Shown here: positions 1 through 64,000 of the stretch, one piece after another
How positions within the stretch are numbered: position 1 is the stretch's first letter
Layout of the letters: each line of letters starts with the position of its first letter
NCBI GenBank assembly: GCA_963757335.1
Contig: CAVWRJ010000013.1
Span: 471,803 to 535,802 of the forward strand
Length of the DNA: 64,000 nucleotides
Direction of reading: 5' to 3'
Origin: an uncultured Acidobacteriota bacterium
GTDB lineage: Bacteria > Acidobacteriota > Thermoanaerobaculia > Multivoradales > UBA5704
Notes under the pieces: model-generated
What the model saw: only the letters and a program-made list of their open reading frames with translations
What the model was told of the DNA's origin: nothing
The model's database searches: none
Program-made: the position numbers and the translations under genes

Positions 1-2
1 AC

Positions 3-848
3 GTGCTCCGCGAGCTGCACAAAAAGCAGGTGGTGGGCGAGGCCATCCTGCCGCTCTACCAGCAGCGCATCAAGGACATGGAGGAGATCATCCGCACCCA
101 GCACATCGTCACCCTCCCGGACCGCCCCATGAAGGTGCGCCTGGCGAGCGCGGCGGAGAGCGCCCAGACCCCGGCGCCCAACATGAAGCCACCGCGCCTC
201 ATCGGCAACACCGGCGAGACCGGCGAGTTCGTGCTGCCGCTCAGGATCCCCGGCCAGGGAGGGAAGGGCTCGCTGGCGTTAGACGACTTCACCTTCGACG
301 CCATCTCCTGGACCTTGACCGCCCACGAGGGGCGGCCGGGGCACGAGCTGCAGTTCTCGGCCATGGTCGAGAAGGGGGTGTCGAAGGCGCGCGCCATCTT
401 CGGCTTCAACTCGGTGAACGCCGAGGGCTGGGCGCTCTACGCCGAGGCCGAGGTCAAGCCCTACGAGCCGCTCGACGGGCAGCTCGGGACGCTCCAGGCG
501 CGGCTCCAGCGCGCCGCCCGGGCGATCCTCGACCCTGGTCTGCAACTCGGCACGATCACTCGCAAGGAGGCGACCCGGGTACTGCGCGAGGAGGTGGTGC
601 TGTCGGAGGGGATGGCTCTCCAGGAGGTCGAGCGCTACACCTTCTGGGCACCGGGGCAGGCGACGGCCTACTTCTGCGGCTACACCCGGCTGATGGAGCT
701 GCGGGCCGAGGTCGAGCGCATCCTCGGCAAGCGCTTCGACCGCCAGCGCTACCACGACTTCCTGCTCTCCCAGGGGATGCTGCCGCCTGCCCTGCTCAGA
801 AAGGCGGTCTACGAGCAGTTCCTGCCGCAGGAGAAGAGCCGGTCGTAA
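3..848 (+). CDS. DUF885-family protein, C-terminal part (5' end lies outside window)
   Basis: ORF 3..848 in frame from window edge; conserved DUF885-like segment incl. HEGRPGHELQ motif; plausible codon usage (GC3-rich). Confidence 0.65.
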   Translation: MLRELHKKQVVGEAILPLYQQRIKDMEEIIRTQHIVTLPDRPMKVRLASAAESAQTPAPNMKPPRLIGNTGETGEFVLPLRIPGQGGKGSLALDDFTFDAISWTLTAHEGRPGHELQFSAMVEKGVSKARAIFGFNSVNAEGWALYAEAEVKPYEPLDGQLGTLQARLQRAARAILDPGLQLGTITRKEATRVLREEVVLSEGMALQEVERYTFWAPGQATAYFCGYTRLMELRAEVERILGKRFDRQRYHDFLLSQGMLPPALLRKAVYEQFLPQEKSRS

Positions 849-922
849 GAAAAAGAAGGTAGAACGGGGCCGGCGGCGGGATCTCTCCAGGAGCCGCCGG
901 CCCCGAGCCGTTCCAGGGACGA

Positions 923-1372
923 TTACTGGCGGGCCATCAGGCGGTCGATCACCGTCACGTGCTCGCGCTGCTTGGGGAGGAGCTGGCCCTGGATGAGCGC
1001 CTTGCACTCCGCCGGCAGGTGCTCGTCCTTCAAGGCGTCCTCATAGTCCTTGACACCGTGCTCCTCACCTTCCTTCAGAGCCTTCAGGGCCGCCGTGTTG
1101 CCGAACAGCTTGGCCGCCCCGGTGACCGCCTGGGCGAAGGTGCCCCAGGGGCCGGAGCCCTCGGACGGCTTCTCGCCGTGGCCTTCGATGTGATGCCAGA
1201 GAGCGTCGGCGGCGTCGCGGTGGTCGCGGCGGAGGGAGTGCAGCTCGGCGGAGCCGGGCGCGCTGTTGTCCTCCAGCTTCTCGATCGCCTGGCGGTAGGT
1301 CTCCAGGGCGGACATCTCACCGCGCAACAGGCTGTTCAAGGTCTCAAGGTTCGTCTTCGTGGTCGTCGCCAT
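923..1372 (-). CDS. PA2169/DUF2383-family four-helix-bundle (ferritin-like) protein
   Basis: ORF 923..1483; internal ATG at 1370-1372 preceded by GGGAGA RBS; MATTTKTNLETLNSLLRGEMSALETYRQA... resembles PA2169 family; upstream part of ORF lacks RBS. Confidence 0.6.
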   Translation of the reverse strand: MATTTKTNLETLNSLLRGEMSALETYRQAIEKLEDNSAPGSAELHSLRRDHRDAADALWHHIEGHGEKPSEGSGPWGTFAQAVTGAAKLFGNTAALKALKEGEEHGVKDYEDALKDEHLPAECKALIQGQLLPKQREHVTVIDRLMARQ

Positions 1373-1584
1373 GGATGTTCTCCCTTTGAAAAGTATTCCG
1401 ACTCCGTGGCCGGGTTCTTCAGGGGAATTTGCAAGAGATGTGCCCCAGGTTCGCCGTGGCCACTTTAAGACCCTGGGTGGCATTGTTCTTGCTCCATCTT
1501 AAAGACGAGGCATGAGAGGTCGGAAGCACTCCGCTTCGTCGTGTCGAACACTGGAAGAATTCTTATCAACAAAGGAGAGACGCG

Positions 1585-2361
1585 ATGGCTCACAAGAAAC
1601 TCACCGGAATGGCCGCGGTTGCGGTGGCAGGGCTCCTCACGACAATGACTCCGGCGTTCGCCCAGAACACCGGGACGACGACTGGCAGCAACACCACCGG
1701 CAGCGGCTCGGGCACGACCGGCTCCGGCTCGACAGGTACCACGGGCTCCGGCTCGGGCTCCATGGGCACCTCGGGCTCCAGCTCGGGCTCCATGGGCACC
1801 TCGGGCTCCATGGGTCACGACTCCATGGGCAAGAACGGCATGATGGGCAAGGTCAGCTCCAAGGACAAGAAGTTCATGATGGACGCGGCCATGGGCGGCA
1901 TGGAAGAGGTGGAGATGGGGCGCCTGGCGGCGAGCAACGCCACGGACGCCGACGTCAAGGCCTTCGGCCAGCGCATGGTCGACGATCACACCAAGGCCAA
2001 CGACCAGCTGAAGCAGGTCGCCCAGACCAAGGGCGTGACCCTGCCGGCCGACATGAGCAAGTCGCAGCACAGCGACATGGATAAGCTCAGCAAGATGACC
2101 GGCACCGACTTCGACCACGCCTACGTCAAGATGATGGTCAAGGACCACAAGAAGGACGTGGCCGACTTCTCCAAGGAGTCGAAGAGCGGCAAGGACTCGG
2201 ACGTCAAGTCGTTCGCCAGCACCACCCTCCCGACCCTTCAGGACCACCTCAAGATGGTCCAGGACCTCTCGACCAAGATGGGCGGCAGCAAGAGCGCCAG
2301 CATGAGCAAGCACTCCAGCCGCAGCAAGAAGACGACCTCGACCGGCACCAACGGTCAGTAG
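1585..2361 (+). CDS. DUF4142-domain secreted protein (signal peptide + G/S/T-rich linker + DUF4142)
   Basis: AAAGGAGAG RBS 8 nt upstream of ATG 1585; signal peptide MAHKKLTGMAAVAVAGLLTTMTPAFA; DUF4142 hallmark FMMDAAMGGMEEVEMGRLAA...VKAFGQRMVDDHTKANDQL. Confidence 0.8.
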   Translation: MAHKKLTGMAAVAVAGLLTTMTPAFAQNTGTTTGSNTTGSGSGTTGSGSTGTTGSGSGSMGTSGSSSGSMGTSGSMGHDSMGKNGMMGKVSSKDKKFMMDAAMGGMEEVEMGRLAASNATDADVKAFGQRMVDDHTKANDQLKQVAQTKGVTLPADMSKSQHSDMDKLSKMTGTDFDHAYVKMMVKDHKKDVADFSKESKSGKDSDVKSFASTTLPTLQDHLKMVQDLSTKMGGSKSASMSKHSSRSKKTTSTGTNGQ

Positions 2362-2385
2362 GCCGGCCTACCTCGAACCGAGGCC

Positions 2386-2413
2386 CCCGGGCGGCACCTC
2401 GCTACCGCCCGGG
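2386..2413 (+). terminator. GC-rich hairpin (CCCGGGCGG-10 nt loop-CCGCCCGGG) downstream of DUF4142 gene; no U-tract
   Basis: 9-bp perfect inverted repeat read directly 25 nt after stop codon. Confidence 0.35.
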
Positions 2414-2479
2414 GACCGGGACTCTCCAGCTCCCCTCTCGCGTCAGATCCCCACCTGGACCGGGTACGATACGCCACCG

Positions 2480-3622
2480 ATGTCCGAGCTCTTCGACCGA
2501 GACCCCTGGGCGCGGCTGCCCCGCACCCGGCAGGCCCTGGAGGCCGGCCTCGACCTTGGCGTGCACCTGGGAGCCCAGCTCCATGTCGACCTCCATGGCG
2601 AGGTCGTGGCCGATGCCGCCCTGGGGGAGAACCGGCCGGGCGAGCCGCTGACCCCCGACCACCTGATGCTCTGGCTGTCCTCGACCAAGCCGGTGGCGGC
2701 GGTGGCCGTGGCGCAGCTCTGGGAGCGCGGGCTCCTGGAGCTCGACGATCCGGTGGCCCGGCATCTCCCGGAGTTCGCCGCCGAGGGGAAAGAGGGAATC
2801 ACTCTCCGCCACCTCCTCACCCACACCGCAGGCATCCGCCTGCTCGACACCGGCTGGCCCGCCGCCTCCTGGGAGGAGATCGTGGCCCGCATCGCGGCCT
2901 CGAAGCCGGAGCCGCGCTGGGTGCCGGGGCAGAAGGCGGGTTACCACCTGGCCTCCTCCTGGTTCCTCCTCGGCGAGGTCGTCCACCGGCTCTCCGGGCT
3001 CCCCTTCGATCGCTACGTGCGGGAGGAGATCTTCCTCCCCCTGGGGATGGCCGACTGCTGGATCGGCATGCCGGCCGAGCGCTACCGGGCCTACGCCGAG
3101 GCTGGGCGGCTGGGGCTCCTCTACAACACCGAGGGCGCGCCGCCCCGCCAGCACACCTGGACCGCCGAGCCGCGGCTCACCGGCATCCACCCCGGGGGGA
3201 ACGGCTACGGCCCGATGCGGGAGCTGGCCCGCTTCTACGCCATGCTTTTAGGTCTCGGCAGCCTGGAAGGAGCCCGGGGGCTCTCGCCCCAGGCGGTCGA
3301 GGCGCTCACCGCCCGCCACCGGGTGGGGATGGTCGACCAGACTTTCAAGCACGAGATGGACTGGGGCCTGGGGTTCATCCTCGACTCCAAGCGCTACGGG
3401 GTCGAGACCGTCCCCTACGGCTACGGCCGGCTCTGCTCGACCCGCACCTTCGGCCACAGCGGCTACCGCTCCTCGACCGCCTTCGCCGACCCCGAGGCCG
3501 GCCTGATCGTCGCCCTGGTCATGAACGGCACTCCCTCCGAGGCCGCCCACGAGCGCCGCATCCGGGCCGTGCTCGACGCCGTGTATATGGATTTGGAGCT
3601 TAATCACCAGGTCAATAGTTGA
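2480..3622 (+). CDS. Serine hydrolase, beta-lactamase/esterase (class C-related) family
   Basis: 380-aa ORF; SxxK motif (SSTKPV), YxN-like and later HSG motif typical of beta-lactamase-fold serine hydrolases. Confidence 0.8.
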   Translation: MSELFDRDPWARLPRTRQALEAGLDLGVHLGAQLHVDLHGEVVADAALGENRPGEPLTPDHLMLWLSSTKPVAAVAVAQLWERGLLELDDPVARHLPEFAAEGKEGITLRHLLTHTAGIRLLDTGWPAASWEEIVARIAASKPEPRWVPGQKAGYHLASSWFLLGEVVHRLSGLPFDRYVREEIFLPLGMADCWIGMPAERYRAYAEAGRLGLLYNTEGAPPRQHTWTAEPRLTGIHPGGNGYGPMRELARFYAMLLGLGSLEGARGLSPQAVEALTARHRVGMVDQTFKHEMDWGLGFILDSKRYGVETVPYGYGRLCSTRTFGHSGYRSSTAFADPEAGLIVALVMNGTPSEAAHERRIRAVLDAVYMDLELNHQVNS

Positions 3623-3632
3623 CAGGTCAACT
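3613..3632. promoter_or_regulatory. Perfect palindrome ATAGTTGAC-AG-GTCAACTAT (candidate MarR operator)
   Basis: 9-bp arms, 2-bp spacer, read directly; lies at 5' end of MarR gene / overlaps its earliest possible start. Confidence 0.5.
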
Positions 3633-4134
3633 ATCCGAGGGTAGTCTCGATCCTGTGGCCGACGAACGTACTCCGCTCCAGAAAGAGCTTCAGCAGCAAC
3701 GGCCGTTCCGGTCACGCGGGCAGGAGTCGGTAATCGCCCTCCTCCGCACCGCGGACCTGATGCGCCGTCACCTCTCGCGGGTGATCGAGCCGCACGGCAT
3801 CACCCTCCAGCAGTACAACGTCCTCCGCATCCTGCGCGGTGCCGGGGAGGAGGGATTGCCGACCCTCGTCATCGGCGAGCGGATGATCGAGCAGACGCCG
3901 GGGGTCACCCGCCTCCTCGACCGGTTGGAGGCCAAGAGCCTGGTGGCCCGCTGCCGGGGGGAGAGCGACCGGCGCCAGGTGTTCTGCCGGCTGACCCCGG
4001 CCGGCCGCCTCCTCCTCGCCCAGCTCGACCCGGAGATGGACGTGGCCGACGAGTCGGGAGTCGCCATGCTCCGCCCCGAGGACAAGGAGAAGCTCCTGGA
4101 GCTCCTGGCGGCCATCCGCACCGGTCACGGCTGA
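3619..4134 (+). CDS. MarR-family transcriptional regulator
   Basis: Winged-helix MarR signature (ITLQQYNVLRIL...LPTLVIGERM...VTRLLDRLEAKSLV); first codon TTG at 3619 overlaps upstream gene stop; a GTG at 3655 with GAGGG RBS is an alternative start downstream of the palindrome. Confidence 0.8.
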   Translation: MTGQLSEGSLDPVADERTPLQKELQQQRPFRSRGQESVIALLRTADLMRRHLSRVIEPHGITLQQYNVLRILRGAGEEGLPTLVIGERMIEQTPGVTRLLDRLEAKSLVARCRGESDRRQVFCRLTPAGRLLLAQLDPEMDVADESGVAMLRPEDKEKLLELLAAIRTGHG

Positions 4135-4184
4135 ACCAGCGTCACGTCACAGTCAGCACCACGAGTTCCACCAAAGGAGATCCC

Positions 4185-4766
4185 ATGAGCACCGTTCCCT
4201 CGGAAACCGCCGCTACCCCTGAGACGAGCACCGTCAAGATCTATACCCTCGACCCCACCCACTCGGAGGTCGCCTTCACCGTCCGTCACCTGGTGACCAA
4301 CGTCCGCGGGCGCTTCAACGACTATACGGCGACCATCCGCATGGACACCGCGAACCCCGAGGCCTCCTCGGTCGAGTTCCGGGTGAAGACGGCGAGCATC
4401 GACACCGCCAACGCCGACCGCGACACCCACCTGCGCTCGGCCGACTTCTTCGACGTCGAGAAGTACCCCGAGATCGTCTTCCGGTCGACCTCCATCCGCG
4501 CCACCCAGGGCGGCGAGGAGGAGACCTACGAGGTGAAGGGAAATCTGGAGATGCACGGGGAGACTCACGAGATCACCCTCCCGGTCACCTACCTGGGCGC
4601 GGTCAAAGACCCCTGGGGCAACGACAAGGCGGGCTTCGAGACGACGACCAAAATCAACCGCAAGGACTTCGGGATGGTCTGGAACCAGGCTCTGGACGCC
4701 GGCGGCTTCATCCTCTCCGAGGACATCAAGGTCCACATCAATTTAGAGGCGCAGCTCCAGAAGTAG
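4185..4766 (+). CDS. YceI-family (polyisoprenoid-binding) protein
   Basis: AAAGGAGA RBS before ATG 4185; YceI signature (LDPTHSEVAFTVRHLVTNVRGRF...EVKGNLEMHGETHEITLP). Confidence 0.85.
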   Translation: MSTVPSETAATPETSTVKIYTLDPTHSEVAFTVRHLVTNVRGRFNDYTATIRMDTANPEASSVEFRVKTASIDTANADRDTHLRSADFFDVEKYPEIVFRSTSIRATQGGEEETYEVKGNLEMHGETHEITLPVTYLGAVKDPWGNDKAGFETTTKINRKDFGMVWNQALDAGGFILSEDIKVHINLEAQLQK

Positions 4767-4782
4767 AGGGGAATGGCGAGAT

Positions 4783-4813
4783 GGGCCCGCGCCGGAGAGC
4801 TCCGCGCGGGCCC
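4783..4813. terminator. Bidirectional GC hairpin (GGGCCCGCGC...GCGCGGGCCC) between convergent yceI-like and relE-like genes
   Basis: 10-bp perfect inverted repeat read directly; abuts relE stop codon. Confidence 0.5.
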
Positions 4814-5067
4814 TACCGATAGGCCTCACGGCGATGACGGACCCGTAGGACTCTTACTTCTTGGGCCGAATCATTCACTTCATACAGGATGCGATAGTCG
4901 CCGACGCGGACCCGATAGTCGTTCCGCGATCCGCTGAGCTTTCGGCACCCCAATGGCCTTGGCGTCTGGGCCAGAGTTTTGATCTCGACAATGACGCGAT
5001 GAAAGGTCTCAGCTGGCAGCCGCTTCAGGTCCCGCTCGGCCTGTGGCGTCAGGAGGACGTCATGCAT
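4813..5067 (-). CDS. RelE/ParE-family type II toxin
   Basis: 84 aa; RelE/StbE-like sequence (YRVRVGDYRILYEVNDSAQEVRVLRVRHRREAY); overlaps antitoxin gene by 8 nt. Confidence 0.8.
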   Translation of the reverse strand: MHDVLLTPQAERDLKRLPAETFHRVIVEIKTLAQTPRPLGCRKLSGSRNDYRVRVGDYRILYEVNDSAQEVRVLRVRHRREAYR

Positions 5068-5263
5068 CCGGCGAGTGTTCGGCGAGGAAGTCTTCGAGCC
5101 GCCGTAGCTGGAGCGGCTCGCGCCGCAACTCGTCCAGCGCTTTGAGATCCTCCAGGTCTTCGAGTCGCTCCAGCAACTCCCGGTACTCTTCGATGTCGAT
5201 GATCACGGCGACCGGTTTCCCATCGCGGACGACGATCTCTGGGGAGGTCGTTTGTGTCTTCAT
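5060..5263 (-). CDS. Phd/YefM-family antitoxin
   Basis: 67 aa; KPVAVIIDIEEYRELLERLEDLEDL typical Phd/YefM; immediately upstream of RelE-like gene. Confidence 0.75.
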   Translation of the reverse strand: MKTQTTSPEIVVRDGKPVAVIIDIEEYRELLERLEDLEDLKALDELRREPLQLRRLEDFLAEHSPDA

Positions 5264-5294
5264 AACCTTAAGTCTAGCAGTGGATCGGCTCTGA

Positions 5295-6602
5295 TCACGC
5301 TCTCGTCTTCCGGCGCCAGAAGTAGATCGGCAGCCCGGCGACCAGCGCCAGCGCCCCGGCGAGGAGGTTGGTGACCGTGGCGCTGCTGAGGAAAACCAGG
5401 CAGACCAGGCAGGCGGCGAACGGGATGACCGGGCCGCCGGGGAGACGCAGGGTCTGGCGGTCGCTCCCCATCTTTAGGCGGAGAAACGGGACCGCCGCCG
5501 CCGTCCCCAGGTAGGAGGCGAGGCGGGCCACGACCGAGAGCGCCGCCAGGCCCACGAACGAGCCGGAGAGGGCGAGCGGCAGGGCGATGGCGCTCTGCAC
5601 GAGGATCGCCATCGCCGGGGTATGGAAGCGCGGATGGACCCAGGCGAGCGCCCGCGGCCCGAAGCCGTCCTCGGCGAGCGCGAAGAGGTAGCGCGGGCCG
5701 GTCAGCACGGTGTTGCTGTTGGTCCCCAGAATGGAGATCGCCCCGCCGACGGTCAGCAGCAGGCCCCCCAGAGAGCCCAGGAAGACGTGCGAGGCGTCGG
5801 CGAGCGGGGTCGCCGAGTGGGCGAGGCCGGGGAGGATCCCCAGCGCCACCCACTGCACGGCGGTGTAGAGCAGGGTGACGATGACGATCTGGGCGAGGAG
5901 GGCGAAGGGGACGTCGCGCCGCGGGTTCTTGAACTCTCCGGCGGGAGCGGCGGTGTTCTCGAAGCCGGCGTAGGCGTAGAGGAGAAGGAGCGCCGCCTCG
6001 CCCAGGTGCCCGTTGCCGGCCGGGGTTTGCAGTACCTTCGCCGCCGAGGCGTAGAACACCCCCACCCCGACGAAGAGCAGGAGAGGCAGGATCTTGAAGA
6101 TGGCGAGGAGAACCGCCGTCCGCGCGCCGAAGCGGACGCCCACGATGTTGATCCACGTCAGCACCGCGAGCGAGACGACGATGACGAGCCCCCGCCCCCA
6201 GCCCGTGCCAGCCGCAGGCCAGAGGTAGGTCAGGGCCTGGGCGAAGGCGGCCGAGAGCGACGCCACCGACGCCACCCGGGCGAGCCAGGTCATCCACCCC
6301 ACCTCGAAGCCGACCAGGTTCCCGAAGGCCGTGCGGGCATAGAGATAGGCGCTCCCCGGCCCGTCGAAGTGACTCCCCGCCTCGGCGAAGCAGAGGACCA
6401 GAAGGAGCACCGCCGCCCCGGCAGCGACCACCGCCCAGACGCTCGCCCAACCCAGGATGAGGGCGGCCGCCGCCGGCAGGAGGTAGACGCCGCTCCCCAC
6501 GACATCGTTCAAAGCCAGGCCGACGATCTCCCAGCGTGACACCGCGCGCTCGAGCCCGGCGCCCCCCTGCGGCTCGGAGGCATCGAAGCCGATGCGGCTC
6601 AT
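5295..6602 (-). CDS. APC-family amino acid permease (paralog 1)
   Basis: Start reassigned to internal ATG (6600-6602, MSRIGFDAS...) because the upstream part of the 641-aa ORF is the 3' end of the next gene read in another frame; 12-TM APC profile (GSGVYLLPA, FAYAGFENTAAPAGE). Confidence 0.8.
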   Translation of the reverse strand: MSRIGFDASEPQGGAGLERAVSRWEIVGLALNDVVGSGVYLLPAAAALILGWASVWAVVAAGAAVLLLVLCFAEAGSHFDGPGSAYLYARTAFGNLVGFEVGWMTWLARVASVASLSAAFAQALTYLWPAAGTGWGRGLVIVVSLAVLTWINIVGVRFGARTAVLLAIFKILPLLLFVGVGVFYASAAKVLQTPAGNGHLGEAALLLLYAYAGFENTAAPAGEFKNPRRDVPFALLAQIVIVTLLYTAVQWVALGILPGLAHSATPLADASHVFLGSLGGLLLTVGGAISILGTNSNTVLTGPRYLFALAEDGFGPRALAWVHPRFHTPAMAILVQSAIALPLALSGSFVGLAALSVVARLASYLGTAAAVPFLRLKMGSDRQTLRLPGGPVIPFAACLVCLVFLSSATVTNLLAGALALVAGLPIYFWRRKTRA

Positions 6603-7939
6603 CGCATTGCCTGCGAGGCCGCGGGGACCTCGGGGTCGGAGATCGGTGGGAGGGGGGGGCGGCGCAAGAAGTAGAGGACGAAGCCGACGGCGACCGCGGC
6701 GGCGCCAGCCACGACGTCGGCGCGGGTCGCGCTCCGGGCCAGGGCGATGCAGAGCAGGCCGGCAGCGATCGGGATCACCGGGCCGCCGGGAAGGCGAAAG
6801 CCGGCCGGCTCCCCCGACAACCCCTCCACCGACGCCAGCTTCCGGCGGAGCACCGGCACCGCGGCGGCCGTCCCCACGTAGGTGGCGATGAGGGCGAGCA
6901 TGGAGGTCGAGGCGAGCCGGGCGAAGGAGCCGGTCAGGGCGAGCGGCAAGGCGATCGCGCTCTGCACGAGGATCGCCGCTGCCGGGGTGTGGAAGCGCGG
7001 GTGGATCCGCGCCAGGAAGGCGGGGCCGAAGCCGTCCCGGGTGAGGGCGAAGACGTAACGCGGCCCAGCCAGCACCTGGTTGCCGTTGGTGCCGAGGATG
7101 GACATCACCGAGCCGAGAGCGAGGAGCGTGCCGCCCCAGGGGCCGAGGAACAGTCGGGCGGCATCGGCGAGCGGGGTCTTCGAATGGGCGAGATCGGGGA
7201 GGGTGCCCAGGGCCACCCACTGGACGGCGAAGTAGAGGAGCGTGACGATGACGATCTGGGCGAGGAGGGCGAAGACGACGTTCTTCCTTGGATCCTTGTA
7301 CTCGCCGGCCGGTGCCGCGGTGTTCTCGAATCCCGAGTAGGCGAAGAGGAGGAGGAGAATCCCGGCGGGGACGTTGCCGTCCGTCGCCCGCGCCGCGGCC
7401 GCCCGCGCCGGCGAGGCATAGGCGAGGCCGGCGGCGATGAAGAGGACCAGGGGGACGATTTTGAGGATGGTCAAGGTGACCGCCGTCCGCGCTCCCGAGC
7501 GCACCCCGACGACGTTCGCCAGGGTGAGAGCGAGGAGGGGGAGGACGACCGCCAGAGCCCGCGGCGCCCCGCCGGCCGTCGCCGGCCAGAAGTAGGAGAG
7601 GGCCTGGGCGAAGCCGGCCGAGAGCGCCGCCGAGGCGGCGACGCTCGACAGCCAGGTGACCCAGCCCACCTGGAAGCCGACGAGGTCGCCGAAGGCCACC
7701 CGGGTGTAGAGGTAGGCACCGCCCGCCCGGTCGAAGTGGCTCGCCGCCTCGGCGAAGCAGAGGACGACCAAAAAGACCGCCAACCCCGCCGCGAGGACCG
7801 CCCAGAGGCTCGCCGCCCCCATCGCCGCCGCGGCCGCCGCCGGCAGCAGGTAGACGCCGCTCCCCACGACGTTGTTCAAGGCGAGGGCGACGATCTGCCA
7901 GCGCGACACGGCGCGCTCTAGAGTGGGGGCGGCGCTCAT
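6599..7939 (-). CDS. APC-family amino acid permease (paralog 2)
   Basis: Start at ATG 7937-7939 (MSAAPTLERAVS...) with GGGAGA RBS; stop overlaps paralog-1 start as ATGA (translational coupling); same conserved APC motifs. Confidence 0.8.
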   Translation of the reverse strand: MSAAPTLERAVSRWQIVALALNNVVGSGVYLLPAAAAAAMGAASLWAVLAAGLAVFLVVLCFAEAASHFDRAGGAYLYTRVAFGDLVGFQVGWVTWLSSVAASAALSAGFAQALSYFWPATAGGAPRALAVVLPLLALTLANVVGVRSGARTAVTLTILKIVPLVLFIAAGLAYASPARAAAARATDGNVPAGILLLLFAYSGFENTAAPAGEYKDPRKNVVFALLAQIVIVTLLYFAVQWVALGTLPDLAHSKTPLADAARLFLGPWGGTLLALGSVMSILGTNGNQVLAGPRYVFALTRDGFGPAFLARIHPRFHTPAAAILVQSAIALPLALTGSFARLASTSMLALIATYVGTAAAVPVLRRKLASVEGLSGEPAGFRLPGGPVIPIAAGLLCIALARSATRADVVAGAAAVAVGFVLYFLRRPPLPPISDPEVPAASQAMR

Positions 7940-8054
7940 GGGATCTCCCGGGTTCCGAGGTATTCGGGAGGAGTATAGCGGTCCCGGGGAGTCTGTTACG
8001 CTTACGCTCCCGCCGGGCGCTTCGCGAGCCGGCCGGATTCTCGAAATCAAAGAC

Positions 8055-9281
8055 ATGCTCAAGACGGAACTGCTGGAAATCCTGCGCAACGGGGAGAGCT
8101 CAGGGGTCGAGTTCAAGCTCGACACGATCGACAACCGCGTCTTGGCCAAGGAGTTGGTCGCCTTTGCCAACTTTCAAGGCGGCGCCGTGCTTCTCGGCGT
8201 GGCGGATGATGGGACGGTCCGCGGTATCGAGCGGTCGAGGCTCGAAGAGTGGGTGATGACCGCTTGCCGCGACAAGGTCAGGCCAGAGCTCATTCCTTAC
8301 TTCGAGGTTCTCAAGGACGTCGAGCCCGGCAAGGACGTGGCCGTGGTACGGGTGGACCGTGGCTGGTCCGTGCATCATGTCTGGCACGATCATCACCGAA
8401 CGTATTACATCCGGGTGGGCACCCGGAGCACCGAGGCCAGTCAGGAGGAGCTCGAAAGACTTTTCCAGCAACGCGGCGGCTTCCGGGTGGAGCTGCGCCC
8501 CGTCTCCGGCTCCGGCCTGGACGACCTCGACCGACGACGTCTACGCGATTACTTCGAGCGTGTCCGGCAGCAGAAGGCTGCTGAAGAGGATGAGGAGTGG
8601 CGAGAGCTGCTCTTGAATACCGAGTTGCTCAGTGACGAAGGTCCGAATCGACCCTGTACCGTAGCGGCTCTCCTACTCTTTGGAAAGAACCCGAACCGAT
8701 TTCTGCCCCAGGCAGGAATCGACGCGGTCGCCTATCCGGGCCGCGAGAAAGATTATGCCGCAAGGGAGCGGGCGAGCCTGCGCGGCCCCCTCACGCCTTT
8801 CTTCGATGCACGAGCCGAGCTCGTGGAGAACGGGGTCGTCGAGGAGGCCGTCGCCTTCGTGCGGCGCAACACAGGAGTGAGCGCACGGCTGGAGGCGGGA
8901 GCAAGGAGAGTCGAGGTTCGCGACTATCCGGAGGACGCGGTTCGCGAAACGATTGTGAATGCCCTTGTCCATCGCGACTACCTGCTCTCCGCCACGGACG
9001 TCGAGCTCTCGATCTATGAGGACCGTCTCGAGGTCATCTCCCCAGGCCAGCTCCCGAATGGCATCAACCCCGAGCGGATGCGGACGGGCTGCCGGGCTGC
9101 CCGCAATCAACTGCTCAAGGACGTGATGCGAGATTATGGCTACCTCGAGCACATGGGGATGGGAGTGCCGCGCAAGATCGTCAAGTCGATGCGGGAGCAC
9201 AACGGCACGGAGCCGGACCTCGTCGAGGACGGCGAACGCTTCCTCGTGCGGTTGTGGAAGACACTTCCCGTATCGCCCTGA
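8055..9281 (+). CDS. COG2865-type ATP-binding protein: Schlafen-like AlbA_2 domain + HATPase_c_4 domain (often annotated RecG-like / putative transcriptional regulator)
   Basis: Start moved to ATG 8055 (MLKTELLEILRNGESSGVEFK); AlbA_2 motifs (LAKELVAFANFQGGAVLLGVADDG) and C-terminal HATPase-like block (ETIVNALVHRDY...EVISPGQLP). Confidence 0.7.
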   Translation: MLKTELLEILRNGESSGVEFKLDTIDNRVLAKELVAFANFQGGAVLLGVADDGTVRGIERSRLEEWVMTACRDKVRPELIPYFEVLKDVEPGKDVAVVRVDRGWSVHHVWHDHHRTYYIRVGTRSTEASQEELERLFQQRGGFRVELRPVSGSGLDDLDRRRLRDYFERVRQQKAAEEDEEWRELLLNTELLSDEGPNRPCTVAALLLFGKNPNRFLPQAGIDAVAYPGREKDYAARERASLRGPLTPFFDARAELVENGVVEEAVAFVRRNTGVSARLEAGARRVEVRDYPEDAVRETIVNALVHRDYLLSATDVELSIYEDRLEVISPGQLPNGINPERMRTGCRAARNQLLKDVMRDYGYLEHMGMGVPRKIVKSMREHNGTEPDLVEDGERFLVRLWKTLPVSP

Positions 9282-9364
9282 AGTCTCCGCCCAAAGGGAG
9301 CCTAAAAAAAACCGCCCCGGGAGGCCGAAGCCTCGCCGGGGCCGGTCGAGCTGACGTTTCTTCC

Positions 9365-11251
9365 TTACTGGCAGGTCGCGAACGTGCCGGTGTCGTTGAC
9401 CGAGGGCGCCGCCAGGCCGTAGGGGTTCGAGTAGGTCTTGACGAGACCGGTATGAGTGTCCGTCACCTCGACCGAGAAGCCGACGTTGGTCGTCGCGGCG
9501 TAGAAGACCCAGTAGCTGTTGAAGCCGCTGCAGGCGTCGAGCACCTTGACCAGCATCTCGGTGTTGTCGGCGCTGAAGAACCAGAAGGCGCCCGAGTTGG
9601 CGTTGAGCTTCGTCGTGTGGCCGGGGCCGGTCTGGCCGTCGCCGGTCCGCCAGGTGACCCGCACCCGGAAGCGGTCGCCCGCCGTGCAGAGAGTGGTGTC
9701 GTCGTCCGTGCAGGACGAGGTGTCGCCGTTCTTGTCGAGCAGGAAGAGGGTCGAGGTCTTGCCCTCGCCCAGGGTGGCACCGCTGGGGTTCTGAAGGGTC
9801 AGGCGGACAGTCCTGCCACTCCCCTTGGGGTTGGCGAAGGTGTGAACCTCGAAGGTCTTCGCGCCCTCCTGGTCGGGGCTCCAGGTCAGGGTACCGGTGG
9901 TCGCCGTATAGTCGGTCCCGGCGAGCCCGCTGCCGTCGCTCGTCGTGTACTGGACCGAAGCGGCGCCGGCGTGGCCCGCGCTGCGCTCGACCGTGATCGT
10001 CGCGGTGTCGCCCGCGACCACCTGGAACGAGTCGGCCTCGAACTTGATCGTGCCGGGGTTGCCGCCCGGGCCGCCCGGCGGGCCGGGGGGATGGTCCTCG
10101 TGGCCCGGGCCGCCGATCGAGAGGAGCGCCACCCTGTGCTCCTGGGCGATCGTGGCGCCGCCCTGCGGGTTGGCGACGAGGAGCTTGACGGTGCCCGCGC
10201 CGTTGGGGAGGAGGGGCACGAAGAAGGTCTTCGTGCTCTCGTCGCCGGCCGCCCAGCTGAGGATGCCGGAGGTAGGAGAGTAGTCCTTGCCCGCCAGCGC
10301 CGTGCCGTCGATCGTCGTGTAGCCGACCGCGACCGCTCCAGCCGCGCTGCCCGAGCGCTCGACCGTGATCACCGCCTCGCCGGCCGAGGAGACGGCGACA
10401 TAGTCGTTTTCGTCGAAGCCGAGAACGCCCGCCCCACCGCCGCCACCGTCCCCGCCACCGCTCCCGGCGGGAAGGACGAGGATCGCCGTACCGCGGGTGG
10501 CGAAGATGGTGGCGCCGCCGGTCGGGTTGGCGAGGGCGAGCTGGATGGTCCGGCCGCCGCTCGTGGGCGACGGGAGGAGAGTGACGTTGAAGGTCTTGGC
10601 CGCGACATCACCGTTGACCCAGGAGAGGGTTCCCGAGGTGGGGACGAAATCGACTCCCGCCACCGCCGTACCGGCGGTCGCGCTGTAGCCGACGGTCACC
10701 GCGCCCGTCCCGCCCTCCGTCCGCTCGACATTCACGGTGACCACCGTCGTGCCCGCCGGAATCGTGAAGCTCGGCTCGTCGAAGCGAAAAACGCCGGGAT
10801 GGCTGTCGCCACCGCCACCGCCGCCGCTCCCCCCGGGGAGGACGAGGGTCGCCGTACCGCGGGTGGCGAAGATCGTGGCGCCACCGGTCGGATCAAAGAG
10901 CGCGAGTTGGATGGTCTTGCCGGCGCTTCCGGAGGGCGGCAACAGGGTGACGTTGAAAGTCTGGGTCGCCTGGTCCCCGTTGGCCCAGGAGAGAATGCCG
11001 GACGTGGGGACGAAGTCGGTGCCCGCCACCGCCGTGCCGGCGGTCGCGCGGTAGCCGACCGAGACCGCGCCGGTGCCGCCGCTCGAACGCTCGACCCGGA
11101 CGGTCACGACCGTGGTGCCCGCCGGGATGGTGAAGCTCGGTTCGTCGAACCGGAAGACACCGGGGCCGCTGTCCGTCGCCTGGGCCCGGCCGGCGAACGC
11201 CGGCAGGAGCAGGAAGGTCGCCATCGCCAGGATGGCCTTCAGGGTTCTCAT
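9365..11251 (-). CDS. Secreted protein with four Calx-beta domains and a conserved ~105-aa Cys-containing C-terminal domain (shared with 21155..22264 and 39127..40041)
   Basis: AGGAGG RBS 7 nt upstream of ATG 11251; signal peptide; 4 repeats with Calx-beta signature (AVxVGYxTxDGTAxAGxDY...GxLxW); C-terminal FWFF...NTEMLVKVLDAC...TDTHTGLVKTY domain. Confidence 0.8.
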   Translation of the reverse strand: MRTLKAILAMATFLLLPAFAGRAQATDSGPGVFRFDEPSFTIPAGTTVVTVRVERSSGGTGAVSVGYRATAGTAVAGTDFVPTSGILSWANGDQATQTFNVTLLPPSGSAGKTIQLALFDPTGGATIFATRGTATLVLPGGSGGGGGGDSHPGVFRFDEPSFTIPAGTTVVTVNVERTEGGTGAVTVGYSATAGTAVAGVDFVPTSGTLSWVNGDVAAKTFNVTLLPSPTSGGRTIQLALANPTGGATIFATRGTAILVLPAGSGGGDGGGGGAGVLGFDENDYVAVSSAGEAVITVERSGSAAGAVAVGYTTIDGTALAGKDYSPTSGILSWAAGDESTKTFFVPLLPNGAGTVKLLVANPQGGATIAQEHRVALLSIGGPGHEDHPPGPPGGPGGNPGTIKFEADSFQVVAGDTATITVERSAGHAGAASVQYTTSDGSGLAGTDYTATTGTLTWSPDQEGAKTFEVHTFANPKGSGRTVRLTLQNPSGATLGEGKTSTLFLLDKNGDTSSCTDDDTTLCTAGDRFRVRVTWRTGDGQTGPGHTTKLNANSGAFWFFSADNTEMLVKVLDACSGFNSYWVFYAATTNVGFSVEVTDTHTGLVKTYSNPYGLAAPSVNDTGTFATCQ

Positions 11252-11336
11252 CGTAAGCCTCCTCTTAAAGAAAGTCGTCTGACTGAATTGGCGTCAGGAT
11301 AGAGGGGGCTGGATGAACGGAAGATGAAGACCGCGT

Positions 11337-13196
11337 TCAGGGAGCGTCCAGGGCCTCGCGGACCTTCTTGAACAGGGCTTCGGCGGCGAAGGGCTTGCCG
11401 AGGAAGTTGACCCCGGGCTGGAGCAGGCCGTGGTAGTGGATGACGCTCTCGCTGTAGCCGGAGACGAAGACCACCGGGATCGCTCCCAGGCGGGCGCGGA
11501 CGCGCTCGGCGATCTCGGGGCCGGAGAGGCCGGGCATTACAACATCGGTCAAGAGGAGGTCGAAGGCCCGGCCGGCGCGCTCGACGGCGGCGAGCGCCTG
11601 GGTGCCGTCGGCCGCCACGGTCACCTCGTACCCTACCGATTCGAGGAGCCCGAGGGTCGACTCGCGGACCTCGGCGTTATCCTCGACGAGGAGGATGCGC
11701 TCGTCGCCGCCTAAAGCGGGAGCCGGTGTGCGGGTCTCCAGGACGACCCGGGGGAGCGCCTCCTTCGAGACCGGCAGATAGACCCGGAAGGTCGTCCCCT
11801 GGCCCGCTGCGCTCTCGGCCCAGACGTTGCCGCCGTTCTGCTTGACGATGCCGTAGATCGTGGCGAGCCCGAGGCCGCTGTTGCCGGCCCCCTCCTTGGT
11901 GGTGAAGAAGGGCTCGAAGATCTTGTCTGCTATCTCGGCGGGGATGCCCACCCCGGTGTCGGAGACCGAGAGGAGGACATAGTCGCCGGGGGTGGTCACC
12001 GGCCGGCGCTCGCGGTCGGCCTCGGCGAAGGAGCGGTTGCCGGTCTCAATCGCCAGGCTCCCTCCGTCCGGCATGGCGTCGCGGGCGTTGACGACCAGAT
12101 TGATCAGGATCTGCTCGATCTGCGCCGGGTCCATCTTGACGTTCCAGAGCTCCGGGGCGAGCTGGGAGCTGAGGGCGATCCTCTCCCCCAGGTGCTGGCG
12201 GACGATCTTCTCCAGCCCGAGGACGAGCGGATTCAGGTTGACCACCTCGGGATGGATCGGCTGCCGGCGGCTGAAGGCGAGGAGGCGGCCGATGAGCGTC
12301 GAGGCGCGGTTGACCGAGCCGATGACGAGCCCCATCTTATCGGCCACCCGCTCGGGCGGCTGGGGCTTCCTCTGCACCAGCTCGCACTGGGAGCGGATCG
12401 CCGCGAGATAGTTGTTGATGTCGTGCGCCAGGCCGCCGGCGAGCCGGCCCACCGCCTCCATCTTCTGGGCCTGGACAAGGTGCAGCTCGCGGTCTCGGAG
12501 GACCCCCTCGGCGCGCTGCCGCCGTGCCTCGAAGCGGCGGAAACCGAGGAAGGCGAGGACGACGATGCCGAGCCAGCCGGCGACGATGGCGCGCGAGTAG
12601 ATCCGGAAGAGCCCGAGCCGATGGGCGAGTCGCCCCTCGGCCGCGGCGCGGAGAGCGGCCACCGCCACCACCAGGCGCCTGAAGGTGCGGTCGTCCTCGG
12701 CGTTCCCCTCGGAGCCCGGGCCCACCGCCTCGCCGCTCTCGGCGCTCTCATAGCTGGCCTGCCGCTTGAGGATCGACTCGGCGTAGGTCTGGAGGTCGCG
12801 CTCGATCGCCGCCGCCCGGGCGCGGAGAACCGGGTCGTCCGACGGCCGCAGCTGCCAGGGCCCCTCGATCCATGGCGGTTCGGCGGCATCGGCCAGCACG
12901 GCATGGACGAGGGCGAGCGAGTGCTCGACGCCCTGCCAGATCTCCTGCTGGGGGATCGCCCGATCCCCTCCGACATAGCGCTCCAGGGCGAGGTGGGAGG
13001 CGGCGAGTCCGGCCTCGATCTCCGCGGCGGCGCGGACGAGGGCGAAATCCTCGGAGAGATGCCGCTCCCGTTGCGCGTCGCCACCCAAGAGAAGGAGGGT
13101 CGAGACGAGCCCGAGCCCAAGGAGGGCGAAAGCCGTCCAGCTCCCCGCCGGGCGGGGGGGCTGGAGCAGCGGCCGTGGGCCGGAGCTGGTGGTCAC
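11337..13196 (-). CDS. Hybrid sensor histidine kinase / response regulator (TM sensor, HisKA, HATPase_c, C-terminal REC)
   Basis: H-box HDINNYL, N/G boxes, receiver domain with LLVEDNAEV...DVVMPGLSG; 619 aa. Confidence 0.85.
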   Translation of the reverse strand: MTTSSGPRPLLQPPRPAGSWTAFALLGLGLVSTLLLLGGDAQRERHLSEDFALVRAAAEIEAGLAASHLALERYVGGDRAIPQQEIWQGVEHSLALVHAVLADAAEPPWIEGPWQLRPSDDPVLRARAAAIERDLQTYAESILKRQASYESAESGEAVGPGSEGNAEDDRTFRRLVVAVAALRAAAEGRLAHRLGLFRIYSRAIVAGWLGIVVLAFLGFRRFEARRQRAEGVLRDRELHLVQAQKMEAVGRLAGGLAHDINNYLAAIRSQCELVQRKPQPPERVADKMGLVIGSVNRASTLIGRLLAFSRRQPIHPEVVNLNPLVLGLEKIVRQHLGERIALSSQLAPELWNVKMDPAQIEQILINLVVNARDAMPDGGSLAIETGNRSFAEADRERRPVTTPGDYVLLSVSDTGVGIPAEIADKIFEPFFTTKEGAGNSGLGLATIYGIVKQNGGNVWAESAAGQGTTFRVYLPVSKEALPRVVLETRTPAPALGGDERILLVEDNAEVRESTLGLLESVGYEVTVAADGTQALAAVERAGRAFDLLLTDVVMPGLSGPEIAERVRARLGAIPVVFVSGYSESVIHYHGLLQPGVNFLGKPFAAEALFKKVREALDAP

Positions 13197-13870
13197 TCGC
13201 GGCGGTCCCGGAGCCGGTAGCCGACCCCCTTCAACGTCTGCAGCAGCTTCTCCTCGCGGTCGCCGTCGATCTTCCGGCGCAGGCGGTAGAGGATGACGTC
13301 GACGACGTTGCTCATGGCGTCGAAAGAGTCGTCCCAGACGTGCTCGGCGAGCTCGGTGCGGCTCACCACCTGCCCTTTTTTCGCGAGGAGGTATTCGAGG
13401 ACGGCGAACTCCTTGGGCGAGAGCTCGATCGGCTCTCCAGCCACCCGCACGGCGTGGGCCCCGCGGTCCATCTCGACGTCGGCAGCCGAGAGGGAGGCGA
13501 CGAGCGGCCGGACCCGCCGGCGGAGCAGGCTCCGGGAGCGGGCGAGCAGCTCGTCGAAGGCGAAAGGCTTGGTCAGATAGTCGTCGGCCCCGGTGTCGAG
13601 ACCGCCCACCCGGTCGGCGAGGTCGGCCCGGCCGGTCAACATGAGCACCGGGGTATCGTTCCCCGCCGCCCGCCAGCGGCGCAGCAGCTCGATTCCCGAC
13701 GGCGCTGGGAGGGTCCAGTCGAGGATGACCAGGTCGTAGGCGTTGATCGCCATCTGCTCCTCGGCCTCGGTCCCCCGCCGCGCCAGGTCGACGGCATATG
13801 ACTCGTCGCGCAACCCCTCGACCAGGGCGTCGGCCAGCACCTCCTCGTCCTCGACGACCAGGATCCGCAT
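13193..13870 (-). CDS. OmpR-family response regulator (REC + winged-helix DNA-binding)
   Basis: MRILVVEDEEVLAD...DLVILDWTLP...LTKPFAFDEL...winged helix; 4-nt ATGA overlap with downstream HK. Confidence 0.85.
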   Translation of the reverse strand: MRILVVEDEEVLADALVEGLRDESYAVDLARRGTEAEEQMAINAYDLVILDWTLPAPSGIELLRRWRAAGNDTPVLMLTGRADLADRVGGLDTGADDYLTKPFAFDELLARSRSLLRRRVRPLVASLSAADVEMDRGAHAVRVAGEPIELSPKEFAVLEYLLAKKGQVVSRTELAEHVWDDSFDAMSNVVDVILYRLRRKIDGDREEKLLQTLKGVGYRLRDRRE

Positions 13871-13920
13871 GATTCGGGCTCTCCAGTAAGAGCCCTCATT
13901 CTACAGGTAGGACTTCCCGA

Positions 13921-14388
13921 TCAATTGACGGGCAAATCGTCTTCCGGCGCCAGCGGCCCGGGCTCCGACGCCGGCCAGAGCCGCACGGCTCGCTTCCGGG
14001 TGACGGTGAGCTCCGCGCCCTCCACCCACTCGCCGCCCATCATCACGAGCTGGTCGCCGAAGCGGGCAGAGTGGTACTCGGCCTCGCTCGGGGAGCGCTC
14101 GGTCCAGTACCAGCTCGCGAAGTCCTCCCAGCCGGTGGACTTAAAGAGCCGCTTGATCTCGCCCGTCTCAGGGTCCACGAACTTCAGGTCGACGTCCTGG
14201 CCGAGGAAGTTGCCGCCGAGCTCCAGGGCTTCGGCGACCTGGCGGTCGCCGAAGACGACCAGATCCCAGTCGTCCCCCGCCACAGCTTTCTCGTTGGCCC
14301 GGGAGCCGCAGAGCCAGATCGACGAGATCGCGCCAAATCTCGCCACGAGTTGCTGAAGGTTTTTCTCGATTTGGGGTTCGACGATCAT
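13921..14388 (-). CDS. Small Pol-beta-superfamily nucleotidyltransferase (Lnu/ANT-like size and motif spacing)
   Basis: ATG 14386-14388 preceded by AAAGGA RBS (longer TTG-initiated ORF to 14406 lacks good RBS); NTase motif [11 protein letters not shown]...[10 protein letters not shown]. Confidence 0.5.
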
Positions 14389-14428
14389 CGCCAAGTCCTT
14401 TGACAACCGGACTATACATCGAAGCCAC

Positions 14429-17400
14429 CTATCCCGCCGCGGCCACCTTGGCCACTTCGGCCACCTCGGCGAGCGCGTCCGTGAGAACGGAGAGAAAAAG
14501 ATCGCAGTGCTCGTCCTTCAAGGCGATCGGCGGTTTCATCTTGAGGACGTTGTGGTGCGGGCCCTCGGTCGCGAGGAGGACCCCGCGCCGCCGGGCGGCC
14601 TCCAGGGTGATCGCCGCCTCCCGCGGCGCCGGCTCCCGGGTCTCCCGATCGCGGACCAGCTCGACGCCGAGGAAGAGCCCGAGCCCGCGGACATCGCCGA
14701 TCAGCGGCTGGCGCTGCTGAAGCTCGCGGAGATCGGCCAGGAGGCGCCGGCCTATCCGCTCGGCATTCTGCTGCAGGCGTTCGTCGCGGATCACGTCGAG
14801 CACGGCGAGGCCGATCGCCGCCGAGACCGGGTTGCCGCCGAAGGTGTTGAAGTACTCCATACCGTTATGGAACGAGGCCGCGATCTCCGGCGTAGTCACC
14901 ACCGCCGCCAGCGGATGCCCGTTGCCCAGCGGCTTCCCGAGGGTGACGATGTCGGGTACCACCCCCTGGGTCTCGAAGGCCCACAGGTGGCTCCCTGCTC
15001 GGCCGAGCCCCACCTGCACCTCGTCGGCGATACACACCCCGCCCGCCGCCCGCACCCCTTCGTAGGCCGCGGCGAGGTAGCCGGGGGGGAGGACGATGTG
15101 TCCCCCACAGCTGTGGATCGACTCGGCATAGAAGGCGGCCAGGCGGGAGCCTCGGGTCTGGATGTCCGCGATCCGCTCGCCCACCGACCCGGCGTAGAGC
15201 CGGCCGAGGCCGGGGCCGTCCGGATCGTCGCTCCGGAAACGCCCGCGGTAGCCGTCCGGCAGCTCGCAGACCTGGACGTGCTCCGGTCGCCCCTGGCCGC
15301 CGGGGCCGTTGAGCTTGTAGGGGGAGAGCTCGACCAACGAGGTCAGGTTGCCGTGGTAGGCGTGGTCGACGACCAGGACGTCACGGCCCCCGGTGTGAGT
15401 GCGGGCGAGGCGGAGGGCGAGGTCGTTCGCCTCGCTCCCGGAGTTGACGAGGAAGCAGACGCTCAAGGGCTCGGGGAAGGTCGCCGTCAGACGCCGGACG
15501 TAGCGGACGACCGCGTCGTGGAGGTAGCGGGTGTTGGTGTTCAAGCGCCCCATCTGCTCCCGGCCGGCCGCCACCACCCGGGAATGGCAGTGGCCGACGT
15601 GGCAGACGTTGTTGACCATGTCGAGGTAGGCCCGGCCGCTCTCGTCGTAGAGGAACTGTCCCTCTCCCCGGACGAGCTTGAGCGGCTCGGCGTAGGAGAG
15701 GCTGAGCGAGCGCCCGAGATGGAGCTGGCGCTGGCGCTTCAAGTAGGCCGGCTCGCGCGGCGGCGGCTCTGCCGAAGCCCCCTCCGGCAACCCGAGGACG
15801 AGGTTGGGGTCCGGGCTCACGCTCTCCCAGACATCTAAGGTACTCGGCGGGGCGACGCCGTAGATCCCGCACCCCTCGTCCAGGGTATGGGTGAGGAGCT
15901 GGAGGTGGAGGTGGGGGGGCCAGCCGCCGTTCTCGGCGGCGCTCCCGATCTGGCCCACGAGCGCCCCAGCTTCCAGCCGCTCCCCGGCGGCGAGCCGGCC
16001 GAGGACCTCCCGGTCGAGATGGCCGTAGAGGGTCCAGAACGGTATTCTCCTGTTCGGCGCTGGCTCCAGGTCCCTCTCTGTCGCATGCGCGAGGAGGACG
16101 ACGGGCCCATAGTCGCCGGGGCCGCGGTCCTCGATCGCCGCGACCGTACCGGCGAGCGCTGCGCAGACCGGCTCCCCCGGTTCGGCGTAAACGTCCACCC
16201 CTAAATGCACGTCGCGCTGCTCGCCGGTCGCCAGGGCGAACTGGGAGCCGCGGTTGATCGGCCGGCGCTCCAGGTAGCGGCCGATCCCGAAGCGCGCCCC
16301 GCTCTCCTGCATTTGCCCGAAGACATAGCCGGTGAGCGCGGAGAGATCGCCGGGATCGACCCCCGCCGCCGCCACCGCCGCCTCTCCCAGGTCGACCCGC
16401 ACCCGCGGCGCGGACTTGAGGCCGGGGACGACCGGGGCGAAACCGCCGCTGTGCGCCGCGATCCAGCCGACGATCCGGTGGGCCTCGGGGCTGGGCTCGC
16501 GGCCGCAGGCGTCCCGCAGGGTGAAATGGGCGAGGTGGGTGTTGACCGCGGCGAGGCGCGCCAGGAGAGCCCACACCCCCTCCTGGCTGATCAGGAGGTA
16601 GTCGTTGCCCGGGGCTTCTGAGTGCTGCCAGGCGGCCATGACGATGCTCATGGCGAGCCGGGTGAGGATGAGCTCCCAAAGGAGGGCGAGCTCGACCCCG
16701 GTCAACCGGAGGACGTCGTCGTAGGCGTTGACGAGCGGGAGGATGGATTCTAGGGGCCGGTCCTGGCCGAGCATGGCATAGGCGCACGCTACGGCGAGGT
16801 TCGAGATCCGCGGGCCATGGATCATGTCGCCGAAGTCGATGATCCCGGAGACCCGGCCGTCCTCGCCGATGAGCACGTTGTGGTCGGAGGCGTCGCCATG
16901 GATCACCTGCGCCGGGCAGCCGGCGAGCCGGGGGAGGATCGCCGCCGCGAAGCGTCCCAGGACCCGGCCGGCGAGCTCTCGGCGGGCGGAATCGGCGACG
17001 AGCGGCAGCCGGGGCAGGAGATCGCCGGCGGTCTGCATCGCCCAGCGGTGCGGCCGCCGCATGCGGGGGTGCTCGAAACCCGCGAAGGCGCGGTCCATCC
17101 GGGCGAGGAAGCGGCCGAGGGAGGCGAAGGTGGCGGCGGCGGTGGGACTCGCGCCACTCGCGTTGGGGTGCCTCCCCCAGGGCCACCCTGGGAGCCAGGT
17201 GAGGAGGCGCACCGGCCGCTCGGCGCCGTCCCCCGTCGCCACTGTCACCTTGGCGATCGACTCGCCATCCGCTGCCAGGACCGGACGGGGAACGGGGAGA
17301 GATGGATCGCGGCTCGCCAGGTGCAGCAGCGCCCGGTTCTGGAAGTCGAGCTCCCCAAGGTCCGCCATCGGCGCCATCGGCGCCATCGGCGGATGAACCT

Positions 17401-17569
17401 TGAGGACGTAGAGCTCCCCGTCTCTCGTCGCTACCCGGAAGTTATGGTCGTGCTCCCCGGGGAGGGGGAGGACCTCGACTCCCTCGCTCGCGATGCCGTA
17501 GAGCCGGGCGAGGATCTCGCGGGCGGCCTCTGGGGTCACCGGGGCCGCTGTCGTGGGCAGGGTAGTCAT
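14429..17569 (-). CDS. Tri-domain fusion: APH/homoserine-kinase-II-type phosphotransferase + M23-peptidase-like domain + class III (PLP) aminotransferase; candidate amino-alcohol kinase / phospho-lyase
   Basis: 1046-aa ORF; N-term kinase motifs ([19 protein letters not shown]); mid region M23-like ([14 protein letters not shown]...FWTLYGHLD); C-term class III aminotransferase (GNGHPLAAV..., KPPIALK lysine region). Confidence 0.8.
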
Positions 17570-17653
17570 GGAAAGGGTGCTCCAGGGAGTGGGGTGCCGG
17601 GGGGCATTCTATGCCATGCCATAATCGCCTTCGTTACCCCGACTGGAGCACCC

Positions 17654-20600
17654 ATGGCGGTCCACGAAGCCTCGACCCCGCCGCCGGACTCCGCCACCCT
17701 GCCGCACCTCTCAGCGGTGCCGGCTGGGGCGGGCCCGACGCTCCTCCCCGGCCAGGTCCTCGCCGGGCGCTTCCGTATCGTGCGCCGCATCGCGCAGGGT
17801 GGCATGGGGGAGGTCTGGGAGGCCGAGGACCTGGAGTTCGTGGGCGAGCGGGTGGCGGTCAAGACCATCCGGCCGGAGATCGCCGGAGACGAGTGGGCGA
17901 TCGCCCGCTTCCGGCGCGAGATCCAGCTCGGCAAGCGGGTCACCCACGGCAACGTCTGCCGGGTCTTCGACCTCTTCCATCACCGCCTCGACGGGAGCCC
18001 GGGGGGCACCGCCGGAGAGGCCCTGCGGATCACCTTCCTCACCATGGAGCTCCTCCCCGGCGAGACCCTGGCGGCGCGCATCGCCCGAGCCGGGCCCTTG
18101 ACGCCCGTCCAAGCCTTGCCGCTCGTCCGCCAGATGGCCGCCGCTCTCGACGCCGCCCACACCGCCTCCGTGGTGCACGGCGACTTCAAGAGCAGCAACG
18201 TGATGGTCGCCGGTGAAGGTGAGGCGGCGCGCGCCGTGGTCACCGACTTCGGTCTCGCCCACGCGCGCGATGCCGGAACGGGAAGCCACGCCGGGGAGAT
18301 GGGAGATGGTTTCGACGACCGGGGCGGCACCCCAGCCTATATGGCGCCGGAGCAGGTGAAGGGGGGAGGGTCGAGCGCCGCTGGCGACCTCTACGCGCTC
18401 GGCGTCGTCCTCTACGAGATGGTCACCGGCCGGCTGCCGTTCGCCGGCAAAACCCCCTTCGCCGCCGCCACCGGCGAGCCGCCCCCCTCGCCGCGCGGGC
18501 TCGTCCCCGACCTCGATCCGGCCTGGGAGCGGACCATCCTCCGCGCGATGGCCGCCGATCCCCGGCAACGCTTCCCGACCGCCGCGGCGGTCGCCCGCGC
18601 CCTTGCCGGGGAGCCCCCGGCCACGCCGGCCGGGCGCCCCCGGACCGGCCGCGCGGCCCGCCTCGCCATGGCGCTCGTGCTGCTCGCGGGAATGGCCACC
18701 GGCATCGGGTTCTGGCTTCACCGGCCCGTCTCTCCTCCCGCTCTCCCGCCCGGGCCCGCCCGAACGGCCCCCCGCCGCTCGGTCGCCGTGCTCGGCTTCA
18801 AGAACCTCTCCGGCCGCCCCGACGCCGCCTGGCTCTCCGTGGCGCTCTCCGAGATGCTGGCGACCGACCTCGCGGCGGGCGGCAAGCTGCGGATCATCCC
18901 GGCCGAGACCGTCGCCCGGATGAAAGTCGAGCTCGCCCTTGCCGACTTCGACACCCTCGCCCGCGACACCCTGACCCAGATCCGCGGCAACCTGGGGAGC
19001 GACCTCGTCGTCCTCGGCTCCTACATCGCGCTCGGCAAAGACGCCGGAGGGCGCATCCGGCTCGACCTCCGGCTCCAGGACGCGCGGACCGGCGAGACCG
19101 TGGCGGCGATCGGCCGCAACGGCACCGAGGCCGGGCTCTTCGACCTCGTGGGCGGGGCGGGGGCCGATCTGCGCCGGGAGCTCGGGGCCGGCGCCATCAC
19201 GGCGGGCGAGACCGGCCGGGCCCTCGCCTCGTTCCCGGTGAGCCCCGAGGCAGCGCGCCTCTACGCCGAGGGCCTCTCCCGGCTCCGCCGGTTCGACGCC
19301 GCGGCGGCCCGCGGCCTCCTGGCGCGGGCGGCGGCGGCGAGCCCGGGCCAGCCGCTCGCCCATGCCGCCCTCTCGGCGGCTCTCTCCGACCTCGGCTACG
19401 AAGAGCAGGCGCGGGACGAGGCGCGGCGGGCCTTCGAGCTCTCCTCCGGCCTGCCGCGCGAGGAGCGCCTGGCGGTCGAAGGACGCTTCCGCGAGAGCGC
19501 CGGGGAGTGGCCGCGGGCGACCGAGATCTACCGCACTCTCTTCGGCTTCTTCCCCGACAATCTGGAGTACGGCCTGCGGCTCGCCGCCGCCCAGGTCGCC
19601 GCCGGGCAGGCCGAGCCCGCCCAGGCCACCCTGCGCCTGCTCCGCGAGCTCCCCGCGCCGGCCGCGGGGGACCCGCGGATCGACCTCGCCGAGGCCGCCG
19701 CCCAGGAGGCCCGCTCGGACTTCGTCCACGAGCGCGAGGCTGCCGAACGGGGGGCGGCGAAGGGGACGGCACAGGGGGCGCGGCTCCTCGTCGCCCGGGC
19801 CCGCATCCTCGCCGGCACCGCCGCCCGCAACCTGGGCGACCTCGACCGTGCCGCCGCCGATTTCGAAGCGGCGCGGCAGGCCTTCGCCACGGCGGGCGAC
19901 CGGGCGGGGGTGGCGCGGGCGGCCAACAGCCTGGGGATCGTCGCCTGGCAGCGCGGCGACCTCCCCGCCGCCCGGAAGCTCTACGACGAGGCGCTCGCGA
20001 CCTTCCGCGCCACCGGCGACCGGCGCGGTGCCGCCCAGGCGCTCAACAACATCGCCATCCTCCTCTGGCAGGAGGGAAACCTCGGGGGGGCCCGGGAGAT
20101 CTACGGCAAAGTGCTCGCCGTTTACCGCGAGACCGGCAACCGCCGCGGGCTCGCGAGCTCGCTGTCGAACCTCGGCATGGTGCAGCGGGCCGAAGGGGAC
20201 CTGGGGAGCGCCCGGCGTACCCACGAGCAGGCGCTCGCCTTGAGGCGGGAGATCGGCGAGCGCCAGGGGGAGGCGGTGTCGCTCGACAACCTGGCCCAGG
20301 TGCTCTCCGATGCCGGCGACCTCTTAGGGGCGCGCGATTTGAACGCCAAGGCGCTCGCCCTCTTCCGCGAGGTCGGCGACCGGCGGGGCGCCGCCGACGC
20401 CCTCATCAACCTCGGGGAGATCGACTGGGAGCGCGGCGAGCTCGAGCCCGCCCGCCGCTCCTACGAGGCGGCGCTCGCCACCAAGCGCGCCCTGGCCGAC
20501 CGGGCCGGCCTCGCCACGGCGCTCACCGGGCTGGGCGACGTCCACCTCGCGCGCGGCGACGGCGCGGCGGCGGCGAAGTGCTTCGTAGAAGCGCTCGCCC

Positions 20601-21139
20601 TCCGCGAGGCCCTGGGCAAGAAGGCGGGCGCCGCCCGGGCCCGGCTCGGCCTCGCCGCCGCCGCCTTCGCGGCGGGGGACCCCGGCGGCGCCGAACCGCT
20701 CGCCCGGGCGGCGGTCGCGGCGGCGCGCGCCGCCGAGGCGGCGAGCGTCGAGGCCGAGGGGGACCTCCTCCTCTCCCGCTGCCGGCTCGCCCGCGGGCAG
20801 GCTGCGGCGGCGTGCCAGGCCGTCGACGAGGGCCGGGAGCGCGCCGGCCGCGATCCCGACCGGCGCTTCCGGCTGGCCGCCGCGATCGCCGGAGCGCGCG
20901 CCGCCGCCGCTGCCGGGAAGGCCGGCGAAGCGCGCACCGCCTTGAACGCCGCCCTCGCCGAGGCGCGCCAGGGGGGGCTCGCCGGCTTCGAGCTCGAGGC
21001 CGGCCTCGCCCTGGGGGAGCTCGAGATCGCGACCGGCGAGGGGGAGACCGGCCGCACCCATCTGGCGGCGGTCCTGCGGCAGGCCCGGGCCCGGGGGTTC
21101 GGCGGGATTGCGGCGCAGGCGGAGAGCCTGCTACATTAG
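17654..21139 (+). CDS. Ser/Thr protein kinase with TM segment, periplasmic-like sensor region and long C-terminal TPR array
   Basis: Start moved to ATG 17654 (MAVHEAS...) since upstream ORF part is antisense of the 14429..17569 gene; Hanks motifs VAVKTI, HGDFKSSN, DFGLA, GTPAYMAPE; TM RLAMALVLLAGMATGIGFWL; repeated TPR-like helices. Confidence 0.85.
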   Translation: MAVHEASTPPPDSATLPHLSAVPAGAGPTLLPGQVLAGRFRIVRRIAQGGMGEVWEAEDLEFVGERVAVKTIRPEIAGDEWAIARFRREIQLGKRVTHGNVCRVFDLFHHRLDGSPGGTAGEALRITFLTMELLPGETLAARIARAGPLTPVQALPLVRQMAAALDAAHTASVVHGDFKSSNVMVAGEGEAARAVVTDFGLAHARDAGTGSHAGEMGDGFDDRGGTPAYMAPEQVKGGGSSAAGDLYALGVVLYEMVTGRLPFAGKTPFAAATGEPPPSPRGLVPDLDPAWERTILRAMAADPRQRFPTAAAVARALAGEPPATPAGRPRTGRAARLAMALVLLAGMATGIGFWLHRPVSPPALPPGPARTAPRRSVAVLGFKNLSGRPDAAWLSVALSEMLATDLAAGGKLRIIPAETVARMKVELALADFDTLARDTLTQIRGNLGSDLVVLGSYIALGKDAGGRIRLDLRLQDARTGETVAAIGRNGTEAGLFDLVGGAGADLRRELGAGAITAGETGRALASFPVSPEAARLYAEGLSRLRRFDAAAARGLLARAAAASPGQPLAHAALSAALSDLGYEEQARDEARRAFELSSGLPREERLAVEGRFRESAGEWPRATEIYRTLFGFFPDNLEYGLRLAAAQVAAGQAEPAQATLRLLRELPAPAAGDPRIDLAEAAAQEARSDFVHEREAAERGAAKGTAQGARLLVARARILAGTAARNLGDLDRAAADFEAARQAFATAGDRAGVARAANSLGIVAWQRGDLPAARKLYDEALATFRATGDRRGAAQALNNIAILLWQEGNLGGAREIYGKVLAVYRETGNRRGLASSLSNLGMVQRAEGDLGSARRTHEQALALRREIGERQGEAVSLDNLAQVLSDAGDLLGARDLNAKALALFREVGDRRGAADALINLGEIDWERGELEPARRSYEAALATKRALADRAGLATALTGLGDVHLARGDGAAAAKCFVEALALREALGKKAGAARARLGLAAAAFAAGDPGGAEPLARAAVAAARAAEAASVEAEGDLLLSRCRLARGQAAAACQAVDEGRERAGRDPDRRFRLAAAIAGARAAAAAGKAGEARTALNAALAEARQGGLAGFELEAGLALGELEIATGEGETGRTHLAAVLRQARARGFGGIAAQAESLLH

Positions 21140-21154
21140 CCCCCAGAAATCCGT

Positions 21155-22264
21155 ATGAAGACGACGAGTTACCGGTCGCTCCGACGCCGTATTCTGGCGC
21201 TCGCCTTCGCCGCCGTCCTGGGGCTGGTGTCCGCCCCCGGCGCGGAGGCGCGGGACGCCTGCGAGGTCGGCCCGGAGGACCTGACGCCGGGCGTCCCGGT
21301 CGCCGACATCGCGGGGAGCGTGAGTTGCCCTTCCGGCCCGGTCTTCTTCGTCGACGTCCCCGCTGGGGCGACCCGGCTGACCTTCACGACCTCGGGCGGC
21401 GCCGGCAACGCCGATCTCCTGGTCAAGCTCGGCGCTCCCCCTACCTCCAGCGACTTCGACCGCGGCTCGCAGGAACCGGGCAACGCCGAGATGGTGCGGT
21501 TCGACAATCCGGCGGCCGGGACCTGGTACGCCCAGATCGTCCCGCGGCCCGGCTTCACGGGGGTGACGCTCACCGCCGATCTCGTGGCGCCCGAGACCGA
21601 GGTGAAAGACGGGATTCCCCAGACCAACCTGTCGGACGATCAGCCGGGCGGGGTCCAGTACTTCACGATCGACGTTCCCCCCGGGATCGCCAACCTCGCG
21701 GTGACGACGGCCGGCGGGACCGGCAACGCCGACCTCTTCGTCCGCCGCGGGGCTCTCCCCACGACGGCGATCTCCGACGCCTCCTCCCGCGGGCGCACCA
21801 ACAGCGAGCGGGTCGACATCCCCTCGCCCCAGGGCGGGGTGTTCAAGATCGCCCTGGTCGCCAGCGCGCCGTTCACCGGGGTCACCCTCGTCGTCACCCT
21901 GACCCCGGCTACCCCGGCCGGAGCCTGCGTCCCCACTCCCGAGGCCCTCTGCCTCCTGGGCGGCCGCTTCCAGGTCGACGTCACCTGGATCGACCAGCAC
22001 TCCGGCGGCCTCCAGGGGGTCGGCAAGTCGATCCCCGGCACCGACCAGACCGGCTACTTCTGGTTCTTCGGTCCGGACAACACGGAGCTGGTGGTCAAGA
22101 TGGTCGACGGGCGCACCTTAAACAACCACTTCTGGTTCTTCCGCGGCGGCCTCTCCGACGTGGACTACACGATCCGGGTCACCGACACCGCCACCGGAGT
22201 CAAGCGGACCTACCGAAACCCGCCGAACAGCCTGACGAGCAGCGCCGACACCTCGGCGTTCTGA
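21155..22264 (+). CDS. Secreted protein with two PPC (pre-peptidase C-terminal)-like domains and the shared Cys-containing C-terminal domain
   Basis: Signal peptide; GGAGNADLLVKLG and GGTGNADLFVRRG motifs; C-terminal FWFF...NTELVVKMVDG...TDTATGVKRTY; starts 15 nt after kinase stop. Confidence 0.75.
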   Translation: MKTTSYRSLRRRILALAFAAVLGLVSAPGAEARDACEVGPEDLTPGVPVADIAGSVSCPSGPVFFVDVPAGATRLTFTTSGGAGNADLLVKLGAPPTSSDFDRGSQEPGNAEMVRFDNPAAGTWYAQIVPRPGFTGVTLTADLVAPETEVKDGIPQTNLSDDQPGGVQYFTIDVPPGIANLAVTTAGGTGNADLFVRRGALPTTAISDASSRGRTNSERVDIPSPQGGVFKIALVASAPFTGVTLVVTLTPATPAGACVPTPEALCLLGGRFQVDVTWIDQHSGGLQGVGKSIPGTDQTGYFWFFGPDNTELVVKMVDGRTLNNHFWFFRGGLSDVDYTIRVTDTATGVKRTYRNPPNSLTSSADTSAF

Positions 22265-22271
22265 AGACTTC

Positions 22272-23549
22272 TCAGGCCTCGATCGCCCGCCCCGCCGTCT
22301 CTGGGAGAGTCCACACCCAGATCCCGGCGAGGAGTGCGAAGCCGGCCGCCAGGGCGACGCCGCCGGCGAGCCCCCAGCGGCCGGCAACCCCCACGATCAC
22401 CAGCGGGGTCAGGAACTGCACCCCGCGGGTGACGTTCATGATCACCGACATGGCGGCGCCCCGCACCCGGGTGGGGAAGAGCTCCGAGAAGTAGGCCCCG
22501 TAGCAGGACCAGGTGCCGGTGCCGATCCCTGCCACCAGCATGCAGGCGAGGCCGACCGCCGGCCGCGCCACGACCGACTGCCAGAACAGGGTGACGGCGA
22601 GGAGGCCGGCGGCGTTGACCGCGCAGTAGAGGGTGAAGGCGCGCCGCCGGCCGACGGCGTCCGAGGTCCAGCCGAAGGTGAGATAGCCGAGAAACGAGCC
22701 GGCGACGAAGGTGAGCGTCCACCAGCCGGAGCCGAAGATCGAGAGGTCCCGCTGCTGCTGGAGATAGCGCGGCAGCCAGACGACGGCGAACCAGTAGGAC
22801 GACATGTTGAAGGCGGTCAAGAGAAAGGCGCGGGTGAAGATGGAGAGGAGGTCGGGAGCGACGAGCTGGGCCAGGATCGGCCGCCGCGAGCGCGCCATCT
22901 CCGGCGCCGCGAGCTCGCCGGCCGCGAGCCGCCGCCGGTGCTCGGTCCACAGATCCGACTCGGGGAGCCAGCGCCAGGCGGCGAGCGCCAGGGCCGGCAG
23001 GATCGAGAGCAGGAAGACCGCCCGCCAGCCCAGAACCGGGGCGAGGAAGGAGCCGGCGATGGCGGCCAGCCCCATGCCGGCCGGGGCGCCCGTCTGGGCG
23101 ATGGCGCCGTAGCGGCCGCGGAGAGCGGGCGGGAAGGTCTCCCCCACCATCGCCTGTCCCGCCCCCCAGGTGCCGCCGATGCCGAGTCCCGCCAGGGCCC
23201 GGCCGATCACCAGCCAGGTCACCCCAGGAGCCAGGCCGCAGACCGCGTTGCCGACCGAAAAGGCGGCGATCGCCACCGCGAGCGACGTCCGCCGCCCCAG
23301 CCGGTCGCTCATCCAGCCGAAGAGGAGCCCCCCCACCCCGGTGGCGCCGATGGCGACCGCGGTCAAGACCGCGAGCTGCCCTTCGAGCAGGTGGAAGGCC
23401 TCCTTGAGCGGCTGGAGGACGAAGGAGAAGAGCATGAGAGAGTAGAACCCCAGGCACCAGGCCCCCCAGGCGAAGGCGAGGATGAACCGGTGCACCCGGA
23501 GGGGGCGTTCGTGCTGGGAGAGGCGGGCGGGCTGTGGTGTGGCGAGCAC
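22272..23549 (-). CDS. MFS transporter
   Basis: 12 predicted TM helices, MFS motif GWMSDRLGRR and TSDAVGRRR repeats of motif A. Confidence 0.8.
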   Translation of the reverse strand: MLATPQPARLSQHERPLRVHRFILAFAWGAWCLGFYSLMLFSFVLQPLKEAFHLLEGQLAVLTAVAIGATGVGGLLFGWMSDRLGRRTSLAVAIAAFSVGNAVCGLAPGVTWLVIGRALAGLGIGGTWGAGQAMVGETFPPALRGRYGAIAQTGAPAGMGLAAIAGSFLAPVLGWRAVFLLSILPALALAAWRWLPESDLWTEHRRRLAAGELAAPEMARSRRPILAQLVAPDLLSIFTRAFLLTAFNMSSYWFAVVWLPRYLQQQRDLSIFGSGWWTLTFVAGSFLGYLTFGWTSDAVGRRRAFTLYCAVNAAGLLAVTLFWQSVVARPAVGLACMLVAGIGTGTWSCYGAYFSELFPTRVRGAAMSVIMNVTRGVQFLTPLVIVGVAGRWGLAGGVALAAGFALLAGIWVWTLPETAGRAIEA

Positions 23550-23631
23550 GGTCTTAAGATCCTATCGCGAGAAGGCCTCCGCTCCCCCGGCCCGGAATAG
23601 CGCCGCCGGGGCTTCCCGTTCTCTCGACCGT

Positions 23632-24528
23632 ATGAGGCGCCTGAAGATCGGGTTCTGCCTGCTCGCTCTGGCCCTGGGCGTGTGGAGCGGAGCGGCGTTC
23701 GGCGATCCGTCCGCGGTGCGGGAAGGTCTGCTCGCGGCGATCAACGCCGAGCGGGCGAAAGAGGGGGCCGCGCCGCTCCTCCTTAAGGCATCGCTCTCCA
23801 CCGTCGCCCAGAAACGGTCCGAGGAGCTGGGTCGGAAGGGCGACATCGACGGGGGTCAGGGAAGCGAGGAGCGTCTGGACCAGGAGATGAAGCGCACCGG
23901 CTACCGGGCCCAGCGCTGGATCGAGAGCGAGATCTCCTCGGGCTCACCGCTGCCCGAGGTGGCGGCCTACTGGCGGCGGCAGAGCGACGCCACCTACCGC
24001 CAGGTCCTCGGCCGGGATTTCCGGGATGCCGGGATCGGGGTGTCGAGCCTCCACGGCCAGCCCCTCTACACGTTCCTCTTCGCCGTCCCCGAAGGCGCCT
24101 ACTACGCAGAGCGCACCGCCGGGTTGAAAGACCTGGAAGCCGTCCGCCGGGCGGTTCTCGACCGGGTGAACGCCGAGCGAGAGAGAGCCCGGGTACGCCC
24201 GCTCCGCCTCGATCCGCGCCTCGACTCGGCCGCCCAGCACCACGCCCAGGACATGCTGGAGCGCGGCTACTTCGCCCATGCGAGCCCCGAGGGCAGGACC
24301 GTCCGCCAGCGGGCAGAGACCGCCGGCTATCGGTGGCATGCGGTGGGCGAGAACATCGCCGAGGGGCAGCTCACGGTCGACGAGGTGGTCAAGGCGTGGA
24401 TGGCGAGCCCCGAGCACCGCCGGAACATCCTCGACCGCGACTTCCTCCACATGGGTCTCGGGCTCGCCTTGGGAGAGACCCCCAAGGGCTTTCAGGTGGT
24501 CTGGGTGCAGACCTTCGGTCACCCCTAG
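23632..24528 (+). CDS. Secreted CAP/SCP/PR1 (YkwD-like) domain protein
   Basis: Start moved to ATG 23632 (MRRLKIGFCLLALALGVWSGAAFG signal peptide); CAP motifs (NAERE...GYFAHASPEG...GENIAEGQ...SPEHRRNIL). Confidence 0.7.
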   Translation: MRRLKIGFCLLALALGVWSGAAFGDPSAVREGLLAAINAERAKEGAAPLLLKASLSTVAQKRSEELGRKGDIDGGQGSEERLDQEMKRTGYRAQRWIESEISSGSPLPEVAAYWRRQSDATYRQVLGRDFRDAGIGVSSLHGQPLYTFLFAVPEGAYYAERTAGLKDLEAVRRAVLDRVNAERERARVRPLRLDPRLDSAAQHHAQDMLERGYFAHASPEGRTVRQRAETAGYRWHAVGENIAEGQLTVDEVVKAWMASPEHRRNILDRDFLHMGLGLALGETPKGFQVVWVQTFGHP

Positions 24529-24539
24529 GGAACGCCCAG

Positions 24540-25535
24540 TTGACCAAGATCGCCGATCGGGCCGCCCGGCTCGCCAGACTCCTCGCCCTCCTCGTCTCGC
24601 TCACCGCGACCGCCGCGGGGATCGATGCGGCCAGCGCCGTCATGCTCTCCCAACCGGCGCCCCCACCGGCACCCTCGCCGGCCGCTCCCCCGGCCCCGGT
24701 CGACCCGGCGGTCCTCCGCCCGGCCCTCCTCGCCCGGATCAACCAGGAGCGGGCCGCCGCCCACGTCCGCCCGCTCGCCCTCGATCCCGCCCTCGGCCGG
24801 GTCGCCCAGGCGCGGGCCGAGGAGATCGGCCGGCGCGGCGAGCTGCCGAAAGAGGAGGAGTCGTTCCTCCTCATCGCCCAGCGCGAGCGCCGGCTGCGCG
24901 AGGGGGGCTACATCCCCCACGGCTGGACCGAGAGCCTCACCGCCTCGGCCGGCGATGTGGAGACCGTCGTCCGCTACTGGAAGAGCGGGGACAGCTTCCT
25001 GGCCGCCATGGGCCCCGACTACCGAGATCTCGGGCTCGGCGTCGCCACCCTCCGCGGGGTCCCCCTCTACGTCTTCCTCTTCGCCTGGCCGGAGCGCGAC
25101 TTCTTCGCCCGCCAGATCGCCGGCCTCGCCGATCTGACGGCGGTGCGGACGGCGATGCTCGCCCGGGTCAACGCGGCACGCCGCGCCGCCGGCGTCCGCC
25201 CCCTGGCCACCGACCCGCGCCTCGACGCCGCCGCCCAGGCGCACGCCCAGGACATGCTCGCCCGCGCCTACTACGACCACGAGACCCCCGAGGGCCAAAC
25301 GCCGCGGGAGCGGGTGGAGTCGACCGGCTACCTGGCGCACAAGGTGGGGGAGAACATCGCCGAGGGGCAGTTCTCGGTCGAAGAGGTGATGAGCGGCTGG
25401 CTCGGCAGCTCCGGCCACCGGCGCAATCTCCTCGACCCCGAGTTCAGAGACCTCGGCGTGGGCCTGGCCGTCGGCCGCTTCGAGGACCGCCTCCGCATCC
25501 TCTGGGTGCAGGAGCTCGCGGTGCCGGGGATCTGA
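24540..25535 (+). CDS. Secreted CAP/SCP/PR1 domain protein (tandem paralog)
   Basis: Probable TTG start 24540 (GGGAA RBS; signal-peptide-like LTKIADRAARLARLLALLVSLTATAAG); same CAP motifs (GENIAEGQFSVEEVMSGWLGSSGHRRNLL). Confidence 0.65.
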   Translation: MTKIADRAARLARLLALLVSLTATAAGIDAASAVMLSQPAPPPAPSPAAPPAPVDPAVLRPALLARINQERAAAHVRPLALDPALGRVAQARAEEIGRRGELPKEEESFLLIAQRERRLREGGYIPHGWTESLTASAGDVETVVRYWKSGDSFLAAMGPDYRDLGLGVATLRGVPLYVFLFAWPERDFFARQIAGLADLTAVRTAMLARVNAARRAAGVRPLATDPRLDAAAQAHAQDMLARAYYDHETPEGQTPRERVESTGYLAHKVGENIAEGQFSVEEVMSGWLGSSGHRRNLLDPEFRDLGVGLAVGRFEDRLRILWVQELAVPGI

Positions 25536-25557
25536 ACCCGCCCCCCTGACGCAAAAA

Positions 25558-25579
25558 CCCCCGGCCTCGCGGCCGGGGG
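25558..25579. terminator. Bidirectional intrinsic terminator: A5-CCCCCGGCC-TCGC-GGCCGGGGG-CTCTCTTC
   Basis: 9-bp perfect stem between convergent CAP gene (+) and M36 peptidase gene (-); A-run on one side, pyrimidine/T-rich on the other. Confidence 0.5.
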
Positions 25580-25611
25580 CTCTCTTCACTTCGGGCAAAC
25601 TTCGGGCTGAC

Positions 25612-28600
25612 TTAAACTCCTAAGACCGTCCGCTTCCGGCGCAGCAGGGCGAAACCAGCACCCGCGAGAAGCAGGGCGAGGATGGCGAAGCCGAGCGGCG
25701 AGAGAGTCGGCACGTCGATCACCGACTGGGTGACCTGAAAAGTGGTGGGATCGATCACCGGAGTGACCGTTGCCGGGTTGTCGGTCAGGCCCGTCGCCTC
25801 GTTGGTACCGTTGTTGTCGCCGTCGAAGTGGATCGTCCCCTGGTTGCTGATCGTCGTTCCGGCGGTCCCGGGATTGATGGTCGCCTGAATGGTGATCGTC
25901 ACCGAGCCGCCGGCCGGAATGGCACCGTTCCAGGTCACCGTGCCGGCGCTCTGTGCCGCCACGCCGGAGGTGGCCGTGACGCTTACGAAGGTGAGGCCCG
26001 CCGGCAGGCTGTCGGTGAACTCGTTGCCGGGATTGTCCGCCTGGGCGGCGTTGCCGGAGTTGGTGAGCACGACCGTATAGGTCACGGTCCCGCCCTCGTT
26101 GGTGCTGCCGGTCACCGCCTTGGTGCCGGTGACGTCAGCACCTGGGCCGACGGTGAGCTGGGTCGGGTCGTTCTTGGCAGCGGTCCCCGGATCGTCGGTC
26201 ACCGCCGTCGCCTCGTTGGTGCCGTTGCCATCGGCGTCGAAGGCGATCTGCCCCTGGTTGGCGATGGTCTGGCCGGCCGTGTTGCTCTTGATGGTGGCAT
26301 GGATGGTGATCGTCACCTGCCCGACGACCGCCGGCAGCGCTCCGTTCCAGGTCACCGTGTTGGTGGCGACGTTGGCCGTGGCGGTGCCGGAGGTGGCGGT
26401 AGCCGAGACCAGGGTCAGGGTCGAGGGCAGAGCATCGGTGAATTCGTTGCCCGGGTTGTCCGCCTGCGCCCCGGAGCCCGTGTTATTCAGGGTGACCGTG
26501 TAGGTGATGGCACCGCCGGCGACAAAGCTGCCGGCGACGGTCTTCGTCCCCGAGACGGCCGCCGTGGCTGCGAAGGCGGTGCAGGTGAAGGCCGTGGGGG
26601 TCACGATGAGCGACCAGGTGTTGAGCTGGCCGGTGTCGAAGCGCGCCTCGTCGGCGACGTGGACCTTCCACACCCCCTGGGAGCTCCGACCTTCGGTGTA
26701 GGAGAACTGGTCGATGGGGTCGGGACCCAGGTTGGGGATGCCGAAGAGGCTCCAGATCGGCGAGTTGAAGGCCGGCAGCCAGTCGAGGGTGTAGGGAGCG
26801 TCGGCCGCGCCGGAGAGGTTCAAGTCGTTGGTAGAGTTGGCGGTGATCAGGGTATTGACGAAGTTGTCGCCGTCGCTGTCGCCGATGAAGGAACCGCGCA
26901 TGTAGATGAGGCTGGTGCCGTACCCGGAGGGCGCCTTGAGACCGACGACCAGGTCACCGGTGAAGGTGTGCTGGAGGTCGTCGACCCGGAATTCGAGCTG
27001 CGAGACATCGAGGTCGTCGGCGATCGTCATCGCGTCGGTGACACCCCGCAGGTCGTTGTCCGGGATGGCGAGGCCGCTCGGAATGGTGCGGGTGTAGGTC
27101 ACCGGGGTGCCGGGCCCCGTGGGGTTGCCGACGCGCACCGTGAAGTCGACGCTCTTGGTGCCGAGGGTCGAGGTGACGGTCATGGTGAAGTGGATCGACT
27201 GGCCGCAGAGCGCGCTCGTCGGCACGAGGAAGAGGAAGGGGGTGCCGGAGGTGACGCCCTGAGCCGCGATGGCGGAGTAGACCGAGCTCCCGGTCAGGAT
27301 GGTGACGCCCGGGGTCGACGTCGTGAGGGTCGCCGTCGCCGACGCCACGTTCATCGCCGTGTCGTGCCAGGGGTTGAGCAGATCGACCGTCAGCTTGATC
27401 GGCTCGCCGGGATCGATCGCACCGTTGTTGTTGCCCAGGGTGTCGTCGACCGTCAGGTTGTTGACGTCGAGGTAAGGGATCGAGAACGACTCGCCGACCC
27501 CGAGGAAGGCGCCGGCCCCCACGATGCCGTCCTGGCCCAGGGGGGAGATCGCCTTGTAGCCCAGGCCGCGGTCCGCGAAGCCGCCCCAGATCCACTTCTC
27601 GTTGGCGCAGGCATTGGCGGCGCAGTCGGCGTCGATCAGGGCGTCCCGCGCGTCGGTGAAGCTGGGGTTGATCGGCGTCATCTTGAGGCCGTCGGTGACG
27701 ATCGAGAGCATCTTGTCGTTGCCGGTCGGCACGTCGCCGTTCGCCCCCGCCGGATCGGCGATGATGCGGCTCCGCACCTCCCAGAGGGTGTTGGCCCAGA
27801 TCTCGCCGACGTTGTGCACCTCGAGGGCGCCGCCGCCGGCGAAGAAGACGTTCAACGGGCTCGGCGCGATGCCGCCGGCGGTATTGATCGTGACGTCGTC
27901 GACATCGGCCCAGGTGAGCGGGTTGACGCTGTTGTCCGTCGAATAGGGGAAGCGGCGGATGCCGTAGAGATAGTTGTCGGTCAGCCCGAGGAACTGGTAG
28001 GTGGCGTAGGCACCGGCCACGTACTCGGCGTTCGGGGGGAAGGCGTTGCTGCTGTTGAGGAGCGAAAGGGCGTAGAAATCGCTCCACCCCTCTCCCATGC
28101 CGCCCCCCTCATCCCAGATCAGGCCGTTGCCATCGCCGATCAGCCGGTTCGACGTGCCGTGGGTCAGCTCGTGGAGGACGACCGTGGCGTCCAGGCTGCC
28201 GTCCCGGTTCGGGGTCGGGAAGTCGAAGATGTACATCTGCATCCGACCCGATGTGCCGTCCGGCGGGGTGGAGAAGTTCGAGTTGTCGGTCCCCGAGCCG
28301 TCCTGGCACTCGGCGAGCACCGGGTCGCCGCCCGTGCCGCCGTTGGCGAAGTTGTTGGTCTGGAAGTTGCCGGCCGCCTCGTCGAAGCCGAAGCTGTAGA
28401 GCCGGTCGTGGTACCAGTTGGTGAGATAGAAAAGATGGGTGACGGTGCCGCGCTGCGCCTGGGTGTCGGTGGGCGGGGTGCCGGCATCCGGGTTGCCGCC
28501 CATGGGGGCCGGCGTGTAGGCGTAGCCGGTGCCGAGGAAGTCGCGCTGGTGTGTGTTGGCGTCGACGTTGCCGACCGGCCGGCCGTTGTCGTCGAGCAGC

Positions 28601-29826
28601 CCCGCGTCAGGGGCGTCGTCGGCGTCGGTGTCCAGATAGGTGTCGGTGTTGTTGCCGGTCGTCGTGTTGCCGCCGTCCGGAATCCAGCCGTCGGGGGAGG
28701 CCGTCGTGTCCTGCGCCGTCGACATGTTGACCGTCGTCCGGGCGATCTCGGGGAACTGGGTGCCCGAGCCGGGAGTGACGTTGGTCGGCGAGTGCGGCGC
28801 CGGGCTCTCGGCCGGGGTCTTGCCGTCCCCCTGCACGTAGACGCTGAAGCGCGCCTCCTCGGTCGAGGCGTAGCTCCGCATGTTTTTCCGCCAGAGGAGG
28901 ACGCCGCTGCCGGCGTCGACCAGGGTGTTCCAGTCGCCGGGGCCCTTGGCGAAGGTGATCTGCTGCCAGGCCGGCACGAGAACGCCGGGGCCCAAGGGGA
29001 AGTAGACGAGGTGGCTCGCGACGCTCCCCTTGATCTGCGGATCGCCGGCGACGACGTCCACCCGCGACCCGTCGGGAGTGGCGTTCTTGAGGCTCATCTT
29101 CGCCGGGTCGAGGCTGATCCCCACCGACTTCATGGCGATCGCCAGGGCCTGCTGGGCGGTGACCTGGGGCGAGACCGCGAGGGCGTTGACCGGCGCGTCG
29201 GGAGCGAGGAGGCCGACGACGCGGAAGATCCGGCCGTTCCTGTCCAGGGTCACCCGGGTGTCGCTCTGGAAGACCGGCAGACCGTTCGCCGTCTGCTCGA
29301 AGCGCACCATCCTGAGGCCGCTCTTCCTATCGACGCTCTCACCTTTCCAGTGGAGGTTTGTGAGGTCGACCGCGGACAGGCCGTAGAGGCCCTCGTTGGC
29401 GCGCAGGAAGTCGAGGACGATGTCCTTGCCCGCCTTGCCGGGGGCGGCACCGGTCAGGGCGCCCTGGTGGTTGCGGACGATTTCCGGCGCGCCGAAGAGG
29501 GGCGAGAAGCGCACCTCGGCGCCGGGGGAGGCGGCCTTGAGCCGCGCGGCCCCCTGCTGGACGGCCTGGATCTGAGTCGTGGCCCGCGCCCCGGTGACCC
29601 GGGTGTCGATCCGGTTGCCGGAGAGGACCCGCACCAGGTCGCGCCGGCTGTTGACCCGCACGTCGAGGTTGCCGACGGCTCCCGCCACCCCCGGTTTCTC
29701 GGTGGGATGGGGCGGCGCCACGACGGCTCCGGCCGGCCATGCCGGGAGAAGGGCGAACGTCAGGAGAGCGGAGAGGATGAAGGTAGATGGGCGGCGAGAC
29801 AGGCGGGTGACCCGGGTTGATCCCAT
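25612..29826 (-). CDS. M36 (fungalysin)-family metallopeptidase precursor: signal peptide, FTP propeptide, M36 catalytic domain (HELTHG), P-domain-like, two DUF11 repeats, IPTL-CTERM-like C-terminal sorting tail
   Basis: ATG 29824-29826 with GAGGAG RBS (a longer GTG-initiated ORF to 29874 is less likely); VVLHELTHGTSNRL zinc motif; DLQHTFTGDLVVGLKAPSG (P-domain-like); GSGAQADNPGNEFTD x2 (DUF11); terminal VPTLSPLGFAILALLLAGAGFALLRRKR. Confidence 0.8.
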   Translation of the reverse strand: MGSTRVTRLSRRPSTFILSALLTFALLPAWPAGAVVAPPHPTEKPGVAGAVGNLDVRVNSRRDLVRVLSGNRIDTRVTGARATTQIQAVQQGAARLKAASPGAEVRFSPLFGAPEIVRNHQGALTGAAPGKAGKDIVLDFLRANEGLYGLSAVDLTNLHWKGESVDRKSGLRMVRFEQTANGLPVFQSDTRVTLDRNGRIFRVVGLLAPDAPVNALAVSPQVTAQQALAIAMKSVGISLDPAKMSLKNATPDGSRVDVVAGDPQIKGSVASHLVYFPLGPGVLVPAWQQITFAKGPGDWNTLVDAGSGVLLWRKNMRSYASTEEARFSVYVQGDGKTPAESPAPHSPTNVTPGSGTQFPEIARTTVNMSTAQDTTASPDGWIPDGGNTTTGNNTDTYLDTDADDAPDAGLLDDNGRPVGNVDANTHQRDFLGTGYAYTPAPMGGNPDAGTPPTDTQAQRGTVTHLFYLTNWYHDRLYSFGFDEAAGNFQTNNFANGGTGGDPVLAECQDGSGTDNSNFSTPPDGTSGRMQMYIFDFPTPNRDGSLDATVVLHELTHGTSNRLIGDGNGLIWDEGGGMGEGWSDFYALSLLNSSNAFPPNAEYVAGAYATYQFLGLTDNYLYGIRRFPYSTDNSVNPLTWADVDDVTINTAGGIAPSPLNVFFAGGGALEVHNVGEIWANTLWEVRSRIIADPAGANGDVPTGNDKMLSIVTDGLKMTPINPSFTDARDALIDADCAANACANEKWIWGGFADRGLGYKAISPLGQDGIVGAGAFLGVGESFSIPYLDVNNLTVDDTLGNNNGAIDPGEPIKLTVDLLNPWHDTAMNVASATATLTTSTPGVTILTGSSVYSAIAAQGVTSGTPFLFLVPTSALCGQSIHFTMTVTSTLGTKSVDFTVRVGNPTGPGTPVTYTRTIPSGLAIPDNDLRGVTDAMTIADDLDVSQLEFRVDDLQHTFTGDLVVGLKAPSGYGTSLIYMRGSFIGDSDGDNFVNTLITANSTNDLNLSGAADAPYTLDWLPAFNSPIWSLFGIPNLGPDPIDQFSYTEGRSSQGVWKVHVADEARFDTGQLNTWSLIVTPTAFTCTAFAATAAVSGTKTVAGSFVAGGAITYTVTLNNTGSGAQADNPGNEFTDALPSTLTLVSATATSGTATANVATNTVTWNGALPAVVGQVTITIHATIKSNTAGQTIANQGQIAFDADGNGTNEATAVTDDPGTAAKNDPTQLTVGPGADVTGTKAVTGSTNEGGTVTYTVVLTNSGNAAQADNPGNEFTDSLPAGLTFVSVTATSGVAAQSAGTVTWNGAIPAGGSVTITIQATINPGTAGTTISNQGTIHFDGDNNGTNEATGLTDNPATVTPVIDPTTFQVTQSVIDVPTLSPLGFAILALLLAGAGFALLRRKRTVLGV

Positions 29827-30100
29827 ACGAAGCTCCTCGAAATGCACAGACAAAGAAGTCACAAATTTTAACACAACTCGCGCCGCGGGGCACCCCTTGA
29901 CCAGGATTTGGTACTGGGTCCGTGGGAATCCGAGGACGGGCGACTGGCTGCGCGGAGGGCCCGAAGGAGACCACCCGCAGGTTCAAAAGGACCCAGTACC
30001 CAGGACCCAGGTCGATTGGAGTCTCACCGGGGGGCGTGATACTTTGCCCGGTCTCGCGGGCCTTCGAACCCCGCTCCCCCTGGATGAAAAGGACGGTTTC

Positions 30101-31570
30101 ATGAGCACAGACATCAACGGCCCGATCCGGGTGCGCTTCGCGCCCTCCCCCACGGGGTTTCTCCACGTCGGCGGCGCGCGGACGGCGATCTACAACGATC
30201 TCCTCCGCCAGCACCTGGGCGGCGCCTTCATCCTGCGCATCGAGGACACCGACCGCGAGCGCTCGGACGAGGCGATGACCCGCCAGATCCAGTCGGCCCT
30301 CGCCTGGATCGGAGTCGAGTGGGACGAGGGGCCGTTCCTGCAGAGCGAGCGGCTGGCGCTCCACCGCGAACGCGCCCAGGAGCTGCTCGACAAGGGGCTC
30401 GCCTACCGCTGCTTCTGCACTCCCGAGGAGCTCGACGCCCAGCGCGCCGAGGCGCAGGCCCGGGGGGTCGCCTTCCGCTACCCCCGCACCTGCCTGAACC
30501 GCTCGGCGGAAGAGGTACAGGGGTTCCTCGCCCAGGGCAAACCGTTCGCCGTCCGCTTCCGCATGCCGGACGAGAACATCCGTTTCCACGACCTGGTGCG
30601 GGGCGACATGGACTTCCCGCCCGACGCCCTGGACGACTTCATCCTCCTGCGTTCGGACGGCTCGCCGACCTACCACATGTCGGTCTGCGTGGACGACATC
30701 GACATGCGGATCACCCACGTCATCCGCGGCGAGGACCATCTGTCGAACACCCCCAAGCACATCCCGCTCTTCCGCGCCCTGGGGGGCGAGGTACCGACCT
30801 TCGCCCATCTCCCCCTCATCCTGGGTCCGGACAAGAAGCGGCTCTCGAAGCGCACCGGGGCCACCTCGGTCGAGGAGTTCCGCGCCGAGGGGGTGCTGCC
30901 GCAGGCGCTCTACAACTTCATGGCCCTCCTGGGCTGGACCCCCGGGGACGACCGCGAGATCCTCTCCCGCCGAGAGATGGCGGAGATCTTCTCGGCCGAC
31001 CGCCTGAACGCCTCGGCGGCGGTCTTCGATCGCGAGAAGCTCCTCTGGATGAACGCGCAGTACCTCTCGCGCCTGGGAGTGGCGGAGATCCTCCCTCACC
31101 TCGCGCCCTTCCTCGCGCCCTTGGGGCTCACCGGCGCCGACCCGGCCCGCCTCGCCGCCGCCATCGAGCTCCAGCGGAGCCGCGCCCATACCTTGAAGGA
31201 GCTCGCCCAAGCCCTTCGCCCCTACTTCGAGGAGCGGCTCGACTACGACCCGGCGCTCGCCGCCAAGTTCTTGAAGGACCCCGCTCTCCCCGGCCACGTC
31301 GCGGCCCTGGCCGAGCGTTACGCCGCCCTCCCGGAGTTCGACAAGGGGGCGCTCGAAGCGGCTCTCCGCACTCTCGCCGAAGAGCGTGGATTGAAGGCCG
31401 GGGTGCTCATCCATCCTACCCGCATGGCCCTCTCCGGAGCCGCGGGAGGCCCGCCGCTCTTCGACCTGGTGGAGGTCATGGGCCGCGACGCGGCGGCAAG
31501 GCACCTGGGGAATTTCGTGGCCTTCCTGAAAGAGCCGCCGGTCGCTGCGGCGCCCACCGCCGAAGGATAA
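30101..31570 (+). CDS. gltX: Glutamate--tRNA ligase
   Basis: AAAAGGA RBS before ATG 30101; HIGH-type motif PSPTGFLHVGGARTA and KLSKR motif; full-length class I GluRS. Confidence 0.9.
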   Translation: MSTDINGPIRVRFAPSPTGFLHVGGARTAIYNDLLRQHLGGAFILRIEDTDRERSDEAMTRQIQSALAWIGVEWDEGPFLQSERLALHRERAQELLDKGLAYRCFCTPEELDAQRAEAQARGVAFRYPRTCLNRSAEEVQGFLAQGKPFAVRFRMPDENIRFHDLVRGDMDFPPDALDDFILLRSDGSPTYHMSVCVDDIDMRITHVIRGEDHLSNTPKHIPLFRALGGEVPTFAHLPLILGPDKKRLSKRTGATSVEEFRAEGVLPQALYNFMALLGWTPGDDREILSRREMAEIFSADRLNASAAVFDREKLLWMNAQYLSRLGVAEILPHLAPFLAPLGLTGADPARLAAAIELQRSRAHTLKELAQALRPYFEERLDYDPALAAKFLKDPALPGHVAALAERYAALPEFDKGALEAALRTLAEERGLKAGVLIHPTRMALSGAAGGPPLFDLVEVMGRDAAARHLGNFVAFLKEPPVAAAPTAEG

Positions 31571-31631
31571 GGGGACTGGGCCCCAGGGTTGACCTCGGCG
31601 CCGGCTTTCCGTTACCCTCCGCTCGTCCTGC

Positions 31632-31705
31632 TGGGAGATCGTCCAATGGTAGGACATGCGGCTCTGGACCGCAGAATCGGGGTTCGAGTCCCTGTCTCCC
31701 AGCCA
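31632..31705 (+). tRNA. tRNA-Gln (anticodon CTG)
   Basis: Hand-folded cloverleaf: 7-bp acceptor TGGGAGA/TCTCCCA, D-stem GTCC/GGAC, anticodon stem TGCGG/CCGCA with loop CTCTGGA (CUG), T-stem CGGGG/CCCTG, discriminator G + encoded CCA. Confidence 0.85.
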
Positions 31706-31747
31706 ATCCCTCTCCTCCAATCGCTCCTGCTCTCCACCCCCTCAAGA

Positions 31748-31945
31748 TTGCCTGGCGGAAGCCAGGCATCGTATAATCGCATTTTGCACTACAAAAGGAG
31801 AGCAATTGAAGAAGCCACTTAAAAAAAGCGGAAGCTGGTCCTGTCGAAGGAAACCGTGCAGGCGCTGGACCTCGGACTTGTGCAGGGCGGCGTCAAAACG
31901 GATTCTTGCTACCTGAGCGCGGCAAATTGCCCCATTTTTTGATGC
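31748..31945 (+). other. Promoter-like TTGCCT-N18-TATAAT + AAAAGGAGAG RBS + TTG-initiated 36-codon basic Cys peptide ORF (31806..31916) + T-run; candidate small gene or sRNA
   Basis: Read directly in an AT-richer gene-free stretch after tRNA-Gln; peptide LKKPLKKSGSWSCRRKPCRRWTSDLCRAASKRILAT; 8-bp hairpin with GGAA loop at 31749-31768; GGCA/TGCC stem + TTTTTT at 31920-31940. Confidence 0.25.
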
Positions 31946-32080
31946 CCGGCAGCGATTAGCTGCCGAGAGCCCTCCGGTCCCCTGAGACCGGAGGGCTGCC
32001 CAGCTCCTGAAGCTCTACGGTATCCCGCCCATCCGAGGAGAACCGACGAGCCCGAACGGGAGCAGAAACTTAAAAGCCGA

Positions 32081-32500
32081 GCCAAAACGCCCTAAGCTCC
32101 AGTAAATCCCCCCTTAACTCCAGTTAAGCTCCGAAAAACTCGAATTGCGCCTCCGTAAACTGAAATAGGAAGCCCCTAAACTGGAGTTGGACCGGCCTAA
32201 ACTGAAATACGGAGCGCCTAACCTCTCTTTGTACCGCCCTAAACTGAAATACGGAGCACCAAAACTCTCGTTGCTCCTGCCTAAACTGAATTGCGGAGCA
32301 CCCAAACTCAGTTATCGGCGTTTCGCGGGAGCTTAGGGAGGTTTCGGCCGAGCTCGGAGACCTTAAGGCGGAGGTTATCGAGGTCCGGAACTCGCTTGGA
32401 GACCCCCGTCGTCACGTTGGGGACGCCGCGGAGGCCCTCAGGGACCCTCCTGGCGCGGTTGGAGACGGTCCCGCCGGCTTTATCGGGCAGGAGCCTCAGG
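32081..32500. repeat. Degenerate tandem array with 21-bp period (~20 units); early units CCTAAACTGAAATACGGAGCN, later units with GGAGACC core
   Basis: Segmentation into 21-mers by eye keeps CCTAAACT / GGAGC(N) in register across ~420 bp; stops in most frames; lower GC than flanks. Confidence 0.6.
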
Positions 32501-32825
32501 TTCTAGGGTGCTTTGAGACCAGGAAGCGCCCGCGCGAGCGCCTCACCCAGGGCAGGCGCCTGTAGCCCCTCAGGGCCGTATGACTTCAACATGGGCAAGA
32601 GTCGGGCCGGGCGGCACTACCCGCCGATCGAGCGTCCAACGCGGCGCTGGTCGCCGCTCAAGTCGAGCCAATCCCCCGCCGTGGGAGCCCCTCCACAGGC
32701 GATGAGAGGGAGTCATGGCAGCGGCGCTTTGTGGTAGCCTCCGGCCTCTCGCCAACCTCGTAGTCGAGACGGACTCCCGTGAGACGGACTCCCCCTGGGA
32801 AGCCAGCGCCAGTGAGCATGAAACC

Positions 32826-35525
32826 ATGACCCCCGTCCTCGGCGGCCGGCGCGAGCTGCGGGCGAGCCTGCTCATCGGGCTCTGCTGTCTGCTGGTCTAC
32901 AACGCCAACGGGCGGGCGATCAGCCCCGGCGACGCCTTTCCGGCGCGCTACCTGCCGTTCGCGATCTGGCGGTACCACAGCCTCCTTCTCGATCCCATCG
33001 CGACGCTCGCCGCCCAGGGGCGAGCCGATCGGGCGTACTGGATGGTGCGGGTGCCCGGCGGCCACATCATCTCGCTGTACCCCGTGGTGCTGCCGGTGCT
33101 CGTCGCGCCGCTCTACCTCCCCGCGATCGGTTACCTGCAGCTGCGGGGTTGGACGGATGGGCGGCTGGACCACCTAGCGAGGGTCATGGAGAAGCTCTCC
33201 GCCTCGCTCGTGGCGGCGCTTTCCGCGTCGCTCCTCTACCTGCTGCTGCGGCGCCGGGCGGAGGCGCCGATCGCACTGCTCCTCACCCTGGCTTATGCCT
33301 TCGGCACCACCACCTGGGTGATCGGCAGCCAGGCTCTGTGGCAGCACGGGATGGCGGAGTTGCTGGTGATCGGCGCCCTGCTGCTCCTCACCGCGCCGTG
33401 CACCGCGCCGCGGGCTCTGGCGGCGGGGTTGCTGTGCGGGCTCATCGCCTGCAACCGCCCGCCGGATGCTGTTCTCGCGGCGGCGCTGGGCGCTTACGGA
33501 CTCTTCTGGGCCGGCCGCCGGGCGGCGCTGCTCGCCGCGGCGGCGGTGCTGCCGGCGGCCCTGGTGCTGCTCTACAACCTCGGCGTGGCCGACCACTTCG
33601 CCGGCGGTTACGGGCGGCTTGGCAGGGCCAGCTTCTTCCAGCACGACCTGCTTTCCGGCCTCGGCGGATTGCTGTTCAGCCCGACGCGGGGGCTGTTCGT
33701 CTTCTCACCCTTCCTGCTCTTCCTCGTCCTTTCCTTCCGGCACCTGCCGAGCGACCGTGGCGACCGTGGCGAGCGCGGTCTCAGCCTGGCGATCAGCGCC
33801 GGCGTCGCCCTCCAGCTCCTGCTCTACGCCTTGACCGACTGGCGGGCCGGCATCTCCTGGGGGCCGCGCTTCCTGACCGACCTCCTGCCGCTCCTCCTGT
33901 GGATGCTGGTGCCGGTGGTCGCCGCACTGCGCGGCTTCGGCCGGGTGTGCTTCCTGCTTGCGGTCGGCGCGGCGGTCGCCATCCAAGCCATCGGCGCCTT
34001 CTGGTACACCGGCGCGACCGACAGCGCGATTTTCGCCGTGGCCAGCGGGCCCCACCAGATGCGGGCCGCGTGGGACTGGCGAAACGCACCGTTCGTCGCT
34101 TCCTTGAAGCATGGCCTCGCGCCGGCGGAGCTCTCGACCGAGATGCGCGGCAATATCGACGCCATCGACGCGATCGACGCGATTGACGCCAGCGGCGCCG
34201 GCAGGCGCGCGACCTCCGCCGTCAACGCCGGCCAGGAGGTCGTCGCTGCCGGCTGGGCGCTGGCCGGCCACGCCACGCCCTGGCAGGTGGCCGTCGTCGT
34301 CGACGGCCGGCAGATCGTCACCTCCCGCACCTTCTTCGACCGGCCCGATGTCCGCGGTACGCTCCACGAGGCGAGCCCCGCCGGCTGGCGCATCCCGCTC
34401 GGCACGGCCGGCCTCGCTCCCGGCGAGCACTATCTGGCCGCCCACGCCTGGGCCTCCGAGAACGGCGAGGGGTATTACCTGGCGGATCGCAAGCTGACCG
34501 TGCGGCCGGCACCGGCGACAGGAGGAGCGGAGCGGGCCGCCGACGAGGACTGGAACGACGGCATCAAGACGGCAGCGGCGCGGCTTCGGGCGCACCAGCA
34601 GGGGCCGGGGTACTGGCTCACTGCCTACACGAGAGCGGCGCGCTTTGCGGAGCCGCACCAGGAGATGAACACCTTCCTCACCGCCTTGCTGCTCGACCTG
34701 CTCGATCCGCTGGCAGCCACCGGCGGTCTCGGCGACAGCTTGGAGCGCGCCCGCCAGCACCTCACCGGCCAGATCGAGGCCAGCGGGCTGGTGCGCTACC
34801 ACGGCCTCCCAGACGCTCCCGGCATCGGCACCCTGGGGTGCGCGATCACCCCGGATGCCGACGACACGGCGCTCGCCTGGCGGCTCGCTCCCGGCCACGA
34901 CCGCCGTCGGCGGTTGCCGGCCGCCCTGGCGGTCCTCGACCGATATCGCACCCGCGAGGGCCTCTACCGCACCTGGCTGGCGCCACGGGAGGCCTACCAG
35001 TGCATCGACCCGGGGAGCGATCCGGACCCTGCCGACATCGGCATCCAGATGCACGTGCTGCTGCTGCTGGCCAAGGTGGAGCCGCCGGCCGGCCGGGCGC
35101 TCTGCGCAGCTCTCCGCCCAGTGGTCGACGAGGATCGGGTCTGGGTCTACTATCGTAGGGCGCCGCTGGTCCCGCTCCTGCGCCTAAGCGACCTCGAGCG
35201 CGCCGGCTGCGCGCTCAAGCTGCCCGAGTCGCGGCTGCGGACGCCGGTGCCAGGCCAGGAGATCTGGGTGTCCCTCGTCCGGCTCCTGGGGCGTGCGCGG
35301 ACCCCCGGAGGCCCACCGCCCGACGCGGCAGAGCTCCAGGCGGTGCTGCGGCAGCTCGCCCGAGAGGACTTTGCCCTTCTGCGAAAGAATCCACCGCTCC
35401 TCTACCACAACGATCTCACCGCGACGACCCCGAGATACTACTGGTCGGAGGACGTCGGCTACGCGCTCTGGCTAAGGCTCGCTTACGAACATGCGCACCT
35501 CCGGCACCCCCATCCGAACGGCTAA
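32826..35525 (+). CDS. Large membrane protein: N-terminal GT-C-like (PMT_2/ArnT-like) multi-TM domain, beta-sandwich region, C-terminal alpha/alpha-toroid (six-hairpin / terpenoid-cyclase-like) domain
   Basis: Start moved to ATG 32826 (MTPVLGGRRELRASLLIGL...); ~11 TM helices in first 420 aa; C-terminal QQGPGYW (QxxxGxW-like) and DADDTA motifs; in-frame (IDA)4 9-bp microsatellite. Confidence 0.65.
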   Translation: MTPVLGGRRELRASLLIGLCCLLVYNANGRAISPGDAFPARYLPFAIWRYHSLLLDPIATLAAQGRADRAYWMVRVPGGHIISLYPVVLPVLVAPLYLPAIGYLQLRGWTDGRLDHLARVMEKLSASLVAALSASLLYLLLRRRAEAPIALLLTLAYAFGTTTWVIGSQALWQHGMAELLVIGALLLLTAPCTAPRALAAGLLCGLIACNRPPDAVLAAALGAYGLFWAGRRAALLAAAAVLPAALVLLYNLGVADHFAGGYGRLGRASFFQHDLLSGLGGLLFSPTRGLFVFSPFLLFLVLSFRHLPSDRGDRGERGLSLAISAGVALQLLLYALTDWRAGISWGPRFLTDLLPLLLWMLVPVVAALRGFGRVCFLLAVGAAVAIQAIGAFWYTGATDSAIFAVASGPHQMRAAWDWRNAPFVASLKHGLAPAELSTEMRGNIDAIDAIDAIDASGAGRRATSAVNAGQEVVAAGWALAGHATPWQVAVVVDGRQIVTSRTFFDRPDVRGTLHEASPAGWRIPLGTAGLAPGEHYLAAHAWASENGEGYYLADRKLTVRPAPATGGAERAADEDWNDGIKTAAARLRAHQQGPGYWLTAYTRAARFAEPHQEMNTFLTALLLDLLDPLAATGGLGDSLERARQHLTGQIEASGLVRYHGLPDAPGIGTLGCAITPDADDTALAWRLAPGHDRRRRLPAALAVLDRYRTREGLYRTWLAPREAYQCIDPGSDPDPADIGIQMHVLLLLAKVEPPAGRALCAALRPVVDEDRVWVYYRRAPLVPLLRLSDLERAGCALKLPESRLRTPVPGQEIWVSLVRLLGRARTPGGPPPDAAELQAVLRQLAREDFALLRKNPPLLYHNDLTATTPRYYWSEDVGYALWLRLAYEHAHLRHPHPNG

Positions 35526-35631
35526 AGCTTCCGCGGTGCGGCGCAAGCCGCCAGCGCCGGCGGCGCCACCGGCAAGGCCGGCGAAGCCGGCGCCCGTCCC
35601 CCGGCAGGCGGCGCCCCGATGGGCGCCCGCG

Positions 35632-36531
35632 GTGCCGGCTGCCACCTCGACCCGAGGCCGCCATGGCGCGCCCCTTCGCCGCTACCTGTCCTGCCTGCGC
35701 CTGCCAGAGATCCTCGTTCTCCAGGGCTCACCCCTGCTCGGCGCCGCCTTCGCGATCCGCCACCCGGCGGCGGCGAACCTGGGGCCGCTCGCGATCCTCA
35801 CCGTCGCCAATGTCTTCCTGATGGCGCACATCTTCATGCTCAACGACTGGTCCGGCCTGACCACCGACCTCGCCGACCCCAACAAGGCCGCCAGCGTCTT
35901 CACGGCCAGAGGCGTGGACCGCAAGGAGATCGGCGGTCTGGCGGCCGGCCTGCTGGCCTTCAGTCTCCTCCTCTTCAGCCGCCTCGGCCCCAGCACTCTC
36001 TGGCTGGCACTGGCCATCGCTACTTTGAGCGCCCTCTACTCCCTACCCCACTTTAATTGGAAGGGCAGACCGCTCCTCAACTCGGCGGCCCACCTGGCCG
36101 GCGGCGCCCTCCACTTCCTCCTCGGCTACTCCCTGGGGAGCGCCATCGACCGTCGCGGGTTCGCCATTGCCACCTTCTTCGCCCTGACCTTCGCCGCCGG
36201 CCACCTGACCCAGGAGGTCCGCGACCACCAGGGCGACGTCCTCAACGCCATCCGGACGAACGCGGTGATCTTCGGCCCCCGCCGCACCTTCGCCGCCAGC
36301 CTGGCCCTCTTCACCCTGGCCCATGCCCTCCTTTGCCTCCTGGCCCTCCAGGGCATCCTCCCCCGTCCCCTGGCAGCCCTCATCGTCCTCTACCCCGTTC
36401 ACCTACGCTGGTCGTGGAGGACTCTGGCCGAGGGCCTCACCTACGCGAGCATCCGCCGCCTGCAAGCCCGTTACCGCGTGCTGTACGCCATCATCGGACT
36501 GGCAATGGTGGCAGCCCTATGGCTTGACTGA
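35632..36531 (+). CDS. UbiA-family prenyltransferase (start uncertain: GTG 35632, GTG 35536 or ATG 35491)
   Basis: NDWSGLTTDLAD (NDxxDxxxD) motif after two TM helices; 8-9 TM helices; no in-frame ATG between 35491 and the first TM. Confidence 0.65.
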   Translation: MPAATSTRGRHGAPLRRYLSCLRLPEILVLQGSPLLGAAFAIRHPAAANLGPLAILTVANVFLMAHIFMLNDWSGLTTDLADPNKAASVFTARGVDRKEIGGLAAGLLAFSLLLFSRLGPSTLWLALAIATLSALYSLPHFNWKGRPLLNSAAHLAGGALHFLLGYSLGSAIDRRGFAIATFFALTFAAGHLTQEVRDHQGDVLNAIRTNAVIFGPRRTFAASLALFTLAHALLCLLALQGILPRPLAALIVLYPVHLRWSWRTLAEGLTYASIRRLQARYRVLYAIIGLAMVAALWLD

Positions 36532-37803
36532 AAGGGCGCGTTCGAGGAGCAGCTCGCGCTCCCTCGCGTTTCGCGTCATCTCCGCCGCCCGCTCGAACTC
36601 CCCGCGTGCCTCGTCATAACGTCCAAGCTTGGCGAGGAAATCGCCGCGCACGCTCGGCAGGAGGTGGTAGCCCTGGAGCGCGGGCTCGGCGGTCAGCGCA
36701 TCGACCCGCTCCAGCCCCGCCGCCGGCCCGAACGCCATGGCGACGGCGACCGCGCGGTTGAGCTCGACGACGGGGGAGGGGGTGAGCTGGGCGAGCACGG
36801 CGTAGAGCGCCGCGATGCGCTGCCAGTCGGTCTCCTCCGGGGTCCGCGCCCGAGCGTGACAGGCGGCGATCGCGGCCTGGAGCGCGTACGGGCCCTCTGC
36901 GCCGCCGAGGGCCTCGGCACGCTTGAGCGCGGCGAGTCCCCGGCGGATGAGGAGATGGTCCCAACGACCACGGTTCTGATCGAGGAGGAGGATGGGCTCT
37001 CCCGACGGACCGACCCGCGCCCGGGAGCGCGACGCCTGGATCTCCATGAGGGCGACGAGGCCGTGGACCTCCGGCTCCTTGGGCGCGAGCCCGGCGAGGA
37101 TACGGCCGAGACGGAGCGCCTCCTCGCAGAGGCCGGGCCGCATCCAGTCGTCCCCCGCGGTCGCCGAGTAGCCTTCGTTGAAGATAAGATAGATGACTTC
37201 GAGCACCGAGGAGAGCCGGGCGGCGAGCTCGGCGCCGCGGGGGACCTCGAAGGGGACCCGCGCCTCGGCCAGGGTCCGCTTGGCCCGGACGATGCGCTGG
37301 GCGACGGTCGGCTCCGGGACTAAGAAGGCACGCGCGATCTCCTCGGTCGTCAGCCCCCCGAGGAGACGGAGGGTGAGGGCCACCCGCGCCTCGGCGGAGA
37401 GCACCGGGTGACAGGCCGTGAAGACGAGGCGGAGGAGGTCGTCGCCGATGTCGTCGTCTAGAGCGGTCTCTACATCCGCCACGGCCCTCTCCTGCTGGAC
37501 CGTGAGCTCGCGGCCGAGCTCCTCGTGCTTGCGCTCCACGAGTTCCCGGCGGCGCAGCCGGTCGATGGCGCGATGCTTCGCGGTCGCCATGAGCCAGGCG
37601 CCCGGATTGTCCGGGACGCCCGACTCCGGCCACCGTTCGAGGGCGACGACTAAAGCGTCCTGTGCCAGCTCCTCGGCGAGACCGACGTCGCGCACGATCC
37701 GCGCGAGGCCGGCGATGAGCCTCGCCGACTCGATCCGCCAGACCGCATCGATTGCGCGATGGGCGGGATGGGCGGGATAGGTTTCGGTGGCCGTCACGGC
37801 CAC
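36517..37803 (-). CDS. ECF sigma factor with long C-terminal TPR-like extension (ECF42-type)
   Basis: Sigma-70 regions 2 and 4 (ALVVALERW..., EEIARAFLVPEPTVAQRIVRAKRTL) followed by ~250-aa helical extension; adjacent DGPF/YciI-like gene as expected for ECF42. Confidence 0.8.
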   Translation of the reverse strand: MAVTATETYPAHPAHRAIDAVWRIESARLIAGLARIVRDVGLAEELAQDALVVALERWPESGVPDNPGAWLMATAKHRAIDRLRRRELVERKHEELGRELTVQQERAVADVETALDDDIGDDLLRLVFTACHPVLSAEARVALTLRLLGGLTTEEIARAFLVPEPTVAQRIVRAKRTLAEARVPFEVPRGAELAARLSSVLEVIYLIFNEGYSATAGDDWMRPGLCEEALRLGRILAGLAPKEPEVHGLVALMEIQASRSRARVGPSGEPILLLDQNRGRWDHLLIRRGLAALKRAEALGGAEGPYALQAAIAACHARARTPEETDWQRIAALYAVLAQLTPSPVVELNRAVAVAMAFGPAAGLERVDALTAEPALQGYHLLPSVRGDFLAKLGRYDEARGEFERAAEMTRNARERELLLERALSVKP

Positions 37804-37856
37804 CGATCAGACCATCTTAAATAAAGCGGTGCAAGTCTCGCGGCGCTCCCCGCCGG

Positions 37857-38282
37857 CTACGGCTTGGCGGCGATCTGCGCGCGCAGGCGCTCCTCCTGCT
37901 CCCGGAGCTCGGGAGTGAACTCTGGCCCGAAGTCCTCCGCCTCGAACACCTGGCGGATCTCGATCTCGGACTCGCCGTTAAACGGGTTGGGACAGCGCTT
38001 GACCCATTCGATCGCCTCCTCCTTCGACTTCACCTGCCACAGCCAGAAGCCGGCGATCAGCTCCTTGGTCTCGGCGAACGGTCCGTCGATGACGGTCCGC
38101 TTCGTGCCGGAGAACTGGACGCGCGCCCCCTTCGAGCTCGATTGGAGCCCCTCGGCCGCCAGCATGACGCCGGCCTTCACCAGCTCCTCGTTGAACTGCC
38201 CCATCTCGGCGAGCAGCTTCTCGTCCGGAAGAAGTCCCGCCTCCGAGTCCTTGGTGGCTTTGACAATGACCATGAATCGCAT
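37857..38282 (-). CDS. YciI-like / DGPF-domain protein
   Basis: ATG 38280-38282 with AAGGAG RBS (longer ORF to 38396 is Arg/Pro-rich, no RBS); MRFMVIVKATKDSEAG... DGPF-type fold signature. Confidence 0.75.
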   Translation of the reverse strand: MRFMVIVKATKDSEAGLLPDEKLLAEMGQFNEELVKAGVMLAAEGLQSSSKGARVQFSGTKRTVIDGPFAETKELIAGFWLWQVKSKEEAIEWVKRCPNPFNGESEIEIRQVFEAEDFGPEFTPELREQEERLRAQIAAKP

Positions 38283-38439
38283 CGTAGTTTCTCCTTCGGG
38301 TTGCAAGGTTGGGAGCCGGGCTGCCGGGCGGTTCCGGCCGGGTGTCCTCGCCCTGGCTCTACTAGGACGTCGAACGAGGCGACTCGAAATCGACACGCCG
38401 ACCGAAATTGGGCGATAACCGCGGGAGAGGGCACCCGCC

Positions 38440-38853
38440 TCAAGGCGCCACGAGGACCATCCAGCCCACGCCGAAGCGGTCGGCGACCATGCCGAAGTGC
38501 GGGGAAAAGAAGGTCTTGCTCAAGGGCATCTGCACTTGCCCACCGTCGGCCAGGGCGGCGAACAGCCGCTCGGCCTCGGCACCGTTCGCCGCCGAGAGCG
38601 ACAGCGAAAAGCCCTGGAAGCTTGGTGCTCCCCCGCACATCCCGTCCGAGGCGAACACCGTCGAATCGCCGATGCGGAAGCTGGCATGCAGCACCTTGTC
38701 GTCGGAACCGGGCGGGATCATGCCCGGGGGGGAAGGCTCGGGGCTCTCCTTGTAGCGCAGGAGCGCCGTCACCTCGGCGCCGAGCGCGCTGCGGTAGAAC
38801 TCGATCGCCTCCTCACAGCGGCCTTCGAAGAACAGGTAGGGCTGGACTTGCAT
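38440..38853 (-). CDS. VOC-family (glyoxalase/PhnB-like) protein
   Basis: AAAAGGAGA RBS before ATG 38853; PhnB-like sequence (MQVQPYLFFEGRCEEAIEFYRSALGAEV...). Confidence 0.75.
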   Translation of the reverse strand: MQVQPYLFFEGRCEEAIEFYRSALGAEVTALLRYKESPEPSPPGMIPPGSDDKVLHASFRIGDSTVFASDGMCGGAPSFQGFSLSLSAANGAEAERLFAALADGGQVQMPLSKTFFSPHFGMVADRFGVGWMVLVAP

Positions 38854-39126
38854 GGGGTCTCCTTTTCAAGGTTGGGGGTGGGACGATCGACCGGCGTGAG
38901 GCTCCGGTGCAGGAGGCCGGTCGCGTTTCGATCTCCCAGCATACGGATCTCCTTTGTCGGTACTGGGTCATTTCGACCGAGGTCCTTGCCATCGGCAAGC
39001 GAACCAGAATCGCGCGCCGGGGGCGGGACTGTCAAGCGGGACGGATACCGGCCTTCTGAGCCGGCGCTTGGGGCAGTAGGGCCCGAAGCTTGCAGGGTGC
39101 CTCCTTACAACAGAGGAGGAACTCCC

Positions 39127-40041
39127 ATGACCGCGTCTCGACCCGGCTTCAGAATCTTCTCCCTCGCCGCGTTCTCCCTGCTCTTCGCCGTGGCGCCGCT
39201 CCTGGCGGCGACCTCGACGGTCGTCTCCTGCCCCTACTCGACGGGTGGCGACGACATCCTGCGCGGTTTCTACCTGCAGGGCTATGCGGGTTCGAATCTG
39301 CGGACCGTCACCCTCGCCTACACCGCCAACGTCGCCGGAACGTACACGATCTCGCTCACCGCCCACCGAGGGGCTTTCGACGGCCTGGTCGTCGGCTCGC
39401 AGAGCGTGGCCGTCACCCTGAACCCCGGCCTGTTCACGGCGGTGACCTTCGACTTCGGCGGCGTCAAGGTGCCGACGGGCGCGACTCTCGCCTTCACCCA
39501 GACGGCCTCAGGCGGCCAGGTCTTCTACAACGTGGGGCCCTGTCAACCCGGCTCCTGCTCGGCCTGCCCCGGGGTGGTCGAGACCAACGATACGACACCG
39601 CCCCTCTCGACCGCGATCCGACAGAGCGTCGGCATCACCGTCACCCAGGACACCGCGGCCGGCGTCTGTACCCCCAGCGACACCGTCCTCTGTATCGACA
39701 ACAACCCCGGCGACCGCCGGTTCATGATCACCGCCACCTACTCGACGAGCCAGGGTGGCGGGCTGTCGGGCAACGGACACGCGATCGCGCTCTCGTCGCT
39801 GGGCGTCAACCAGGGCGGGCTGTTCTGGTTCTTCGCGCGGACCAACCCGGAGATGCTCGTCAAGGTGCTCAACGCCTGCGGCACCAACAGCCGGTTCTGG
39901 GTGTTCTTCTCCGCCGGCACCAACGTGGGCTTCAGCGTGACCGTGCGCGACACCGTCACCGGCAGCCAGAAAACCTATATCAACCCGGATCTCAATCCCG
40001 CGCCGCCGCTCCAGGACACCAACGCCTTTACCTGCCCCTAG
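39127..40041 (+). CDS. Secreted protein: unknown beta-rich N-terminal domain + the shared Cys-containing C-terminal domain
   Basis: GAGGAGG RBS before ATG 39127; signal peptide MTASRPGFRIFSLAAFSLLFAVAPLLAA; C-terminal FWFF...NPEMLVKVLNAC...RDTVTGSQKTY...AFTCP. Confidence 0.75.
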   Translation: MTASRPGFRIFSLAAFSLLFAVAPLLAATSTVVSCPYSTGGDDILRGFYLQGYAGSNLRTVTLAYTANVAGTYTISLTAHRGAFDGLVVGSQSVAVTLNPGLFTAVTFDFGGVKVPTGATLAFTQTASGGQVFYNVGPCQPGSCSACPGVVETNDTTPPLSTAIRQSVGITVTQDTAAGVCTPSDTVLCIDNNPGDRRFMITATYSTSQGGGLSGNGHAIALSSLGVNQGGLFWFFARTNPEMLVKVLNACGTNSRFWVFFSAGTNVGFSVTVRDTVTGSQKTYINPDLNPAPPLQDTNAFTCP

Positions 40042-40052
40042 CTGCGGGCAGC

Positions 40053-41486
40053 TCAGCCGAGAGTCCGCACGAACCGGTCGAACACCGTCTTCCTCTGCGT
40101 CTCGACGCAGAGGAAGACGGGGGCCTGCCTCCACCCCACGATGTTCGACACCGCGCTCCCGGCGGCCCCGAGCGTCACGGTCGCGAAGGGGAGCCCCTGG
40201 CAATGGCCGTCCCGGCTCGGGCCGCGGAAGAGGTGGACCTGCGGGAAGGGGGTTGGCGTGGCGTTGATCGAGACTTCGATCTGGGTGGTGAAGCGGTGCT
40301 CGGCAGGGAACCAGCGGGAGATGAAGCGGGTCACCTCCTCGTGAACCGGCCCGTCGTAGAGGAGCCGGTTGGGCGAGCCCGCTCCGAGGTCGCCGACGAG
40401 GGCGCCCGCGGTCGCATTGATCAGGAGCAGCTGGCGGATCTGGGCGGGCGGCAGATCCGGGAGCTGCTCTAAAAGAAGGGCGAGGGTTCCGGTCACGAAG
40501 GGCGCCGAGATCGAGCTGCCGGAGTTGACGGTGGGCTGCTCGCCGCCCTGGGTCGTCACGTCCTTCCCGGGCGCGAAGAGGTCGACGCAGCGGCCGAAAC
40601 CGGAACGTGGCGGGCGTTGATCGAGGATGTCGCTGATCCCCACGGTGATCGTCTCGGGCGAGCTGGCGGGGGTGGACTGGCAGGCGTCGGCGCCATTGTT
40701 GCCGGCGGCGTCGACCAGGAGGACCCCCAAGGCGTCGAGCTGCTGGAAGAGCGCCTCCTCGGCGGCGTTCGGGCCGAACCCGATATAGCTCATGTTGACG
40801 ACCGCCGGGACCGTGGGATTCGCCTGGCGCCAGGTGACGATGTCGTCCAGGGCGGCGAGCTCGGCGAAGCCGTAGATGTTGCCGGCGCAGTCGGCGATCC
40901 GCATCAGGAAGAGCGAGGCCTCCGGAGCGACGCCGTAGACCTTGCCAGCGGCAGCACTGGAGACGATCGTGGCGTGGGTATGGTCCGTCCCGCAGGTGTT
41001 GAAGACTCCCAGGCCGTCCGAGAGGTAGTCGGTGCCGCCGACGATCCGCGCCCCGAATTCGTCCAGGTTGGGGAAGATGCTGGTGTCGAGGACGAAGATC
41101 CGCACTCCGCGCCCGGTGTAGGGGCGGACGGCGTTGCCGTCCAGGGGGAGGGTCCGCTGGTTGACGCGGTCGAGCGGCCAGGGGGCGCCGTCCGCCGTCA
41201 GGTGGAGGGTCGGCAGAAGCTGGACGTCGTAGCCCTGGAAGGCCAGGAGCCGAGCGGTCTCGGCGGGCATCTCGGCCACCACGGTCCCGGGGAGGTTCCG
41301 AAGCTCGCGCCGGGGGACGAGGCCGAGGGGGCGGAAGAAGGTGACCAGGCGTGTCATCCCCGCGGAGTCCCGGGCCACGGTGTTGGTCCCCGCCCGCACC
41401 ACGTACTCTCCCGCGCGAGCGGCCGGGGAAAGGGCCAGGGTCCAGACCAGCGCGAGCAGGAACGGGAAGGGGGGGAAACGTCTCAT
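40053..41486 (-). CDS. S8-family (subtilisin-like) serine peptidase precursor
   Basis: ATG 41484-41486 with AGGAGG RBS and signal peptide MRRFPPFPFLLALVWTLALSPAARA; catalytic Asp (VLDTS), His (GTDHTHAT) and Ser (GSSISAPFVTG) blocks. Upstream in-frame (QGADDSR)n extension rejected. Confidence 0.8.
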   Translation of the reverse strand: MRRFPPFPFLLALVWTLALSPAARAGEYVVRAGTNTVARDSAGMTRLVTFFRPLGLVPRRELRNLPGTVVAEMPAETARLLAFQGYDVQLLPTLHLTADGAPWPLDRVNQRTLPLDGNAVRPYTGRGVRIFVLDTSIFPNLDEFGARIVGGTDYLSDGLGVFNTCGTDHTHATIVSSAAAGKVYGVAPEASLFLMRIADCAGNIYGFAELAALDDIVTWRQANPTVPAVVNMSYIGFGPNAAEEALFQQLDALGVLLVDAAGNNGADACQSTPASSPETITVGISDILDQRPPRSGFGRCVDLFAPGKDVTTQGGEQPTVNSGSSISAPFVTGTLALLLEQLPDLPPAQIRQLLLINATAGALVGDLGAGSPNRLLYDGPVHEEVTRFISRWFPAEHRFTTQIEVSINATPTPFPQVHLFRGPSRDGHCQGLPFATVTLGAAGSAVSNIVGWRQAPVFLCVETQRKTVFDRFVRTLG

Positions 41487-41573
41487 CGATCGACCTCCTG
41501 GTACAGCCCGACATCCTCTAAGTGGGTGCCTCGGGGGGGGCGGGAGGAGGACACTCTCATCGTCGCGACGCGG

Positions 41574-41888
41574 GTCGTCGGCGCCCGGGCGCGGGTCGTC
41601 CGCGCCCTGGCGCGAGTCGTCCGCGCCCTGGCGCGAGTCGTCCGCGCCCTGGCGCGAGTCGTCCGCGCTCTGGCGCAAGTCGTCCGCGCCCTGGCGCGAG
41701 TCGTCCGCGCCCTGGCGCGGGTCGTCCGCGCCCTGGTGCGAGTCGTCCGCTCCCTGGCGCGAGTCGTCCGCGCCCTGGCGCGAGTCGTCCGCGCCCTGGT
41801 GCGGGTCGTCCGCGCCCTGGCGCGAGTCGTCTGCGCCCTGGCGCGAGTCGTCCGCGCCCTGGTGCGGGTCGTCCGCGCCCTGGCGCCG
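41574..41888. repeat. Near-perfect 21-bp tandem repeat, ~15 copies, unit GTCGTCCGCGCCCTGGCGCGA
   Basis: Read directly; few point variants (GCGGG, CTGGT, GCTCT, TCTGC); each unit contains imperfect palindrome CGCGCC-CT-GGCGCG; open in frames of both strands (RPRPGAS / QGADDSR). Confidence 0.85.
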
Positions 41889-41935
41889 GTCCAAGCGAGC
41901 AGGAGCTTGGCATTGACCCTGCTAAACTAGCTGTG

Positions 41936-42220
41936 ATGAGCCCTATCCTGGAGAGATATCGAGAGGAGATCCTCACCGTAGCGACTCGCCACGGCGTCAA
42001 GAACGTACGCGTGTTCGGCTCTCTGGCTCGCGGGGAGGGTAGCGAGAGCAGTGACCTCGACTTACTCGTGACTCTCGGAGAAGGGCGTTCGCTTCTAGAT
42101 CTAATAGGTCTTAAGCAGGACGTGGAGGACATCCTGCATCGTCCGGTGGACGTGGTGACGGAGCTAGCCCTCTCTCCCTATCTGCGAGAGCGCGTCCTTG
42201 CCGAAGCCATTCCGCTATGA
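41936..42220 (+). CDS. mntA: MntA-type minimal nucleotidyltransferase antitoxin
   Basis: [18 protein letters not shown] NTase motif; ATGA overlap with hepT; start ATG 41936 (GTG 41933 possible), weak RBS. Confidence 0.7.
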
Positions 42221-42567
42221 GCCGAGACCAACTCTACCTTCGGCACGTGCTGGATGCGATTGTGAAGGTCGAGCGCTATGCTGCGGTGGGCCACCACGAG
42301 TTCATGGCCGCGTCCCACTGGCAAGATGCTGTGATCCGCCAGTTCGAGATTATCGGCGAAGCAGTGAAGCGACTCCCTTCTGAGGTTACCGAGCGCCGAC
42401 CTGACATCCCTTGGCGTCGCATCGCCGGTATGCGGGATGTCCTGATCCACAACTATATGGGCGTGGACCTGGAGGCGGTCTGGCAGGTTACGCAAGACGA
42501 GCTGCCCAACCTGAGACAGGCTATAGAGGAGCTCCTGGACAAGCAGGCGGGGGACCTGAGCCGGTAA
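42217..42567 (+). CDS. hepT: HepT-type (DUF86) HEPN toxin
   Basis: Rx4HxY motif (MRDVLIHNY); 116 aa; translationally coupled to mntA. Confidence 0.8.
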
Positions 42568-42643
42568 CGGCCCTTGTTGTACGACAAGTCTGTTGTACGA
42601 CAAGGTTGTCGTAAGGGTCAAGCTCTCTCCGGGCCTACTCACT

Positions 42644-43669
42644 TCACAGCAGGTGCCCGGCGCCTGGCCGCAGCGCCACCCGCAAGTCCGCCCCCACCGC
42701 CAGCGCCGCCCCCGGCGCCAAGTGCGCCAGGACCTCCTCCCCGCCTGGAAGCCGCAGGACCACCCGGTCGTAGGGGCCGAGCCCGCGCGAGTCGACGACC
42801 GTTGCAGGCACCCCACTCGGATCGACGATCAGATCCTCGGGGCGGACGAGGAGCTGCTGGCCTTCCAACGCGGGCAGGTCGAGAGCACCGAGCGCGGTGA
42901 CCGGCCGGCCGCCCTTCAGGGTGACCGGGAGGAGATTCGCCTCACCCAGGAAGCTCGCCACGAAGGGGTCGGCCGGGCGGCGGTAGAGGTCGAGGGGGGC
43001 GCCCGCCTGGACGATCTGGCCACGGTTTAGCACTACCAGGTGGCCGGCCAGGAGCATCGCCTCCTCCTGGTCGTGGGTGACGTAGAGGACGGTAGTCCCC
43101 AGGCCGGCCAGGAGGCGGGCGAGATCGGCGCGGACGGTGCGGCGGAGGCGGGCGTCGAGGGCCGAGAGCGGCTCGTCGAGGAGGAGGAGGGCCGGGCGGG
43201 GGGCGATGGCGCGGGCCACGGCGACCCGCTGCTGCTCGCCGCCGGAGAGCTCAGCCGGAAGGCGGTCGAGGAGCGCTTCGAGGGCGAGAAGAGCGGCGGC
43301 CTCCATGACCCGGCGCTCCACTGCGGACTTCGGCTGGCGGTTCTTGCGATAGCGGAGCGTGGTCAGGCCGAAGGCGATGTTCTCGCGTACGGTGAGGTGC
43401 GGGAAGAGGGCGTAGGATTGGAAGACCACCCCCACATCGCGCTTCTCGGTCGGCACTCCGGCCATGTCCAGGCCATCGAAGAGGACCGTACCCGCCGTGG
43501 GATGGAGGAGCCCGGCGAGGAGGCGCAGGAGGGTCGACTTCCCCGAGCCCGAGGGGCCGATCACCACCGTCGTCCGGCCTTCCAGGAGGTCGAACGACAG
43601 GCCTCCTTCCCCGCCGAGCACCGGCATCTCGGCATAGGCGTAGGCAACACCGCGCACGGCGATCTTCAC
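42644..43669 (-). CDS. ABC transporter ATP-binding protein (PotA/FbpC-like, with C-terminal TOBE-like domain)
   Basis: Walker A GPSGSGKST, signature LSGGEQQRVAVARA, Walker B LLLLDEP; GTG start overlapping upstream permease stop. Confidence 0.85.
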   Translation of the reverse strand: MKIAVRGVAYAYAEMPVLGGEGGLSFDLLEGRTTVVIGPSGSGKSTLLRLLAGLLHPTAGTVLFDGLDMAGVPTEKRDVGVVFQSYALFPHLTVRENIAFGLTTLRYRKNRQPKSAVERRVMEAAALLALEALLDRLPAELSGGEQQRVAVARAIAPRPALLLLDEPLSALDARLRRTVRADLARLLAGLGTTVLYVTHDQEEAMLLAGHLVVLNRGQIVQAGAPLDLYRRPADPFVASFLGEANLLPVTLKGGRPVTALGALDLPALEGQQLLVRPEDLIVDPSGVPATVVDSRGLGPYDRVVLRLPGGEEVLAHLAPGAALAVGADLRVALRPGAGHLL

Positions 43670-44472
43670 GCCGGCAGCCCCCGGTGGAACTCCTCGCCGC
43701 CCAGCGCCTGGATGGCGACCATCGCCGGCACCACGGGGAGGAGGAAGACGATCGTGGCAGCGGCGGCGACCGGGAAGGAGTTCGTCGTGTAGGTCGAGTA
43801 GAGGGCCGACGGGAAGGTCTGGAGGAGCGGGGTGGCGAGGAGGAACGAGACGTTGAACTCCCCCCAGGAGACGGCGAAGACGAGGAGCGCGGCGAGGACG
43901 AGCGACGGCACGAGGAGGGGGAGCACCACCCGCCGCACGGTCTCGCCCGGGGTGGCGCCCAAGGTCTTCGCCGCCGCTTCGAGCCCGGGGTCGAAGCCGG
44001 AGAGGGCGTTGCCCACGGTCTTTAAAACCAGCGGCACGGTGTAGGCGAGGTGCCCGGCGACCAGGAGGAGGAAGCGCGGGGTGCCACCGGCGGTCTCGAT
44101 CAGGGCGACGGCTAAAGCGATCCCGGGGATGGCGAGGGGGGCGAGGGCGGCCGATTCGAGCCAGCGGGCACCCGGGAAGGGGCGGCGGCTGAAAGCGTAG
44201 GCGGCGGGGGCGCCGAGGAGGAGGGCGAGCGGCACCACCGCCGCCACCAGGGCGGCCGAGTGGAGGAGCGCCTCCCCCCAGATCCCGAGGACGTAGCGGA
44301 AGAGCTCGGCCGTGCTCTCGACCTGCGCCCCCTCCGAACGCTGACCGTAGAACTCCGAGCGCGAGAAGGCCCCCCAGACGGTGATGAGGATGGGCGCCAG
44401 GAGCGCCAGGGCGGTCGCGGCCGTCCAGGCGATCCCCGTCCGCCGGGCGAGCCGGCGCGGTGCGATCCTCAC
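43666..44472 (-). CDS. ABC transporter permease (PotC-like)
   Basis: 6 TM helices; EAA-like loop (EAAKTLGATPGETVRRVVLP). Confidence 0.8.
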   Translation of the reverse strand: MRIAPRRLARRTGIAWTAATALALLAPILITVWGAFSRSEFYGQRSEGAQVESTAELFRYVLGIWGEALLHSAALVAAVVPLALLLGAPAAYAFSRRPFPGARWLESAALAPLAIPGIALAVALIETAGGTPRFLLLVAGHLAYTVPLVLKTVGNALSGFDPGLEAAAKTLGATPGETVRRVVLPLLVPSLVLAALLVFAVSWGEFNVSFLLATPLLQTFPSALYSTYTTNSFPVAAAATIVFLLPVVPAMVAIQALGGEEFHRGLPA

Positions 44473-45287
44473 TCCCGCCCTCCGCCGAGCAGGCGGTCGA
44501 CGGCCAGGGTGACCGCGGCGAGCACCAGGCAGAGCGCCCCGGCCACGGCGTCGTTCAAGAACCCGGTGAGCTCGGTATAGACCTCCAGGGGGGCGACCGA
44601 GAAACGGCGGGAGAGGAGGAGCGCCACCCCGAAGGAGCCCATGGAGGCCGAGAAGGTGATGGCGAGAGTCGAGCGGAGCGCCGGGGCGGCCACCGGTAAG
44701 ACCACCCGGCCGAGGCGGGCGAGCGGGCCTGCCCCGAGAGTGCGGGCGGCGGCGTCGAGCTCCCAGGGGAAGCGGCGGAAGGCGGATTCGAGGGTCACCA
44801 CCGCCCGCGGCACCTCGAAGTAGAGATAGGCGAGGAAGAGCCCGGCCGGCGCATAGGCGAGGCTCGCGAGAAGAGGCCGGCCGGTCAGCAGCTCCAAGAG
44901 CCTCGGCACCGCCCCGATCCGGCCGAAGAGGACGATCATGAGGAAGCCGACGAGGACTCCGGAGAAGGTGAGCGGGAGAGAGATCGCCGTCCGCAGGAGG
45001 TCGCGGCCCCGGAAACGCTCGCGGGCGAGGATCCAGGCCGGGACGAGCGAGAGAACGACGGCGGTCGAGGCCGCAAAGGCCGAGAGCAGGAGCGAATGAA
45101 CAAGGGCCGTGCGGTAGCGGCCGGCCCCGAGCACCGCCCGGAGCGCGGGAGCCCCCGGGCCCGCGAAGGCCGCCGCAGCCAGTCGGCCGAGCGGCCAGAG
45201 GACCAGGCCGGAGAGAAAAAGGAGGAGCGGGAGGGCGAGGAGCGCTCCCGTCCAGGCCCCGCCCCTACCGGCTGCCCCGGATCTCAT
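44469..45287 (-). CDS. ABC transporter permease (PotB-like)
   Basis: 6 TM helices; EAA loop (DAAARTLGAGPLARLGRVVLP); 4-nt overlap with next permease. Confidence 0.8.
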   Translation of the reverse strand: MRSGAAGRGGAWTGALLALPLLLFLSGLVLWPLGRLAAAAFAGPGAPALRAVLGAGRYRTALVHSLLLSAFAASTAVVLSLVPAWILARERFRGRDLLRTAISLPLTFSGVLVGFLMIVLFGRIGAVPRLLELLTGRPLLASLAYAPAGLFLAYLYFEVPRAVVTLESAFRRFPWELDAAARTLGAGPLARLGRVVLPVAAPALRSTLAITFSASMGSFGVALLLSRRFSVAPLEVYTELTGFLNDAVAGALCLVLAAVTLAVDRLLGGGRE

Positions 45288-46302
45288 CCAACCAGGCCTT
45301 TTTGAGCGCGTCCGCCGCTCCCGCCATCTTGGCGAGGTCGAGCGCCCGCGCCCGCTTGTAGTCCGCCTCGGGGAGGAACTTCGCCGCCACGTCGGCGGGC
45401 AGGGCGCCGGGGAGGATGGGCCGGAAGTAGGCCTTGGCGAACTCCGCCTGGGCCGGCTTGGTGAGCAGCCAGTCGAAGTACCGCTTCGTCTCCTCCGGAT
45501 GCGGGGCGCCCTTGGCCATCCCCATCACCAGGGGCATGGTGAAGCTCCCCTCCATGGGGATTATCACTTCGACCGGCCCGTGGTCGACATACTTCATCTT
45601 GTAGCCGTTGCCGTCGGCGTTGATCCAGATCGGCACCTCGCCGCGGAGCACCGAGTTGTAGATCGACTCCCGCGGGTAGGAGGAGACGTTGGCGTCGAGC
45701 TTCTTGAGATAGGCGAGACCGGGTTTGAAATCCTTCTCGCTCCCCCCCATCAGCTCGTTCACCCCGTAGACGAGGGTGAAGGAGGTGCCCCCCCAGGTCG
45801 GGTCGTCGTAGGCGATCTTCCCCTGGTAGACCGGTTTCAGGAGGTCGGCCCAGGAGCGCGGCACGGGGGCGCCACCCAGCGCCTTGGTGTTGACGACGAA
45901 GGCGATGGCGCTGGTGTGGATCGTCCACCAGAGGCCGTTCGGGTCCTTGAGGCCGGCCGGGACCACCTCCCAACCTTTCGGCTTGTAGGGCTGGTGGAGC
46001 CCCTTTTGCGCCGCCTGGAACCCGATCGCCCCCGAGTAGTAGGCGCAGTCGGCCTGCGGGTGCTCCTTCTCCTTGTCGAGAGCCGCCATGGCGACCGAGG
46101 AGCCCTTGTCGTCCGGTGGCACCTTCACCCCGGAGACCTTCTCGTAGAGGGCGGTGACGCCACCCCAGTTGGCATAGTTGGGGATGCAGTCGTACTGGAC
46201 GACGACCTTCTGCGCCGCCCAGGCCGTGCCGGCGAGCGCCGCGGCGGTCAGCAGGAGGGCGGGGACGAGCTTCTTCGTCTTCCTATGTTTCTTCCTGTCC
46301 AT
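45265..46302 (-). CDS. ABC transporter periplasmic substrate-binding protein (family 1, PotD/FbpA-like)
   Basis: Signal peptide MDRKKHRKTKKLVPALLLTAAALAGTAWA; SBP_bac_1-like sequence. Confidence 0.8.
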   Translation of the reverse strand: MDRKKHRKTKKLVPALLLTAAALAGTAWAAQKVVVQYDCIPNYANWGGVTALYEKVSGVKVPPDDKGSSVAMAALDKEKEHPQADCAYYSGAIGFQAAQKGLHQPYKPKGWEVVPAGLKDPNGLWWTIHTSAIAFVVNTKALGGAPVPRSWADLLKPVYQGKIAYDDPTWGGTSFTLVYGVNELMGGSEKDFKPGLAYLKKLDANVSSYPRESIYNSVLRGEVPIWINADGNGYKMKYVDHGPVEVIIPMEGSFTMPLVMGMAKGAPHPEETKRYFDWLLTKPAQAEFAKAYFRPILPGALPADVAAKFLPEADYKRARALDLAKMAGAADALKKAWLDEIRGSR

Positions 46303-46311
46303 GGCGGCTCC

Positions 46312-47445
46312 TTAGAAGTTGTAGTTCAAAACCAGGTTGTAACTCTTGTCGATAAACTCCTCGGGGCCGCTCCGGGGCTGGCTCTTCCACCAGTCGTACT
46401 CGACGATGAGCTTGAAGTTGTCGGCGATGCCGAAAACCAGGCCGGGCACGATCTCGGTCTCCTGGGCGCCGGAGCCCTTGTAGTCGACCCGGCTCCAGTT
46501 GACCCGGAGGTTCAAGCGCGGATGGACCTGCCAACGGGTGCCGGCGAGGTAGTAGGTGGCGTCGTCGTAGCCCAGGCGGGAGAAGGGGTGGAAGGTGTCG
46601 TTTCTCTCCCCGGTCTGGCGGAGGATTTCGACATAGGAGATCGACGGCCCCCAGGTGAGGGTCGCGTCGCCCGCCACTTGGCCGAGCTTGAAGCTCCTGC
46701 CGACCGCGGGGTCCGCTCCCCGCCGGTCGATCCGCCCGGAGAGACCGGAGACCCCCAGGGCGAGCGTGCGGCCAGGGCCGAAGGTCCAGGTGGGAACGAG
46801 GCGGATCGTCCCGGTGTCGGCCAGGGTGGCGTCGGGGTCGCTCTCGACGTCGCGGCCGGGGAGCGAGCCGTCCACCTTGTCGTTGTTGGCGAGGAACTGG
46901 AGCGAGTAGTCGACCGCGAAAGCGGGCGCGAACGGCCGGCTCCCCACCAGCTCGGCGCCGTAGTCGGGGTTGAGCTTCAGGCCGTTGAAGTACTGGACGT
47001 TGCCGAAGAACGAGTCGTCCCAGAGGATGCCCACCTTGCGGTAGAACTTGCCGGCGTGGAGCTCGCCCACCGGTGTCTTGGCCCAGGCGTAGGCCTCCTG
47101 GAACCAGACGTCCGAGACGTAGAAGGAGCGCAGCTTCGAGTCGCGGGCCCGGGTCTGGACGTGGAGGCCGTAGCGCTGGTCCACGGTGGCGGCATCGAAG
47201 TTGAGGAGGAAAGCGTAGATCTCGAACTTGTTCTTCCCCCCGGCCAACTGGGGAAGGTAGTCGAAGAGGTAGATGCCCCCGGAGAGCTTGAAGCTGCCGT
47301 TGGGGGCGACGACCGGCGTCACCACTGCGGGGGCCGCGGGGGCGGCAGGGCTCACCTCCTCCCCGGCGGCCGGCGAGGCGATTCCCGACATCACCAACAG
47401 GGACAGCAGTCCCAGTACGGCAAGGCTGTTTTTCGAACGCAGCAC
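46312..47445 (-). CDS. Outer-membrane beta-barrel (porin-like) protein, first gene of the ABC importer operon
   Basis: Signal peptide; alternating amphipathic beta-strand pattern; C-terminal aromatic ...LVLNYNF. Confidence 0.6.
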   Translation of the reverse strand: MLRSKNSLAVLGLLSLLVMSGIASPAAGEEVSPAAPAAPAVVTPVVAPNGSFKLSGGIYLFDYLPQLAGGKNKFEIYAFLLNFDAATVDQRYGLHVQTRARDSKLRSFYVSDVWFQEAYAWAKTPVGELHAGKFYRKVGILWDDSFFGNVQYFNGLKLNPDYGAELVGSRPFAPAFAVDYSLQFLANNDKVDGSLPGRDVESDPDATLADTGTIRLVPTWTFGPGRTLALGVSGLSGRIDRRGADPAVGRSFKLGQVAGDATLTWGPSISYVEILRQTGERNDTFHPFSRLGYDDATYYLAGTRWQVHPRLNLRVNWSRVDYKGSGAQETEIVPGLVFGIADNFKLIVEYDWWKSQPRSGPEEFIDKSYNLVLNYNF

Positions 47446-47559
47446 AAACCCTCCCTCTCCAAAGAGTCGTCAAACCGGCCACGAAGCATATACGGCCTCG
47501 TAGGTGGCCTGGATGAGCGGACGAAGCGGCGGCAGTGCCCGCGGCAACCGCCGGGCACG

Positions 47560-47588
47560 AAAAGGGGGAGCCCGGAAAGGCCCCCCCT
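47560..47588 (-). terminator. Intrinsic terminator for TonB-dependent receptor gene (minus strand): GGGGGGGCC-tttccg-GGCTCCCCC followed by UUUU
   Basis: Hairpin + AAAA on plus strand (= T-run on minus) 25 nt downstream of receptor stop. Confidence 0.5.
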
Positions 47589-47612
47589 CGAAACGACGTT
47601 TTTAGCGCCGGG

Positions 47613-50525
47613 TTAGAAGTCGTAGCGCGCGGCGAGCTGTACCGTGCGCGGCGTGCCGACGCCCGAGTCCTTACCGAAGGTCGGGAGAGGCGTCTGGGCG
47701 GGGCCGTAGACGGTGTTGGTGACGAAACGGTTGCCGGTGTTCGTGCAGTTGAAGCACTCGCCGAAGACCGAAAGGTTACCCGGTCCGATCCGGAACTCCT
47801 TGGCGAGCCTCAAGCTCAGGCTGTAGAAGGAGGGCTGGCGGAACGAGTTGCGGCCGAGGTGGACGCCGTTGATCGTCGGCCGGTCGGTCGAGGGCTCGCC
47901 GTCGCCGTTGACGTCGGCGTTGATGGTCGGCGTGTAGGGGGAGCCGGTCTCGAAGACGAGCGAGCCGGAGAGGCCGAGGCCCCAGTAGGGGGTCTGCCAG
48001 AGGCTGCTCAAGACCCCCTTCCAGCGCTGGTCACGATTGGAGAAGCCGTAGTTGTTGTCGAGGTTGTTGTAGTTCTCGGCCTGGATGCCGGCGAAGTTGC
48101 GCTCGTTCGAGTCGTTGTCCTTGTCCTCCGACCAGGTCAGCGCGCCATAGAGACTGAAGTTATCGGCCAGACGGCGGTTGAAGGTCGTGGTGATCCCGAG
48201 GTAGCGCGAACGGCCGTCCGAGAGGCTCTCGGTGATCCGCCCGTAGTAGGGGAAGGGGAAGACGGTCGTGCTGTAGTGCGGCTGCCCGTTGCTGGAGAGC
48301 GTGCCGTCGAGCTCGCGGTTCATGTCCCGCAGACGCTGCAGGTTGTGGCCCTGGGCATAGGTGATGTCGATCCCGGCCGTCGAATGGGTGAAGACCTCCC
48401 GCTCGGCGCCCAAGGTGACCCGGTCGGTGTAGGGGTCCTCGAAATTCGGCGCGATGGTGAAGACGCCGGGGCGCTTCGGGGTGGGGATCTTGGTGAAGTC
48501 GATGCGCTCGACCCCCGGAACCTGGAAGGCGCTGCCCCAGCCCGGCGACAGCGGATCGGTGGGCGCGAGGATGTTGCCGTTCGGGTCGCGCGGCGCCGAG
48601 ATGATGTACTGCGTGCCGCGCAGGCCGTTCGAGGTATAGAGCTGGGCGAAGAGGATCGCCGGGGTGCGGCTCCAGAAGCGGCCGGCCGAGACGCGGACGG
48701 CGGTCTTCGAATCCGGCGCCCAGGAGGCGCCGAAGCGGGGCGAGAACTGCTTGTTGGCGTCCGGGATCTTGGCGGTGAGCTTGAACGAGCCGTCCGGGTT
48801 CCTGTCGTTCGGATTGAGGACCGGGGCGTTGGGGTTGTCCAAACCCTCCCAGCGGATGCCGGCCGAGAACGTCAGGTTGGGGCGGGCGAACCACTGGTCC
48901 TGGAGAAAGACGGCGGTCTCCTTCTGGCCGAAGGCGGCGCGGCCGGCCTCAGAGGAAGTGAGACCGCCCAGGCCCCCGAACTGCCGGTACTGCGACCACT
49001 TGCCGGCCAGGAAGTCGGCGTTGCTGTTGAAGATGAAGACGCCCCGCCAGTTGCCGCGGAAGACCTGGTCGATCGAGGTGTCGTTGTAGTCGAAGCCGGT
49101 CTTCAAGATGTGATTGTCGAGCAGGTAGGTGAAGGTGTCCGACGCCTCCTTGCGCTTGGTGGTCGAGGTGATCGGCAGGAAGCTCACCTCGCCGTAACGC
49201 GCGATGCCGACGTCGATCTCGGGGAGGTTCAGCCCTTTGTCCGCCCGCGGCGTGTTCTCGTTGGTGTAGTTCAAGTTGAGGTCGTTCAGGATGTTGGCGC
49301 CGAACTGCCCGGAGTAGGTGGAGACGTAGTTCTTGGAGTCGAGCCCCTCGGTGCCGTTGTAGCTCGCGGTCCGCGTCTGCGAGTTGCCGGTGCCGTTCAC
49401 CCCGGTGTACTTGTCGGCGTTGAGCCGCGCCATGACGCGCTGCGACGGGGTGATCTGGTAGTCGATCCGCCCGAACTTGACGTCGCCGTCCCGGGTCTGG
49501 ACGTAGGAGGAGGGCGAGGAGAGAACCGGGTACCTGGCGAAGATCGCGGGATCGAGGACGAAGCCCGAGATCGGCACCGTCACGTCCTGCTTCTGCTTGT
49601 CGTAGGAGAGGAAGTAGAAGAGCTTGTCCTTGACCGCCGCGCCGCCGAGCGAGGCGCCGTACTGGTCCTTCTTCTGGTCGGCGGCCTTGGTGCCATTGGC
49701 GAAGTTGGCGATGAGGTTCTGCGGCTGGTCGTAGTAGAAGCCCGAGCCGTGGAGGACGTTGGTGCCGCTCTTCGTGATGACGTTGACGAAGCCGCCGCCC
49801 GAGCGCCCGAACTCGACCGAGGCGCCATTGGTAATGACGGTGAACTCCTTGATCGACTCCTGCGAGAGGGAGAGCGGGGCGCGCCCCTCGGCGCTCCCCA
49901 CCGTGCCGCCGAAGAAGGCGTCGTTGTAGTCGACGCCGTCGACCGTGACGTTGGTGTTGATGCCGCGCTGGCCGGAGATCGAGAGGTTGCCGCGCTCGGA
50001 GTCGAGACGGGTCTCGGGGGTGAGCAGGACGAGGCTCTTGAAGTCGCGGCCGTTGATCGGGATGGCCGCGATCTGCTCCGTCTGGATCGTCGTCCCGACC
50101 GTCGTGTTGGTGACCTCGACGAGCGGCACGGCGGCGGTGACCGTGATGTTCTCGGTGATCTTCCCCACCTCGAGAGTGAAGTTGATGCTCGGGGTCGAGC
50201 CGAGGAGCAGCCGGATGTCCCTTCGCGAGGACGTTTCGAAGCCGTCGAGCGCGGCGCTCACCGTGTAGGTGCCGGTCGGCAGGTTGAGGAGCCGGTAGAA
50301 GCCCTCCTTGTCGGAGACCGTCGTCAGCTTGAGGCCGGTCTCCTGGTTGGCGGCTTCGATCGTGACGCCCGGGAGCGGCGCGCCGTCGCCGCCCTTGACC
50401 GTGCCGGAGATCCGGCTCGTCGTCACGTCCGTCTGGGCGAACGCGGCGCCGGCCAGGGCGAGAAGCAGGCCCAGAGCGAGGAGCGCCGAGGCCCACTTTC
50501 TTCCGCGGGGATGGAGATGCACCAT
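47613..50525 (-). CDS. TonB-dependent receptor-like outer-membrane protein with N-terminal carboxypeptidase-regulatory-like (CarbopepD_reg) domain
   Basis: AAAGGAGG RBS before ATG 50525; signal peptide; TVKGGDGAPLPGVTIEA... CarbopepD_reg; plug/barrel; C-terminal ...AARYDF. Confidence 0.8.
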   Translation of the reverse strand: MVHLHPRGRKWASALLALGLLLALAGAAFAQTDVTTSRISGTVKGGDGAPLPGVTIEAANQETGLKLTTVSDKEGFYRLLNLPTGTYTVSAALDGFETSSRRDIRLLLGSTPSINFTLEVGKITENITVTAAVPLVEVTNTTVGTTIQTEQIAAIPINGRDFKSLVLLTPETRLDSERGNLSISGQRGINTNVTVDGVDYNDAFFGGTVGSAEGRAPLSLSQESIKEFTVITNGASVEFGRSGGGFVNVITKSGTNVLHGSGFYYDQPQNLIANFANGTKAADQKKDQYGASLGGAAVKDKLFYFLSYDKQKQDVTVPISGFVLDPAIFARYPVLSSPSSYVQTRDGDVKFGRIDYQITPSQRVMARLNADKYTGVNGTGNSQTRTASYNGTEGLDSKNYVSTYSGQFGANILNDLNLNYTNENTPRADKGLNLPEIDVGIARYGEVSFLPITSTTKRKEASDTFTYLLDNHILKTGFDYNDTSIDQVFRGNWRGVFIFNSNADFLAGKWSQYRQFGGLGGLTSSEAGRAAFGQKETAVFLQDQWFARPNLTFSAGIRWEGLDNPNAPVLNPNDRNPDGSFKLTAKIPDANKQFSPRFGASWAPDSKTAVRVSAGRFWSRTPAILFAQLYTSNGLRGTQYIISAPRDPNGNILAPTDPLSPGWGSAFQVPGVERIDFTKIPTPKRPGVFTIAPNFEDPYTDRVTLGAEREVFTHSTAGIDITYAQGHNLQRLRDMNRELDGTLSSNGQPHYSTTVFPFPYYGRITESLSDGRSRYLGITTTFNRRLADNFSLYGALTWSEDKDNDSNERNFAGIQAENYNNLDNNYGFSNRDQRWKGVLSSLWQTPYWGLGLSGSLVFETGSPYTPTINADVNGDGEPSTDRPTINGVHLGRNSFRQPSFYSLSLRLAKEFRIGPGNLSVFGECFNCTNTGNRFVTNTVYGPAQTPLPTFGKDSGVGTPRTVQLAARYDF

Positions 50526-50781
50526 GAAATCCTCCTTTGTAGTCTGTCTTTAGGAAAAGCAGCCGGATTCTAACGGAGCCCGGGACGTTGGCATCGTGGA
50601 CTCCATGAACTTCGCGTGACAGCTCAGAGACACACCGCGAGAGACAGCCCCCGTCCAGGGCGGTCTCCAGACCGGGTCGGCGGACCCCTTGTGCTACTCT
50701 CCGCCTCAGTCGGCCTGGAGCCTTTGCAGCCAGGCCGAATCAACCTTCAAAGACTCTCTAAACAACCGGGTGCCGGGTATT

Positions 50782-51273
50782 ATGCAACAAGAGCGGCCTC
50801 TTGTAAGCATCGTGATGGGGAGCAGGTCGGACTGGGAGACGATGCGCCCTGCCGACGAGATGCTGACCCGCTTCGCCGTCCCCCACGAGTGCCTGATCGT
50901 CTCCGCCCACCGGACGCCCGAGTGGCTGCGGGAGTTCGCCACCGGGGCAGAAGGGCGGGGGATCGAGGTGGTGATCGCGGGGGCCGGCGGCGCCGCCCAC
51001 CTGCCCGGCATGGTCGCCGCCCAGACCCTCCTCCCCGTCCTCGGGGTGCCGGTCCAGAGCCAGGCGTTGAACGGCCTCGACTCGCTCCTCTCGATCGTCC
51101 AGATGCCCTCGGGCGTACCGGTCGGCACCCTCGCCATCGGCAAGGCGGGGGCGGCCAACGCCGCTCTCTTGGCCGTCCGCATCCTCGCCACCCGGGACTC
51201 CGAGCTCCGCCAACGGCTCCGCACCTTCGCCGACGAGCAGACGGCTGCGGTCCGCGCCGAGACCCTGCCGTGA
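50782..51273 (+). CDS. purE: N5-carboxyaminoimidazole ribonucleotide mutase
   Basis: Start at internal ATG 50782 ([19 protein letters not shown]); classic PurE motifs ([20 protein letters not shown]). Confidence 0.9.
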
Positions 51274-52439
51274 CCCCGGCCGGCATCCTCCCCATCCTGC
51301 CCGGCGCCACCGTCGGCGTCCTCGGCAGCGGTCAGCTCGGACGGATGTTCGCGATCGCCGCCCGCCGGATGGGCTACCGCGTCCACACCCTGTCGCCCGA
51401 GTACGACACCCCCACCGGCCAGGTCGCCGACCGCGAGGTGCAGGCGGCCTACGACGACCTCGACGCCGTGCGCGAGTTCGCCCGCGGAGTGGACGTCGTC
51501 ACCTTCGAGTTCGAGAACGTCTCCGCCGCCGCGGCCGAGGCGGCGGCAGCGGAGACCCCGGTACGCCCGGCGGGGAGCGTCCTCCACACCTGCCAGAATC
51601 GGCTGCGCGAGAAGCGCTTCCTCGCCGGAGCGGGCTTCCCCCTGGCCCCCTTCGCCGTCGTGCGCTCCGGCGATGAGCTCGCCGCGGCTCTCGACACTGT
51701 GGGCCTGCCGGCGGTGCTGAAGACGGCCGGCTGGGGCTACGACGGCAAGGGCCAGGTGAAAATCGCGAGCGTCGCCGAGGCGGCCGCGGCCTGGACCTGC
51801 CTGGGGACCTCCGAGGCGGTGGTCGAGGCCTGGATCGACTTCGAGCGCGAGATCTCGGTCGTCGCCGCCCGCGGCCTGGATGGCTCCTACGCCGACTATG
51901 GGCCGATCGAGAACCGGCATCTTCATCACATTCTCGACCTCTCGATCGCCCCCGCCGGCTTAGCCTCCGAGGTGGAGCGGGAGGCCGGGGAGATCGCCCG
52001 CGGGGTGCTCTCCGCTCTCGATGTCGTGGGGGTGCTCTGCGTCGAGCTCTTCCTCACCCGGGACGGCCGGCTCCTCGTCAACGAGCTGGCGCCGCGGCCC
52101 CACAACTCCGGGCACCTCACCTTCGACGCCGCCGTCACCAGCCAGTTCGAGCAGCAGCTGCGGGCGATCTGCGGCCTGCCGCTCGGCGCCACCGACCTGC
52201 TGCGGCCGGCGGCCATGGCCAACCTCCTGGGCGACCTCTGGCAGGGGGGCGAGCCGGACTGGGCGGCGGCCTGCCGCGCGCCCGCCGTCAAGCTCCACCT
52301 CTACGGCAAGGCGACACCCCGCCCGGGGCGCAAGATGGGCCACCTGACGGCCCTGGCGGCCACCCCGGCCGCCGCCCTGGAGCAGGTGACAGCTGCGCGT
52401 AAAGTGCTCACCGCTGCGCACTTCGTGAGCACGAAGTAA
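51270..52439 (+). CDS. purK: N5-carboxyaminoimidazole ribonucleotide synthase
   Basis: GTG 51270 overlapping purE stop (GTGA); ATP-grasp PurK sequence ([11 protein letters not shown]..., [18 protein letters not shown]). Confidence 0.85.
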
Positions 52440-52498
52440 CTCCGCGGTAACCCCAATCCCGACAAACTGTCCGTACTTTCTCTTCGAGGCGATCCACG

Positions 52499-53575
52499 AT
52501 GGCAGATTGGTTGATCTACGGTGCAAACGGCTATACCGGCGCGCTCGCTGCGCGCGAGGCGGCACGGCGGGGCCTCACTCCCATCCTGGCCGGGCGGAGC
52601 TCCGACGCGGTCTCCGCCCTCGCCCGCGAGCTGGGCCTCCCCTTCCGTTCCTTCCCGCTCGAAGATCCGGCGGTCGTCCGCGCCGGGCTCGTCGGGGTGG
52701 CTGCCGTCCTCCACTGCGCCGGCCCCTTCGTGCGGACGAGCCCGATCATGGTCAACGCCTGCCTGGCGACCGGGGCCCACTACCTGGACATCACCGGCGA
52801 GATCGCCGTCTTCGAGTCGGTGCTCTCGATCGCCAAGGCCGACGCGGCCCTCCGCGCCGGGATCTCCCTGCTGCCGGGGGTGGGCTTCGACGTCGTCCCC
52901 ACCGACAGCGTGGCCGCGCGGCTCGAAGCCGCCCTCCCCGGGGCGACCGAGCTCACCCTCGCCTTCGCCGCGGACGGCGGCTCCTGGAGCCGCGGTACGG
53001 CGAAGACCATGATCGAGAGCCTGCCCCATGCCGGGGCGGTGCGCAAGAACGGCAAGATCGTGCCGGTACCGCTAGCCTTCGACTCCCGGGAGATCGACTT
53101 CGGGGGGCGCCTCGGCAAGCGCTGGACGATGACCATCCCCTGGGGGGACGTGGCGACCGCCTACCACACGACCGGCATCCCCAACATCCGGGTCTATACC
53201 GGCGCCCCCCCGGGGCAGATCCGCCGCCTGCGCCGCCTTCGCTTCCTCCTCCCCCTGACCGGCCTCGCGCCGGTCAAGCGCTTCCTCGCCGGGCGGGTCG
53301 ACCGGGGGGCCGCCGGCCCCGGCCCGGAGGCGCGGGCGACCGGCCGCACCTATCTCTGGGGGGAGGTCCGGGATCCCGCCGGGGGCACCGCCACGACGAC
53401 CCTGGAGACCCCCGAAGCCTACGCCTTCACCGCCGTCTCCGCCGTCGCCGCGGTCGAGCGGGTGCTGGCCGGCACCGTCGCCCCCGGCGCCTGGACTCCG
53501 GCGCGCGCCTTCGGCCCCGACTTCGTGGCCGGCCTGCCCGGCGTGGTGGTGGGCGAGATGCGGCGGTCGGCGTAG
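52499..53575 (+). CDS. Saccharopine dehydrogenase-family NAD(P)-binding protein
   Basis: N-terminal Rossmann GANGYTGAL; Sacchrp_dh-like over full length. Confidence 0.75.
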   Translation: MADWLIYGANGYTGALAAREAARRGLTPILAGRSSDAVSALARELGLPFRSFPLEDPAVVRAGLVGVAAVLHCAGPFVRTSPIMVNACLATGAHYLDITGEIAVFESVLSIAKADAALRAGISLLPGVGFDVVPTDSVAARLEAALPGATELTLAFAADGGSWSRGTAKTMIESLPHAGAVRKNGKIVPVPLAFDSREIDFGGRLGKRWTMTIPWGDVATAYHTTGIPNIRVYTGAPPGQIRRLRRLRFLLPLTGLAPVKRFLAGRVDRGAAGPGPEARATGRTYLWGEVRDPAGGTATTTLETPEAYAFTAVSAVAAVERVLAGTVAPGAWTPARAFGPDFVAGLPGVVVGEMRRSA

Positions 53576-53720
53576 GCTCCCCGTAAGGCCGTGGAGCTCC
53601 CTCCCAGCGACTGCCACCTCGGGCCGACGATCCCCTCTCTTCCACCTCTTCGATGCTACTCTCCGAATCCTCGGGAGGACTGGCCTCCCCCCTTCCAGAC
53701 CGGCTTGACGGAGACGAACT

Positions 53721-54338
53721 ATGCGACTCGGCAATAGAGCCCTCGGCTGTGCGTGCGTGCTCACCTCGGTGATGATGGCCCTCCCCGGGGGGCTCCAGGC
53801 GGCGCCCCCGCCCTCCCCTCCCGCTCCCGAGACGAAGATGGCGAGCCCGGCTCCGAGCGCCCCCGAGGCCAAGAAGGGGGCGCGCGACTTCGACTTCTTC
53901 CTCGGCCAGTGGAAGACCCACAACCGGCGGCTCAAGGAGCGGCTCAAGGGCTCGCACGAGTGGGAGGAGTTCGAGGCCACCGACTCGGTGATCCCGATCC
54001 TCGACGGTCTGGGGGATTTCGATCAGTTCCGGGCGACCTTCCATGGCAAGAAGCTGGAGGGGATGACCCTGCGGCTCTTCGATCCCGCCACCGGGGAGTG
54101 GAGCCTCTACTGGGCGGACAGCCGGCAGGGCGTGCTGCAGACCCCCATGGTGGGGCATTTCACCAACGGCACGGGCGAGTTCTTCGACGAAGAGGAGTTC
54201 GAGGGCAAGAAGATCAAGGTCCGCTTCCTCTGGAACGGCATCACCCAGAATTCGGCCCACTGGGAGCAGGCGTTCTCGACGGATGGCGGTGCGACCTGGG
54301 AGACCAACTGGACCATGGACATGGCGCGGGTCAAATAG
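53721..54338 (+). CDS. Secreted hypothetical protein (DUF1579-like)
   Basis: GGAG 9 nt before ATG 53721; signal peptide; FDFFLGQWKTHNRRL... conserved block; family assignment tentative. Confidence 0.5.
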   Translation: MRLGNRALGCACVLTSVMMALPGGLQAAPPPSPPAPETKMASPAPSAPEAKKGARDFDFFLGQWKTHNRRLKERLKGSHEWEEFEATDSVIPILDGLGDFDQFRATFHGKKLEGMTLRLFDPATGEWSLYWADSRQGVLQTPMVGHFTNGTGEFFDEEEFEGKKIKVRFLWNGITQNSAHWEQAFSTDGGATWETNWTMDMARVK

Positions 54339-54599
54339 CTTTTAGAGGGTAAAGCCAAACCCTCCCGGGGTAAGAGCTTGCCCTCGGAGGGTTGCCCTAC
54401 CCTTTCGGGGGCGAGGTCTCAGGACGCTCTCTGGACGATTTTGGCCTTCCAGGCTCTCCCGGAACCCCTCCGATCTCTCCACAAGCTCTCCACAGGCTTG
54501 GAAAAGTCGTGTGGAAGCCTGCCCAGGTCCTCGGAGTTCCGTCCACAGTCCTCGACGACGATCCCGAGAGCCTCCGAATTCGAACCGAAGCCCTTCCAA

Positions 54600-54860
54600 C
54601 CGCGCTCGACCCTCTCGGTCGGGAACTCGAGCCGGTGCGGCGGGATTTTATGCCGTCCGAATCGAACTCCGAGACGTCCTCGTTCAACTCCGAGAGCCTC
54701 GGGCAGATCTCCAAGGGCCGTGGGCGGAATTTCGAGACCTTCGGTCAGAACCCCGAGGGGTTTGGCGGGAACTCGCAAGGGGTCTGTTGGAACTCGGAGA
54801 GGTTTGGCAGCAACTCGGAAGGGTTCGGTTGGAATTTCGAGGGGTTCCCGAGACTCGTGG
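54600..54860. repeat. Degenerate tandem array with 21-bp period (~12 units), consensus approx GGAACTCGGAGRGGTTYGGYN; same family as 32081..32500
   Basis: Units read in register (ggaatttcgagaccttcggtc / agaaccccgaggggtttggcg / ggaactcgcaaggggtctgtt / ggaactcggagaggtttggca / gcaactcggaagggttcggtt / ggaatttcgaggggttcccga); region is lower GC and has no convincing ORF. Confidence 0.55.
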
Positions 54861-54927
54861 GTAGGTTGAGGCGATTTCCTCGATCGCCTGCCTCTGCCCG
54901 CCGCCCCTGTTACAATCCCGGCCGTAA

Positions 54928-56000
54928 ATGGCCGCAGACGAGACCCTTCCCACGCCGGAGCGCCTGCTCGCCCTGATCGGTGGCATGGCGGGCCGGCCGG
55001 TCGTCCTCCTCGTCGACCTCGTGGCGGACCGGTTCGTGACCGGTATCCCGAAGCGGATCAGCCGCGAGGCGCCGGTCCTCATCCTCTCCTACCAGGGGGA
55101 GGTGCTGACCCCGGGCGGCGGGGCCAACGCGGTGGCGAACGTGGCGGCGCTCGGCGGCCGGCCCCTCCCCCTCGGGGTGGTAGGGGACGATCCGAGCGGC
55201 CGCGAGCTCGTCGCCGCTCTCGAAGCTCTCGGGGTCGAGACCGCCGGCATCCTCACCCGGCCGGGCTACCGCACTCCCACCAAGGTCCGCATCCTGGGCG
55301 GCGGTCGGCATTCGATCAAGCAGCAGATCGTGCGCTACGACATCGAGGATCACCTCACCCTGACCGAGGGCGAGCGCCAGCGTCTTCGCCGAGCGCCTCG
55401 CCGGCTGGGCCGGGCTCGCGCCGCGGGCCGCCATCCTCTCGGACTACGGCTACGGCGCCGTCGAGCCGGCCCTCCTCCCGGTCGTGCGGCGCCGCCCTCG
55501 GGCCGGCGGCGACCCTGGTCTGCGACAGCCGCTACCGGTTGGGCGAATTCGCCGGTCTGGACGGCGCCACCCCCAACGAGGAGGAGGCCGAGGCGCTCCT
55601 CGGGGGGGCCATCGAGGACGATCCCGGCCGGCTGGCGGCCGGGGGGAGGCGGCTCCTCGACCGGCTTGCCGCCCGCTTCCTCCTCATCACCCGGGGGAGC
55701 CGCGGGATGAGCCTGTTCACCTCCGGCGGTTCCGGGAGCCCTGGCGGAGCGGCGCACCTGCCGGTCCACGGCACCGACCAGGTGGCGGACGTCACCGGGG
55801 CGGGCGACACGGTGATCGGCACCTTCGCCCTCGCCCTGGCGGCGGGCGCCACGCCGCTCGAAGCCGCCCTCCTCGCCAACTACGCCGGCGGGGTGGTGGT
55901 GATGAAGATGGGGACCGCCACCCTCTCGCCCGAGGAGCTCGCGCGGGCCGTCCGGAGCGATCCCCGCCCCATCGAGGAGCTTCAATGGGCCAGGTCGTAA
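54928..56000 (+). pseudogene. hldA: D-glycero-beta-D-manno-heptose-7-phosphate kinase (HldA / RfaE domain I-like, PfkB family) disrupted by two +1 frameshifts (~55380 and ~55495)
   Basis: Homologous translation continues 54928-55380 in frame 1, 55382-55495 in frame 2 ([27 protein letters not shown]), then frame 0 to 56000 (...[11 protein letters not shown]...); ORF track shows the three pieces. Confidence 0.65.
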
Positions 56001-56504
56001 CCCTCCCCGAGCTGCGCGACAAGGTCGCCGCACGGAAGGCCGCCGGCCAGCGGATCGCCTTCGCCAACGGCCACTTCGACATCCTCCATGTCGGCCACCT
56101 GCGCTATCTCCAGGCGGCGAAGGCGGAGGGGGACGTCCTCGTCGTGGGGATCAACTCCGACACCTCCGGTGGAGCGCTTGAAGGGTCCCGACCGGCCGAT
56201 CGTGCCGGCGGTGGAGCGGGCCGAGCTCCTGGCCGCCCTCGTCCCGGTCGACTTCGTCGTAGTCTTCGAGGGCGACTCCCCGGCGTCCCTCCTGGCCGAC
56301 CTCCAGCCGGACGTCCACTGCAAGGGGACCGACTACGGCTCCCCCGAGCGGGTGCCCGAGTACGAGACCGTCCGCGGCTACGGCGGCAGGACCGCCCTGG
56401 TCGGCGACCCCAAGGATCACGCCACGAGCGACGTGATCGCCAAGATCCGGAGGAAGAGCGACCTCGTCGACAGCATTCGCAAGATGGAAGATCTCGCCGG
56501 ATGA
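55985..56504 (+). pseudogene. hldC: D-glycero-beta-D-manno-heptose-1-phosphate adenylyltransferase (HldC / RfaE domain II-like) disrupted by one +1 frameshift (~56166)
   Basis: [13 protein letters not shown]...[17 protein letters not shown]...VVGINSDTS in frame 2, then [35 protein letters not shown]... in frame 0 (extra G in tccgGtggag). Confidence 0.65.
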
Positions 56505-57595
56505 ACCGCCGGCCTCGGCCCTCGAAGATGAGCGAGCGCATCCTCCTCCTGCGCACCAGCGCCCTGGGGGACGTCGTCCACTGCCTGCCGGTGCTCTCGG
56601 CGCTCCGGCGCGCGCGGCCCGAGGCGCGGATCGGCTGGATGGTCGAGGAGGCCATCTCCCCCCTCCTCGCCGGTCACCCCGATCTCGACGAGATCCTCGT
56701 CGTCCGCCTCCGCCGCTGGCGCCGGCGGCCGTTCGCTCTCGAGACTCTCCGCGAGGTCGGCGCCTTCCTCGCCGCCCTCGACCGTTTCGCCCCCGACCTC
56801 GTGCTCGACCTCATGGGCAACCACAAGGCCGGGGTGCTCGCCGCCCTCAGCCTCTCCGACCGCCGGCTCGGCGCCGCCCGCCCCTTTAGGCGCGAGCCCT
56901 CCTCCGCCCTCTGGCTGAGCGAGGGGGTGGCGCTACGGGGGGTGCACGCCGTCGACCGCGCGCTCTCCCTCCTCGACGCCCTGGACATCCCGCCGGCAGC
57001 GGCCGACTTCGGCGGTGCCAAGCTCCTCCCCGAGGCGCCGGAGGCGATCCGCGCACGCCTCGCGGCCCACCCGGAGCCCTTCGTCCTCCTCCACCCCGGG
57101 GCGGGCTGGGGCAACAAGCGCTACCCGCCGGCCTGGTGGGGGGAGGCGGCCCGGCAGGTCCGAGCAACGACCGGCGTTCCCTTCTGGGTGGGGGTCGCTC
57201 CGGGCGAGGAAGCTCTCGCCGCCGAGGTGGTGGCGGCCGCGGCGGGAGCTGCCCGGGCCGTTCCCGCCCCCGATCTCGCCTCTCTCGCCGCCCTCTCCCG
57301 GGCGGCCCGGCTGGTGCTCGGCGGCGACTCCGGCCCCCTTCACCTCGCCCACGCCCTCGGCGCGCCGGTCCTCATGCTCATGGGCCCCACCGACCCGGAG
57401 AAAAACGGCCCCTACGGCGCCCCCGAGCGCGCCCTCTGGCAGCGCCTCCCCTGCAGCTTCTGCCACCGCCGGTTCGCCGAGACCAAGGCCTGTCTCCTGG
57501 AGATCCCCCCGGCCCGGGTGGCCGCGCGGGTGGCCGCTCTGGTCGGCGCGCAGGAAGGTAGACAGGAAAGTAGAGATATCACCCAAAACCCATAA
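56501..57595 (+). CDS. Glycosyltransferase family 9 (ADP-heptose:LPS heptosyltransferase-like)
   Basis: ATGA overlap with hldC stop; GT9 sequence ([22 protein letters not shown]...[29 protein letters not shown]); apparently intact. Confidence 0.75.
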
Positions 57596-57618
57596 ATCCC
57601 TGGAAATCAGGGTTTACG

Positions 57619-57648
57619 TTGACCCCCTTTCCCGGCGGCTGCTACACT
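57619..57648 (+). promoter_or_regulatory. Sigma70-like promoter TTGACC-N18-TACACT upstream of pilB; preceded by short hairpin CCCTG-GAAAT-CAGGG + TTT at 57598..57615
   Basis: Motifs read directly ~75 nt upstream of pilB ATG 57723 (GGTGAGGT RBS). Confidence 0.4.
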
Positions 57649-57722
57649 CCCGGGCACAGAAGCAGGATTCTCCAACATACGAACGACGTGCAGGGGAGCT
57701 TTCGCGGCCCCCAGGGTGAGGT

Positions 57723-59484
57723 ATGGCACAGGTCGATAGCGCGGTACGCAGGCCTCAGTCGGCAGCCGGCTCCGGCAAGTTCGGCGAGCTCCTGGTCAAG
57801 AACGGGAAGATCAGTCCGGCCCAGCTCCAGGAGGCCCTCGCCCAGCAGAAGGACCAGGGGGGCCGGCTCGGCACCAACCTGGTCAAGCTGGGGTACCTCT
57901 CCGACCGCCAGCTCGTCGAGTCGCTCTCCCAGCACTTCAAGGTGCCGTCGGTCGACTTGAAGGGGATGGAGATCGACGATGCGGTGATCAAGATCATCCC
58001 CGCCGACATCGCCCGCAAGTACACCATCCTGCCGGTCAACAAGGCCGGTGCCACGGTCACCGTGGCGATGATCGACCCGACCAACGTCTTCGCCATGGAC
58101 GACGTCAAGTTCATGACCGGCTACAAGGTCGAGCCGGTGGTCGCCTCGGAGAGCAGCATCCGCCTGGCCATCGACCGTTACTACGGATCGACCCACGCGA
58201 TCGAGCTCAAGAAGGTGATGGAGGACCTCTCCGAGGAGCCGGCCGGCGACCTCGAGGTCCTGGACGAGGAGGAGGATCTAGACCTAGCCGCGCTCGAAGA
58301 GGAGTCCGAGCAGGCGCCGGTCGTCAAGCTCGTCAACATCGTCTTGACCGACGCCATCAAGCGCGGCGCCTCGGACATCCACATCGAGCCCTACGAGAAG
58401 GAGTACCGGGTCCGCTACCGGATCGACGGCATCCTCTACGAGATGATGCATCCGCCCTTGAAGCTCAAGGAGGCGATCACCAGCCGGGTCAAGATCATGG
58501 CCCGCTCTGGACATCGCCGAGAAGCGCCTGCCGCAGGACGGCCGCATCAAGATCAAGACCAAGATCTCGGGGAAGAACAAGGACCTCGACTTTCGCGTCT
58601 CGGTCCTCCCCACGATCTTCGGCGAGAAGATCGTCATGCGTCTCCTCGACAAAGACAAGCTGATGCTCGACATGGCGAAGCTCGGCTTCGAGCCCGAGCC
58701 GCTCCGCCGCTTCGAGCAGGCGATCTTGAAGCCCTACGGGATGGTGCTGGTCACCGGACCGACCGGTTCCGGCAAGACCAACACCCTCTACTCGGCGCTC
58801 CAGCGGATCAACACCTCGGAGGTCAACATCATGACCGCCGAGGACCCGGTCGAGTTCAACCTCGCCGGCATCAACCAGGTGCAGATGAAAGAGCAGATCG
58901 GCCTCAACTTCGCCGCCGCTCTGCGCTCCTTCCTCCGTCAGGACCCCAACATCATCCTGGTCGGCGAGGTGCGAGACTTCGAGACCGCCGAGGTGGCGAT
59001 CAAGGCCGCCATGACCGGCCACCTCGTCCTCTCGACCCTCCACACCAACGACGCCCCGTCCTCCATCAACCGCCTGATGAACATGGGCATCGAGCCTTTC
59101 CTGGTCGCCACCTCGATCCACCTGATCGTGGCCCAGCGGCTGGTGCGGCGCATCTGCAGCTTCTGCAAGGAGCCTTCGGAGATGCCGCTCGCGGCGCTCT
59201 TGAACTGCGGCTTCGCGGAGGCCGAGGCGAAGACGCTCAAGCTCTTCCGCGGCCGGGGCTGCGAGCGCTGCAGCACGACCGGCTACAAGGGCAGAGTCGG
59301 TCTCTACGAGGTGATGGAGGTCGACGAGGACGTGCGCGAGCTCATCCTCTCCGGCGCCAGCGCCTTCGAGCTGCGCAACAAGGCGATCCAGAACGGAATG
59401 GTGACGCTCCGCGGCAGCGGCCTGCAGAAGATCCGCGACGGCATGACGACGATCGACGAGGTCGCCCGCGAGACGGTGCTCTAG
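57723..59484 (+). pseudogene. pilB: Type IV pilus assembly ATPase PilB (GspE family) with one +1 frameshift near 58505-58515
   Basis: N-terminal T2SSE_N domain in frame 0 to ...SRVKIMA; ATPase domain (LDIAEKRLPQDGRIKIK...GPTGSGKTNT...) in frame 1; extra base in gcccgcTctggacatc. Confidence 0.7.
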
Positions 59485-59495
59485 GGAAGAATCCC

Positions 59496-59678
59496 CTACC
59501 TCGTGGGCGGGGTCTTGCTCGTCGTCTTGGTGACGCCGCGCAGCACGCCTAAACCGACGAGGATGATGACGCCGGCCGCGATCCAGGCCGATGGCACGTG
59601 GGCGAGGTGAGCCGCGAAGGCGAGCCCGGCGATCAGGATGATGAAGCCGATCAGGTAAGCGGCAAACGAAGTGGACAT
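59496..59678 (-). CDS. Small two-TM membrane protein (60 aa), hypothetical
   Basis: AAGGAG RBS 8 nt before ATG 59676-59678; two hydrophobic helices; basic C-terminus. Confidence 0.55.
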   Translation of the reverse strand: MSTSFAAYLIGFIILIAGLAFAAHLAHVPSAWIAAGVIILVGLGVLRGVTKTTSKTPPTR

Positions 59679-59844
59679 GGTGCGCGTCTCCTTCCGAACC
59701 AGGAGGAAGCAAGGGGCGGGCCAGGAAATCGGCCCCGCGAGGTACCGGCTCGGTGGGGTCCGAGGACGGCGATACCCCTTCGGGGCACATGGCTGCGCGA
59801 AGCGCCCGAAGGAGCCCGCCCGCAGGAGCCAACCGAGCCGGACC

Positions 59845-61431
59845 CTACTTCGGCATCGTCAGCAGCTCCCCCATCAAGTCGATCCCGTACCAGAGATTCG
59901 CCAGGCGGAGGTTCTCGTCCGGGCCGTGCTGCTTGTCGTCGTGGTTGGCGATGGGGACGACGACTGCCGGCTTGGCCAGGAGATCGTTGAAGAGATAGAG
60001 CGGCAGCGAGCCGCCCAAGGTCGGCAGGAGGATGACGTTCTCCCCCGCCGCTCGCGAGGTGGCCTGGACGATCTGGAAGACGATGTCCAGATCCATCGCC
60101 GTCCGCGCCGCCGGGTAGCCGGGCAGGCGGGTGACCTTGGCGATCCGCGGGTGGGCGAGCCGGGTCGCCATGTCCGGGTCGTCGCGGACGATGAAGAAGC
60201 CCTGCTTGCGGATGTGCTCCTCGACCAGGTCGAGCATCTTCTCCGGGTCGTTCCCCTTGACCAGGCGGAGCTCCAACGAGGCCGTGGCGGTCGCCGGGAT
60301 GATGTTCTCGGCGCTGGGGCCGACGTTGCCGCTCGCCATGCCGCGGATGTTCAAGGTCGGCAGCAGCAGGCGCTCCTGGAGCCGCGCATTGTTGTCCTCG
60401 GTCTTGACGAGGCCGAGCTCCTTGCGCAGATCGTCGTCGTTGTCGCGGACGGCGTCGATCGCGGCGCGCTCGGCCGGCCCTAAAGGCTCGACGGTGCTGT
60501 AGAAGCCGGGGACGAGGACATGGCCGTCGTCGTCCTTCATGCTCGTCAGGAGGTTGGCGAGGGTGAAGGCTGGGTTGGGCGCCCAGTTGCCGTAGTGCCC
60601 GCTGTGCAGGTGGCGGACGGCGCCGTAGACCGTGAGCTCCAGGTCGACGACGCCGCGCACCCCGAAGACCAGCTGTGGCCGGCGGCTGGTGTGGACCGGG
60701 CCGTCGCAGAAGAGCCAGACGTCGACTCCCAGCCGGTCGCGGTGCGCTTCGAGATAGCCCTTCAAGTGCTCCGACCCCGCCTCCTCCTCGCCTTCGAGGA
60801 GGACGAGCAGGTTCGAGGTCAGGGGGATCTTCGCCTGGCGCAGAGCATCGAGGGCGGTGAGCAGGGCGATCACCGGTGCCTTGTCGTCTCCCGCCGAGCG
60901 AGCGTAGAGCCGCCACTCCGGGTCGATCGGCTCGCCAGCCTTGGGGAGCGGCCGCTTCACCCCGCCGTTCTCGGAGGCGGCGGTGAGGAGGGTGGGCGAG
61001 AAGGGCGGGTAGACCCACTTCTCGGAGTCGACCGGCTGGCCGTCGTAGTGGGCGTAGAAGCCGAGGGTGCGCTTCGCTCCGGGAACGACGAGCTTCCCGT
61101 AGAGGACCGGCGAGGCCCCGGGGCTCTCCCAGACCTCCATCGTGAGCCCCCGCCGGGAGAGGGCATCCTTCAAGTAGGCGACGTTCCGCGCGATGTTCGC
61201 CGTGTCGCCTGAGACGTTGGGGATCGCCAGGAGGTCGCTGAAGTCGCCGAGGATCTGGGCCCCGTGAGCCTCCCGGTAGCTGCGGACGGCGGCGAGCGCG
61301 CGGTCCTTCTCCGGCGGCTTGGGCTTAGCGGCCCGTGCCGGCTTCGCGGCCGGCTTTGGGGCCGTTTGGCCGAGCGCCGGGACGAGGAGCAGCAGAGCGA
61401 GCGCCCGGACGGCGAGAGAGACGGGTCTCAT
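59845..61431 (-). CDS. M20-family peptidase (dipeptidase-like) with signal peptide
   Basis: Signal peptide + Ala/Lys/Pro linker; M20 catalytic and dimerisation domain blocks (HYDGQP..., AGDDKAPVIALL, LEGEEEAGS). Confidence 0.8.
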   Translation of the reverse strand: MRPVSLAVRALALLLLVPALGQTAPKPAAKPARAAKPKPPEKDRALAAVRSYREAHGAQILGDFSDLLAIPNVSGDTANIARNVAYLKDALSRRGLTMEVWESPGASPVLYGKLVVPGAKRTLGFYAHYDGQPVDSEKWVYPPFSPTLLTAASENGGVKRPLPKAGEPIDPEWRLYARSAGDDKAPVIALLTALDALRQAKIPLTSNLLVLLEGEEEAGSEHLKGYLEAHRDRLGVDVWLFCDGPVHTSRRPQLVFGVRGVVDLELTVYGAVRHLHSGHYGNWAPNPAFTLANLLTSMKDDDGHVLVPGFYSTVEPLGPAERAAIDAVRDNDDDLRKELGLVKTEDNNARLQERLLLPTLNIRGMASGNVGPSAENIIPATATASLELRLVKGNDPEKMLDLVEEHIRKQGFFIVRDDPDMATRLAHPRIAKVTRLPGYPAARTAMDLDIVFQIVQATSRAAGENVILLPTLGGSLPLYLFNDLLAKPAVVVPIANHDDKQHGPDENLRLANLWYGIDLMGELLTMPK

Positions 61432-61442
61432 CGGATCTCCTT

Positions 61443-62006
61443 TTAGGCCCGGCTGTTCCAGAGAACGTCCGGGACCCCCTTCTGATGGTTTTCGTAGCGT
61501 GCCATCACAAAGAGTGCATCGGAAAGCCGATTGAGGTACACCAAAGTGTGAGGTCCGATCGCCTCCGTCCGGGAGAGGGTCAGGACCAACCGCTCGGCCC
61601 GGCGGCAGACGGTACGCGCGACATGCAGATGCGCGGCGCCCGGGGTACCGCCGGGAAGGATGAAGTTGTCGAGCGGAGGGAGCACGGCGGAGAGCTCGTC
61701 CATCAGCGTTTCGAGGGCCAGGACGTGGCGCTCCTCGACCACCGGCACCGGCATCCGCACCTTGTCCTCCTCCAGGATGCAGAGATCGGAGCCGAGGTTG
61801 AAGAGGTCGTTCTGGACCCGTTCGAGGGTCGAAACCAGTCGGCCGTCGAGACCGGCCGCGATCGCCGCGCCGAGCGTGGACGACAGCTCGTCGACCGTGC
61901 CATAGGCCTCAATCCGCGCCGAGTCCTTGGGCACCCGCTGGCCGCCGCCGAGGCCGGTTGTGCCGTCGTCGCCCGTCCTCGTATAGACCCGCGTGATCCG
62001 CGGCAT
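61443..62006 (-). CDS. PduO-type ATP:cob(I)alamin adenosyltransferase
   Basis: [19 protein letters not shown]... canonical PduO/MMAB N-terminus and length. Confidence 0.8.
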
Positions 62007-62075
62007 GGTCGCCCTCCGGAAGAGGGGGCGACCTTACCGGACCTCGGGCGGCAAATCAAATTCCCCGGTCTCTCC

Positions 62076-62855
62076 TCACGCCCACTTGCCGGCGAGGAGC
62101 GGCTCGACCGGGTGGCCCTCCCGAGCGAGCTTCAGCTCCTTGAAGATATCGGCCGTCTCCTCGGTCTCGCGCTCGGGGTCTAAATCGACGTCGAGCTCGT
62201 GGTCCTCGGCCGAGCCCATGAGGAGCAGCTCCGCCCCCTCGTGGTCGAGGAAGTCCGGGGGGACGGCGGGAAGGAAGCGGCGGCTGCCGAAGCGCTCCTG
62301 AAGCTCGGGCGGAAAGTTCGCCTTCTGCTCCGCTTCCAGGCCGATTCCCGGGGGTGAATCGGCCTCCGGGTTCTTGATCGAGAGGAGGAAAACCCCCTCC
62401 TTGTCGATGTGGAGCTCGCGTTGCACCTCGTCCGGTTCCACCGGCAGCTCCAGGGCGTAGAGGAGATGGGTGTGGTTGCCGTGCCGGGCCACGGCGTAGA
62501 CCCCCTCGCCGGCCGGCCGCGCCGGCGAGCGGACGATACCGCCCCCGCCGCCGGACGAGCCGCCGCGCTCCTCCCGCCCGGGCCCCAGCTCCTCCTCGAT
62601 CGCCGCCGGATCTTCCGCCACCCGTTCGACGTACCCCCAGAACTTCTCGGCGTCGTCCGCCGGCTCCGGGAGCCGCTTCTTGCCCACGGTCAGCACCCGG
62701 AAGAGATCCTTCCCCTCGGGGGAGAGGACAATATGGAAACGCTGTACGTCGACGAGGCTCTGGGGGGCCCCGGTCCGCGCCGACGGACGATAGAAGAAGT
62801 AGACGTTGCCCCGCTCCAGTACCTCGATGTCGATCCCTGCCTCAACTTGCGCCAT
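62076..62855 (-). CDS. Hypothetical protein (259 aa, acidic C-terminal half)
   Basis: AAGGAG RBS 7 nt before ATG 62853-62855; remainder of the 604-aa ORF is antisense of msrP and discarded. Confidence 0.55.
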   Translation of the reverse strand: MAQVEAGIDIEVLERGNVYFFYRPSARTGAPQSLVDVQRFHIVLSPEGKDLFRVLTVGKKRLPEPADDAEKFWGYVERVAEDPAAIEEELGPGREERGGSSGGGGGIVRSPARPAGEGVYAVARHGNHTHLLYALELPVEPDEVQRELHIDKEGVFLLSIKNPEADSPPGIGLEAEQKANFPPELQERFGSRRFLPAVPPDFLDHEGAELLLMGSAEDHELDVDLDPERETEETADIFKELKLAREGHPVEPLLAGKWA

Positions 62856-63002
62856 GACGCGCTCCTTTCTGACTGCGGCGCGCTCGATGCGCCCAAGGAG
62901 AGGCTCTGCAAGGGCGATGCCGCGGTAATCGAGCGGCATCTGCTGGCAATCGCCGGCAAGTCTCGCTTGACGGGGAGGCGCTCCGGTCCTACCCTCGACC
63001 GC

Positions 63003-64000
63003 ATGGCCCACCTCCGCATCCCTCCCTCCTGGGAGATCCCCGAGCGCCTGGCGACACCCGAGGCAGTCTTCCTCAACCGCCGCCAGATCCTGGCCGCTCT
63101 CGGGCTGGGCGCTCTCGCAGCCGGCCTCCCGGCCCAGATCGCCGGCGCCGCTCCAGTCGCTCCCAAGGTGGATCCGGCCAGGATGCTCCTGCCGGCGGTG
63201 GGGCCGCGTTTCAAGGATCGTTTTCCGGCCAGGCGCAACCCGACCTACACCCCGGGCGCTGGCCGCACCCTCACGCCCGAGAACAAGTGCGCGGGCTACA
63301 ACAACTTCTACGAGTTCACGACGGTCAAGAACGAGGTCTGGGAGCATGCCGCGGGCTATCCCGTGGTCCCCTGGAAGGTGGAGGTCGCCGGTCTCGTGGC
63401 AAAGCCGCGCACCTACGATCTGGACGATCTTTTCAAGTTCCCCTTGGAGGAGCGGATCTACCGCCATCGCTGTGTCGAGCGCTGGGCCATGCAGGTGCCC
63501 TGGACGGGCTTCCCCGTAAAGACCCTCCTCGACCAGGTCCAGCCGCTTCAGACGGCAAAGTACGTCCGCTTCGTCTCCTTTGCCGACCCCGAGCGCCTGC
63601 CGGGAGTGAAGGAGACGATCTCCTACTACCCCTGGCCCTACCACGAGGGGCTGCGGCTCGACGAGGCGATGCACCCGCTCGCCTTCGTCGTCCTCGGGAG
63701 CTACGGCCACCCCCTCCCCATGCAGAACGGCGCTCCACTCCGCCTCCACTGCCCCTGGAAGTACGGCTACAAGAGCCCCAAGTCGATCGTCAAGATCGAG
63801 CTCCTGGCCGACCCGCCCCCCACCTTCTGGCACGCCCTCCAGCCGGTCGAGTACGGCTTCTACTCGAACGTCAACCCGAAAAAGCCCCACCCGCGCTGGA
63901 GCCAGGAGATCGAAGAGGACATCGGAACCGGCGAGAAGCGCCAGACGCTCCGCTACAACGGGTATGGGGAACAGGTGGCGGGGATGTACAAGGGGGACGA
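63003..64000 (+). CDS. msrP: Protein-methionine-sulfoxide reductase catalytic subunit MsrP (YedY), molybdopterin enzyme; 3' end outside window
   Basis: Not in ORF track (no stop in window); translated by hand from ATG 63003: Tat motif RRQILAALGLGA, NNFYEF, PLEERIYRHRCVERW, GLRLDEAMHPL, QNGAPLRL, PWKYGYKS, HPRWSQ all match MsrP. Confidence 0.85.
   Translation, partial: MAHLRIPPSWEIPERLATPEAVFLNRRQILAALGLGALAAGLPAQIAGAAPVAPKVDPARMLLPAVGPRFKDRFPARRNPTYTPGAGRTLTPENKCAGYNNFYEFTTVKNEVWEHAAGYPVVPWKVEVAGLVAKPRTYDLDDLFKFPLEERIYRHRCVERWAMQVPWTGFPVKTLLDQVQPLQTAKYVRFVSFADPERLPGVKETISYYPWPYHEGLRLDEAMHPLAFVVLGSYGHPLPMQNGAPLRLHCPWKYGYKSPKSIVKIELLADPPPTFWHALQPVEYGFYSNVNPKKPHPRWSQEIEEDIGTGEKRQTLRYNGYGEQVAGMYKGD

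Follow-up and report, generated by a model that had tools for sequence, protein, structure and literature searches.

Between a tRNA gene and a glycosyltransferase-like gene, the stretch of 64,000 nucleotides analysed here (the window), from an Acidobacteriota genome of the class Thermoanaerobaculia, contains a segment, at positions 32081–32520, that reads as a succession of similar 21-nt words. The question raised by this locus is whether the succession is a true tandem array, and if so, whether it belongs to a gene, to a dispersed repeat family, to a regulatory RNA, to a protein-binding scaffold or to a minisatellite. It was found that the segment, called array 1 below, is a genuine non-coding array of ∼20 21-nt units. 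Loci from related genomes are numbered L001 onwards.

Layout and periodicity of array 1

The earlier note had described an array at this position, with an early part that alternates two 21-mer types and later units that have a core in common, and both the presence of the array and this layout were borne out. Array 1 consists of 5.5 super-units of 42 nt followed by ∼9 degenerate 21-mers, all in register. In the early sub-array (32094..32324, GC ∼50%), each super-unit is a B-type 21-mer (AAACTCnnGTTGnnCCnSCCT) followed by an A-type 21-mer (AAACTGAAATACGGAGCnCCT). The late sub-array (32325..32513, GC ∼65%) continues in the unchanged register, and its units carry a YTNGGRGAC core at a fixed offset (8–16).

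The register also stood up to objective repeat finding. TRF reported a period of 42 at 32156–32309 (3.7 copies, 81% matches, score 182) as well as a period of 21 (score 69), and a repeat search returned four 84-nt copies in register from 32094, spaced by 42 nt. The best four of 90 autocorrelation lags were 42, 84, 21 and 63, both in 32081–32310 and in 32311–32520. The mean autocorrelation at lags 21 and 42 was 0.60 in the early part and 0.45 in the late part, compared with 0.26–0.28 ± 0.02 in 500 dinucleotide shuffles (z of 14.7 and 7.4, respectively). In the unit alignments, mean column identity was 79% for the early and 58% for the late units, and a profile of the 42-nt early unit matched its own copies with E values of 4e-10 to 8e-7.

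A two-armed inverted structure was considered for array 1 and rejected, because the early and late units have a GGAG core in common and lie in a single register. An assembly artefact was rejected as well, because the units are degenerate, the arrays lie mid-contig and recur in independent assemblies (the window, L001 and L006), and such arrays are also present in multi-megabase contigs, e.g. L002. A CRISPR array was likewise rejected; the units abut without unique spacers, and the seemingly variable halves are degenerate copies of each other.

Array 1 is non-coding, as the earlier note had proposed. The early sub-array is interrupted by at least one stop codon in every frame on both strands, and column entropy showed no 3-nt periodicity (1.19/1.23/1.18 by codon phase in the late part). 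The GC content drops to 49–54% at array 1, compared with ∼70% for the genome and a GC3 of ∼0.9 for its genes. Gene calling left both the orthologous array in L001 and the array in L002 without a gene.

Genes around array 1

The neighbours of array 1 are gltX, a tRNA-Gln gene, a small peptide gene, the glycosyltransferase-like gene and a UbiA gene. The tRNA-Gln (CTG) gene (31632..31705, plus strand; found by ARAGORN, Rfam tRNA 60 bits) forms the left edge of a variable spacer. A sigma-70-like promoter (TTGCCT, 18-nt spacer, TATAAT; 31748..31777, plus strand) was the only site in a promoter scan in which 0.1 were expected; it lies outside the array and belongs to the small peptide gene (31807..31942, plus strand), whose product combines a GG-terminated leader with a core that contains Cys. 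In the window this gene carries a one-base frameshift in an A-run, and an intact version of 56 aa is present in L001 (8238–8408). A perfect 12-bp hairpin (31968–31997) lies 3' of the gene. The 899-aa gene on the other side of array 1 (32826..35525, plus strand) encodes a putative membrane glycosyltransferase and was the anchor gene for the comparative loci. Its product showed no Pfam match and a weak match to the NCBIfam LA_3751/LA_3752 glycosyltransferase family (E=9e-12), and its 1414 homologues were named Thermoanaerobaculia.

Other 21-nt arrays in the window

Array 1 is not alone in the window, in agreement with the earlier note. The window has four intergenic 21-nt arrays, and their units are unrelated in sequence. 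Array 3 (41569..41886; 15 units of CGCGAGTCGTCCGCGCCCTGG, 92% identity, TRF score 538) is young and exhibits a 63-nt higher-order pattern. It is located between a minus-strand S8 subtilase gene and a MntA antitoxin gene; the subtilase begins at its signal peptide, downstream of array 3 on the minus strand. Array 3 was found in L006 and was missing in L001. The mini-array (54343..54415) consists of three 21-nt hairpin-type units (GAGGG, 10 variable bases, CCCTC) directly 3' of the stop codon of a DUF1579-like gene, and its fold gave z=–6.2 versus column shuffles.

The existence of a second array, array 2, was also confirmed. Its right arm (54610..54860, plus strand), upstream of an hldE-like gene starting at 54928, contains 12 units with the consensus GgGGTTCGGgcGGAACTCCGA (TRF periods 42 and 21); weight-matrix matches occur every 21 nt, and the autocorrelation z was 13.8 (54601–54860). 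Its left arm (54448..54593) is made of minus-strand units (z=5.6 for 54448–54600), with weight-matrix matches of 10.2, 14.6, 7.6 and 20.4 bits at 54448, 54531, 54552 and 54573, respectively, all in one register. A two-armed inverted layout of this kind was also seen at one end of the L002 array and is not general.

Change of the arrays between close relatives

In the comparison with the nearest relative (L001), array 1 was 95.2% identical in its early part and 92.4% identical in its late part, and the third codon positions of the flanking genes were 91–93% identical. By this measure, the divergence of array 1 is neutral-like. The only large difference was one exact gap of 42 nt, that is, two units, so that array 1 shows the whole-unit copy difference between close relatives that marks a VNTR. 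In L003 and L013, the site of array 1 is empty, because the gap between tRNA-Gln and the downstream gene is only 91 bp.

A second locus shows sequence replacement. At the DUF1579/hldE spacer, the mini-array of 3 hairpin units in the window was found expanded to ∼13 units in the nearest relative (L211 10787–11059; L212), and array 2 was replaced there by an allele that could not be aligned with it. The flanking genes are 95–99% identical, and both spacer alleles are still 21-periodic.

Arrays in related genomes

In 1.6 Mb of related loci, ∼30 further arrays were found, each with a sequence of its own and together covering periods of 20–22, 41–43, 63 and 84 nt. The TRF periods in this class were 20, 21, 41–44, 63 and 84, and 36 of the 81 periodic segments in 1.64 Mb of related DNA had a dominant lag of 20–22, 41–43 or 62–64. 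Periods of 10–11, 31–32 and 52–53 nt were absent from the class. The restriction to multiples of 21 fits an inherited 21-nt unit better than a rule that allows any whole number of helical turns. In 0.83 Mb of unrelated contigs, only ∼4 independent, short arrays of such kind were seen; this control set was composed of loci from matches to the pattern TAAACTGAAWTRSGRAGC (see below), reused for periodicity.

The arrays of the class are nearly all intergenic, and their positions include the upstream and the downstream side of genes as well as the space between convergent genes. No recurrent gene family was found beside them when 77 ORFs were compared with Pfam; there were scattered toxin-antitoxin (TA) modules, a methylase and one IS200-like transposase. 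Many arrays combine a conserved block of ∼11–13 bp with a variable block. About half have dyad-symmetric units, and palindromic units occur in L022, L029, L073 and the mini-array of the window.

Circular profile-profile comparison showed the unit profiles of different arrays to be unrelated (7.69 observed versus 7.76 in the null), and gave no signal of common descent. Arrays at orthologous position showed no intermediate similarity either. In at least six lineages, arrays with different units are located upstream of the same gene, a recurrence that could reflect function rather than shared ancestry.

Origin of array 1

On balance, we favour the reading that array 1 is a non-coding bacterial minisatellite from a lineage-typical, satellite-like class whose arrays turn over by whole units and sit in variable spacers beside TA cassettes. 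Such arrays would gain and lose whole units through slipped-strand mispairing or unequal exchange, and occasionally a single variant or a block of 2–4 units would be re-amplified. In this way the period of 21 nt would be preserved together with its multiples (42, 63, 84, with occasional one-base shifts), and the unit sequence would drift until the arrays had become unrelated. The 63-nt pattern of array 3 and the allele replacement at the DUF1579/hldE spacer point to re-amplification and turnover. We infer this mechanism of slippage and re-amplification, and also that the period was inherited rather than selected. A sequence-specific function is unnecessary to explain array 1, and no result points to a function of any kind. 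What speaks against the minisatellite reading is that a purely neutral process offers no reason for a base unit of 21 nt. The GGA enrichment described below, the recurrence of arrays upstream of one gene and the lack of intermediate similarity among the arrays there also weigh against it.

If array 1 does have a function, that of a phased scaffold for a protein is the most likely one. It is conceivable, though we consider it rather doubtful, that the arrays are functional DNA scaffolds for a nucleoid-associated or an iteron/centromere-type protein, or that they act through intrinsic curvature. Since 21 bp is about two helical turns, a short core would be presented on one face of the helix and could be bound cooperatively; the arrays could then serve to organise variable spacers, to insulate them, or to attract insertions. 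Modelled curvature would not separate this reading from the others, because every repeat whose period is close to two helical turns would come out as curved. Such a scaffold would be consistent with a period that is conserved while the sequence is not, with the combination of conserved and variable blocks, with the dyad symmetry of about half of the arrays, and with TA cassettes that were found inserted directly beside arrays in several genomes. The modal period of 20–22 bp is also the spacing of plasmid and phage iterons, a classic example of which (4 × 22 bp) was present in the control viral contigs. However, either a separate binding protein would be required for every array, or one that does not read the sequence, and rep, par or RHH genes are not consistently found beside the arrays. 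The varied positions of the arrays relative to genes, the lack of a recurrent neighbour family, the absence of periods of one or three helical turns and the neutral-like divergence of array 1 also argue against a scaffold, as does the number of 15–25 units, far above that of known iteron or centromere arrays.

A broader reading, to which we give a similarly low probability, is an undescribed satellite-like system of the Thermoanaerobaculia. It would comprise tens to hundreds of intergenic arrays, a number that is extrapolated from the 64 kb and from loci all centred on one gene. Unit length would be held at ∼21 bp (two helical turns) and its multiples, and the sequence would be free, with an enriched GGA/GGGAA core. 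These arrays would be either scaffolds for a nucleoid or RNA-binding protein or recombination-prone landing zones, in which TA cassettes and other accessory genes insert.

GGA enrichment and a possible RNA

GGA/TCC was the most over-represented trinucleotide in 14 of 19 otherwise unrelated arrays, compared with 6.5 ± 1.7 expected, and none of 200 shuffles reached this count. GGA occurs 18 times on the plus strand of array 1, in 11 cases at phases 10–12 of 21, and 9 times on the minus strand. Enrichment and phasing together hint at a common constraint or a common binding partner. GGA as a selected core was rejected, because the GGA columns, although enriched, were not more conserved than others (p=0.08). 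The consensus units of 3 of 18 arrays (w1l, L005 and L030) lack GGA/TCC, and the L002 array has only ∼0.5 GGA per unit. Among six arrays upstream of the same gene, the sense strand was the richer in GGA in five.

A CsrA dimer bridges two sites that are 10–63 nt apart, with an optimum near 18 nt. The plus strand of array 1 is the sense strand for both flanking genes, and most of its GGA are spaced by 21 or 42 nt. These features, together with the strand bias, the phasing and the enrichment across arrays, would suit a transcript that offers many sites to a CsrA/RsmA-type GGA-binding protein, acting as a sponge RNA or forming a long regulatory leader for the glycosyltransferase-like gene; we nevertheless hold this to be unlikely. 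Rfam searches of the window, of the array region at E up to 10 and of seven related loci returned tRNAs only and no family for array 1. A consensus scan for sigma-70-type sites found no promoter or terminator bounding array 1, and no terminator after it. The RNA folds of both window arrays were unremarkable (z of –1.0 for array 1, versus dinucleotide shuffles, and –1.6), and folding of the array 1 unit versus column shuffles gave z of –1.06 (early) and +0.67 (late), indicating that the unit is not palindromic; no excess structure would present GGA in loops. The conservation of GGA columns and the units without GGA/TCC also argue against such an RNA, the orientation of arrays to neighbouring genes is inconsistent elsewhere, and tens to hundreds of sponge RNAs per genome are implausible. 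A tblastn search of the related loci with E. coli CsrA gave no match, in a sample that is uninformative on this point, with the source genome seen as 64 kb only.

Array 1 and a dispersed repeat family

The earlier note had assigned array 1 to a genome-specific, REP/MITE-like family, that is, one short extragenic repeat with dispersed single copies that had expanded in tandem at two loci. Within the available sequence, this assignment is largely refuted, and we regard it as very unlikely. The late units had been said to resemble those of array 2 closely, which was contradicted by alignment, unit-profile and profile-search tests. Smith-Waterman scores of array 1 versus array 2 were 13 (forward) and 12 (reverse), compared with a shuffle null of 11.7 ± 1.4 with a maximum of 18, and the similarity between unit profiles was not above that of column-shuffled profiles. 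The late-unit profile, a weak one that detected its own members only at E=1–8, had no match in 54448–54860. The sole result in favour of the resemblance was a match of 13.2 bits to the array-2 weight matrix at 32338; elsewhere in the 64 kb outside array 2, only one other match reached 13 bits. Short common strings, e.g. GGAACTCGC, are visible by eye.

Single copies of the core, proposed near gltX (∼29915) and at ∼38985, proved to be at chance level. With up to 2 mismatches, GGAAYYCGAGGWC gave 39 matches versus 21 ± 4.6 expected, scattered through coding DNA; one exact match lies at 29925 and none near 38985, and a shorter core gave 14 matches versus 12 expected. In the window, the profile of the early 42-nt unit matched nothing beyond the five copies that belong to array 1 (the next best had E=2); across 1.33 Mb of related loci, which include ∼43 kb from the nearest relative (L001 and L211), its only match was the orthologous array of that relative. 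The pattern TAAACTGAAWTRSGRAGC gave at least 120 single chance matches in metagenomes and 7 in viral contigs; because the pattern is too degenerate, the metagenome matches are uninformative on dispersal.

The structural marks of a mobile family were also sought. Array 1 has non-palindromic units, and its ends carry no terminal inverted repeats; the only inverted pair near them, I1 (28 nt, 75% complementarity), joins an early to a late unit and not the termini. Arrays 1 and 2 have no common flanks that might form the leader and tail of a MITE. The window contains no RAYT, and a tblastn search with the IS200-like Y1 transposase of L045 found none in the window or the other loci. In favour of the family, a 20-nt array in L045, a distant relative, adjoins an IS200/RAYT-like gene and REP-like hairpins, and minisatellite-bearing MITEs are known, such as BrickBuilt of Porphyromonas gingivalis, in which a 23-nt minisatellite lies between leader and tail subunits (PMC4596501).

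Hardly credible is a coding sequence, or the decayed remains of a gene encoding a protein of heptad repeats (7 aa = 21 nt). In favour of this reading, the period is divisible by 3, one or more open frames exist in most 21-nt arrays, and gene calling placed a 252-aa ORF on the hairpin array of L211. This ORF, however, has AT-rich codons and no Pfam or NCBIfam match, the same class includes arrays with periods of 20, 22, 41 and 43 nt, and the stops, column variability, base composition and gene calls reported above all stand against a coding origin.

Comparison with known systems

Divergent tandem repeats are enriched in the intergenic space of prokaryotes (PMC12418385). Array 1 resembles bacterial minisatellites or VNTRs, e.g. 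mycobacterial MIRU, in being a head-to-tail, intergenic, degenerate and non-coding array with whole-unit copy changes, and its units are within the 10–100 bp of that class and were detected by objective repeat finders. Unlike these, a whole lineage here has one 21-nt base period (and its multiples) in unrelated sequences, and the arrays are long, with 15–25 units, and common, with 4 of them in the 64 kb and ∼30 in the 1.6 Mb from related loci. In the literature searched, no description of a lineage-wide common period over unrelated arrays was found, nor of 21-nt arrays from Acidobacteria; neither TAACTGA heptamer repeats (PMC4679880) nor intrastrand triplex motifs (PMC4666352) correspond to such arrays.

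BrickBuilt and the pneumococcal BOX elements are likewise lineage-specific intergenic tandem arrays with units of ∼21–23 nt and without spacers. They are, however, each one sequence family with many copies per genome, a conserved leader and tail and inverted-repeat ends, whereas here each array has its own unit, no common flanks or terminal inverted repeats were found, and the four arrays of the window have units that appear unrelated within the available sequence. With RAYT-mobilised REP/BIME elements the arrays have in common that they are extragenic and clustered, that some are palindromic and that the L045 array adjoins an IS200/RAYT-like gene; array 1 differs from them in its non-palindromic units, of which no dispersed copies were found in the window or the related loci, and in a window without RAYT.

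Arrays of this spacing are known from iterons of 22 bp and from centromeres such as sopC of F (12 × 43 bp) and parC of pSK41 (20-bp repeats). Array 1, with periods of 21 and 42, likewise consists of direct repeats in the range of 17–22 bp at about two (or four) helical turns, and its class resembles these systems in having an element-specific sequence with a core and a variable spacer. Unlike them, it has no adjacent rep or par gene and 15–25 units rather than the 3–12 of iteron arrays, and the arrays occur on chromosomes, in large number and in all kinds of gene context. The many GGA at spacings that a CsrA dimer could bridge recall the sponge RNAs CsrB and RsmZ, from which array 1 differs in lacking an Rfam match, presentation in hairpins, a promoter and terminator, and preferential conservation of GGA. 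Eukaryotic satellite DNA, as described by the library model, also keeps its period while the sequence turns over, with higher-order units (here 42, 63 and 84 nt) and variants that are amplified differently in close relatives. The differences are that the present arrays lie on a bacterial chromosome, measure 0.15–0.7 kb and have no known role in centromeres or chromatin.

Taken alone, array 1 is an ordinary-looking bacterial minisatellite, and the class behind it is less ordinary. In an abundant uncultured soil lineage, one unit length is found in unrelated sequences that turn over between genomes whose genes are 95–99% identical. In practice, the arrays give rise to false gene calls, such as the 252-aa ORF in L211, and they mark hyper-variable spacers that take up accessory cassettes; they could also serve as strain markers for the lineage in metagenomes. 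If the period is selected, a so far unrecognised protein or a constraint of DNA structure would have shaped the intergenic DNA of these bacteria. If it is inherited, the arrays would represent a clean bacterial case of the 'library' evolution of satellite DNA.

Array 1 is a non-coding tandem array

Array 1 (32081-32520) lies in a spacer of ~1.1 kb. After the end of gltX at 31570 and tRNA-Gln (31632-31705), the spacer contains a sigma-70-like promoter (31748-31777), a small peptide gene, a perfect 12-bp hairpin (31968-31997) and array 1, and it is closed downstream by the start of an 899-aa gene at 32826. It was found by TRF that 32156-32309 repeated with a period of 42 (score 182) and also of 21, and repeat finding gave four in-register 84-nt copies starting at 32094. 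When laid out as 21-mers, the register was kept from ~32073 to ~32513. In both halves, the top four of 90 autocorrelation lags were exactly 21, 42, 63 and 84, and autocorrelation averaged over lags 21 and 42 reached z = 14.7 in the early half and z = 7.4 in the late half against 500 dinucleotide shuffles. These results confirmed the array and its position as described in an earlier note.

The early half consisted of 5.5 super-units of 42 nt, in which two 21-mer types alternated, with a mean column identity of 79%. The late half consisted of ~9 far more degenerate 21-mers (mean column identity of 58%) in which a YTNGGRGAC core recurs at a constant offset, and the GC content rose from 49% to 65% along the array. 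Because the A-type early unit has GGAG at nearly the same offset as this core, the whole stretch was regarded as a single array along which decay and GC content change gradually.

The same note had argued against coding, which was borne out: all six frames of the early part are interrupted by one or more stops, no codon periodicity was seen in column variability, and in base composition the array differs strongly from the genes of this genome (~70% GC, GC3 of ~0.9). In the nearest relative (locus L001), the orthologous array was left free of genes by gene callers, as was the same-position array of locus L002. A known or structured RNA was rejected as well. Rfam gave no match to array 1 even at E values up to 10, the folding energy was unremarkable against dinucleotide shuffles (z = -1.0) and against column shuffles preserving the repeat structure (z = -1.06 and +0.67), and no promoter-like or terminator-like sites bounding the array were found.

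Two further observations were made around this spacer. In L001 the small peptide gene (8238-8408; window counterpart within 31748-31997) encodes VKKPLKKKQKLVLSKETVQALELGLVQGG and then VNTDSCYLSAATCPIF, which looks like a double-glycine leader and a Cys-containing core of bacteriocin/RiPP type; the window copy has one base fewer in an A-run and is either frameshifted or wrongly assembled. Upstream of gltX, the divergent spacer contains 3.4 copies of the 7-nt repeat AGGACCC (29988-30011), and the L002 array has this heptamer as the conserved core of its 21-nt units (CACAGGACCC).

Four arrays of the 21-nt class are present in the window, with unrelated units

Besides array 1, the window contains array 2, array 3 and a mini-array. 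The second array proposed in the earlier note was recovered by TRF and by autocorrelation (z = 13.8 and 5.6), with units read on the minus strand in one arm (54448-54593) and on the plus strand in the other (54610-54860). The close resemblance claimed between its units and those of array 1 did not hold. The best local alignment scored 13, compared with 11.7 ± 1.4 (maximum 18) for shuffles; the circular unit-profile comparison on both strands was at the null; and the profile of the late units of array 1 had no match in array 2. Only a single weight-matrix hit, at 32338 with 13.2 bits, gave support. Single copies of the core had also been reported elsewhere in the window, but the matches were at chance level and scattered in coding DNA, with none near 38985. 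Within the window, the profile of the 42-nt early unit found nothing beyond its own five copies; across 1.33 Mb of related loci, which included a further 20 kb of the nearest relative's contig, its sole match was the orthologous array of that relative. Since the two arrays are not significantly similar, the single copies are at chance and no extra unit copies were found, a dispersed REP/MITE-like family is unsupported within the window and these loci.

Array 3 (41569-41886) is young, with 15 units at 92% identity and a 63-nt higher-order pattern. It is flanked by a minus-strand S8 subtilase gene on one side and an MntA/HepT toxin-antitoxin pair (41936-42600) on the other; coding was rejected here too, as the subtilase gene begins, with its signal peptide, only downstream of the array. 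In the related locus L006, array 3 (8765-9041) and the subtilase gene are present and the toxin-antitoxin pair is absent; L001 lacks the whole 2.5 kb, array 3 included. The mini-array (54343-54415) comprises three hairpin-type 21-nt units (GAGGG, 10 variable bases, CCCTC) directly 3' of a stop codon. In the nearest relative, the hairpin-type array has ~13 units (L211 10787-11059; L212 2980-3250), and the 252-aa ORF called over them, which had no family match, is probably a false gene call.

In the same part of the window, an hldE-like region (54928-57595) for a PfkB kinase, a cytidylyltransferase and a heptosyltransferase is distributed over different reading frames. Its counterpart in the nearest relative (L211 11436-14135) consists of three intact genes, which points to pseudogenisation or to indel errors in the window. 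Elsewhere, a 366-bp tandem duplication (10441-11164; 2.0 copies, 79% identity) sits within a long minus-strand ORF (9365-11293) that also has other short repeats.

The ~21-nt period recurs across related loci

By homologues of the 899-aa protein, all from uncultured organisms, the window was assigned to Acidobacteriota of the class Thermoanaerobaculia. Periodicity was scanned in 83 related loci and the window (1.6 Mb), extended by five DUF1579/hldE-region loci to 1.64 Mb. The dominant lag was 20-22, 41-43 or 62-64 in 36 of the 81 periodic segments. TRF periods of the longer arrays were 20, 21, 41-44, 63 and 84; multiples of 21 (42, 63, 84) were common, and no array scanned had a period corresponding to one, three or five helical turns (10-11, 31-32, 52-53). 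As periods of 20, 22, 41 and 43 are not multiples of three, coding is ruled out as a general explanation. With few exceptions, arrays of the class lie between genes, span 150-700 bp and have a lower GC content than the DNA around them. Assembly artefacts could not account for them, because the units are degenerate and the arrays lie mid-contig, recur in independent assemblies and are also found on multi-megabase contigs.

The units are wholly unlike each other, for example GGCTCAGAGGCTGGATCGTTC (L010), TGACTTCTTCGAGCGTCCGCC (L020) and GGGTCGCATCACAGGACCCTC (L002), and unit-profile comparison detected no similarity between arrays. Units are palindromic in about half of the arrays, for example in L022, L029 and L073, whose 41-42-nt units contain palindromes of 17-19 nt; those of array 1 are not palindromic. 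A 20-nt array in a distant relative (L045 9960-11008; 10.8 copies at 94% identity) has REP-like hairpins (CCCCCGGTCTCACGACCGGGGG) and a gene for an IS200/RAYT-like Y1 transposase at its flanks, and is the only array in the class for which a mobilising enzyme can be proposed.

In the control set of unrelated contigs from metagenomes and viruses (0.83 Mb), ~4 independent arrays of this kind were found, all short. One of them was classically iteron-like, with 4 x 22 bp of TCTGnnATTGCAATGAAAATTT on an AT-rich viral contig (control loci L185 6945-7175, L196 5013-5250 and L208 7911-8155), in contrast to the acidobacterial arrays in size and regularity.

No gene family was found to recur beside the arrays; toxin-antitoxin cassettes adjoined them strikingly often. 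A VapC-like insertion in L001 (8950-9800) begins precisely where array 1 stops, and besides the MntA/HepT pair next to array 3, FitA/PIN (L020 14855-15705), HigBA (L030 14873-15639) and MazE (L017 4367-4825) lie near the arrays of their loci. The arrays may be markers of insertion hot spots.

Array turnover is consistent with satellite-like evolution

Array 1 was 95.2% (early) and 92.4% (late) identical to its L001 counterpart, with flanking genes ~95% identical and third codon positions 91-93% identical. The single large difference was one exact 42-nt gap. This corresponds to a neutral-like substitution rate, with whole units gained or lost in addition. In the DUF1579/hldE spacer, 13 hairpin units in the nearest relative compare with 3 in the window, although the flanking protein is 99% identical. 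Array 2 could not be aligned to the relative's allele of this spacer, and both alleles are 21-periodic along their full length. Upstream of the 899-aa gene, arrays with different units occur in at least six lineages, and other lineages have an empty 91-bp site.

Taken together, these data fit satellite-like evolution. A 21-nt base unit would be inherited, arrays would alter through slippage or unequal exchange, and either one variant or a block of 2-4 units would be re-amplified, so that the period would persist while the sequence is replaced.

GGA enrichment and comparison with known elements

Generic bacterial minisatellites/VNTRs are the closest known kind, and array 1 has both of the defining features tested. 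Functional readings were hinted at by GGA. GGA/TCC ranked first in an unbiased trinucleotide test across arrays, followed by GAA and GGGA, and 14 of 19 arrays reached a density of 0.7 or more GGA per 21 nt on either of the strands, compared with 6.5 ± 1.7 in column shuffles (observed level reached in 0 of 200). Array 1 has 18 GGA on the plus strand versus 9 on the minus strand, 11 of the 18 in three adjacent phases. This enrichment and plus-strand phasing hint at two less likely rivals of the satellite-like reading, a phased DNA scaffold and a GGA-rich RNA platform of CsrA type. GGA columns were not significantly more conserved than other columns (p = 0.08), GGA/TCC is absent from 3 of 18 consensus units, and array 1 lacks features that define CsrB-type RNAs. 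A selected, protein-linked satellite system was considered unlikely. Array 1 has no cognate gene of iteron origins or centromeres, and it lacks features that define REP/BIME elements, minisatellite-bearing MITEs (BrickBuilt, PMC4596501), CRISPR arrays and coding heptad repeats.

Prokaryotic intergenic DNA is enriched in divergent tandem repeats (PMC12418385), and no report of a lineage-wide fixed ~21-nt period was found in the literature searched. Array 1 is a genuine non-coding tandem array, ordinary when taken singly. The class to which it belongs is moderately interesting: many intergenic arrays of one period and unrelated sequences, with fast turnover and a location at putative accessory hot spots.

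Follow-up and report, generated by a model that had tools for sequence, protein, structure and literature searches.

A conserved acidobacterial gene pair joins a GT-C membrane protein with a terpene cyclase-like barrel, predicted to be exported, to a UbiA-family prenyltransferase

In a 64,000-nucleotide stretch of DNA from an uncultured soil acidobacterium (hereafter the window), we identified a previously undescribed, self-contained two-gene module, putatively of the cell envelope, which is present as a two-gene unit in nearly all relatives of the source bacterium. Gene A (32826..35525, plus strand) encodes an 899-aa protein composed of a GT-C membrane domain, a linker, a β-sandwich and an α/α barrel predicted to be exported, and gene B (35491..36531, plus strand) encodes a divergent intramembrane prenyltransferase of the UbiA superfamily. 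The explanation that we tentatively prefer is that UbiA makes a prenyl lipid, that the exported barrel acts on this lipid via its DxDD acid, and that the GT-C domain glycosylates the product.

The ORF enclosing gene A extends from 32715 to 35525 (+). Given that homologues begin with MTPVLGGRRELRASLL... as a conserved N-terminus, MTPVLGG being the conserved start of the protein, the ATG at 32826 and the resulting 899-aa reading represent the correct start. The motifs QQGPGYW and DADDTA lie in this ORF where the preliminary description of the locus had placed them, and both are conserved in homologues. More than 1400 homologues of gene A were found, every one of which is annotated as a 'hypothetical protein', and the protein itself matches no Pfam model and stays below the NCBIfam cut-offs. 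The three-part architecture proposed earlier was borne out by hydropathy together with the AlphaFold2 model, which placed the transmembrane (TM) helices at residues 8-393, the linker at 439-463, the β-sandwich at 464-560 and the barrel at 566-893. The full-length model had a pLDDT of 87.7 and a pTM of 0.62, a value that does not fix how the domains lie relative to one another.

Residues 1-440 (32826..34145, +), with about 11-13 TM helices, form a GT-C-fold glycosyltransferase-like membrane domain. Foldseek matched this domain to ArnT (5F15/5EZM, E 3e-4 to 8e-4), with 5F15 aligned at E 3e-4 across 436 columns, and also to STT3, ALG3/9/12, AftA, PimE and Pmt4. The NCBIfam model LA_3751/LA_3752 putative glycosyltransferase scored 44.5 bits, below its cut-off of 200. 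Distant relatives matched Pfam PMT_2 (PF13231), which together with the Foldseek matches confirmed the PMT/ArnT-like GT-C assignment made from the sequence alone. The first periplasmic loop, NGRAISPGDAFPARYLP (32907..32957, +), contains N28 and D36, which are invariant in an alignment of 18 sequences (32-47% identity); by analogy with the GT-C paradigm, D36 is the candidate catalytic Asp. Since this Asp and other family invariants are retained, the GT-C domain of gene A is not a degenerate anchor, and stand-alone copies of it occur in glycan gene clusters. The multi-TM GT-C fold (closest to ArnT), the invariant first-loop Asp, the C-terminal extracytoplasmic appendage and the presence of relatives in glycan clusters are all shared with ArnT, PMT/PMT_2, Emb/Aft and the GT136 enzyme ORF12; the appendage, however, is a cyclase-like barrel in gene A and a carbohydrate-binding module in the known GT-C enzymes.

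The membrane domain and the barrel are separated by a linker that is disordered in the AlphaFold2 model (pLDDT below 50) and by the β-sandwich. The linker contains an in-frame stretch of four 9-nt units (34155..34190, +; detected with TRF) that encodes IDAIDAIDAIDA. This stretch had been described as a microsatellite in a loop, and it is present, but the repeat is imperfect, the units reading ATCGACGCC, ATCGACGCG, ATCGACGCG and ATTGACGCC in order. Close homologues carry from one to about four copies of the D(A/T)IE(A/T) unit, and the repeat is most likely a neutral, length-variable tether. The β-sandwich spacer domain (residues 463-560; 34212..34505, +) has eight strands by DSSP and a low pLDDT of 50-80; it is tandemly duplicated in some homologues (loci L021, L055 and L060), and that of one relative weakly matched Big_7.

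The C-terminal part of gene A (residues 566-893; 34521..35504, +) is a single (α/α)6 barrel of ~330 aa, modelled by AlphaFold2 with a pLDDT of 93.2 and a pTM of 0.92. Its best Foldseek matches were the TC-β domain of AsDMS (9M7D/E/F, E 5e-6, TM 0.56-0.64), followed by the small myxobacterial SHC 8PAK (2e-5) and MstE 6SBG (2e-4). Class II terpene cyclases occupied ranks 1-18 of its PDB matches, and the first glycosidase appeared at rank 19 with E 1.5e-3. The carbohydrate-active (α/α)6 matches (GH88 1.5e-3, MmpH 4e-3, GH76 7e-3, cellobiose 2-epimerase 9e-3) had E-values about 300-fold or more weaker than those of the cyclases, although the gap in TM-score was moderate (0.50-0.64 for cyclases versus 0.48-0.52 for glycosidase-like barrels); the thioester-domain barrels of α-2-macroglobulin and C3 were also among the matches. 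In the modelled structure, therefore, the barrel is closest in fold to the β-only class II terpene cyclase domains. The preliminary description had offered a class II cyclase and a glycosidase-like toroid as equally possible; both readings have counterparts in the fold search, but on fold they are not equal, the cyclase-like one being favoured.

Sequence profiles do not place the barrel within the cyclase family. Pfam gave nothing for the gene A barrel and, in a scan of 69 members, no family that recurred consistently, and no barrel member matched a glycosidase Pfam family save for one GH88 match at E 0.25. The barrel family profile reached SHC at E 0.53 only, which is not significant, and hhalign of the family against SHC profiles gave probabilities of 18% and 1.5%. 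An SHC β-domain profile readily retrieved MstE, 8PAK, DMS, PL10 and prenyltransferase β subunits; PL10 and SHC share a structural superfamily. One source gives the Dokdonella barrel protein the name 'Pectate lyase'.

The barrel carries a QW-type motif, QQGPGYW (residues 591-597; 34596..34616, +), at the end of its first helix, and PDADDTALAW (residues 676-685; 34851..34880, +), which holds the DxDDTA signature, at the N-terminus of the helix 678-687 (DSSP). Among 44 cluster representatives chosen at ≤ 50% mutual identity, the Q, G and W of the first motif were each present in 41-42, and the conservation of the DxDD aspartates, which the preliminary description had proposed to check, was 43/44 for D677, 44/44 for D679 and 43/44 for D680, with T681 and W685 in 44/44. 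Since Q591, G595, W597, D677, D679, D680, T681 and W685 vary little or not at all in these representatives and in the 69-sequence alignment, QxxxGxW and PDxDDTALxW are not chance features of one sequence. A DxDDTA motif alone is nevertheless weak evidence, since a similar string, 'TPDADDT.L..W', arises by chance in the isochorismatase EntB. The HMM output aligned QQGPGYW with four QW motifs of the A. acidocaldarius SHC, and PDADDTALAW with SHC YPDVDDTAVVVW 372-387, both at non-significant scores. The DxDD aspartates sit on the barrel face that bears all conserved loops, where invariant Arg, His, Asp, Tyr and Trp cluster; with cyclases ranking first as well, the refuting outcome named in the preliminary description, a glycoside-hydrolase toroid whose aspartates lie off the active-site pocket, was not obtained. 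Many of the invariant residues are charged, including several Arg, Asp, Glu and His, and exceed what is expected for a purely hydrocarbon pocket.

Three features predict that the barrel is exported. It follows the last TM helix of the GT-C fold in gene A; a hydrophobic N-terminal signal or anchor was present in 52 of the 66 stand-alone barrel homologues with a complete N-terminus, some of which have lipoboxes; and the barrel has four near-invariant Cys (residues 672, 726, 760 and 795), so that it is probably disulfide-bearing. To our knowledge, none of the known class II cyclases is extracytoplasmic. Export of the barrel had formed no part of the earlier reading of this locus.

Gene B overlaps gene A by 35 nt, with GTG 35536 as an alternative start, and overlapping stop and start codons at several loci suggest that the two are co-translated and that gene B is translationally coupled to gene A. 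The earlier identification as a UbiA-family prenyltransferase was upheld by a score of 68.5 bits against Pfam UbiA PF01040 (cut-off 34.2) and by the Asp-rich motif 1 variant NDWSGLTTDLAD (NDxxGxxxDxxD; 35842..35877, +); no NCBIfam equivalog cut-off was reached. The motif 1 pattern lNDW.Gl..Dl.DP is kept in 81 UbiA orthologues, and motif 2, QEVRDHQGDVLNAIRTNAV (DxxxD ... RT; 36211..36267, +), is likewise conserved among orthologues. In the PDB the orthologue profile matched AfUbiA 4TQ3 alone (E 4e-7 over 240 aligned positions), a UbiA homologue of archaeal origin that was deposited as 'Prenyltransferase' and shares the second Asp-rich region. Similarity is low, however, motif 1 being NAxxDxxxD in AfUbiA and NDxxGxxxD in gene B, with the Gly opposite the second canonical Asp in the HMM alignment, and the match gives no functional information on gene B. 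The solved DPPRS 8J8J was not matched by the same profile in the PDB search, and the NCBIfam DPPRS models picked up only 6-11 of the 31 orthologues, with weak scores well short of the cut-off, and were outranked by generic, homogentisate, MenA and chlorophyll prenyltransferase models. Judged by these comparisons, gene B is not DPPR-synthase-like and lies outside the DPPRS clade, which speaks against the donor synthase of that type proposed previously.

In 82 of 86 loci the UbiA gene is the immediate downstream neighbour of the barrel, in the same orientation; in the remaining four it is close by. Since stand-alone-barrel loci, including those of Dokdonella soli and other lineages, retain UbiA and the stand-alone GT-C paralogues in glycan clusters are without it, the linkage of UbiA tracks the barrel and not the GT-C domain. 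This preference for the barrel was missing from the preliminary description. In P0239/L091 the barrel is fused to a GT2 of the polyprenyl-phosphate-sugar synthase type (AglJ, PpgS and ArnC models), in Dokdonella such a GT2 and a sugar dehydratase/epimerase adjoin the pair, and the barrel also occurs within a longer protein containing GT4; given the separate GT2, the donor of the GT-C domain has a source other than UbiA. No phosphatase or flippase gene was linked to the pair in 80+ loci, and no linked head-group-synthesis gene was found. Protein A is 77-89% identical across more than 120 Thermoanaerobaculia assemblies and has a relative in 292 GTDB species, so that the pair is not unusual for this lineage, contrary to what had been supposed.

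The pair had also been placed inside a tRNA-Gln island. A tRNA-Gln(CTG) gene (31632..31705, +; ARAGORN, Rfam) is the ancestral upstream neighbour of gene A, and this tRNA also precedes the orthologue in L001, L008, L011, L017, L019 and L022. The order GluRS, tRNA-Gln, gene A, UbiA is common to several genomes. In L017 and L022 the tRNA is just 43-90 nt from the start codon, and in other genomes variable inserts of 1-6 kb separate it from the gene. In the window an insert of about 1 kb (31716..32680, no strand assigned), absent in L017 and L022, has a GC content of 59% versus 69% for the window, 42-nt tandem repeats (32094-32309) and a 15-nt repeat (31701-31715 and 32666-32680) that imperfectly copies the tRNA 3' end. 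The nearby tRNA and this insert are what would suggest that the pair is horizontally acquired island cargo, a reading that we regard as extremely improbable. The inserts fall between the tRNA and the pair and mark an integration hot spot outside the module; the pair does not differ from the window in GC content, and the identity of protein A across the class fits vertical descent. Therefore, the pair is core, syntenic and vertically inherited, its flank is the hot spot, and the island placement is refuted by the shared gene order and the position of the inserts.

The preferred explanation builds on the observed domain folds, motif invariance, export signals of stand-alone forms and strict UbiA-barrel linkage. 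The rest, namely what the substrate is, the acid catalysis, the sequence in which the steps occur and what the GT-C domain glycosylates, we infer as follows. UbiA, in canonical topology with its Asp-rich motifs cytoplasmic, would join an isoprenoid chain to a head group to give a membrane lipid, which would get to the outer leaflet of the cytoplasmic membrane. The exported barrel, which the flexible linker and the β-sandwich tie to the GT-C domain and so to the membrane, would bind the isoprenoid part, and its invariant DxDD aspartates would act as general acid on a C=C bond, like those of MstE and AsDMS, to give a cyclised or acid-transformed terpenoid. The GT-C domain would move a sugar from a polyprenyl-phosphate-sugar donor to the terpenoid lipid or its attached glycan, the end product being a glycosylated terpenoid envelope lipid.

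The closest comparators for such a barrel are the β-only class II cyclases, namely MstE of the merosterol pathway (6SBB-6SBG), the TC-β domain of the drimenol synthase AsDMS (9M7D-F, 9MHS) and the myxobacterial 'SHC' (8PAK, 8PAJ), which were its best structural matches and have in common with it a single (α/α)6 barrel of about 330 aa and, some 105-115 residues into the barrel, an acidic Dx(D)D motif. A UbiA-type prenyltransferase reportedly partners MstE in the merosterol pathway, as described by Moosmann et al., and this combination of a UbiA-type prenyltransferase with a monodomain class II cyclase may serve as a precedent for the pair. The SHC β domain likewise has PDxDDTA(L/V)xxW and QxxxGxW motifs, and we take the N-terminal QW helix followed by the barrel to resemble that domain minus the γ insertion; the barrel differs from SHC in having no γ domain, in its predicted compartment, and in similarity (Foldseek E only 2e-3, TM 0.36; hhalign probability ≤ 18%). 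In AsDMS the substrate binds the centre of the TC-β domain, D331/D333 and a Tyr serve as catalytic residues, and Mg2+ plays no part in recognising the head group (PMC12365925), a mode of binding that would fit the conserved Arg of the barrel. MstE, a β-only meroterpenoid cyclase, has DxD where the barrel has the full SHC-type DxDDTA (PMC12414744). Unlike these enzymes, the barrel, whose cyclase activity is putative, occurs fused to, or beside, GT-C membrane proteins, in addition to its predicted export and disulfides. For the ebo cluster, UbiA-mediated tethering of a metabolite for periplasmic export has been proposed (PMC6282210), a further precedent. Against the preferred explanation stand the missing sequence-profile link to class II cyclases (Pfam, family profile, hhalign), which SHC profiles do show for MstE, 8PAK and DMS, a UbiA motif 1 without the second canonical Asp, the moderate TM-score advantage and many charged invariants, and the want of a linked head-group-synthesis or flippase gene and of a known extracytoplasmic class II cyclase.

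The main rival, possible though somewhat doubtful, is glycosylation with lipid-linked sugars, along the lines of the mycobacterial arabinan pathway or a 'three-component pentofuranose' system, in which UbiA would serve donor synthesis, making a polyprenyl-phosphate-linked sugar or other polar group, the barrel would bind or process carbohydrate, as a hydrolase, lyase or epimerase acting on the lipid-linked donor or the acceptor glycan, and the GT-C domain would pass the sugar on to a glycan or protein of the envelope. In the three-component pentofuranose and mycobacterial DPA-arabinan pathways (PPPRS/DPPRS, flippase and GT-C), UbiA is likewise coupled genetically to a periplasmic-face GT-C, and it is established that a UbiA-family PPPRS can pair with a GT-C whose C-terminal part is a periplasmic binding domain (PMC11127046). 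The glycan-cluster relatives of the GT-C domain, the GT2 and GT4 fusions, the Dokdonella dehydratase/epimerase, the glycosidases and epimerases in the fold search (GH88 to cellobiose 2-epimerase), the charged invariants and the 'Pectate lyase' name, with PL10 in the SHC superfamily, are consistent with this rival, and a barrel converting a UbiA-made donor would also explain why UbiA stays so strictly with the barrel when the GT-C partners vary. However, the UbiA profile misses the solved DPPRS, few orthologues match DPPRS models, and the equivalent of ORF15 D251, important in PPPRS (PMC11127046), is Gly in gene B. In addition, the pair is without the linked phosphatase, epimerase or MATE/GtrA flippase of those systems, its linkage is to the barrel rather than the GT-C family, the linked or fused GT2 donor synthase would make UbiA redundant, carbohydrate-active barrels trail the cyclases in Foldseek, and, but for the one GH88 match, no barrel member matched a glycosidase family in Pfam.

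It is unlikely that the barrel is a non-enzymatic binding or scaffolding domain, for example one that docks on UbiA or holds the GT-C donor or acceptor by its polyprenyl tail, with DxDDTA being structural or binding a metal or ligand. The superfamily has non-catalytic members, such as the α-2-macroglobulin and C3 barrels, GT-C enzymes often bear non-catalytic periplasmic domains, and the full-length model does not fix an interface between the barrel and the active site of the GT-C domain; but three consecutive invariant acidic positions with invariant Arg, His, Asp, Tyr and Trp on one face are typical of an active site, and the stand-alone exported forms retain their UbiA partner. Less probable still, and very unlikely, is an ordinary cytoplasmic meroterpenoid or polyprenyl-cyclisation gene pair with the GT-C-like part as a mere membrane anchor. 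The pairing of UbiA with a class-II-like domain itself recalls such pathways, and 14% of surveyed actinobacterial ent-CPP synthase clusters contain a UbiA-type cyclase alongside the class II synthase (PMC9814783). The position of the barrel after the last TM helix, the leaders and conserved Cys of its stand-alone homologues and the retained first-loop Asp of the GT-C domain all argue against this pathway, which export of the barrel would rule out. If the explanation that we prefer, a UbiA-made prenyl lipid modified by the barrel and glycosylated by the GT-C domain, is true, the module builds a sugar-decorated isoprenoid lipid of the cell envelope.

Gene A lies in an open reading frame at 32715-35525 (+), and its start was placed at 32826, giving a protein of 899 aa, because the conserved N-terminus of its homologues is MTPVLGGRRELRASLL. 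A full-length AlphaFold2 model built from 115 sequences (mean pLDDT 87.7, pTM 0.62) predicted a helical membrane domain with ~11-13 transmembrane helices at residues 8-393 (pLDDT ~95), a disordered linker holding an IDA repeat at residues 439-463, an eight-strand beta-sandwich of modest confidence at residues 464-560, and a helical barrel at residues 566-893. The low overall pTM suggests that the barrel is tethered to, rather than docked on, the membrane domain. The linker repeat is a 9-nt repeat at 34155-34190 with four units encoding IDAIDAIDAIDA, as the preliminary description had it, except that the units are imperfect. In everything else that it observed of the two genes and their motifs, that description proved accurate. 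The linker units, D(A/T)IE(A/T), number from one to about four and differ among close homologues, and two tandem copies of the beta-sandwich lie between the GT-C domain and the barrel at loci L021, L055 and L060 and in the proteins P0001 and P0003-P0005 (~1000 aa); the repeat number and the duplication both look like tolerated spacer variation.

The GT-C membrane fold that had been read from the loop architecture was borne out by the AlphaFold2 model, which matched ArnT (5F15) in Foldseek with an E of 3e-4 over 436 columns; 5EZM was also matched, followed by STT3, ALG3/ALG9/ALG12, AftA, PimE and Pmt4. In an alignment of 18 sequences sharing 32-47% identity, N28 and D36 (the latter in a GD motif) were invariant in the first periplasmic loop, as were E122-K123, Q169, R211 and R348 elsewhere in the domain, and D36 is a candidate catalytic acid. 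The gene A protein had no family match in Pfam and scored 44.5 bits against the NCBIfam LA_3751/LA_3752 family putative glycosyltransferase model, whose cut-off is 200, while its distant relatives matched Pfam PMT_2 at 27-30 bits (cut-off 26.1). The GT-C domain was also found as stand-alone proteins of ~430-470 aa. Two of the three such paralogues inspected adjoin GT2, GT4, aminotransferase, acetyltransferase, sugar-epimerase and ABC-2 transporter genes, and none of the three loci has a UbiA gene nearby.

The barrel modelled alone from 69 diverse sequences reached a pLDDT of 93.2 and a pTM of 0.92. When this model was compared with the PDB using Foldseek, ranks 1-18 were all taken by class II terpene cyclases (E 5e-6 to 1.4e-3, TM 0.43-0.64), so that it has the (alpha/alpha)6 beta-domain fold of class II cyclase type, in line with one of the two readings initially proposed for it. 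The leading matches were enzymes that work with the beta domain alone, i.e., the TC-beta of the drimenol synthase AsDMS (9M7D/E/F, 9MHS; E 5e-6 to 1e-5, TM up to 0.64), the 345-aa 'SHC' of Cystobacter (8PAK; E 2e-5) and MstE (6SBG; E 1.7e-4), which reportedly has a UbiA partner; SHC proper was matched at 2e-3. The best glycosidase match was GH88 at rank 19 (E 1.5e-3), then MmpH (4e-3) and GH76 (7e-3), while sugar isomerase/epimerase barrels (YihS, cellobiose 2-epimerase) gave 5e-3 to 9e-3 and thioester domains fell in a similar range. With that ranking, assignment of the barrel to the six-hairpin glycoside hydrolases (GH8/15/76/88 and similar) was not supported; a carbohydrate role is still possible, since the general (alpha/alpha)6 fold is common to glycosidases.

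Two motifs stand out in the barrel, QQGPGYW at residues 591-597 (34596-34616, +), a single-copy QW motif that is invariant across the family, and PDADDTALAW at residues 676-685 (34851-34880, +). Q591, G595, W597, P676, D677, D679, D680, T681, L683 and W685 were invariant or nearly so both in 44 cluster representatives (<=50% identity) and in the 69-sequence alignment, and the DxDD aspartates, whose conservation in homologues had been named as a check on the cyclase reading, were kept in 43-44 of the 44 representatives. The DxDD motif lies at the start of helix 678-687 in the barrel model. Other invariant positions are E613, E651, R657, Y658, Y714, W717, D737, H743, W773, R786 and Q811, together with H861-N862-D863, W873 and R884; these residues sit in long loops before alternate helices, that is, on one barrel face, and in the model the DxDD aspartates are probably part of the functional centre.

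Sequence comparison set limits to the cyclase assignment. The family HMM aligned 'tPDaDDtaL.vW' to YPDVDDTAVVVW of SHC (372-387) and the QW segment to four SHC QW motifs, in each case with non-significant scores. SHC reference alignments (full-length and beta-part) were made from five plasmid-borne shc genes recovered using an SHC fragment, and hhalign of the barrel family against them gave probabilities of 18% for the full length and 1.5% for the beta part, with alignment in the QW regions only. As a control, the SHC beta-part profile detected 8PAK at 1e-12, drimenyl diphosphate synthases at 1e-10 and MstE at 3e-10, with weaker matches to PL10 pectate lyase (3e-4) and prenyltransferase beta subunits (8e-3). 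Since this profile recovers all of the controls, true beta-only cyclases among them, the barrel family is more remote from SHC than those are, and its sequence-level membership in the class II cyclase family was rejected. The family profile found SHC in the PDB only at E 0.53, with an isochorismatase containing 'TPDADDTVLVKW' as an equally good chance match, and direct searches of PDB sequences with gene A, its C-domain and UbiA all came back empty. In Pfam, at E up to 10, the barrel of the window had no match and no family was common to the 69 members scanned, one of which matched GH88 (E 0.25). Together, these data make it plausible that the barrel works like a beta-only class II cyclase, while its membership in that family is not established.

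Four lines of evidence agree in predicting that the barrel is exported. It lies after the last transmembrane helix of the GT-C fold; in stand-alone barrel proteins (~340-400 aa), a hydrophobic leader (signal peptide or anchor) is present in 52 of the 66 with a complete N-terminus, some having lipoboxes; HEAT-repeat-barrel fusions have one N-terminal anchor, and in the deletion variants P0276, P0281, P0289 and P0296 the first GT-C transmembrane helix (…RRELRASLLIGLCCLL…) is joined straight to the barrel, so that the membrane anchor is retained and the glycosyltransferase lost; and the barrel's only four Cys residues (672, 726, 760, 795) are at least 90% conserved. To our knowledge, all known class II cyclases are cytoplasmic, or monotopic and facing the cytoplasm, and we know of none that is extracytoplasmic. 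In contrast to these enzymes, which lie in the cytoplasm or on its side of the membrane, a barrel placed outside the cytoplasm would not have access to isoprenoid substrate from the cytoplasm or the inner leaflet.

Gene B occupies 35491-36531 on the + strand, overlaps gene A by 35 nt and contains NDWSGLTTDLAD. It matched Pfam UbiA (PF01040) at 68.5 bits, above the gathering cut-off of 34.2, and its original placement in the UbiA superfamily is thus correct. The N-terminus of the ORF, beginning within gene A, consists of ~60 Pro/Ala/Arg/Lys-rich low-complexity residues (35491-35670); an alternative GTG start is located at 35536, immediately past the gene A stop, and UbiA orthologues range from 223 to 362 aa in length. 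The linkage of the two genes was assessed at the 86 loci with enough downstream DNA in GTDB species genomes and metagenome contigs, which were mostly from Thermoanaerobaculia and also from Holophagales, Vicinamibacterales, Pyrinomonadaceae, beta- and gammaproteobacterial MAGs and Xanthobacteraceae. The results showed that UbiA is immediately 3' of the barrel on the same strand at 82 of these loci, usually with overlapping barrel-gene stop and UbiA start codons, and is convergent, upstream or 8 kb away at the other four. The pairing is also kept where the barrel is a separate gene. In Dokdonella soli the barrel is followed by UbiA (52% identical) and a 592-aa protein with 11 transmembrane helices, with an ArnC/PpgS-like GT2 and a sugar dehydratase/epimerase divergent upstream; at L088-L090 the barrel is followed by UbiA, and the two adjoin an 806-831-aa polytopic protein (weak PMT_2 and LA_3751 matches) of a family that is fused to the barrel in P0148; and at L091 a polyprenyl-phosphate-sugar-synthase-type GT2 fused to the barrel is followed by UbiA and a DUF6077 membrane protein. 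The constant pair is UbiA and barrel, and the large membrane partner varies. Given that the separate-gene loci keep barrel and UbiA together and that the barrel-less GT-C paralogues are without UbiA, UbiA is tied to the barrel. Across ~90 loci no conserved extra neighbours (GT2, SDR or other membrane proteins) were found in Thermoanaerobaculia; such additional neighbours occurred only in a few non-acidobacterial loci. At L038 and L051, on proteobacterial MAG contigs, a fused GT-C-barrel gene is convergent with UbiA (47% identical), and L038 has a partial second barrel match (54% identical) alongside; these genomes may have two barrels each.

The UbiA orthologue alignment retains lNDWxGlxxDlxDP and QExRDxxGDxxNxIRTNAV. 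Motif 1 is thus NDWxGxxxDxxD, with a Gly in place of the second canonical Asp, conserved in 81 orthologues, and motif 2 is present (RDHQGD). In the characterised polyprenyl-phosphate phosphoribosyltransferase (PPPRS) ORF15, the Asp at the position of this Gly matters for activity (PMC11127046). The orthologue profile had AfUbiA (4TQ3, E 4e-7) as its sole PDB match and did not find the solved decaprenyl-phosphate phosphoribosyltransferase (DPPRS) 8J8J (Rv3806c). NCBIfam matches of the orthologues were all far below cut-off; unnamed 'prenyltransferase' models led, matching 31 of 31, with homogentisate, MenA, chlorophyll-synthase and DGGGP-synthase models next, and DPPRS models weakly matched 6-11 of the 31. 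The DPPRS models NF008977 and NF008978 gave no match to the UbiA of the window at E up to 1. The earlier proposal of a DPPR synthase was therefore not supported by the PDB and NCBIfam searches, and neither was a plain quinone prenyltransferase; the protein belongs to an unclassified UbiA clade. The conserved genes at the module loci are gene A and UbiA only. They do not match a three-component pentofuranose system (GT136 type), in which one locus combines a PPPRS and a phosphatase, a dedicated flippase and a GT-C enzyme with a carbohydrate-binding module; neither a MATE/GtrA flippase nor a HAD/PAP2 phosphatase was linked at the loci.

A class I Glu/Gln-tRNA synthetase gene (29579-31570) and a tRNA-Gln (31632-31705) lie upstream of gene A, and the order synthetase, tRNA-Gln, gene A and UbiA also occurs at L001/L019, L008, L011 and L017, with tRNA-Gln directly upstream of gene A at L022. 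At L022 and L017 just 43-90 nt separate the tRNA from that same start codon, with the leader '...CAGCGCCAGTGAGCATGAAACCATG' in common. In the window, tRNA-Gln and gene A are separated by an insert of ~1 kb (31716-32680; 59% GC compared with 69%) that has at its two edges imperfect 15-nt copies of the tRNA 3' end (31701-31715 and 32666-32680), while the corresponding stretch of related genomes measures 0-6 kb, and their inserts of 1.9-6 kb include toxin-antitoxin genes. The tRNA-Gln site is an integration hot spot with a degraded remnant in the window. Given the shared order, the short tRNA-to-start distances and the variable inserts, the pair flanks this hot spot rather than being cargo of an island. 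The preliminary description had placed the pair inside a tRNA-Gln island, which did not hold, since the tRNA-proximal insert does not include the pair, synteny is kept in six related genomes and the GC content of the pair is 67-72%, like that of the window (~69%), whose close relatives are all Thermoanaerobaculia (Acidobacteriota) assemblies. The insert also contains, at 32094-32309, four copies of a 42-nt unit, each made of two 21-nt units containing TAAACTGAAATA(C)GGAGC, and this array is flanked by a 28-nt inverted repeat (32084-32111 and 32317-32344); a search of the tRNA-to-gene A spacer with Rfam matched the tRNA alone and gave no match in the 42-nt repeat region.

Convergent to UbiA at 36517-38853 (-) are an ECF sigma factor with DUF6596, a YCII-domain gene and a glyoxalase/3-demethylubiquinone-methyltransferase-like gene; the sigma-YCII pair is also found near the stand-alone barrel-UbiA at L088 and in L005, and is absent at most loci. 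The remaining genes of the window are unrelated and include proteases, a Ser/Thr kinase, a TonB-type receptor and ABC transporter components. On either side of the region is a large secreted protease, namely a 1420-aa M36 fungalysin-like metalloprotease with DUF11 and P-domain repeats (25612-29874, -) and a 613-aa S8 subtilase (40053-41894, -). A 1046-aa ORF at 14429-17569 (-) carries APH phosphotransferase, M23 peptidase and class-III aminotransferase domains in an unusual fusion and overlaps the 5' part of a 1440-aa Ser/Thr kinase-TPR ORF (16817-21139) on the opposite strand; the start assigned to one of them is probably incorrect.

An explanation of the module must give UbiA, the exported barrel and the GT-C domain one joint task and tie UbiA to the barrel, and on this basis we tentatively favour a sequence of steps in which every enzyme has a non-redundant role. 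UbiA would make a prenylated lipid at the cytoplasmic face, which would arrive in the outer leaflet; there the tethered barrel would bind the isoprenoid part, with the DxDD acid bringing about cyclisation or a related protonation, and the GT-C domain would then glycosylate the product using a polyprenyl-phosphate sugar as donor, which would come from a GT2 that certain lineages encode next to the pair or even as a fusion. This sequence parallels merosterol biosynthesis, in which a UbiA enzyme reportedly acts together with the cyclase MstE, and the UbiA-mediated export of intermediates proposed for the ebo system (PMC6282210). MstE is described as a beta-only meroterpenoid cyclase (PMC12414744), and in AsDMS the substrate binds in the centre of the TC-beta domain (PMC12365925).

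Glycosylation of the DPA/pentofuranose type, for which described systems offer a precedent (PMC11127046), is the main rival account and only slightly less probable. Here UbiA would make a lipid-linked donor and the barrel would process or bind carbohydrate, which fits the many conserved charged barrel residues and the glycan-related fusions; however, the UbiA is not of the DPPRS type, the phosphatase and flippase are missing, UbiA would be redundant beside the GT2 and cyclases rank above glycosidases in the fold comparison. Less likely than both this account and the favoured cyclase-like sequence are the remaining three: that the barrel is non-catalytic is unlikely, a meroterpenoid pair acting in the cytoplasm is very unlikely, and a pair carried as island cargo, in view of its position beside the hot spot, is scarcely credible.

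GT-C enzymes, UbiA proteins and alpha/alpha barrels are known kinds, and their combination appears to be undescribed. The novelty lies in a family of exported, cyclase-like barrels that has a UbiA clade of its own as strict partner and is in most cases joined to a GT-C domain; a literature search found no description of a GT-C/cyclase-like fusion or of a periplasmic DxDDTA protein, the barrel family is without a Pfam or NCBIfam model, and the fusion protein is 'hypothetical' in every source. More than 1400 fusion-protein homologues and more than 600 barrel proteins were found, with relatives in 292 GTDB species, and nearly all members of one class of soil Acidobacteriota have the module in highly conserved form. 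On either reading, barrel and UbiA, being strictly linked, form a well-defined pair of genes that is open to study by heterologous expression. Should the carbohydrate reading be right, periplasmic glycosylation would gain a new accessory domain, the barrel, and a new clade of UbiA enzymes; should the cyclase-like reading be right, class II terpene chemistry would take place outside the cytoplasm, and a new envelope glycolipid is predicted. In its strongest and still doubtful form, the latter makes the barrel the first extracytoplasmic class II terpene cyclase, which with UbiA and the GT-C domain would produce glycosylated cyclic isoprenoid lipids of a hitherto unknown class on the outer side of the cytoplasmic membrane. 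If so, Thermoanaerobaculia and other Acidobacteriota, which abound in soil, would have a hopanoid- or sterol-like envelope component that might also be a new source of geolipid biomarkers.

Follow-up and report, generated by a model that had tools for sequence, protein, structure and literature searches.

The closest working analogues of the protein domain described here appear to be T9SS CTDs, PPC domains, docking modules of the dockerin/SLH type, and CBMs, although neither profiles nor folds placed it in any of these groups. Many unrelated signal-peptide proteins terminate in T9SS CTDs (Por_Secre_tail, PF18962/TIGR04183, Bacteroidota), which are small all-beta domains placed at the very C-terminus. 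The bacterial pre-peptidase C-terminal domain (PPC, PF04151) is a promiscuous beta-sandwich accessory that secreted proteins carry toward their C-terminus, frequently as tandem copies; whether it acts in binding or as a secretion aid is ambiguous. Dockerin, SLH, and LysM-type modules are non-catalytic; many exported proteins of one lineage bear them, at either end and in several copies, and the modules share a binding partner, which is a wall polymer or a scaffold protein. Acidobacteriota rank with the most abundant bacteria of soils and sediments, with few members in culture. How they export enzymes and retain them near the cell is poorly known, and no T9SS is known from this phylum.

The domain found here resembles T9SS CTDs in the above features, in its apparent restriction to one lineage, and in the overlap of its cargo (proteases, propellers, adhesin repeats, and choice-of-anchor families). 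In contrast to T9SS CTDs, it consists of ~120 aa with ten predicted strands and two predicted disulfides, and is often tandem and also N-terminal or stand-alone, instead of being always a single C-terminal copy. Models of the Por_Secre_tail, TIGR04183, or TIGR04131 type gave no match at E ≤ 1 in the three proteins that carry it (Pfam and NCBIfam), and no T9SS CTD profile matched any of 67 isolated domain copies in Pfam at E ≤ 5; the assignment as something other than a T9SS CTD, made in a first-pass annotation of this DNA, is borne out by both profile searches and anatomy. With PPC domains it shares the promiscuous, C-terminal, and often tandem use, whereas its motifs and Cys pattern are unrelated; one of the three proteins (protein B) has two true PPC domains followed by the shared domain, which the Pfam PPC model did not match, nor did that model match in proteins A and C. 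The use of the domain on many exported proteins, at either terminus and in several copies, is also that of dockerin, SLH, and LysM-type modules, but no sequence or fold relationship to these was detected, and the producers are diderm Acidobacteriota. In structure, the domain comes closest, though weakly, to beta-sandwich accessory domains or putative carbohydrate-binding domains of the CBM and glycoside-hydrolase type (e.g. 7vma, 2wmi, and 9q5u), which are likewise all-beta and modular in use; neither a CBM family profile nor a clear CBM fold was matched, and the domain model showed no CnaA-like or CnaB-like fold. The domain family is new, being unnamed, without a solved structure, large, and from an understudied phylum. 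In kind, it seems to be another modular accessory domain of exported proteins, with a function proposed from architecture and conservation.

Three secreted proteins and their shared domain

The window, i.e. the whole 64-kb stretch of DNA analyzed, contains the following genes and domain copies.

9365..11251, minus strand: gene A, 628 aa; signal peptide, four Calx-beta domains, then the shared domain (ORF and Pfam)
9368..9721, minus strand: domain copy in protein A, 118 aa, 4-Cys type (alignment, BLASTP, and tblastn)
21155..22264, plus strand: gene B, 369 aa; signal peptide, two PPC domains, then the shared domain (ORF and Pfam)
21914..22261, plus strand: domain copy in protein B, 116 aa, 2-Cys type (alignment, BLASTP, and tblastn)
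39127..40041, plus strand: gene C, 304 aa; SPase-I-type signal peptide, unnamed N-terminal beta domain of ~150 aa, then the shared domain (ORF)
39655..40038, plus strand: domain copy in protein C, 128 aa, 4-Cys type with a PGD insertion (alignment, BLASTP, tblastn, and AlphaFold2)

The C-terminal 116–128 residues of the three proteins align with 33 invariant columns, and pairwise BLASTP of the three copies gave 36–49% identity (E, 1e-24 to 1e-32). With each copy as the query against the whole window, tblastn returned exactly three sites (E, 1e-20 to 1e-28) and nothing further below E 0.04, leaving no fourth copy in the 64 kb. The similarity of the three C-termini far exceeds chance, and the alignment, BLASTP, and tblastn all agree on the shared C-terminal domain that had first been noticed on these secreted proteins. 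Its boundaries and leading motif needed correction: the domain is longer than the ~105 aa assumed; copy C starts not at 39710, which cuts the first disulfide loop, but ~50 nt upstream at ~39655; and the spacing of the first motif is C-x6-LC instead of C-x5-LC. The working motifs, spanning ~120 aa, are C-x6-LC ... RF-x-V ... G-x-(F)WFF-x3-N-x-E-hhh-K-V-h-D/N-G/A-C ... W-V-F in the first part and T-N/D-V ... V-x-D-T-x-T-G ... Y-x-N-P ... D-T-x-A-F-x-C in the rest. They are present in all three copies, with the third and fourth Cys (Cys3 and Cys4) missing in copy B, which has 'VDGR' where the others have 'LDAC' and ends in ...DTSAF, devoid of the terminal Cys. In copy C, the first Cys is encoded at 39667, and the last is the penultimate codon.

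The N-terminal parts differ, as described earlier: Pfam assigns four Calx-beta stretches to protein A (E, 2.5e-51), two PPC stretches to protein B (E, 2.8e-24; best stretch, residues 63–128), and nothing significant to protein C, an identical copy of which is called on a Logan contig. Direct reading of the sequences shows an SPase-I-type leader on all three proteins and, in accordance with the first-pass annotation, neither a transmembrane helix nor a basic tail. The ends (...TFATCQ, ...DTSAF, and ...AFTCP) have no hydrophobic helix, and no NCBIfam sorting-signal model matched, which agrees with the proposed exclusion of PEP-CTERM, IPTL-CTERM, MYXO-CTERM, and LPXTG signals. The ~150-aa N-terminal domain of protein C (39211..39654, plus strand) is itself an unnamed small family, characterized by the conserved motif C-x-G-x2-E-(T/S) and unmatched in Pfam; its homologues occur in six of the loci retrieved below (L001, L007, L013, L025, L026, and L035), with the shared domain always behind it.

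Family size, architecture, and cargo

Searches of the three proteins against Pfam-A (2025 copy) and NCBIfam 20.0 gave no match over the domain even at E ≤ 1, and 67 isolated domain copies compared with Pfam at E ≤ 5 revealed no recurring family on it. The PDB sequence-profile search gave a single match, a Fab light chain at E 0.55, which was dismissed as chance. Matches to WAP were rejected as the identity of the domain because they belong to a Cys-rich tail behind it in one subfamily. No description of the domain was found in the full-text literature searched. Source databases annotate the homologues as 'hypothetical protein' or by names taken from their other domains, an annotation gap that the family fills. 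With no Pfam-A, NCBIfam, or PDB sequence match and no structural neighbor, the domain is unrecognized, as had been claimed; the alternative that it maps onto an existing characterized family was seen in neither the HMM nor the structure searches.

A word-indexed protein search with the three-copy profile retrieved 690 proteins, and an exhaustive hmmsearch with a 67-sequence profile against 1.84 billion representatives clustered at 50% identity retrieved 10,533 proteins at E ≤ 1e-3 (5,943 at E ≤ 1e-30), which extends the family far beyond three paralogs; the protein search queried with the 2-Cys copy gave only 17 short matches. With one genome scanned for each GTDB species, at least 598 matches were obtained, 594 of them confirmed. 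The best 80 of these at least 598 loci are all from Acidobacteriota MAGs (Thermoanaerobaculia, Holophagales, and Ca. Multivorans), and the closest among the matches listed is locus L001 of MAG MFD09368.bin.2.205, with a domain 92% identical to copy C. Among the best-scoring protein matches, source proteins with a named organism are mostly from Thermoanaerobaculia, Holophagales, or Acidobacteriota; the exceptions are three unclassified 'bacterium' MAGs and two partial short-contig proteins binned as Actinomycetota. No match was found by tblastn in the PLSDB plasmids.

In the best 80 genome loci, 73 ORFs bear the domain; in 67 of them (~90%), no more than 5 residues separate its end from the C-terminus, and 16 (22%) have two copies. 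The 150 top representatives are all multi-copy because they were selected by score; in this set, 123 have the domain at the C-terminus, 21 have it as two tandem copies that immediately follow the signal peptide and precede 100–1200 more residues, and 4 have four copies. The linkers between copies are rich in Ala, Gly, Pro, and Ser (median, 13 aa). Complete proteins composed of only a signal peptide and the domain also exist (e.g. P0020, P0024, P0026, and P0035), and a hydrophobic N-terminal h-region was found in 104 of 135 full-length representatives. At the ends of proteins with N-terminal or internal copies, no other C-terminal sorting tag was seen. Thus, of the C-terminal sorting, secretion, or anchoring module initially proposed, the modular use on unrelated exported cargo, mostly at the C-terminus, stands, whereas a strictly C-terminal tag does not, in view of the tandem copies, the pairs behind signal peptides, the stand-alone forms, and the copies located before a WAP-like tail.

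This tail defines a subfamily composed of a signal peptide, the domain, and 37 residues with eight Cys (C-x2-C...LCC...C...CP-x-IP) that match the Pfam WAP 'four-disulfide core' at E 1.2e-4 (P0067, P0079, and P0081; 5815..6486 of L005; 271..1377 of L013). The WAP fold is typical of protease inhibitors. Another group (P0169, P0174, P0208, and P0218; 823–843 aa) has a signal peptide, two tandem domain copies at the N-terminus, ~530 residues that match neither Pfam nor NCBIfam, and C-terminal ends that resemble each other (...SGD.N..P.AKI.VSG...GY.F); a Thermoanaerobaculia MAG is the source of one member.

The domain is appended to many unrelated signal-peptide proteins across the family, in line with the diversity of secreted cargo first read from the window. 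Its partners include propellers and related domains (Sortilin/BNR, lactonase-type, and FG-GAP propellers, and Vgb-lyase), peptidases (S8, S53, M28, and M23), and BACON, LamG, PKD, fn3, DUF11, VWA, Calx-beta, and PPC domains. The cargo of the C-terminal type, as named by NCBIfam, comprises choice-of-anchor families B, P, and X, NF038122 metalloproteases, and F510_1955-type glycosylhydrolase-like propellers, the last in 6 of 39 proteins. In NCBIfam naming, choice-of-anchor families are those whose members bear different C-terminal surface anchors in other lineages; their presence among the cargo is consistent with the domain filling an anchor slot.

Cysteines, predicted fold, and conserved residues

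Among 426 family instances, all four Cys are present in 355 (CCCC) and only the first two in 29 (CC--), other patterns being few; the pattern CC-C never occurs. The observation that the PPC-containing protein B lacks exactly Cys3 and Cys4 is correct, and its interpretation as a lost disulfide pair gains support from the joint retention or loss of these two Cys throughout the family, from which the pairing of Cys1 with Cys2 and of Cys3 with Cys4 follows as the supported arrangement. The former disulfide would lie at the N-terminal loop, and the latter would tie the 'DxC' turn to the C-terminal end.

The AlphaFold2 model of copy C, generated with 67 aligned sequences, has a pLDDT of 95.8 and a pTM of 0.89, and comprises ten strands, mostly arranged as consecutive hairpins, and one short helix. 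A structure search with this model found no strong match to any solved fold; the family thus adds a confidently predicted domain without a close solved structural neighbor. Over the 426 instances, the source proteins of which are mostly less than 50% identical, conservation reaches at least 94% at eleven positions, nine of which hold polar residues: Arg22, Phe59, Asn64, Glu66, Lys70, Trp82, and Asp99 at 98–100% (99–100% for Lys70, Glu66, and Asp99), and Thr89, Tyr108, Asn110, and Asp121 at ~94–96%. Judging from the order of the strands, Asn64, Glu66, Thr89, Tyr108, Asn110, and Asp121 would be placed at one end of the sheet, and, from the secondary structure of the model, Lys70 (in Leu68-Lys70-Leu72 of a central strand) and Asp99 (in Phe93-Val95-Val97-Asp99) probably face the hydrophobic sides of their strands. 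This degree of conservation may exceed the needs of folding alone, which we regard as an argument for docking.

Possible roles of the domain

We tentatively favor, with a probability of about 0.45, the reading that the domain is an autonomous, non-catalytic, extracytoplasmic all-beta docking or binding module with a partner common to all cargo. The cargo would be exported by Sec, and the domain would fold and be oxidized outside the cytoplasm. A putative site of conserved polar and aromatic residues would then bind the shared partner, most plausibly a polymer of the cell envelope or matrix or a surface scaffold protein, so that proteases, beta-propeller enzymes, and adhesin-like proteins would be kept attached instead of free, with tandem copies adding avidity. 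The analysis establishes the homology, modularity, distribution, and Cys covariation of the domain and a confident prediction of its fold, and from these we infer the extracytoplasmic location, the existence of the binding site, and the nature of the partner; export is supported by the hydrophobic h-regions, the SPase-I-type leaders, and the joint loss of one Cys pair. The tandem copies, the use at either terminus, the stand-alone forms, and the near-invariant polar and aromatic residues speak for a binding module over an export signal read at the C-terminus, and the breadth of the cargo, the choice-of-anchor partners, and the apparent restriction to one phylum point to a lineage-wide partner rather than a particular substrate. 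The weak structural matches to beta-sandwich and carbohydrate-binding domains also fit a binding role. On the other hand, the preference for the extreme C-terminus is stronger than in most CBM-like modules and resembles that of sorting domains; the conserved charged residues could form a buried structural network or a metal site instead of a ligand site; and part of the cargo (PQQ dehydrogenases, a multicopper oxidase, and M23 peptidases) could be periplasmic rather than at the cell surface. If the domain indeed marks thousands of exported proteins, it would offer a sequence handle for predicting the extracytoplasmic proteome from metagenomes and would point to one shared partner (an envelope polymer, a scaffold, or a machinery).

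The main rival, less likely in our estimation, is a secretion or sorting tag read by a so far undescribed machinery with which Thermoanaerobaculia and Holophagae would translocate proteins across the outer membrane or attach them; this would make the domain a functional analogue of the T9SS CTD and in which it may be cleaved off or used in covalent attachment. The C-terminal placement in ~90% of the ORFs, a very diverse cargo with the range of T9SS substrates (including the choice-of-anchor families), the apparent restriction to one phylum where the organism is named, a size and an all-beta nature near those of T9SS CTDs, and the absence of any other sorting signal from the domain proteins examined are as expected for such a tag. 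However, copies in common tandems, in pairs behind the signal peptide, or before the WAP-like tail are inner or N-terminal ones and cannot serve as a C-terminal signal, and a tag free of cargo, as in the stand-alone proteins, has no obvious use. No conserved motif ahead of the domain marks a cleavage site, and HMM similarity to T9SS CTD models is lacking. Furthermore, no secretion or processing machinery is linked to the domain genes in the window or the best 80 loci, and none of the T9SS core genes (SprA, PorV, PorU, and others) was found in the 64-kb window or the 80 loci of 12 kb. All-versus-all clustering of the neighbors in the best 80 loci recovered no conserved family other than abundant acidobacterial paralogs, such as TonB-dependent receptor-like proteins, Ser/Thr kinases, and permeases, and the three domain genes of the window are 10–18 kb apart in no common operon. 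The lack of a conserved neighbor, which we count in favor of docking, fits a module used genome-wide, not an operon-specific part. It seems unlikely, too, that the domain is the recognition or attachment tag of an undescribed sorting pathway specific to Acidobacteriota (for outer-membrane translocation or surface attachment); if so, it would be the counterpart of T9SS CTDs and exosortase signals, and would define the exoproteome of Thermoanaerobaculia and Holophagae.

With a similarly low likelihood, the domain might act in substrate targeting in the manner of CBMs, binding an environmental polymer (peptidoglycan, or a polysaccharide of plants, fungi, or bacteria) and bringing enzymes to their substrate, not to the producer's own surface. 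The tandem copies, flexible linkers, use at either terminus, and lectin-like stand-alone forms are compatible with this role, as are the conserved aromatics (FWFF, WVF, and Tyr108) alongside polar residues and the glycoside-hydrolase-like F510_1955 cargo. Carbohydrate-active enzymes, however, are not dominant, proteases, lactonase-type or PQQ propellers, and adhesin-like repeat proteins being equally common; proteins A and B of the window have no enzyme domain, and no Pfam CBM model matched.

A purely structural role as a stable cap, folding aid, or spacer of exported proteins, in which a buried salt-bridge network or an intramolecular isopeptide bond might arise among the invariant Lys, Asp/Asn, and Glu, is improbable: Lys70 and Asp99 on predicted hydrophobic strand faces, the near-complete conservation of Lys70, Glu66, and Asp99, reminiscent of the Lys, Asp-or-Asn, and Glu triads of isopeptide domains, and two disulfides that point to selection for stability are in its favor, but a mere stabilizer is not expected as a stand-alone secreted protein or with so many conserved polar positions, and a 2025 survey of the whole AlphaFold database reported no intramolecular isopeptide bonds outside CnaA-like and CnaB-like folds (PMC12617251), whereas the domain model strongly matches no solved fold. 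A covalent cross-link formed by the putatively buried invariant Lys, Glu, and Asp may nevertheless exist in a fold that belongs to neither the CnaA nor the CnaB class.

The remainder of the window is ordinary chromosome, with genes for an amino-acid permease, a hybrid histidine kinase, a Ser/Thr kinase with TPR repeats, an MFS transporter, an M36 fungalysin, GluRS, an S8 subtilase, and a barrel of the TonB-dependent type. The M36 fungalysin-type metallopeptidase (25612..29874, minus strand; 1420 aa) does not carry the shared domain; this large secreted protease combines an FTP propeptide with a P-domain and two DUF11 (CLIPPER) repeats. An ORF of 1046 aa (14429..17569, minus strand) combines an APH phosphotransferase, a Peptidase_M23 domain, and a class-III aminotransferase in an unusual three-way fusion. 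Directly 5' of the minus-strand S8 subtilase gene lies a 21-bp tandem repeat (41569..41886; 15.1 copies, 92% matches), which would encode (R/H)QGADD(S/P) heptads in the TTG-extended ORF (40053..41894, minus strand); the signal-peptide-like start, MRRFPPFPF..., is located downstream of the repeat.

Follow-up and report, generated by a model that had tools for sequence, protein, structure and literature searches.

A 21-bp tandem repeat of variable unit number upstream of an S8 peptidase gene in uncultured Acidobacteriota, probably a non-coding minisatellite

Results and Discussion

The window, i.e., the whole 64-kb stretch of DNA that was analysed, contains a minisatellite of 21-bp units in the gap that separates the final gene of an ABC-transporter operon from the gene of a secreted S8 peptidase. 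We consider it likely, with a probability of about 70%, that this array is a slippage-driven, dispensable and nearly neutral non-coding VNTR. Whole 21-bp units are gained and lost at the ATPase-peptidase junction among related metagenome contigs, and the array is dispensable, since peptidase genes with the same start exist without it.

The array and its flanking genes

The features of the region are the following.

41574-41888, no strand: minisatellite of 15 head-to-tail 21-bp units (Tandem Repeats Finder and consensus matching)
41560-41573: degenerate partial 16th unit at the peptidase-proximal edge of the array, CCGCGTCGCGACGA in the peptidase sense
41487-41559, minus strand: conserved leader of the peptidase with an AGGAGG ribosome-binding site (sequence comparison)
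41483-41560, minus strand: 25-codon leader ORF MRVSSSRPPRGTHLEDVGLYQEVDR, whose TGA overlaps the peptidase ATG as ATGA
40053-41486, minus strand: S8 (subtilase) peptidase, 477 aa (Pfam Peptidase_S8, E 1.6e-25; signal-peptide-like N-terminus)
41889-41935, plus strand: 47-nt spacer separating the array from mntA; it forms the end of the mntA cassette that faces the array (same junction in L112 and L114)
41936-42220, plus strand: mntA, minimal nucleotidyltransferase antitoxin, 94 aa (Pfam NTP_transf_2, E 8.8e-15, residues 15-92; PADLOC PDC-S09)
42217-42567, plus strand: hepT, HEPN RNase toxin, 116 aa (Pfam HepT-like, E 1.1e-26)
42568-42622, plus strand: distal end of the cassette (the homology of cassette-free relatives resumes at 42623)
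42644-43669, minus strand: ABC-transporter ATPase, final gene of the ABC operon (homologue comparison)

Tandem Repeats Finder reported the array at 41569-41886, with a period of 21, 15.1 copies, 92% matches, no indels and a score of 538. The consensus of the unit is GTCGTCCGCGCCCTGGCGCGA on the plus strand and TCGCGCCAGGGCGCGGACGAC in the peptidase sense. When up to three mismatches were allowed, GTCGTCCGCGCCCTGGCGCGA gave 15 in-register matches covering 41574-41888, with a chance expectation of 0.01 in the 64-kb window, and no match elsewhere in it. Six units carried no mismatch, four carried one, four carried two and a single unit carried three. The mean identity of the units was 95.2% with respect to their own consensus and 91.7% between pairs, the latter value being 82.4% in the array of BP_61 (contig L028). 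These data agree with the initial annotation, which had placed a near-perfect 21-bp × 15 tandem repeat in the 449-bp gap between the starts of the S8 peptidase (41486) and mntA (41936). The array edge YCGCGTCRCGAC also terminates the arrays of L028, L112 and L115. The units of the window abut each other with no unique spacers between them, and a CRISPR array was rejected for this reason.

With respect to the peptidase gene, the AGGAGG sequence lies 7 nt 5' of the ATG. The full-length close homologues of the protein (P0002, P0003, P0004 and P0006) are 474-479 aa in length and have the same MRR/MRC start in the upstream sequence read, and a protein identical to the peptidase of the window, also of 477 aa, is on record. 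The nearest homologues belong to Acidobacteriota metagenome bins, and the remoter homologues of the ATPase are labelled Thermoanaerobaculia. The stretch from the array to the ATG is 94% identical to those of L112 and L028, the value for the peptidase coding sequence being 88%. In every genome compared, the array-free L030 included, the leader ORF terminates at the peptidase start as ATGA, while its own start is found after the array in the window (41560) and inside the last unit in BP_61; in L112, this ORF spans the array only because of a 1-nt deletion. Judging from the sequence, the 25-codon ORF may encode a translationally coupled leader peptide, or the leader may be a conserved regulatory element.

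On the other side of the array, mntA and hepT overlap by 4 nt and their translations show the RX4HXY motif (RDVLIHNY) and the GS...DLD motif; the pair qualifies as a HepT/MntA (type VII) toxin-antitoxin system. MntA has been described as an adenylyltransferase that neutralises HepT by adenylylation, and the passage describing this is silent on DNA binding (PMC8138530). No DNA-binding domain was detected by Pfam in the MntA of the window, which consists of a bare nucleotidyltransferase domain. A protein identical to the HepT of the window is encoded on two Logan contigs. In relatives, the ATPase gene is immediately followed by either the array or the peptidase gene. Neither a sigma-70-like promoter nor a terminator-like site was predicted in 41300-42100. 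Just 3' of hepT, positions 42575-42613 hold two copies of a 16-nt direct repeat (TGTTGTACGACAAG..) and overlapping inverted repeats (TACGACAA / TTGTCGTA), which are conserved in L114 and may constitute the terminator of the cassette or a recombination end.

Copy number at the same junction in relatives

The relatives compared were metagenome contigs selected for encoding close homologues of two proteins of the window, the peptidase and the ABC ATPase (42644-43669). Contig L027 is the same assembly as L028 (100% identical over 11,769 bp) and both were therefore counted once. The state of the junction was as follows.

Window: 15 units, with the mntA/hepT cassette
L115: 14 units, without the cassette
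BP_61 (L028): 13 units at 2729-3001, from the ATPase stop to the peptidase, without toxin-antitoxin genes
L112: 10.5 units at 9176-9409, the last unit having 20 nt only
L114: same arrangement of ATPase, hepT and mntA as the window, followed by 45 nt (one recognisable unit, remnant of about 2 units) and the conserved leader
L029, from the same metagenome as L114: begins in the conserved leader and carries the peptidase
L030 (peptidase 78% at the amino acid level): 0 units, the ATPase stop lying 32 nt before the peptidase ATG
L109 (peptidase 72% at the amino acid level): 0 units
L111 and L113 (nearest relatives by ATPase, with flanks at 96% and 94% at the nucleotide level): cassette and array gone, and only the last 70-100 nt of the peptidase gene left

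The comparison of array length across strains that had been proposed in the initial annotation thus yielded, for related metagenome contigs, values of 15, 14, 13, 10.5, about 2 and 0 units, and the likely length polymorphism claimed there is borne out by the 14, 13, 10.5, about 2 and 0 units of the relatives. The closest pair of arrays is that of L115 and BP_61: the 13 units of the latter recur in the former in unchanged order, with one unit added and two point differences, and about 650 nt around the array are 99-100% identical, the identity falling to 80-92% in the upstream ATPase sequence. An exact difference of one unit within a tract of 99-100% identity indicates a true VNTR.

These same data bear on the question of whether the array, or its copy number, could be an assembly artefact, which we consider highly improbable. 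Tandem units that are nearly identical are hard to assemble, and the 15 units of the window are an assembly count and not a read-based one. In this regard, a study titled 'Tandem repeats lead to sequence assembly errors...' reportedly treats tandem repeats as a cause of such errors. However, three assemblies that are independent of one another (BP_61/L027, L112 and L115) have orthologous arrays at this junction. In addition, a Logan contig (run ERR11571141) with an identical hepT starts 360 nt upstream of it, which corresponds to position 41857 of the window, 32 nt inside the array; this equivalence was deduced from gene coordinates, and it is there that a k-mer assembler is expected to break.

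A palindrome was also observed at the opposite end of the peptidase gene. Within the last 70 nt or so of the coding sequence, 40085-40120 (minus strand) contains a perfect 15-bp inverted repeat, GTCTTCCTCTGCGTC-GA-GACGCAGAGGAAGAC. In L111 and L113, the rest of the peptidase gene has been lost and the sequence from just before this palindrome onward has been kept. It may mark the deletion breakpoint or be the retained terminator of a convergent downstream gene.

The array and the mntA/hepT cassette

The array is not tied to the adjacent mntA/hepT cassette. BP_61 and L115 carry it without the cassette and, conversely, L114 carries the cassette with almost no array, so the link with MntA/HepT that was implicit in the initial annotation is not supported. 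An operator role of the array for MntA/HepT was rejected on the same grounds, as each occurs without the other.

The cassette itself is variable. At 7131-9128 of L112, a MntA that is 98% identical at the protein level to that of the window is found at the same junction with no hepT next to it. The genes replacing hepT encode a P-loop-like protein of 379 aa followed by a coiled-coil-like protein of 170 aa; the first one gave weak, below-threshold Pfam matches to GTP_EFTU and AAA_16, and no PADLOC match was obtained for either of them. These two genes may be an undescribed partner module for the minimal nucleotidyltransferase. At the DNA level, the window and L112 are 96.5-96.8% identical in mntA and 97.8% identical in the 47-nt spacer, compared with 89.0% in the ATPase and 88.2% in the peptidase genes. 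The higher identity of mntA and the spacer with respect to the core genes indicates that recombination carried the cassette from one lineage to another, one of its ends lying on the array edge.

Conservation of the unit

The 38 units of three arrays (window, BP_61 and L112) share a nearly invariant GGACGAC block, while the centre of the palindrome varies. The consensus is essentially unchanged across lineages whose flanking genes diverge by about 12%, the one difference being that position 5 is a G in the window but an A in BP_61. One possible interpretation of such conservation is that of a protein-binding platform, similar to iterons or operators, in which a regulator would bind every 21-bp unit from the same side of the helix and control the peptidase or mntA. 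The period of 21 bp, equal to two helical turns, and the GGACGAC block are in accordance with it, as is the finding of 8 sites matching the 12-mer core (at most one mismatch) outside the array, with 3.1 ± 1.8 expected for the whole window. Nevertheless, those sites lie in GC-rich sequence and do not exceed the shuffle maximum, which was also 8, and the enrichment of the core elsewhere in the window is not convincing. Furthermore, the unit number ranges from 0 to 15 among close relatives in which the array can be dispensed with, no DNA-binding gene accompanies the array, mntA and the array each occur without the other, and no sigma-70-like promoter was predicted around them in 41300-42100. A platform of this kind is in our opinion unlikely.

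The search for the 21-mer that had been suggested in the initial annotation was carried out beyond the window. Against 185,579 species genomes, it gave 25 single matches, one per genome, scattered over unrelated phyla, among which BP_61 was the one orthologous locus. The matches outside that locus were taken as due to chance. A dispersed repeat family was consequently rejected, the BP_61 locus being the only meaningful match beyond the window in that scan. When metagenomes were scanned for pairs of conserved cores at a distance of 21 bp, 78 loci and no orthologues were obtained; judging from their unit sequences, most of these loci appear to be acidic heptad repeats, which could be coding, or other unrelated arrays. 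A single one of the 78, L042 (contig Ga0154020_10008814, 11413-11664), has a similar-looking non-coding unit: its 21-bp array comprises at least 12 units GCGCGGACGACCGCGCAGGGC and runs off the contig end. The palindrome of this unit is centred on ACGA, and homology with the array of the window is putative. The L042 array lies about 200 nt 3' of a Fic/DOC gene that has a wHTH match and is itself about 1.3 kb from the methylase gene of a type I restriction-modification system.

Coding capacity of the array

All six frames are open through the array of the window, and the two in-frame readings pointed out in the initial annotation, (RPRPGAS)n with mntA and (QGADDSR)n with the peptidase, are indeed present. 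The array could then be translated as an N-terminal extension of the peptidase or of MntA, or as part of a MIRU-like coupled upstream ORF. The geometry of the short leader ORF, with its ATGA on the peptidase start, fits the latter option, and a called ORF of 108 aa in L112 crosses the array to that same stop. In addition, the entropy by codon phase over the 38 units was 2.42, 2.01 and 3.72, and the phase with the highest value is the third position of the RPRPGAS frame; the variable positions of the unit are 1, 5, 8, 9, 10 and 15, and they do not display a clear codon periodicity.

Several results are, however, opposed to translation. In BP_61, the frame of the peptidase contains two stops (TGA and TAG) after the ATPase gene and then no ATG, GTG or TTG before the real ATG, and the second frame is interrupted by a TGA in unit 4. 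In L112, the last unit of 20 nt shifts every frame. The leader ORF of the window begins after the array. MntA and the peptidase are found in unaltered form in genomes that lack the array or have about 2 units of it left. When the translations of the six frames were joined and used as a protein query, nothing was returned; this search was uninformative, and low-complexity correction is the suspected cause. It was already argued in the initial annotation that the array is non-coding because the peptidase has its own AGGAGG, ATG and signal peptide, and the length of the full-length close homologues (474-479 aa), together with their common start, sustains that argument. An N-terminal extension or an upstream ORF was therefore rejected given the lack of a conserved start, the stop in the BP_61 frame, the frame-shifting unit of L112 and the completeness of the proteins without the array, and we find translation of the array very hard to credit. 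With tandem copies beyond chance, variation in unit number and location outside coding sequence, the array displays the defining traits of a non-coding bacterial VNTR or minisatellite.

Folding and strand asymmetry

The initial annotation had also proposed that the array can extrude 15 short GC hairpins. Arms of 6 bp around a 2-nt loop cannot make a hairpin, and the unit folds instead as a 5-bp stem with a 4-nt loop. As DNA, the hairpin of a single unit has energies of -6.5 and -7.2 kcal/mol on the two strands, which are not unusual with respect to shuffled sequences (z -1.5 and -1.3). For each of the two strands, the whole array of the window has a much more stable fold than shuffled sequences (z -7.0 and -6.9), and its predicted minimum-energy structure is one long fold-back. 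The palindrome is intact on the peptidase-sense strand in only 7 of the 15 units of the window, 2 of 13 in BP_61 and 0 of 10 in L112, and it decays with no compensation: over 186 cells (31 distinct units), a single both-sided change was found. Consequently, the proposal of 15 hairpins was not upheld. Local hairpins and a terminator were both rejected in view of the predicted long fold-back, the ordinary stability of the single hairpin and the lack of a terminator-like site.

The stems have drifted differently on the two strands. The non-Watson-Crick pairs comprise 33 G-U and 15 mismatches on the plus strand, versus 2 and 46 on the other strand, and the stem cells that remain paired are 91.9 and 76.9%, respectively. 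More pairs are retained on the plus strand because nearly all changes give G-U. In the peptidase sense, there are 18 G-to-A changes and 3 C-to-T changes, and the G-to-A changes affect five of the six stem G positions and none of the three non-stem ones.

These figures could be read in favour of a structured plus-strand element, either RNA or single-stranded DNA, with the same sense as mntA and complementary to the peptidase leader, composed of repeated hairpins separated by GUCGUC. Such an element would account for the strong folding of the window array, for the excess of G-U-compatible changes and for their restriction to stem positions. Against it, the advantage of the BP_61 array over shuffles is only modest (z -2.7 and -4.2) and the hairpin of the single unit is unremarkable. 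Column shuffles attained the observed pairing in 288 of 500 trials on the plus strand and in 301 of 500 on the other strand, which means that there is no covariation. A search of the array against Rfam gave no match at E values up to 1, and no promoter-like site that could drive the transcript was predicted. A known structured RNA family was rejected in view of the Rfam and covariation results. Moreover, a C-to-T mutational bias of the plus strand yields the same asymmetry; together with a few old variants spread by unit duplication, this bias would explain it without selection. We therefore regard a structured element as very unlikely, bearing in mind that the invariant block and the strand asymmetry could reflect constraint instead of drift plus C-to-T bias.

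Comparison with known repeat systems

The array resembles the bacterial VNTR or minisatellite loci used in MLVA typing in its intergenic head-to-tail units of tens of bp, in the gain and loss of whole units and in its homogenisation within the array, and it qualifies as a further example of this already known kind. It differs from the usual loci in that it is found in uncultured Acidobacteriota, in metagenome assemblies only, with a very GC-rich and partly palindromic unit. Moreover, its polymorphism has been observed between related lineages, not yet within one population.

Other repeat classes share some of these traits. MIRU units measure approximately 46-101 bp, and the 21-bp unit reported here falls outside this size range. 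The likeness to MIRU lies in a unit length that is a multiple of 3, in the location between co-oriented operon genes, as the ATPase and peptidase genes of BP_61 and L115 are, and in the geometry of the -4 overlap, given that the MIRU ORF overlaps the downstream start codon by 4 nt (PMC12548453). Nevertheless, in the case studied here the ATGA overlap belongs to an older leader, which is also present without the array (L030), and the ORF enters the array only in some genomes. As regards the dispersal of MIRU, one locus was seen for the array in the 64-kb window, and the species-genome scan gave one match per genome, BP_61 included.

The REP and BIME elements of enterobacteria are dispersed, occur in hundreds of copies and are clustered in alternating orientation. 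Like the array, they are imperfect, GC-rich palindromes that lie in the transcribed spacers where ABC-transporter operons end, and they could form RNA structure. They were rejected, since all units are direct, the locus is single and the palindrome has been lost from most units. Iterons and operator arrays, known from plasmids and from toxin-antitoxin promoters, likewise consist of helix-phased direct repeats of about 20 bp, and the array of the window lies beside a toxin-antitoxin cassette. This class was rejected considering that there is no replication gene, no DNA-binding domain in the antitoxin and no promoter-like site, and that the array and the cassette are separable.

Proposed origin and significance

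For the slippage-driven, nearly neutral VNTR that we favour, units would be added and removed by replication slippage or by unequal recombination between near-identical, GC-rich and partly self-complementary copies. In line with the recent expansion claimed in the initial annotation, the array of the window would have been expanded or homogenised more recently than the others, as its units are more alike. Steps of 21 bp keep both the reading frame and the helical face, so that changes in unit number are well tolerated, and the sole likely effect of the array would be a passive one, namely the lengthening of the peptidase leader in 21-bp steps and the supply of repeated homology at a spot where cassettes are inserted, swapped and deleted. 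As to its origin, the array and about 50 nt of unique flank were apparently inserted into a junction that measures 32 nt in L030, and a gain of the array is favoured by parsimony because both L030 and L109 lack it.

A more novel view of the locus goes beyond drift. According to it, the array would be a strand-specific single-stranded DNA or antisense-RNA element, in which each unit combines the invariant GTCGTC block with a mostly G-U-compatible hairpin, and would serve at the same time as a landing pad for the exchange of mntA cassettes. The exchange is supported by the identity of mntA and its spacer (96.5-97.8%) between lineages with core genes at 88-89% and by the identical junction on the array edge. 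As a whole, we judge this combined interpretation to be quite unlikely.

Although it is of minor mechanistic importance, the VNTR offers a length marker, ready for use and highly discriminating, by which strains of this uncultured lineage of Acidobacteriota could be told apart. Arrays of this kind may also break short-read assemblies, and one contig does end at or inside a window-type array. In a broader sense, the end of the ABC operon is a small hypervariable spot: close relatives have acquired, exchanged or lost a protease gene, a minisatellite and mntA-based cassettes there. If the asymmetric drift and the invariant block were under selection, the locus would be an unusual repeated regulatory or structural element.

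Other repeats in the window

Two other repeat arrays are present in the window, as pointed out in the initial annotation, but the 21-bp period ascribed to them was not confirmed: both fit a period of 42 bp better (81 and 78% matches, versus 61-66% at 21 bp), and neither of them is related in sequence to the 21-bp array or to the other when compared within the window. The first one, at 32156-32309, has 3.7 copies of the unit TAAACTGAAATACGGAGCACC TAAACTCTCGTTGCACCGGCC and lies in a less GC-rich stretch of about 900 bp (31806-32714, GC 0.63), which contains no ORF of at least 90 aa outside 32570-32714. The second one, at 54741-54834, has 2.2 copies, is rich in GGAACTCG and GGTTTGGC motifs and is located just upstream of an ATG-initiated ORF starting at 54928. 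Finally, a tandem duplication with a unit of 366 bp was found at 10441-11164 (2.0 copies, 79% matches, Tandem Repeats Finder score of 942).
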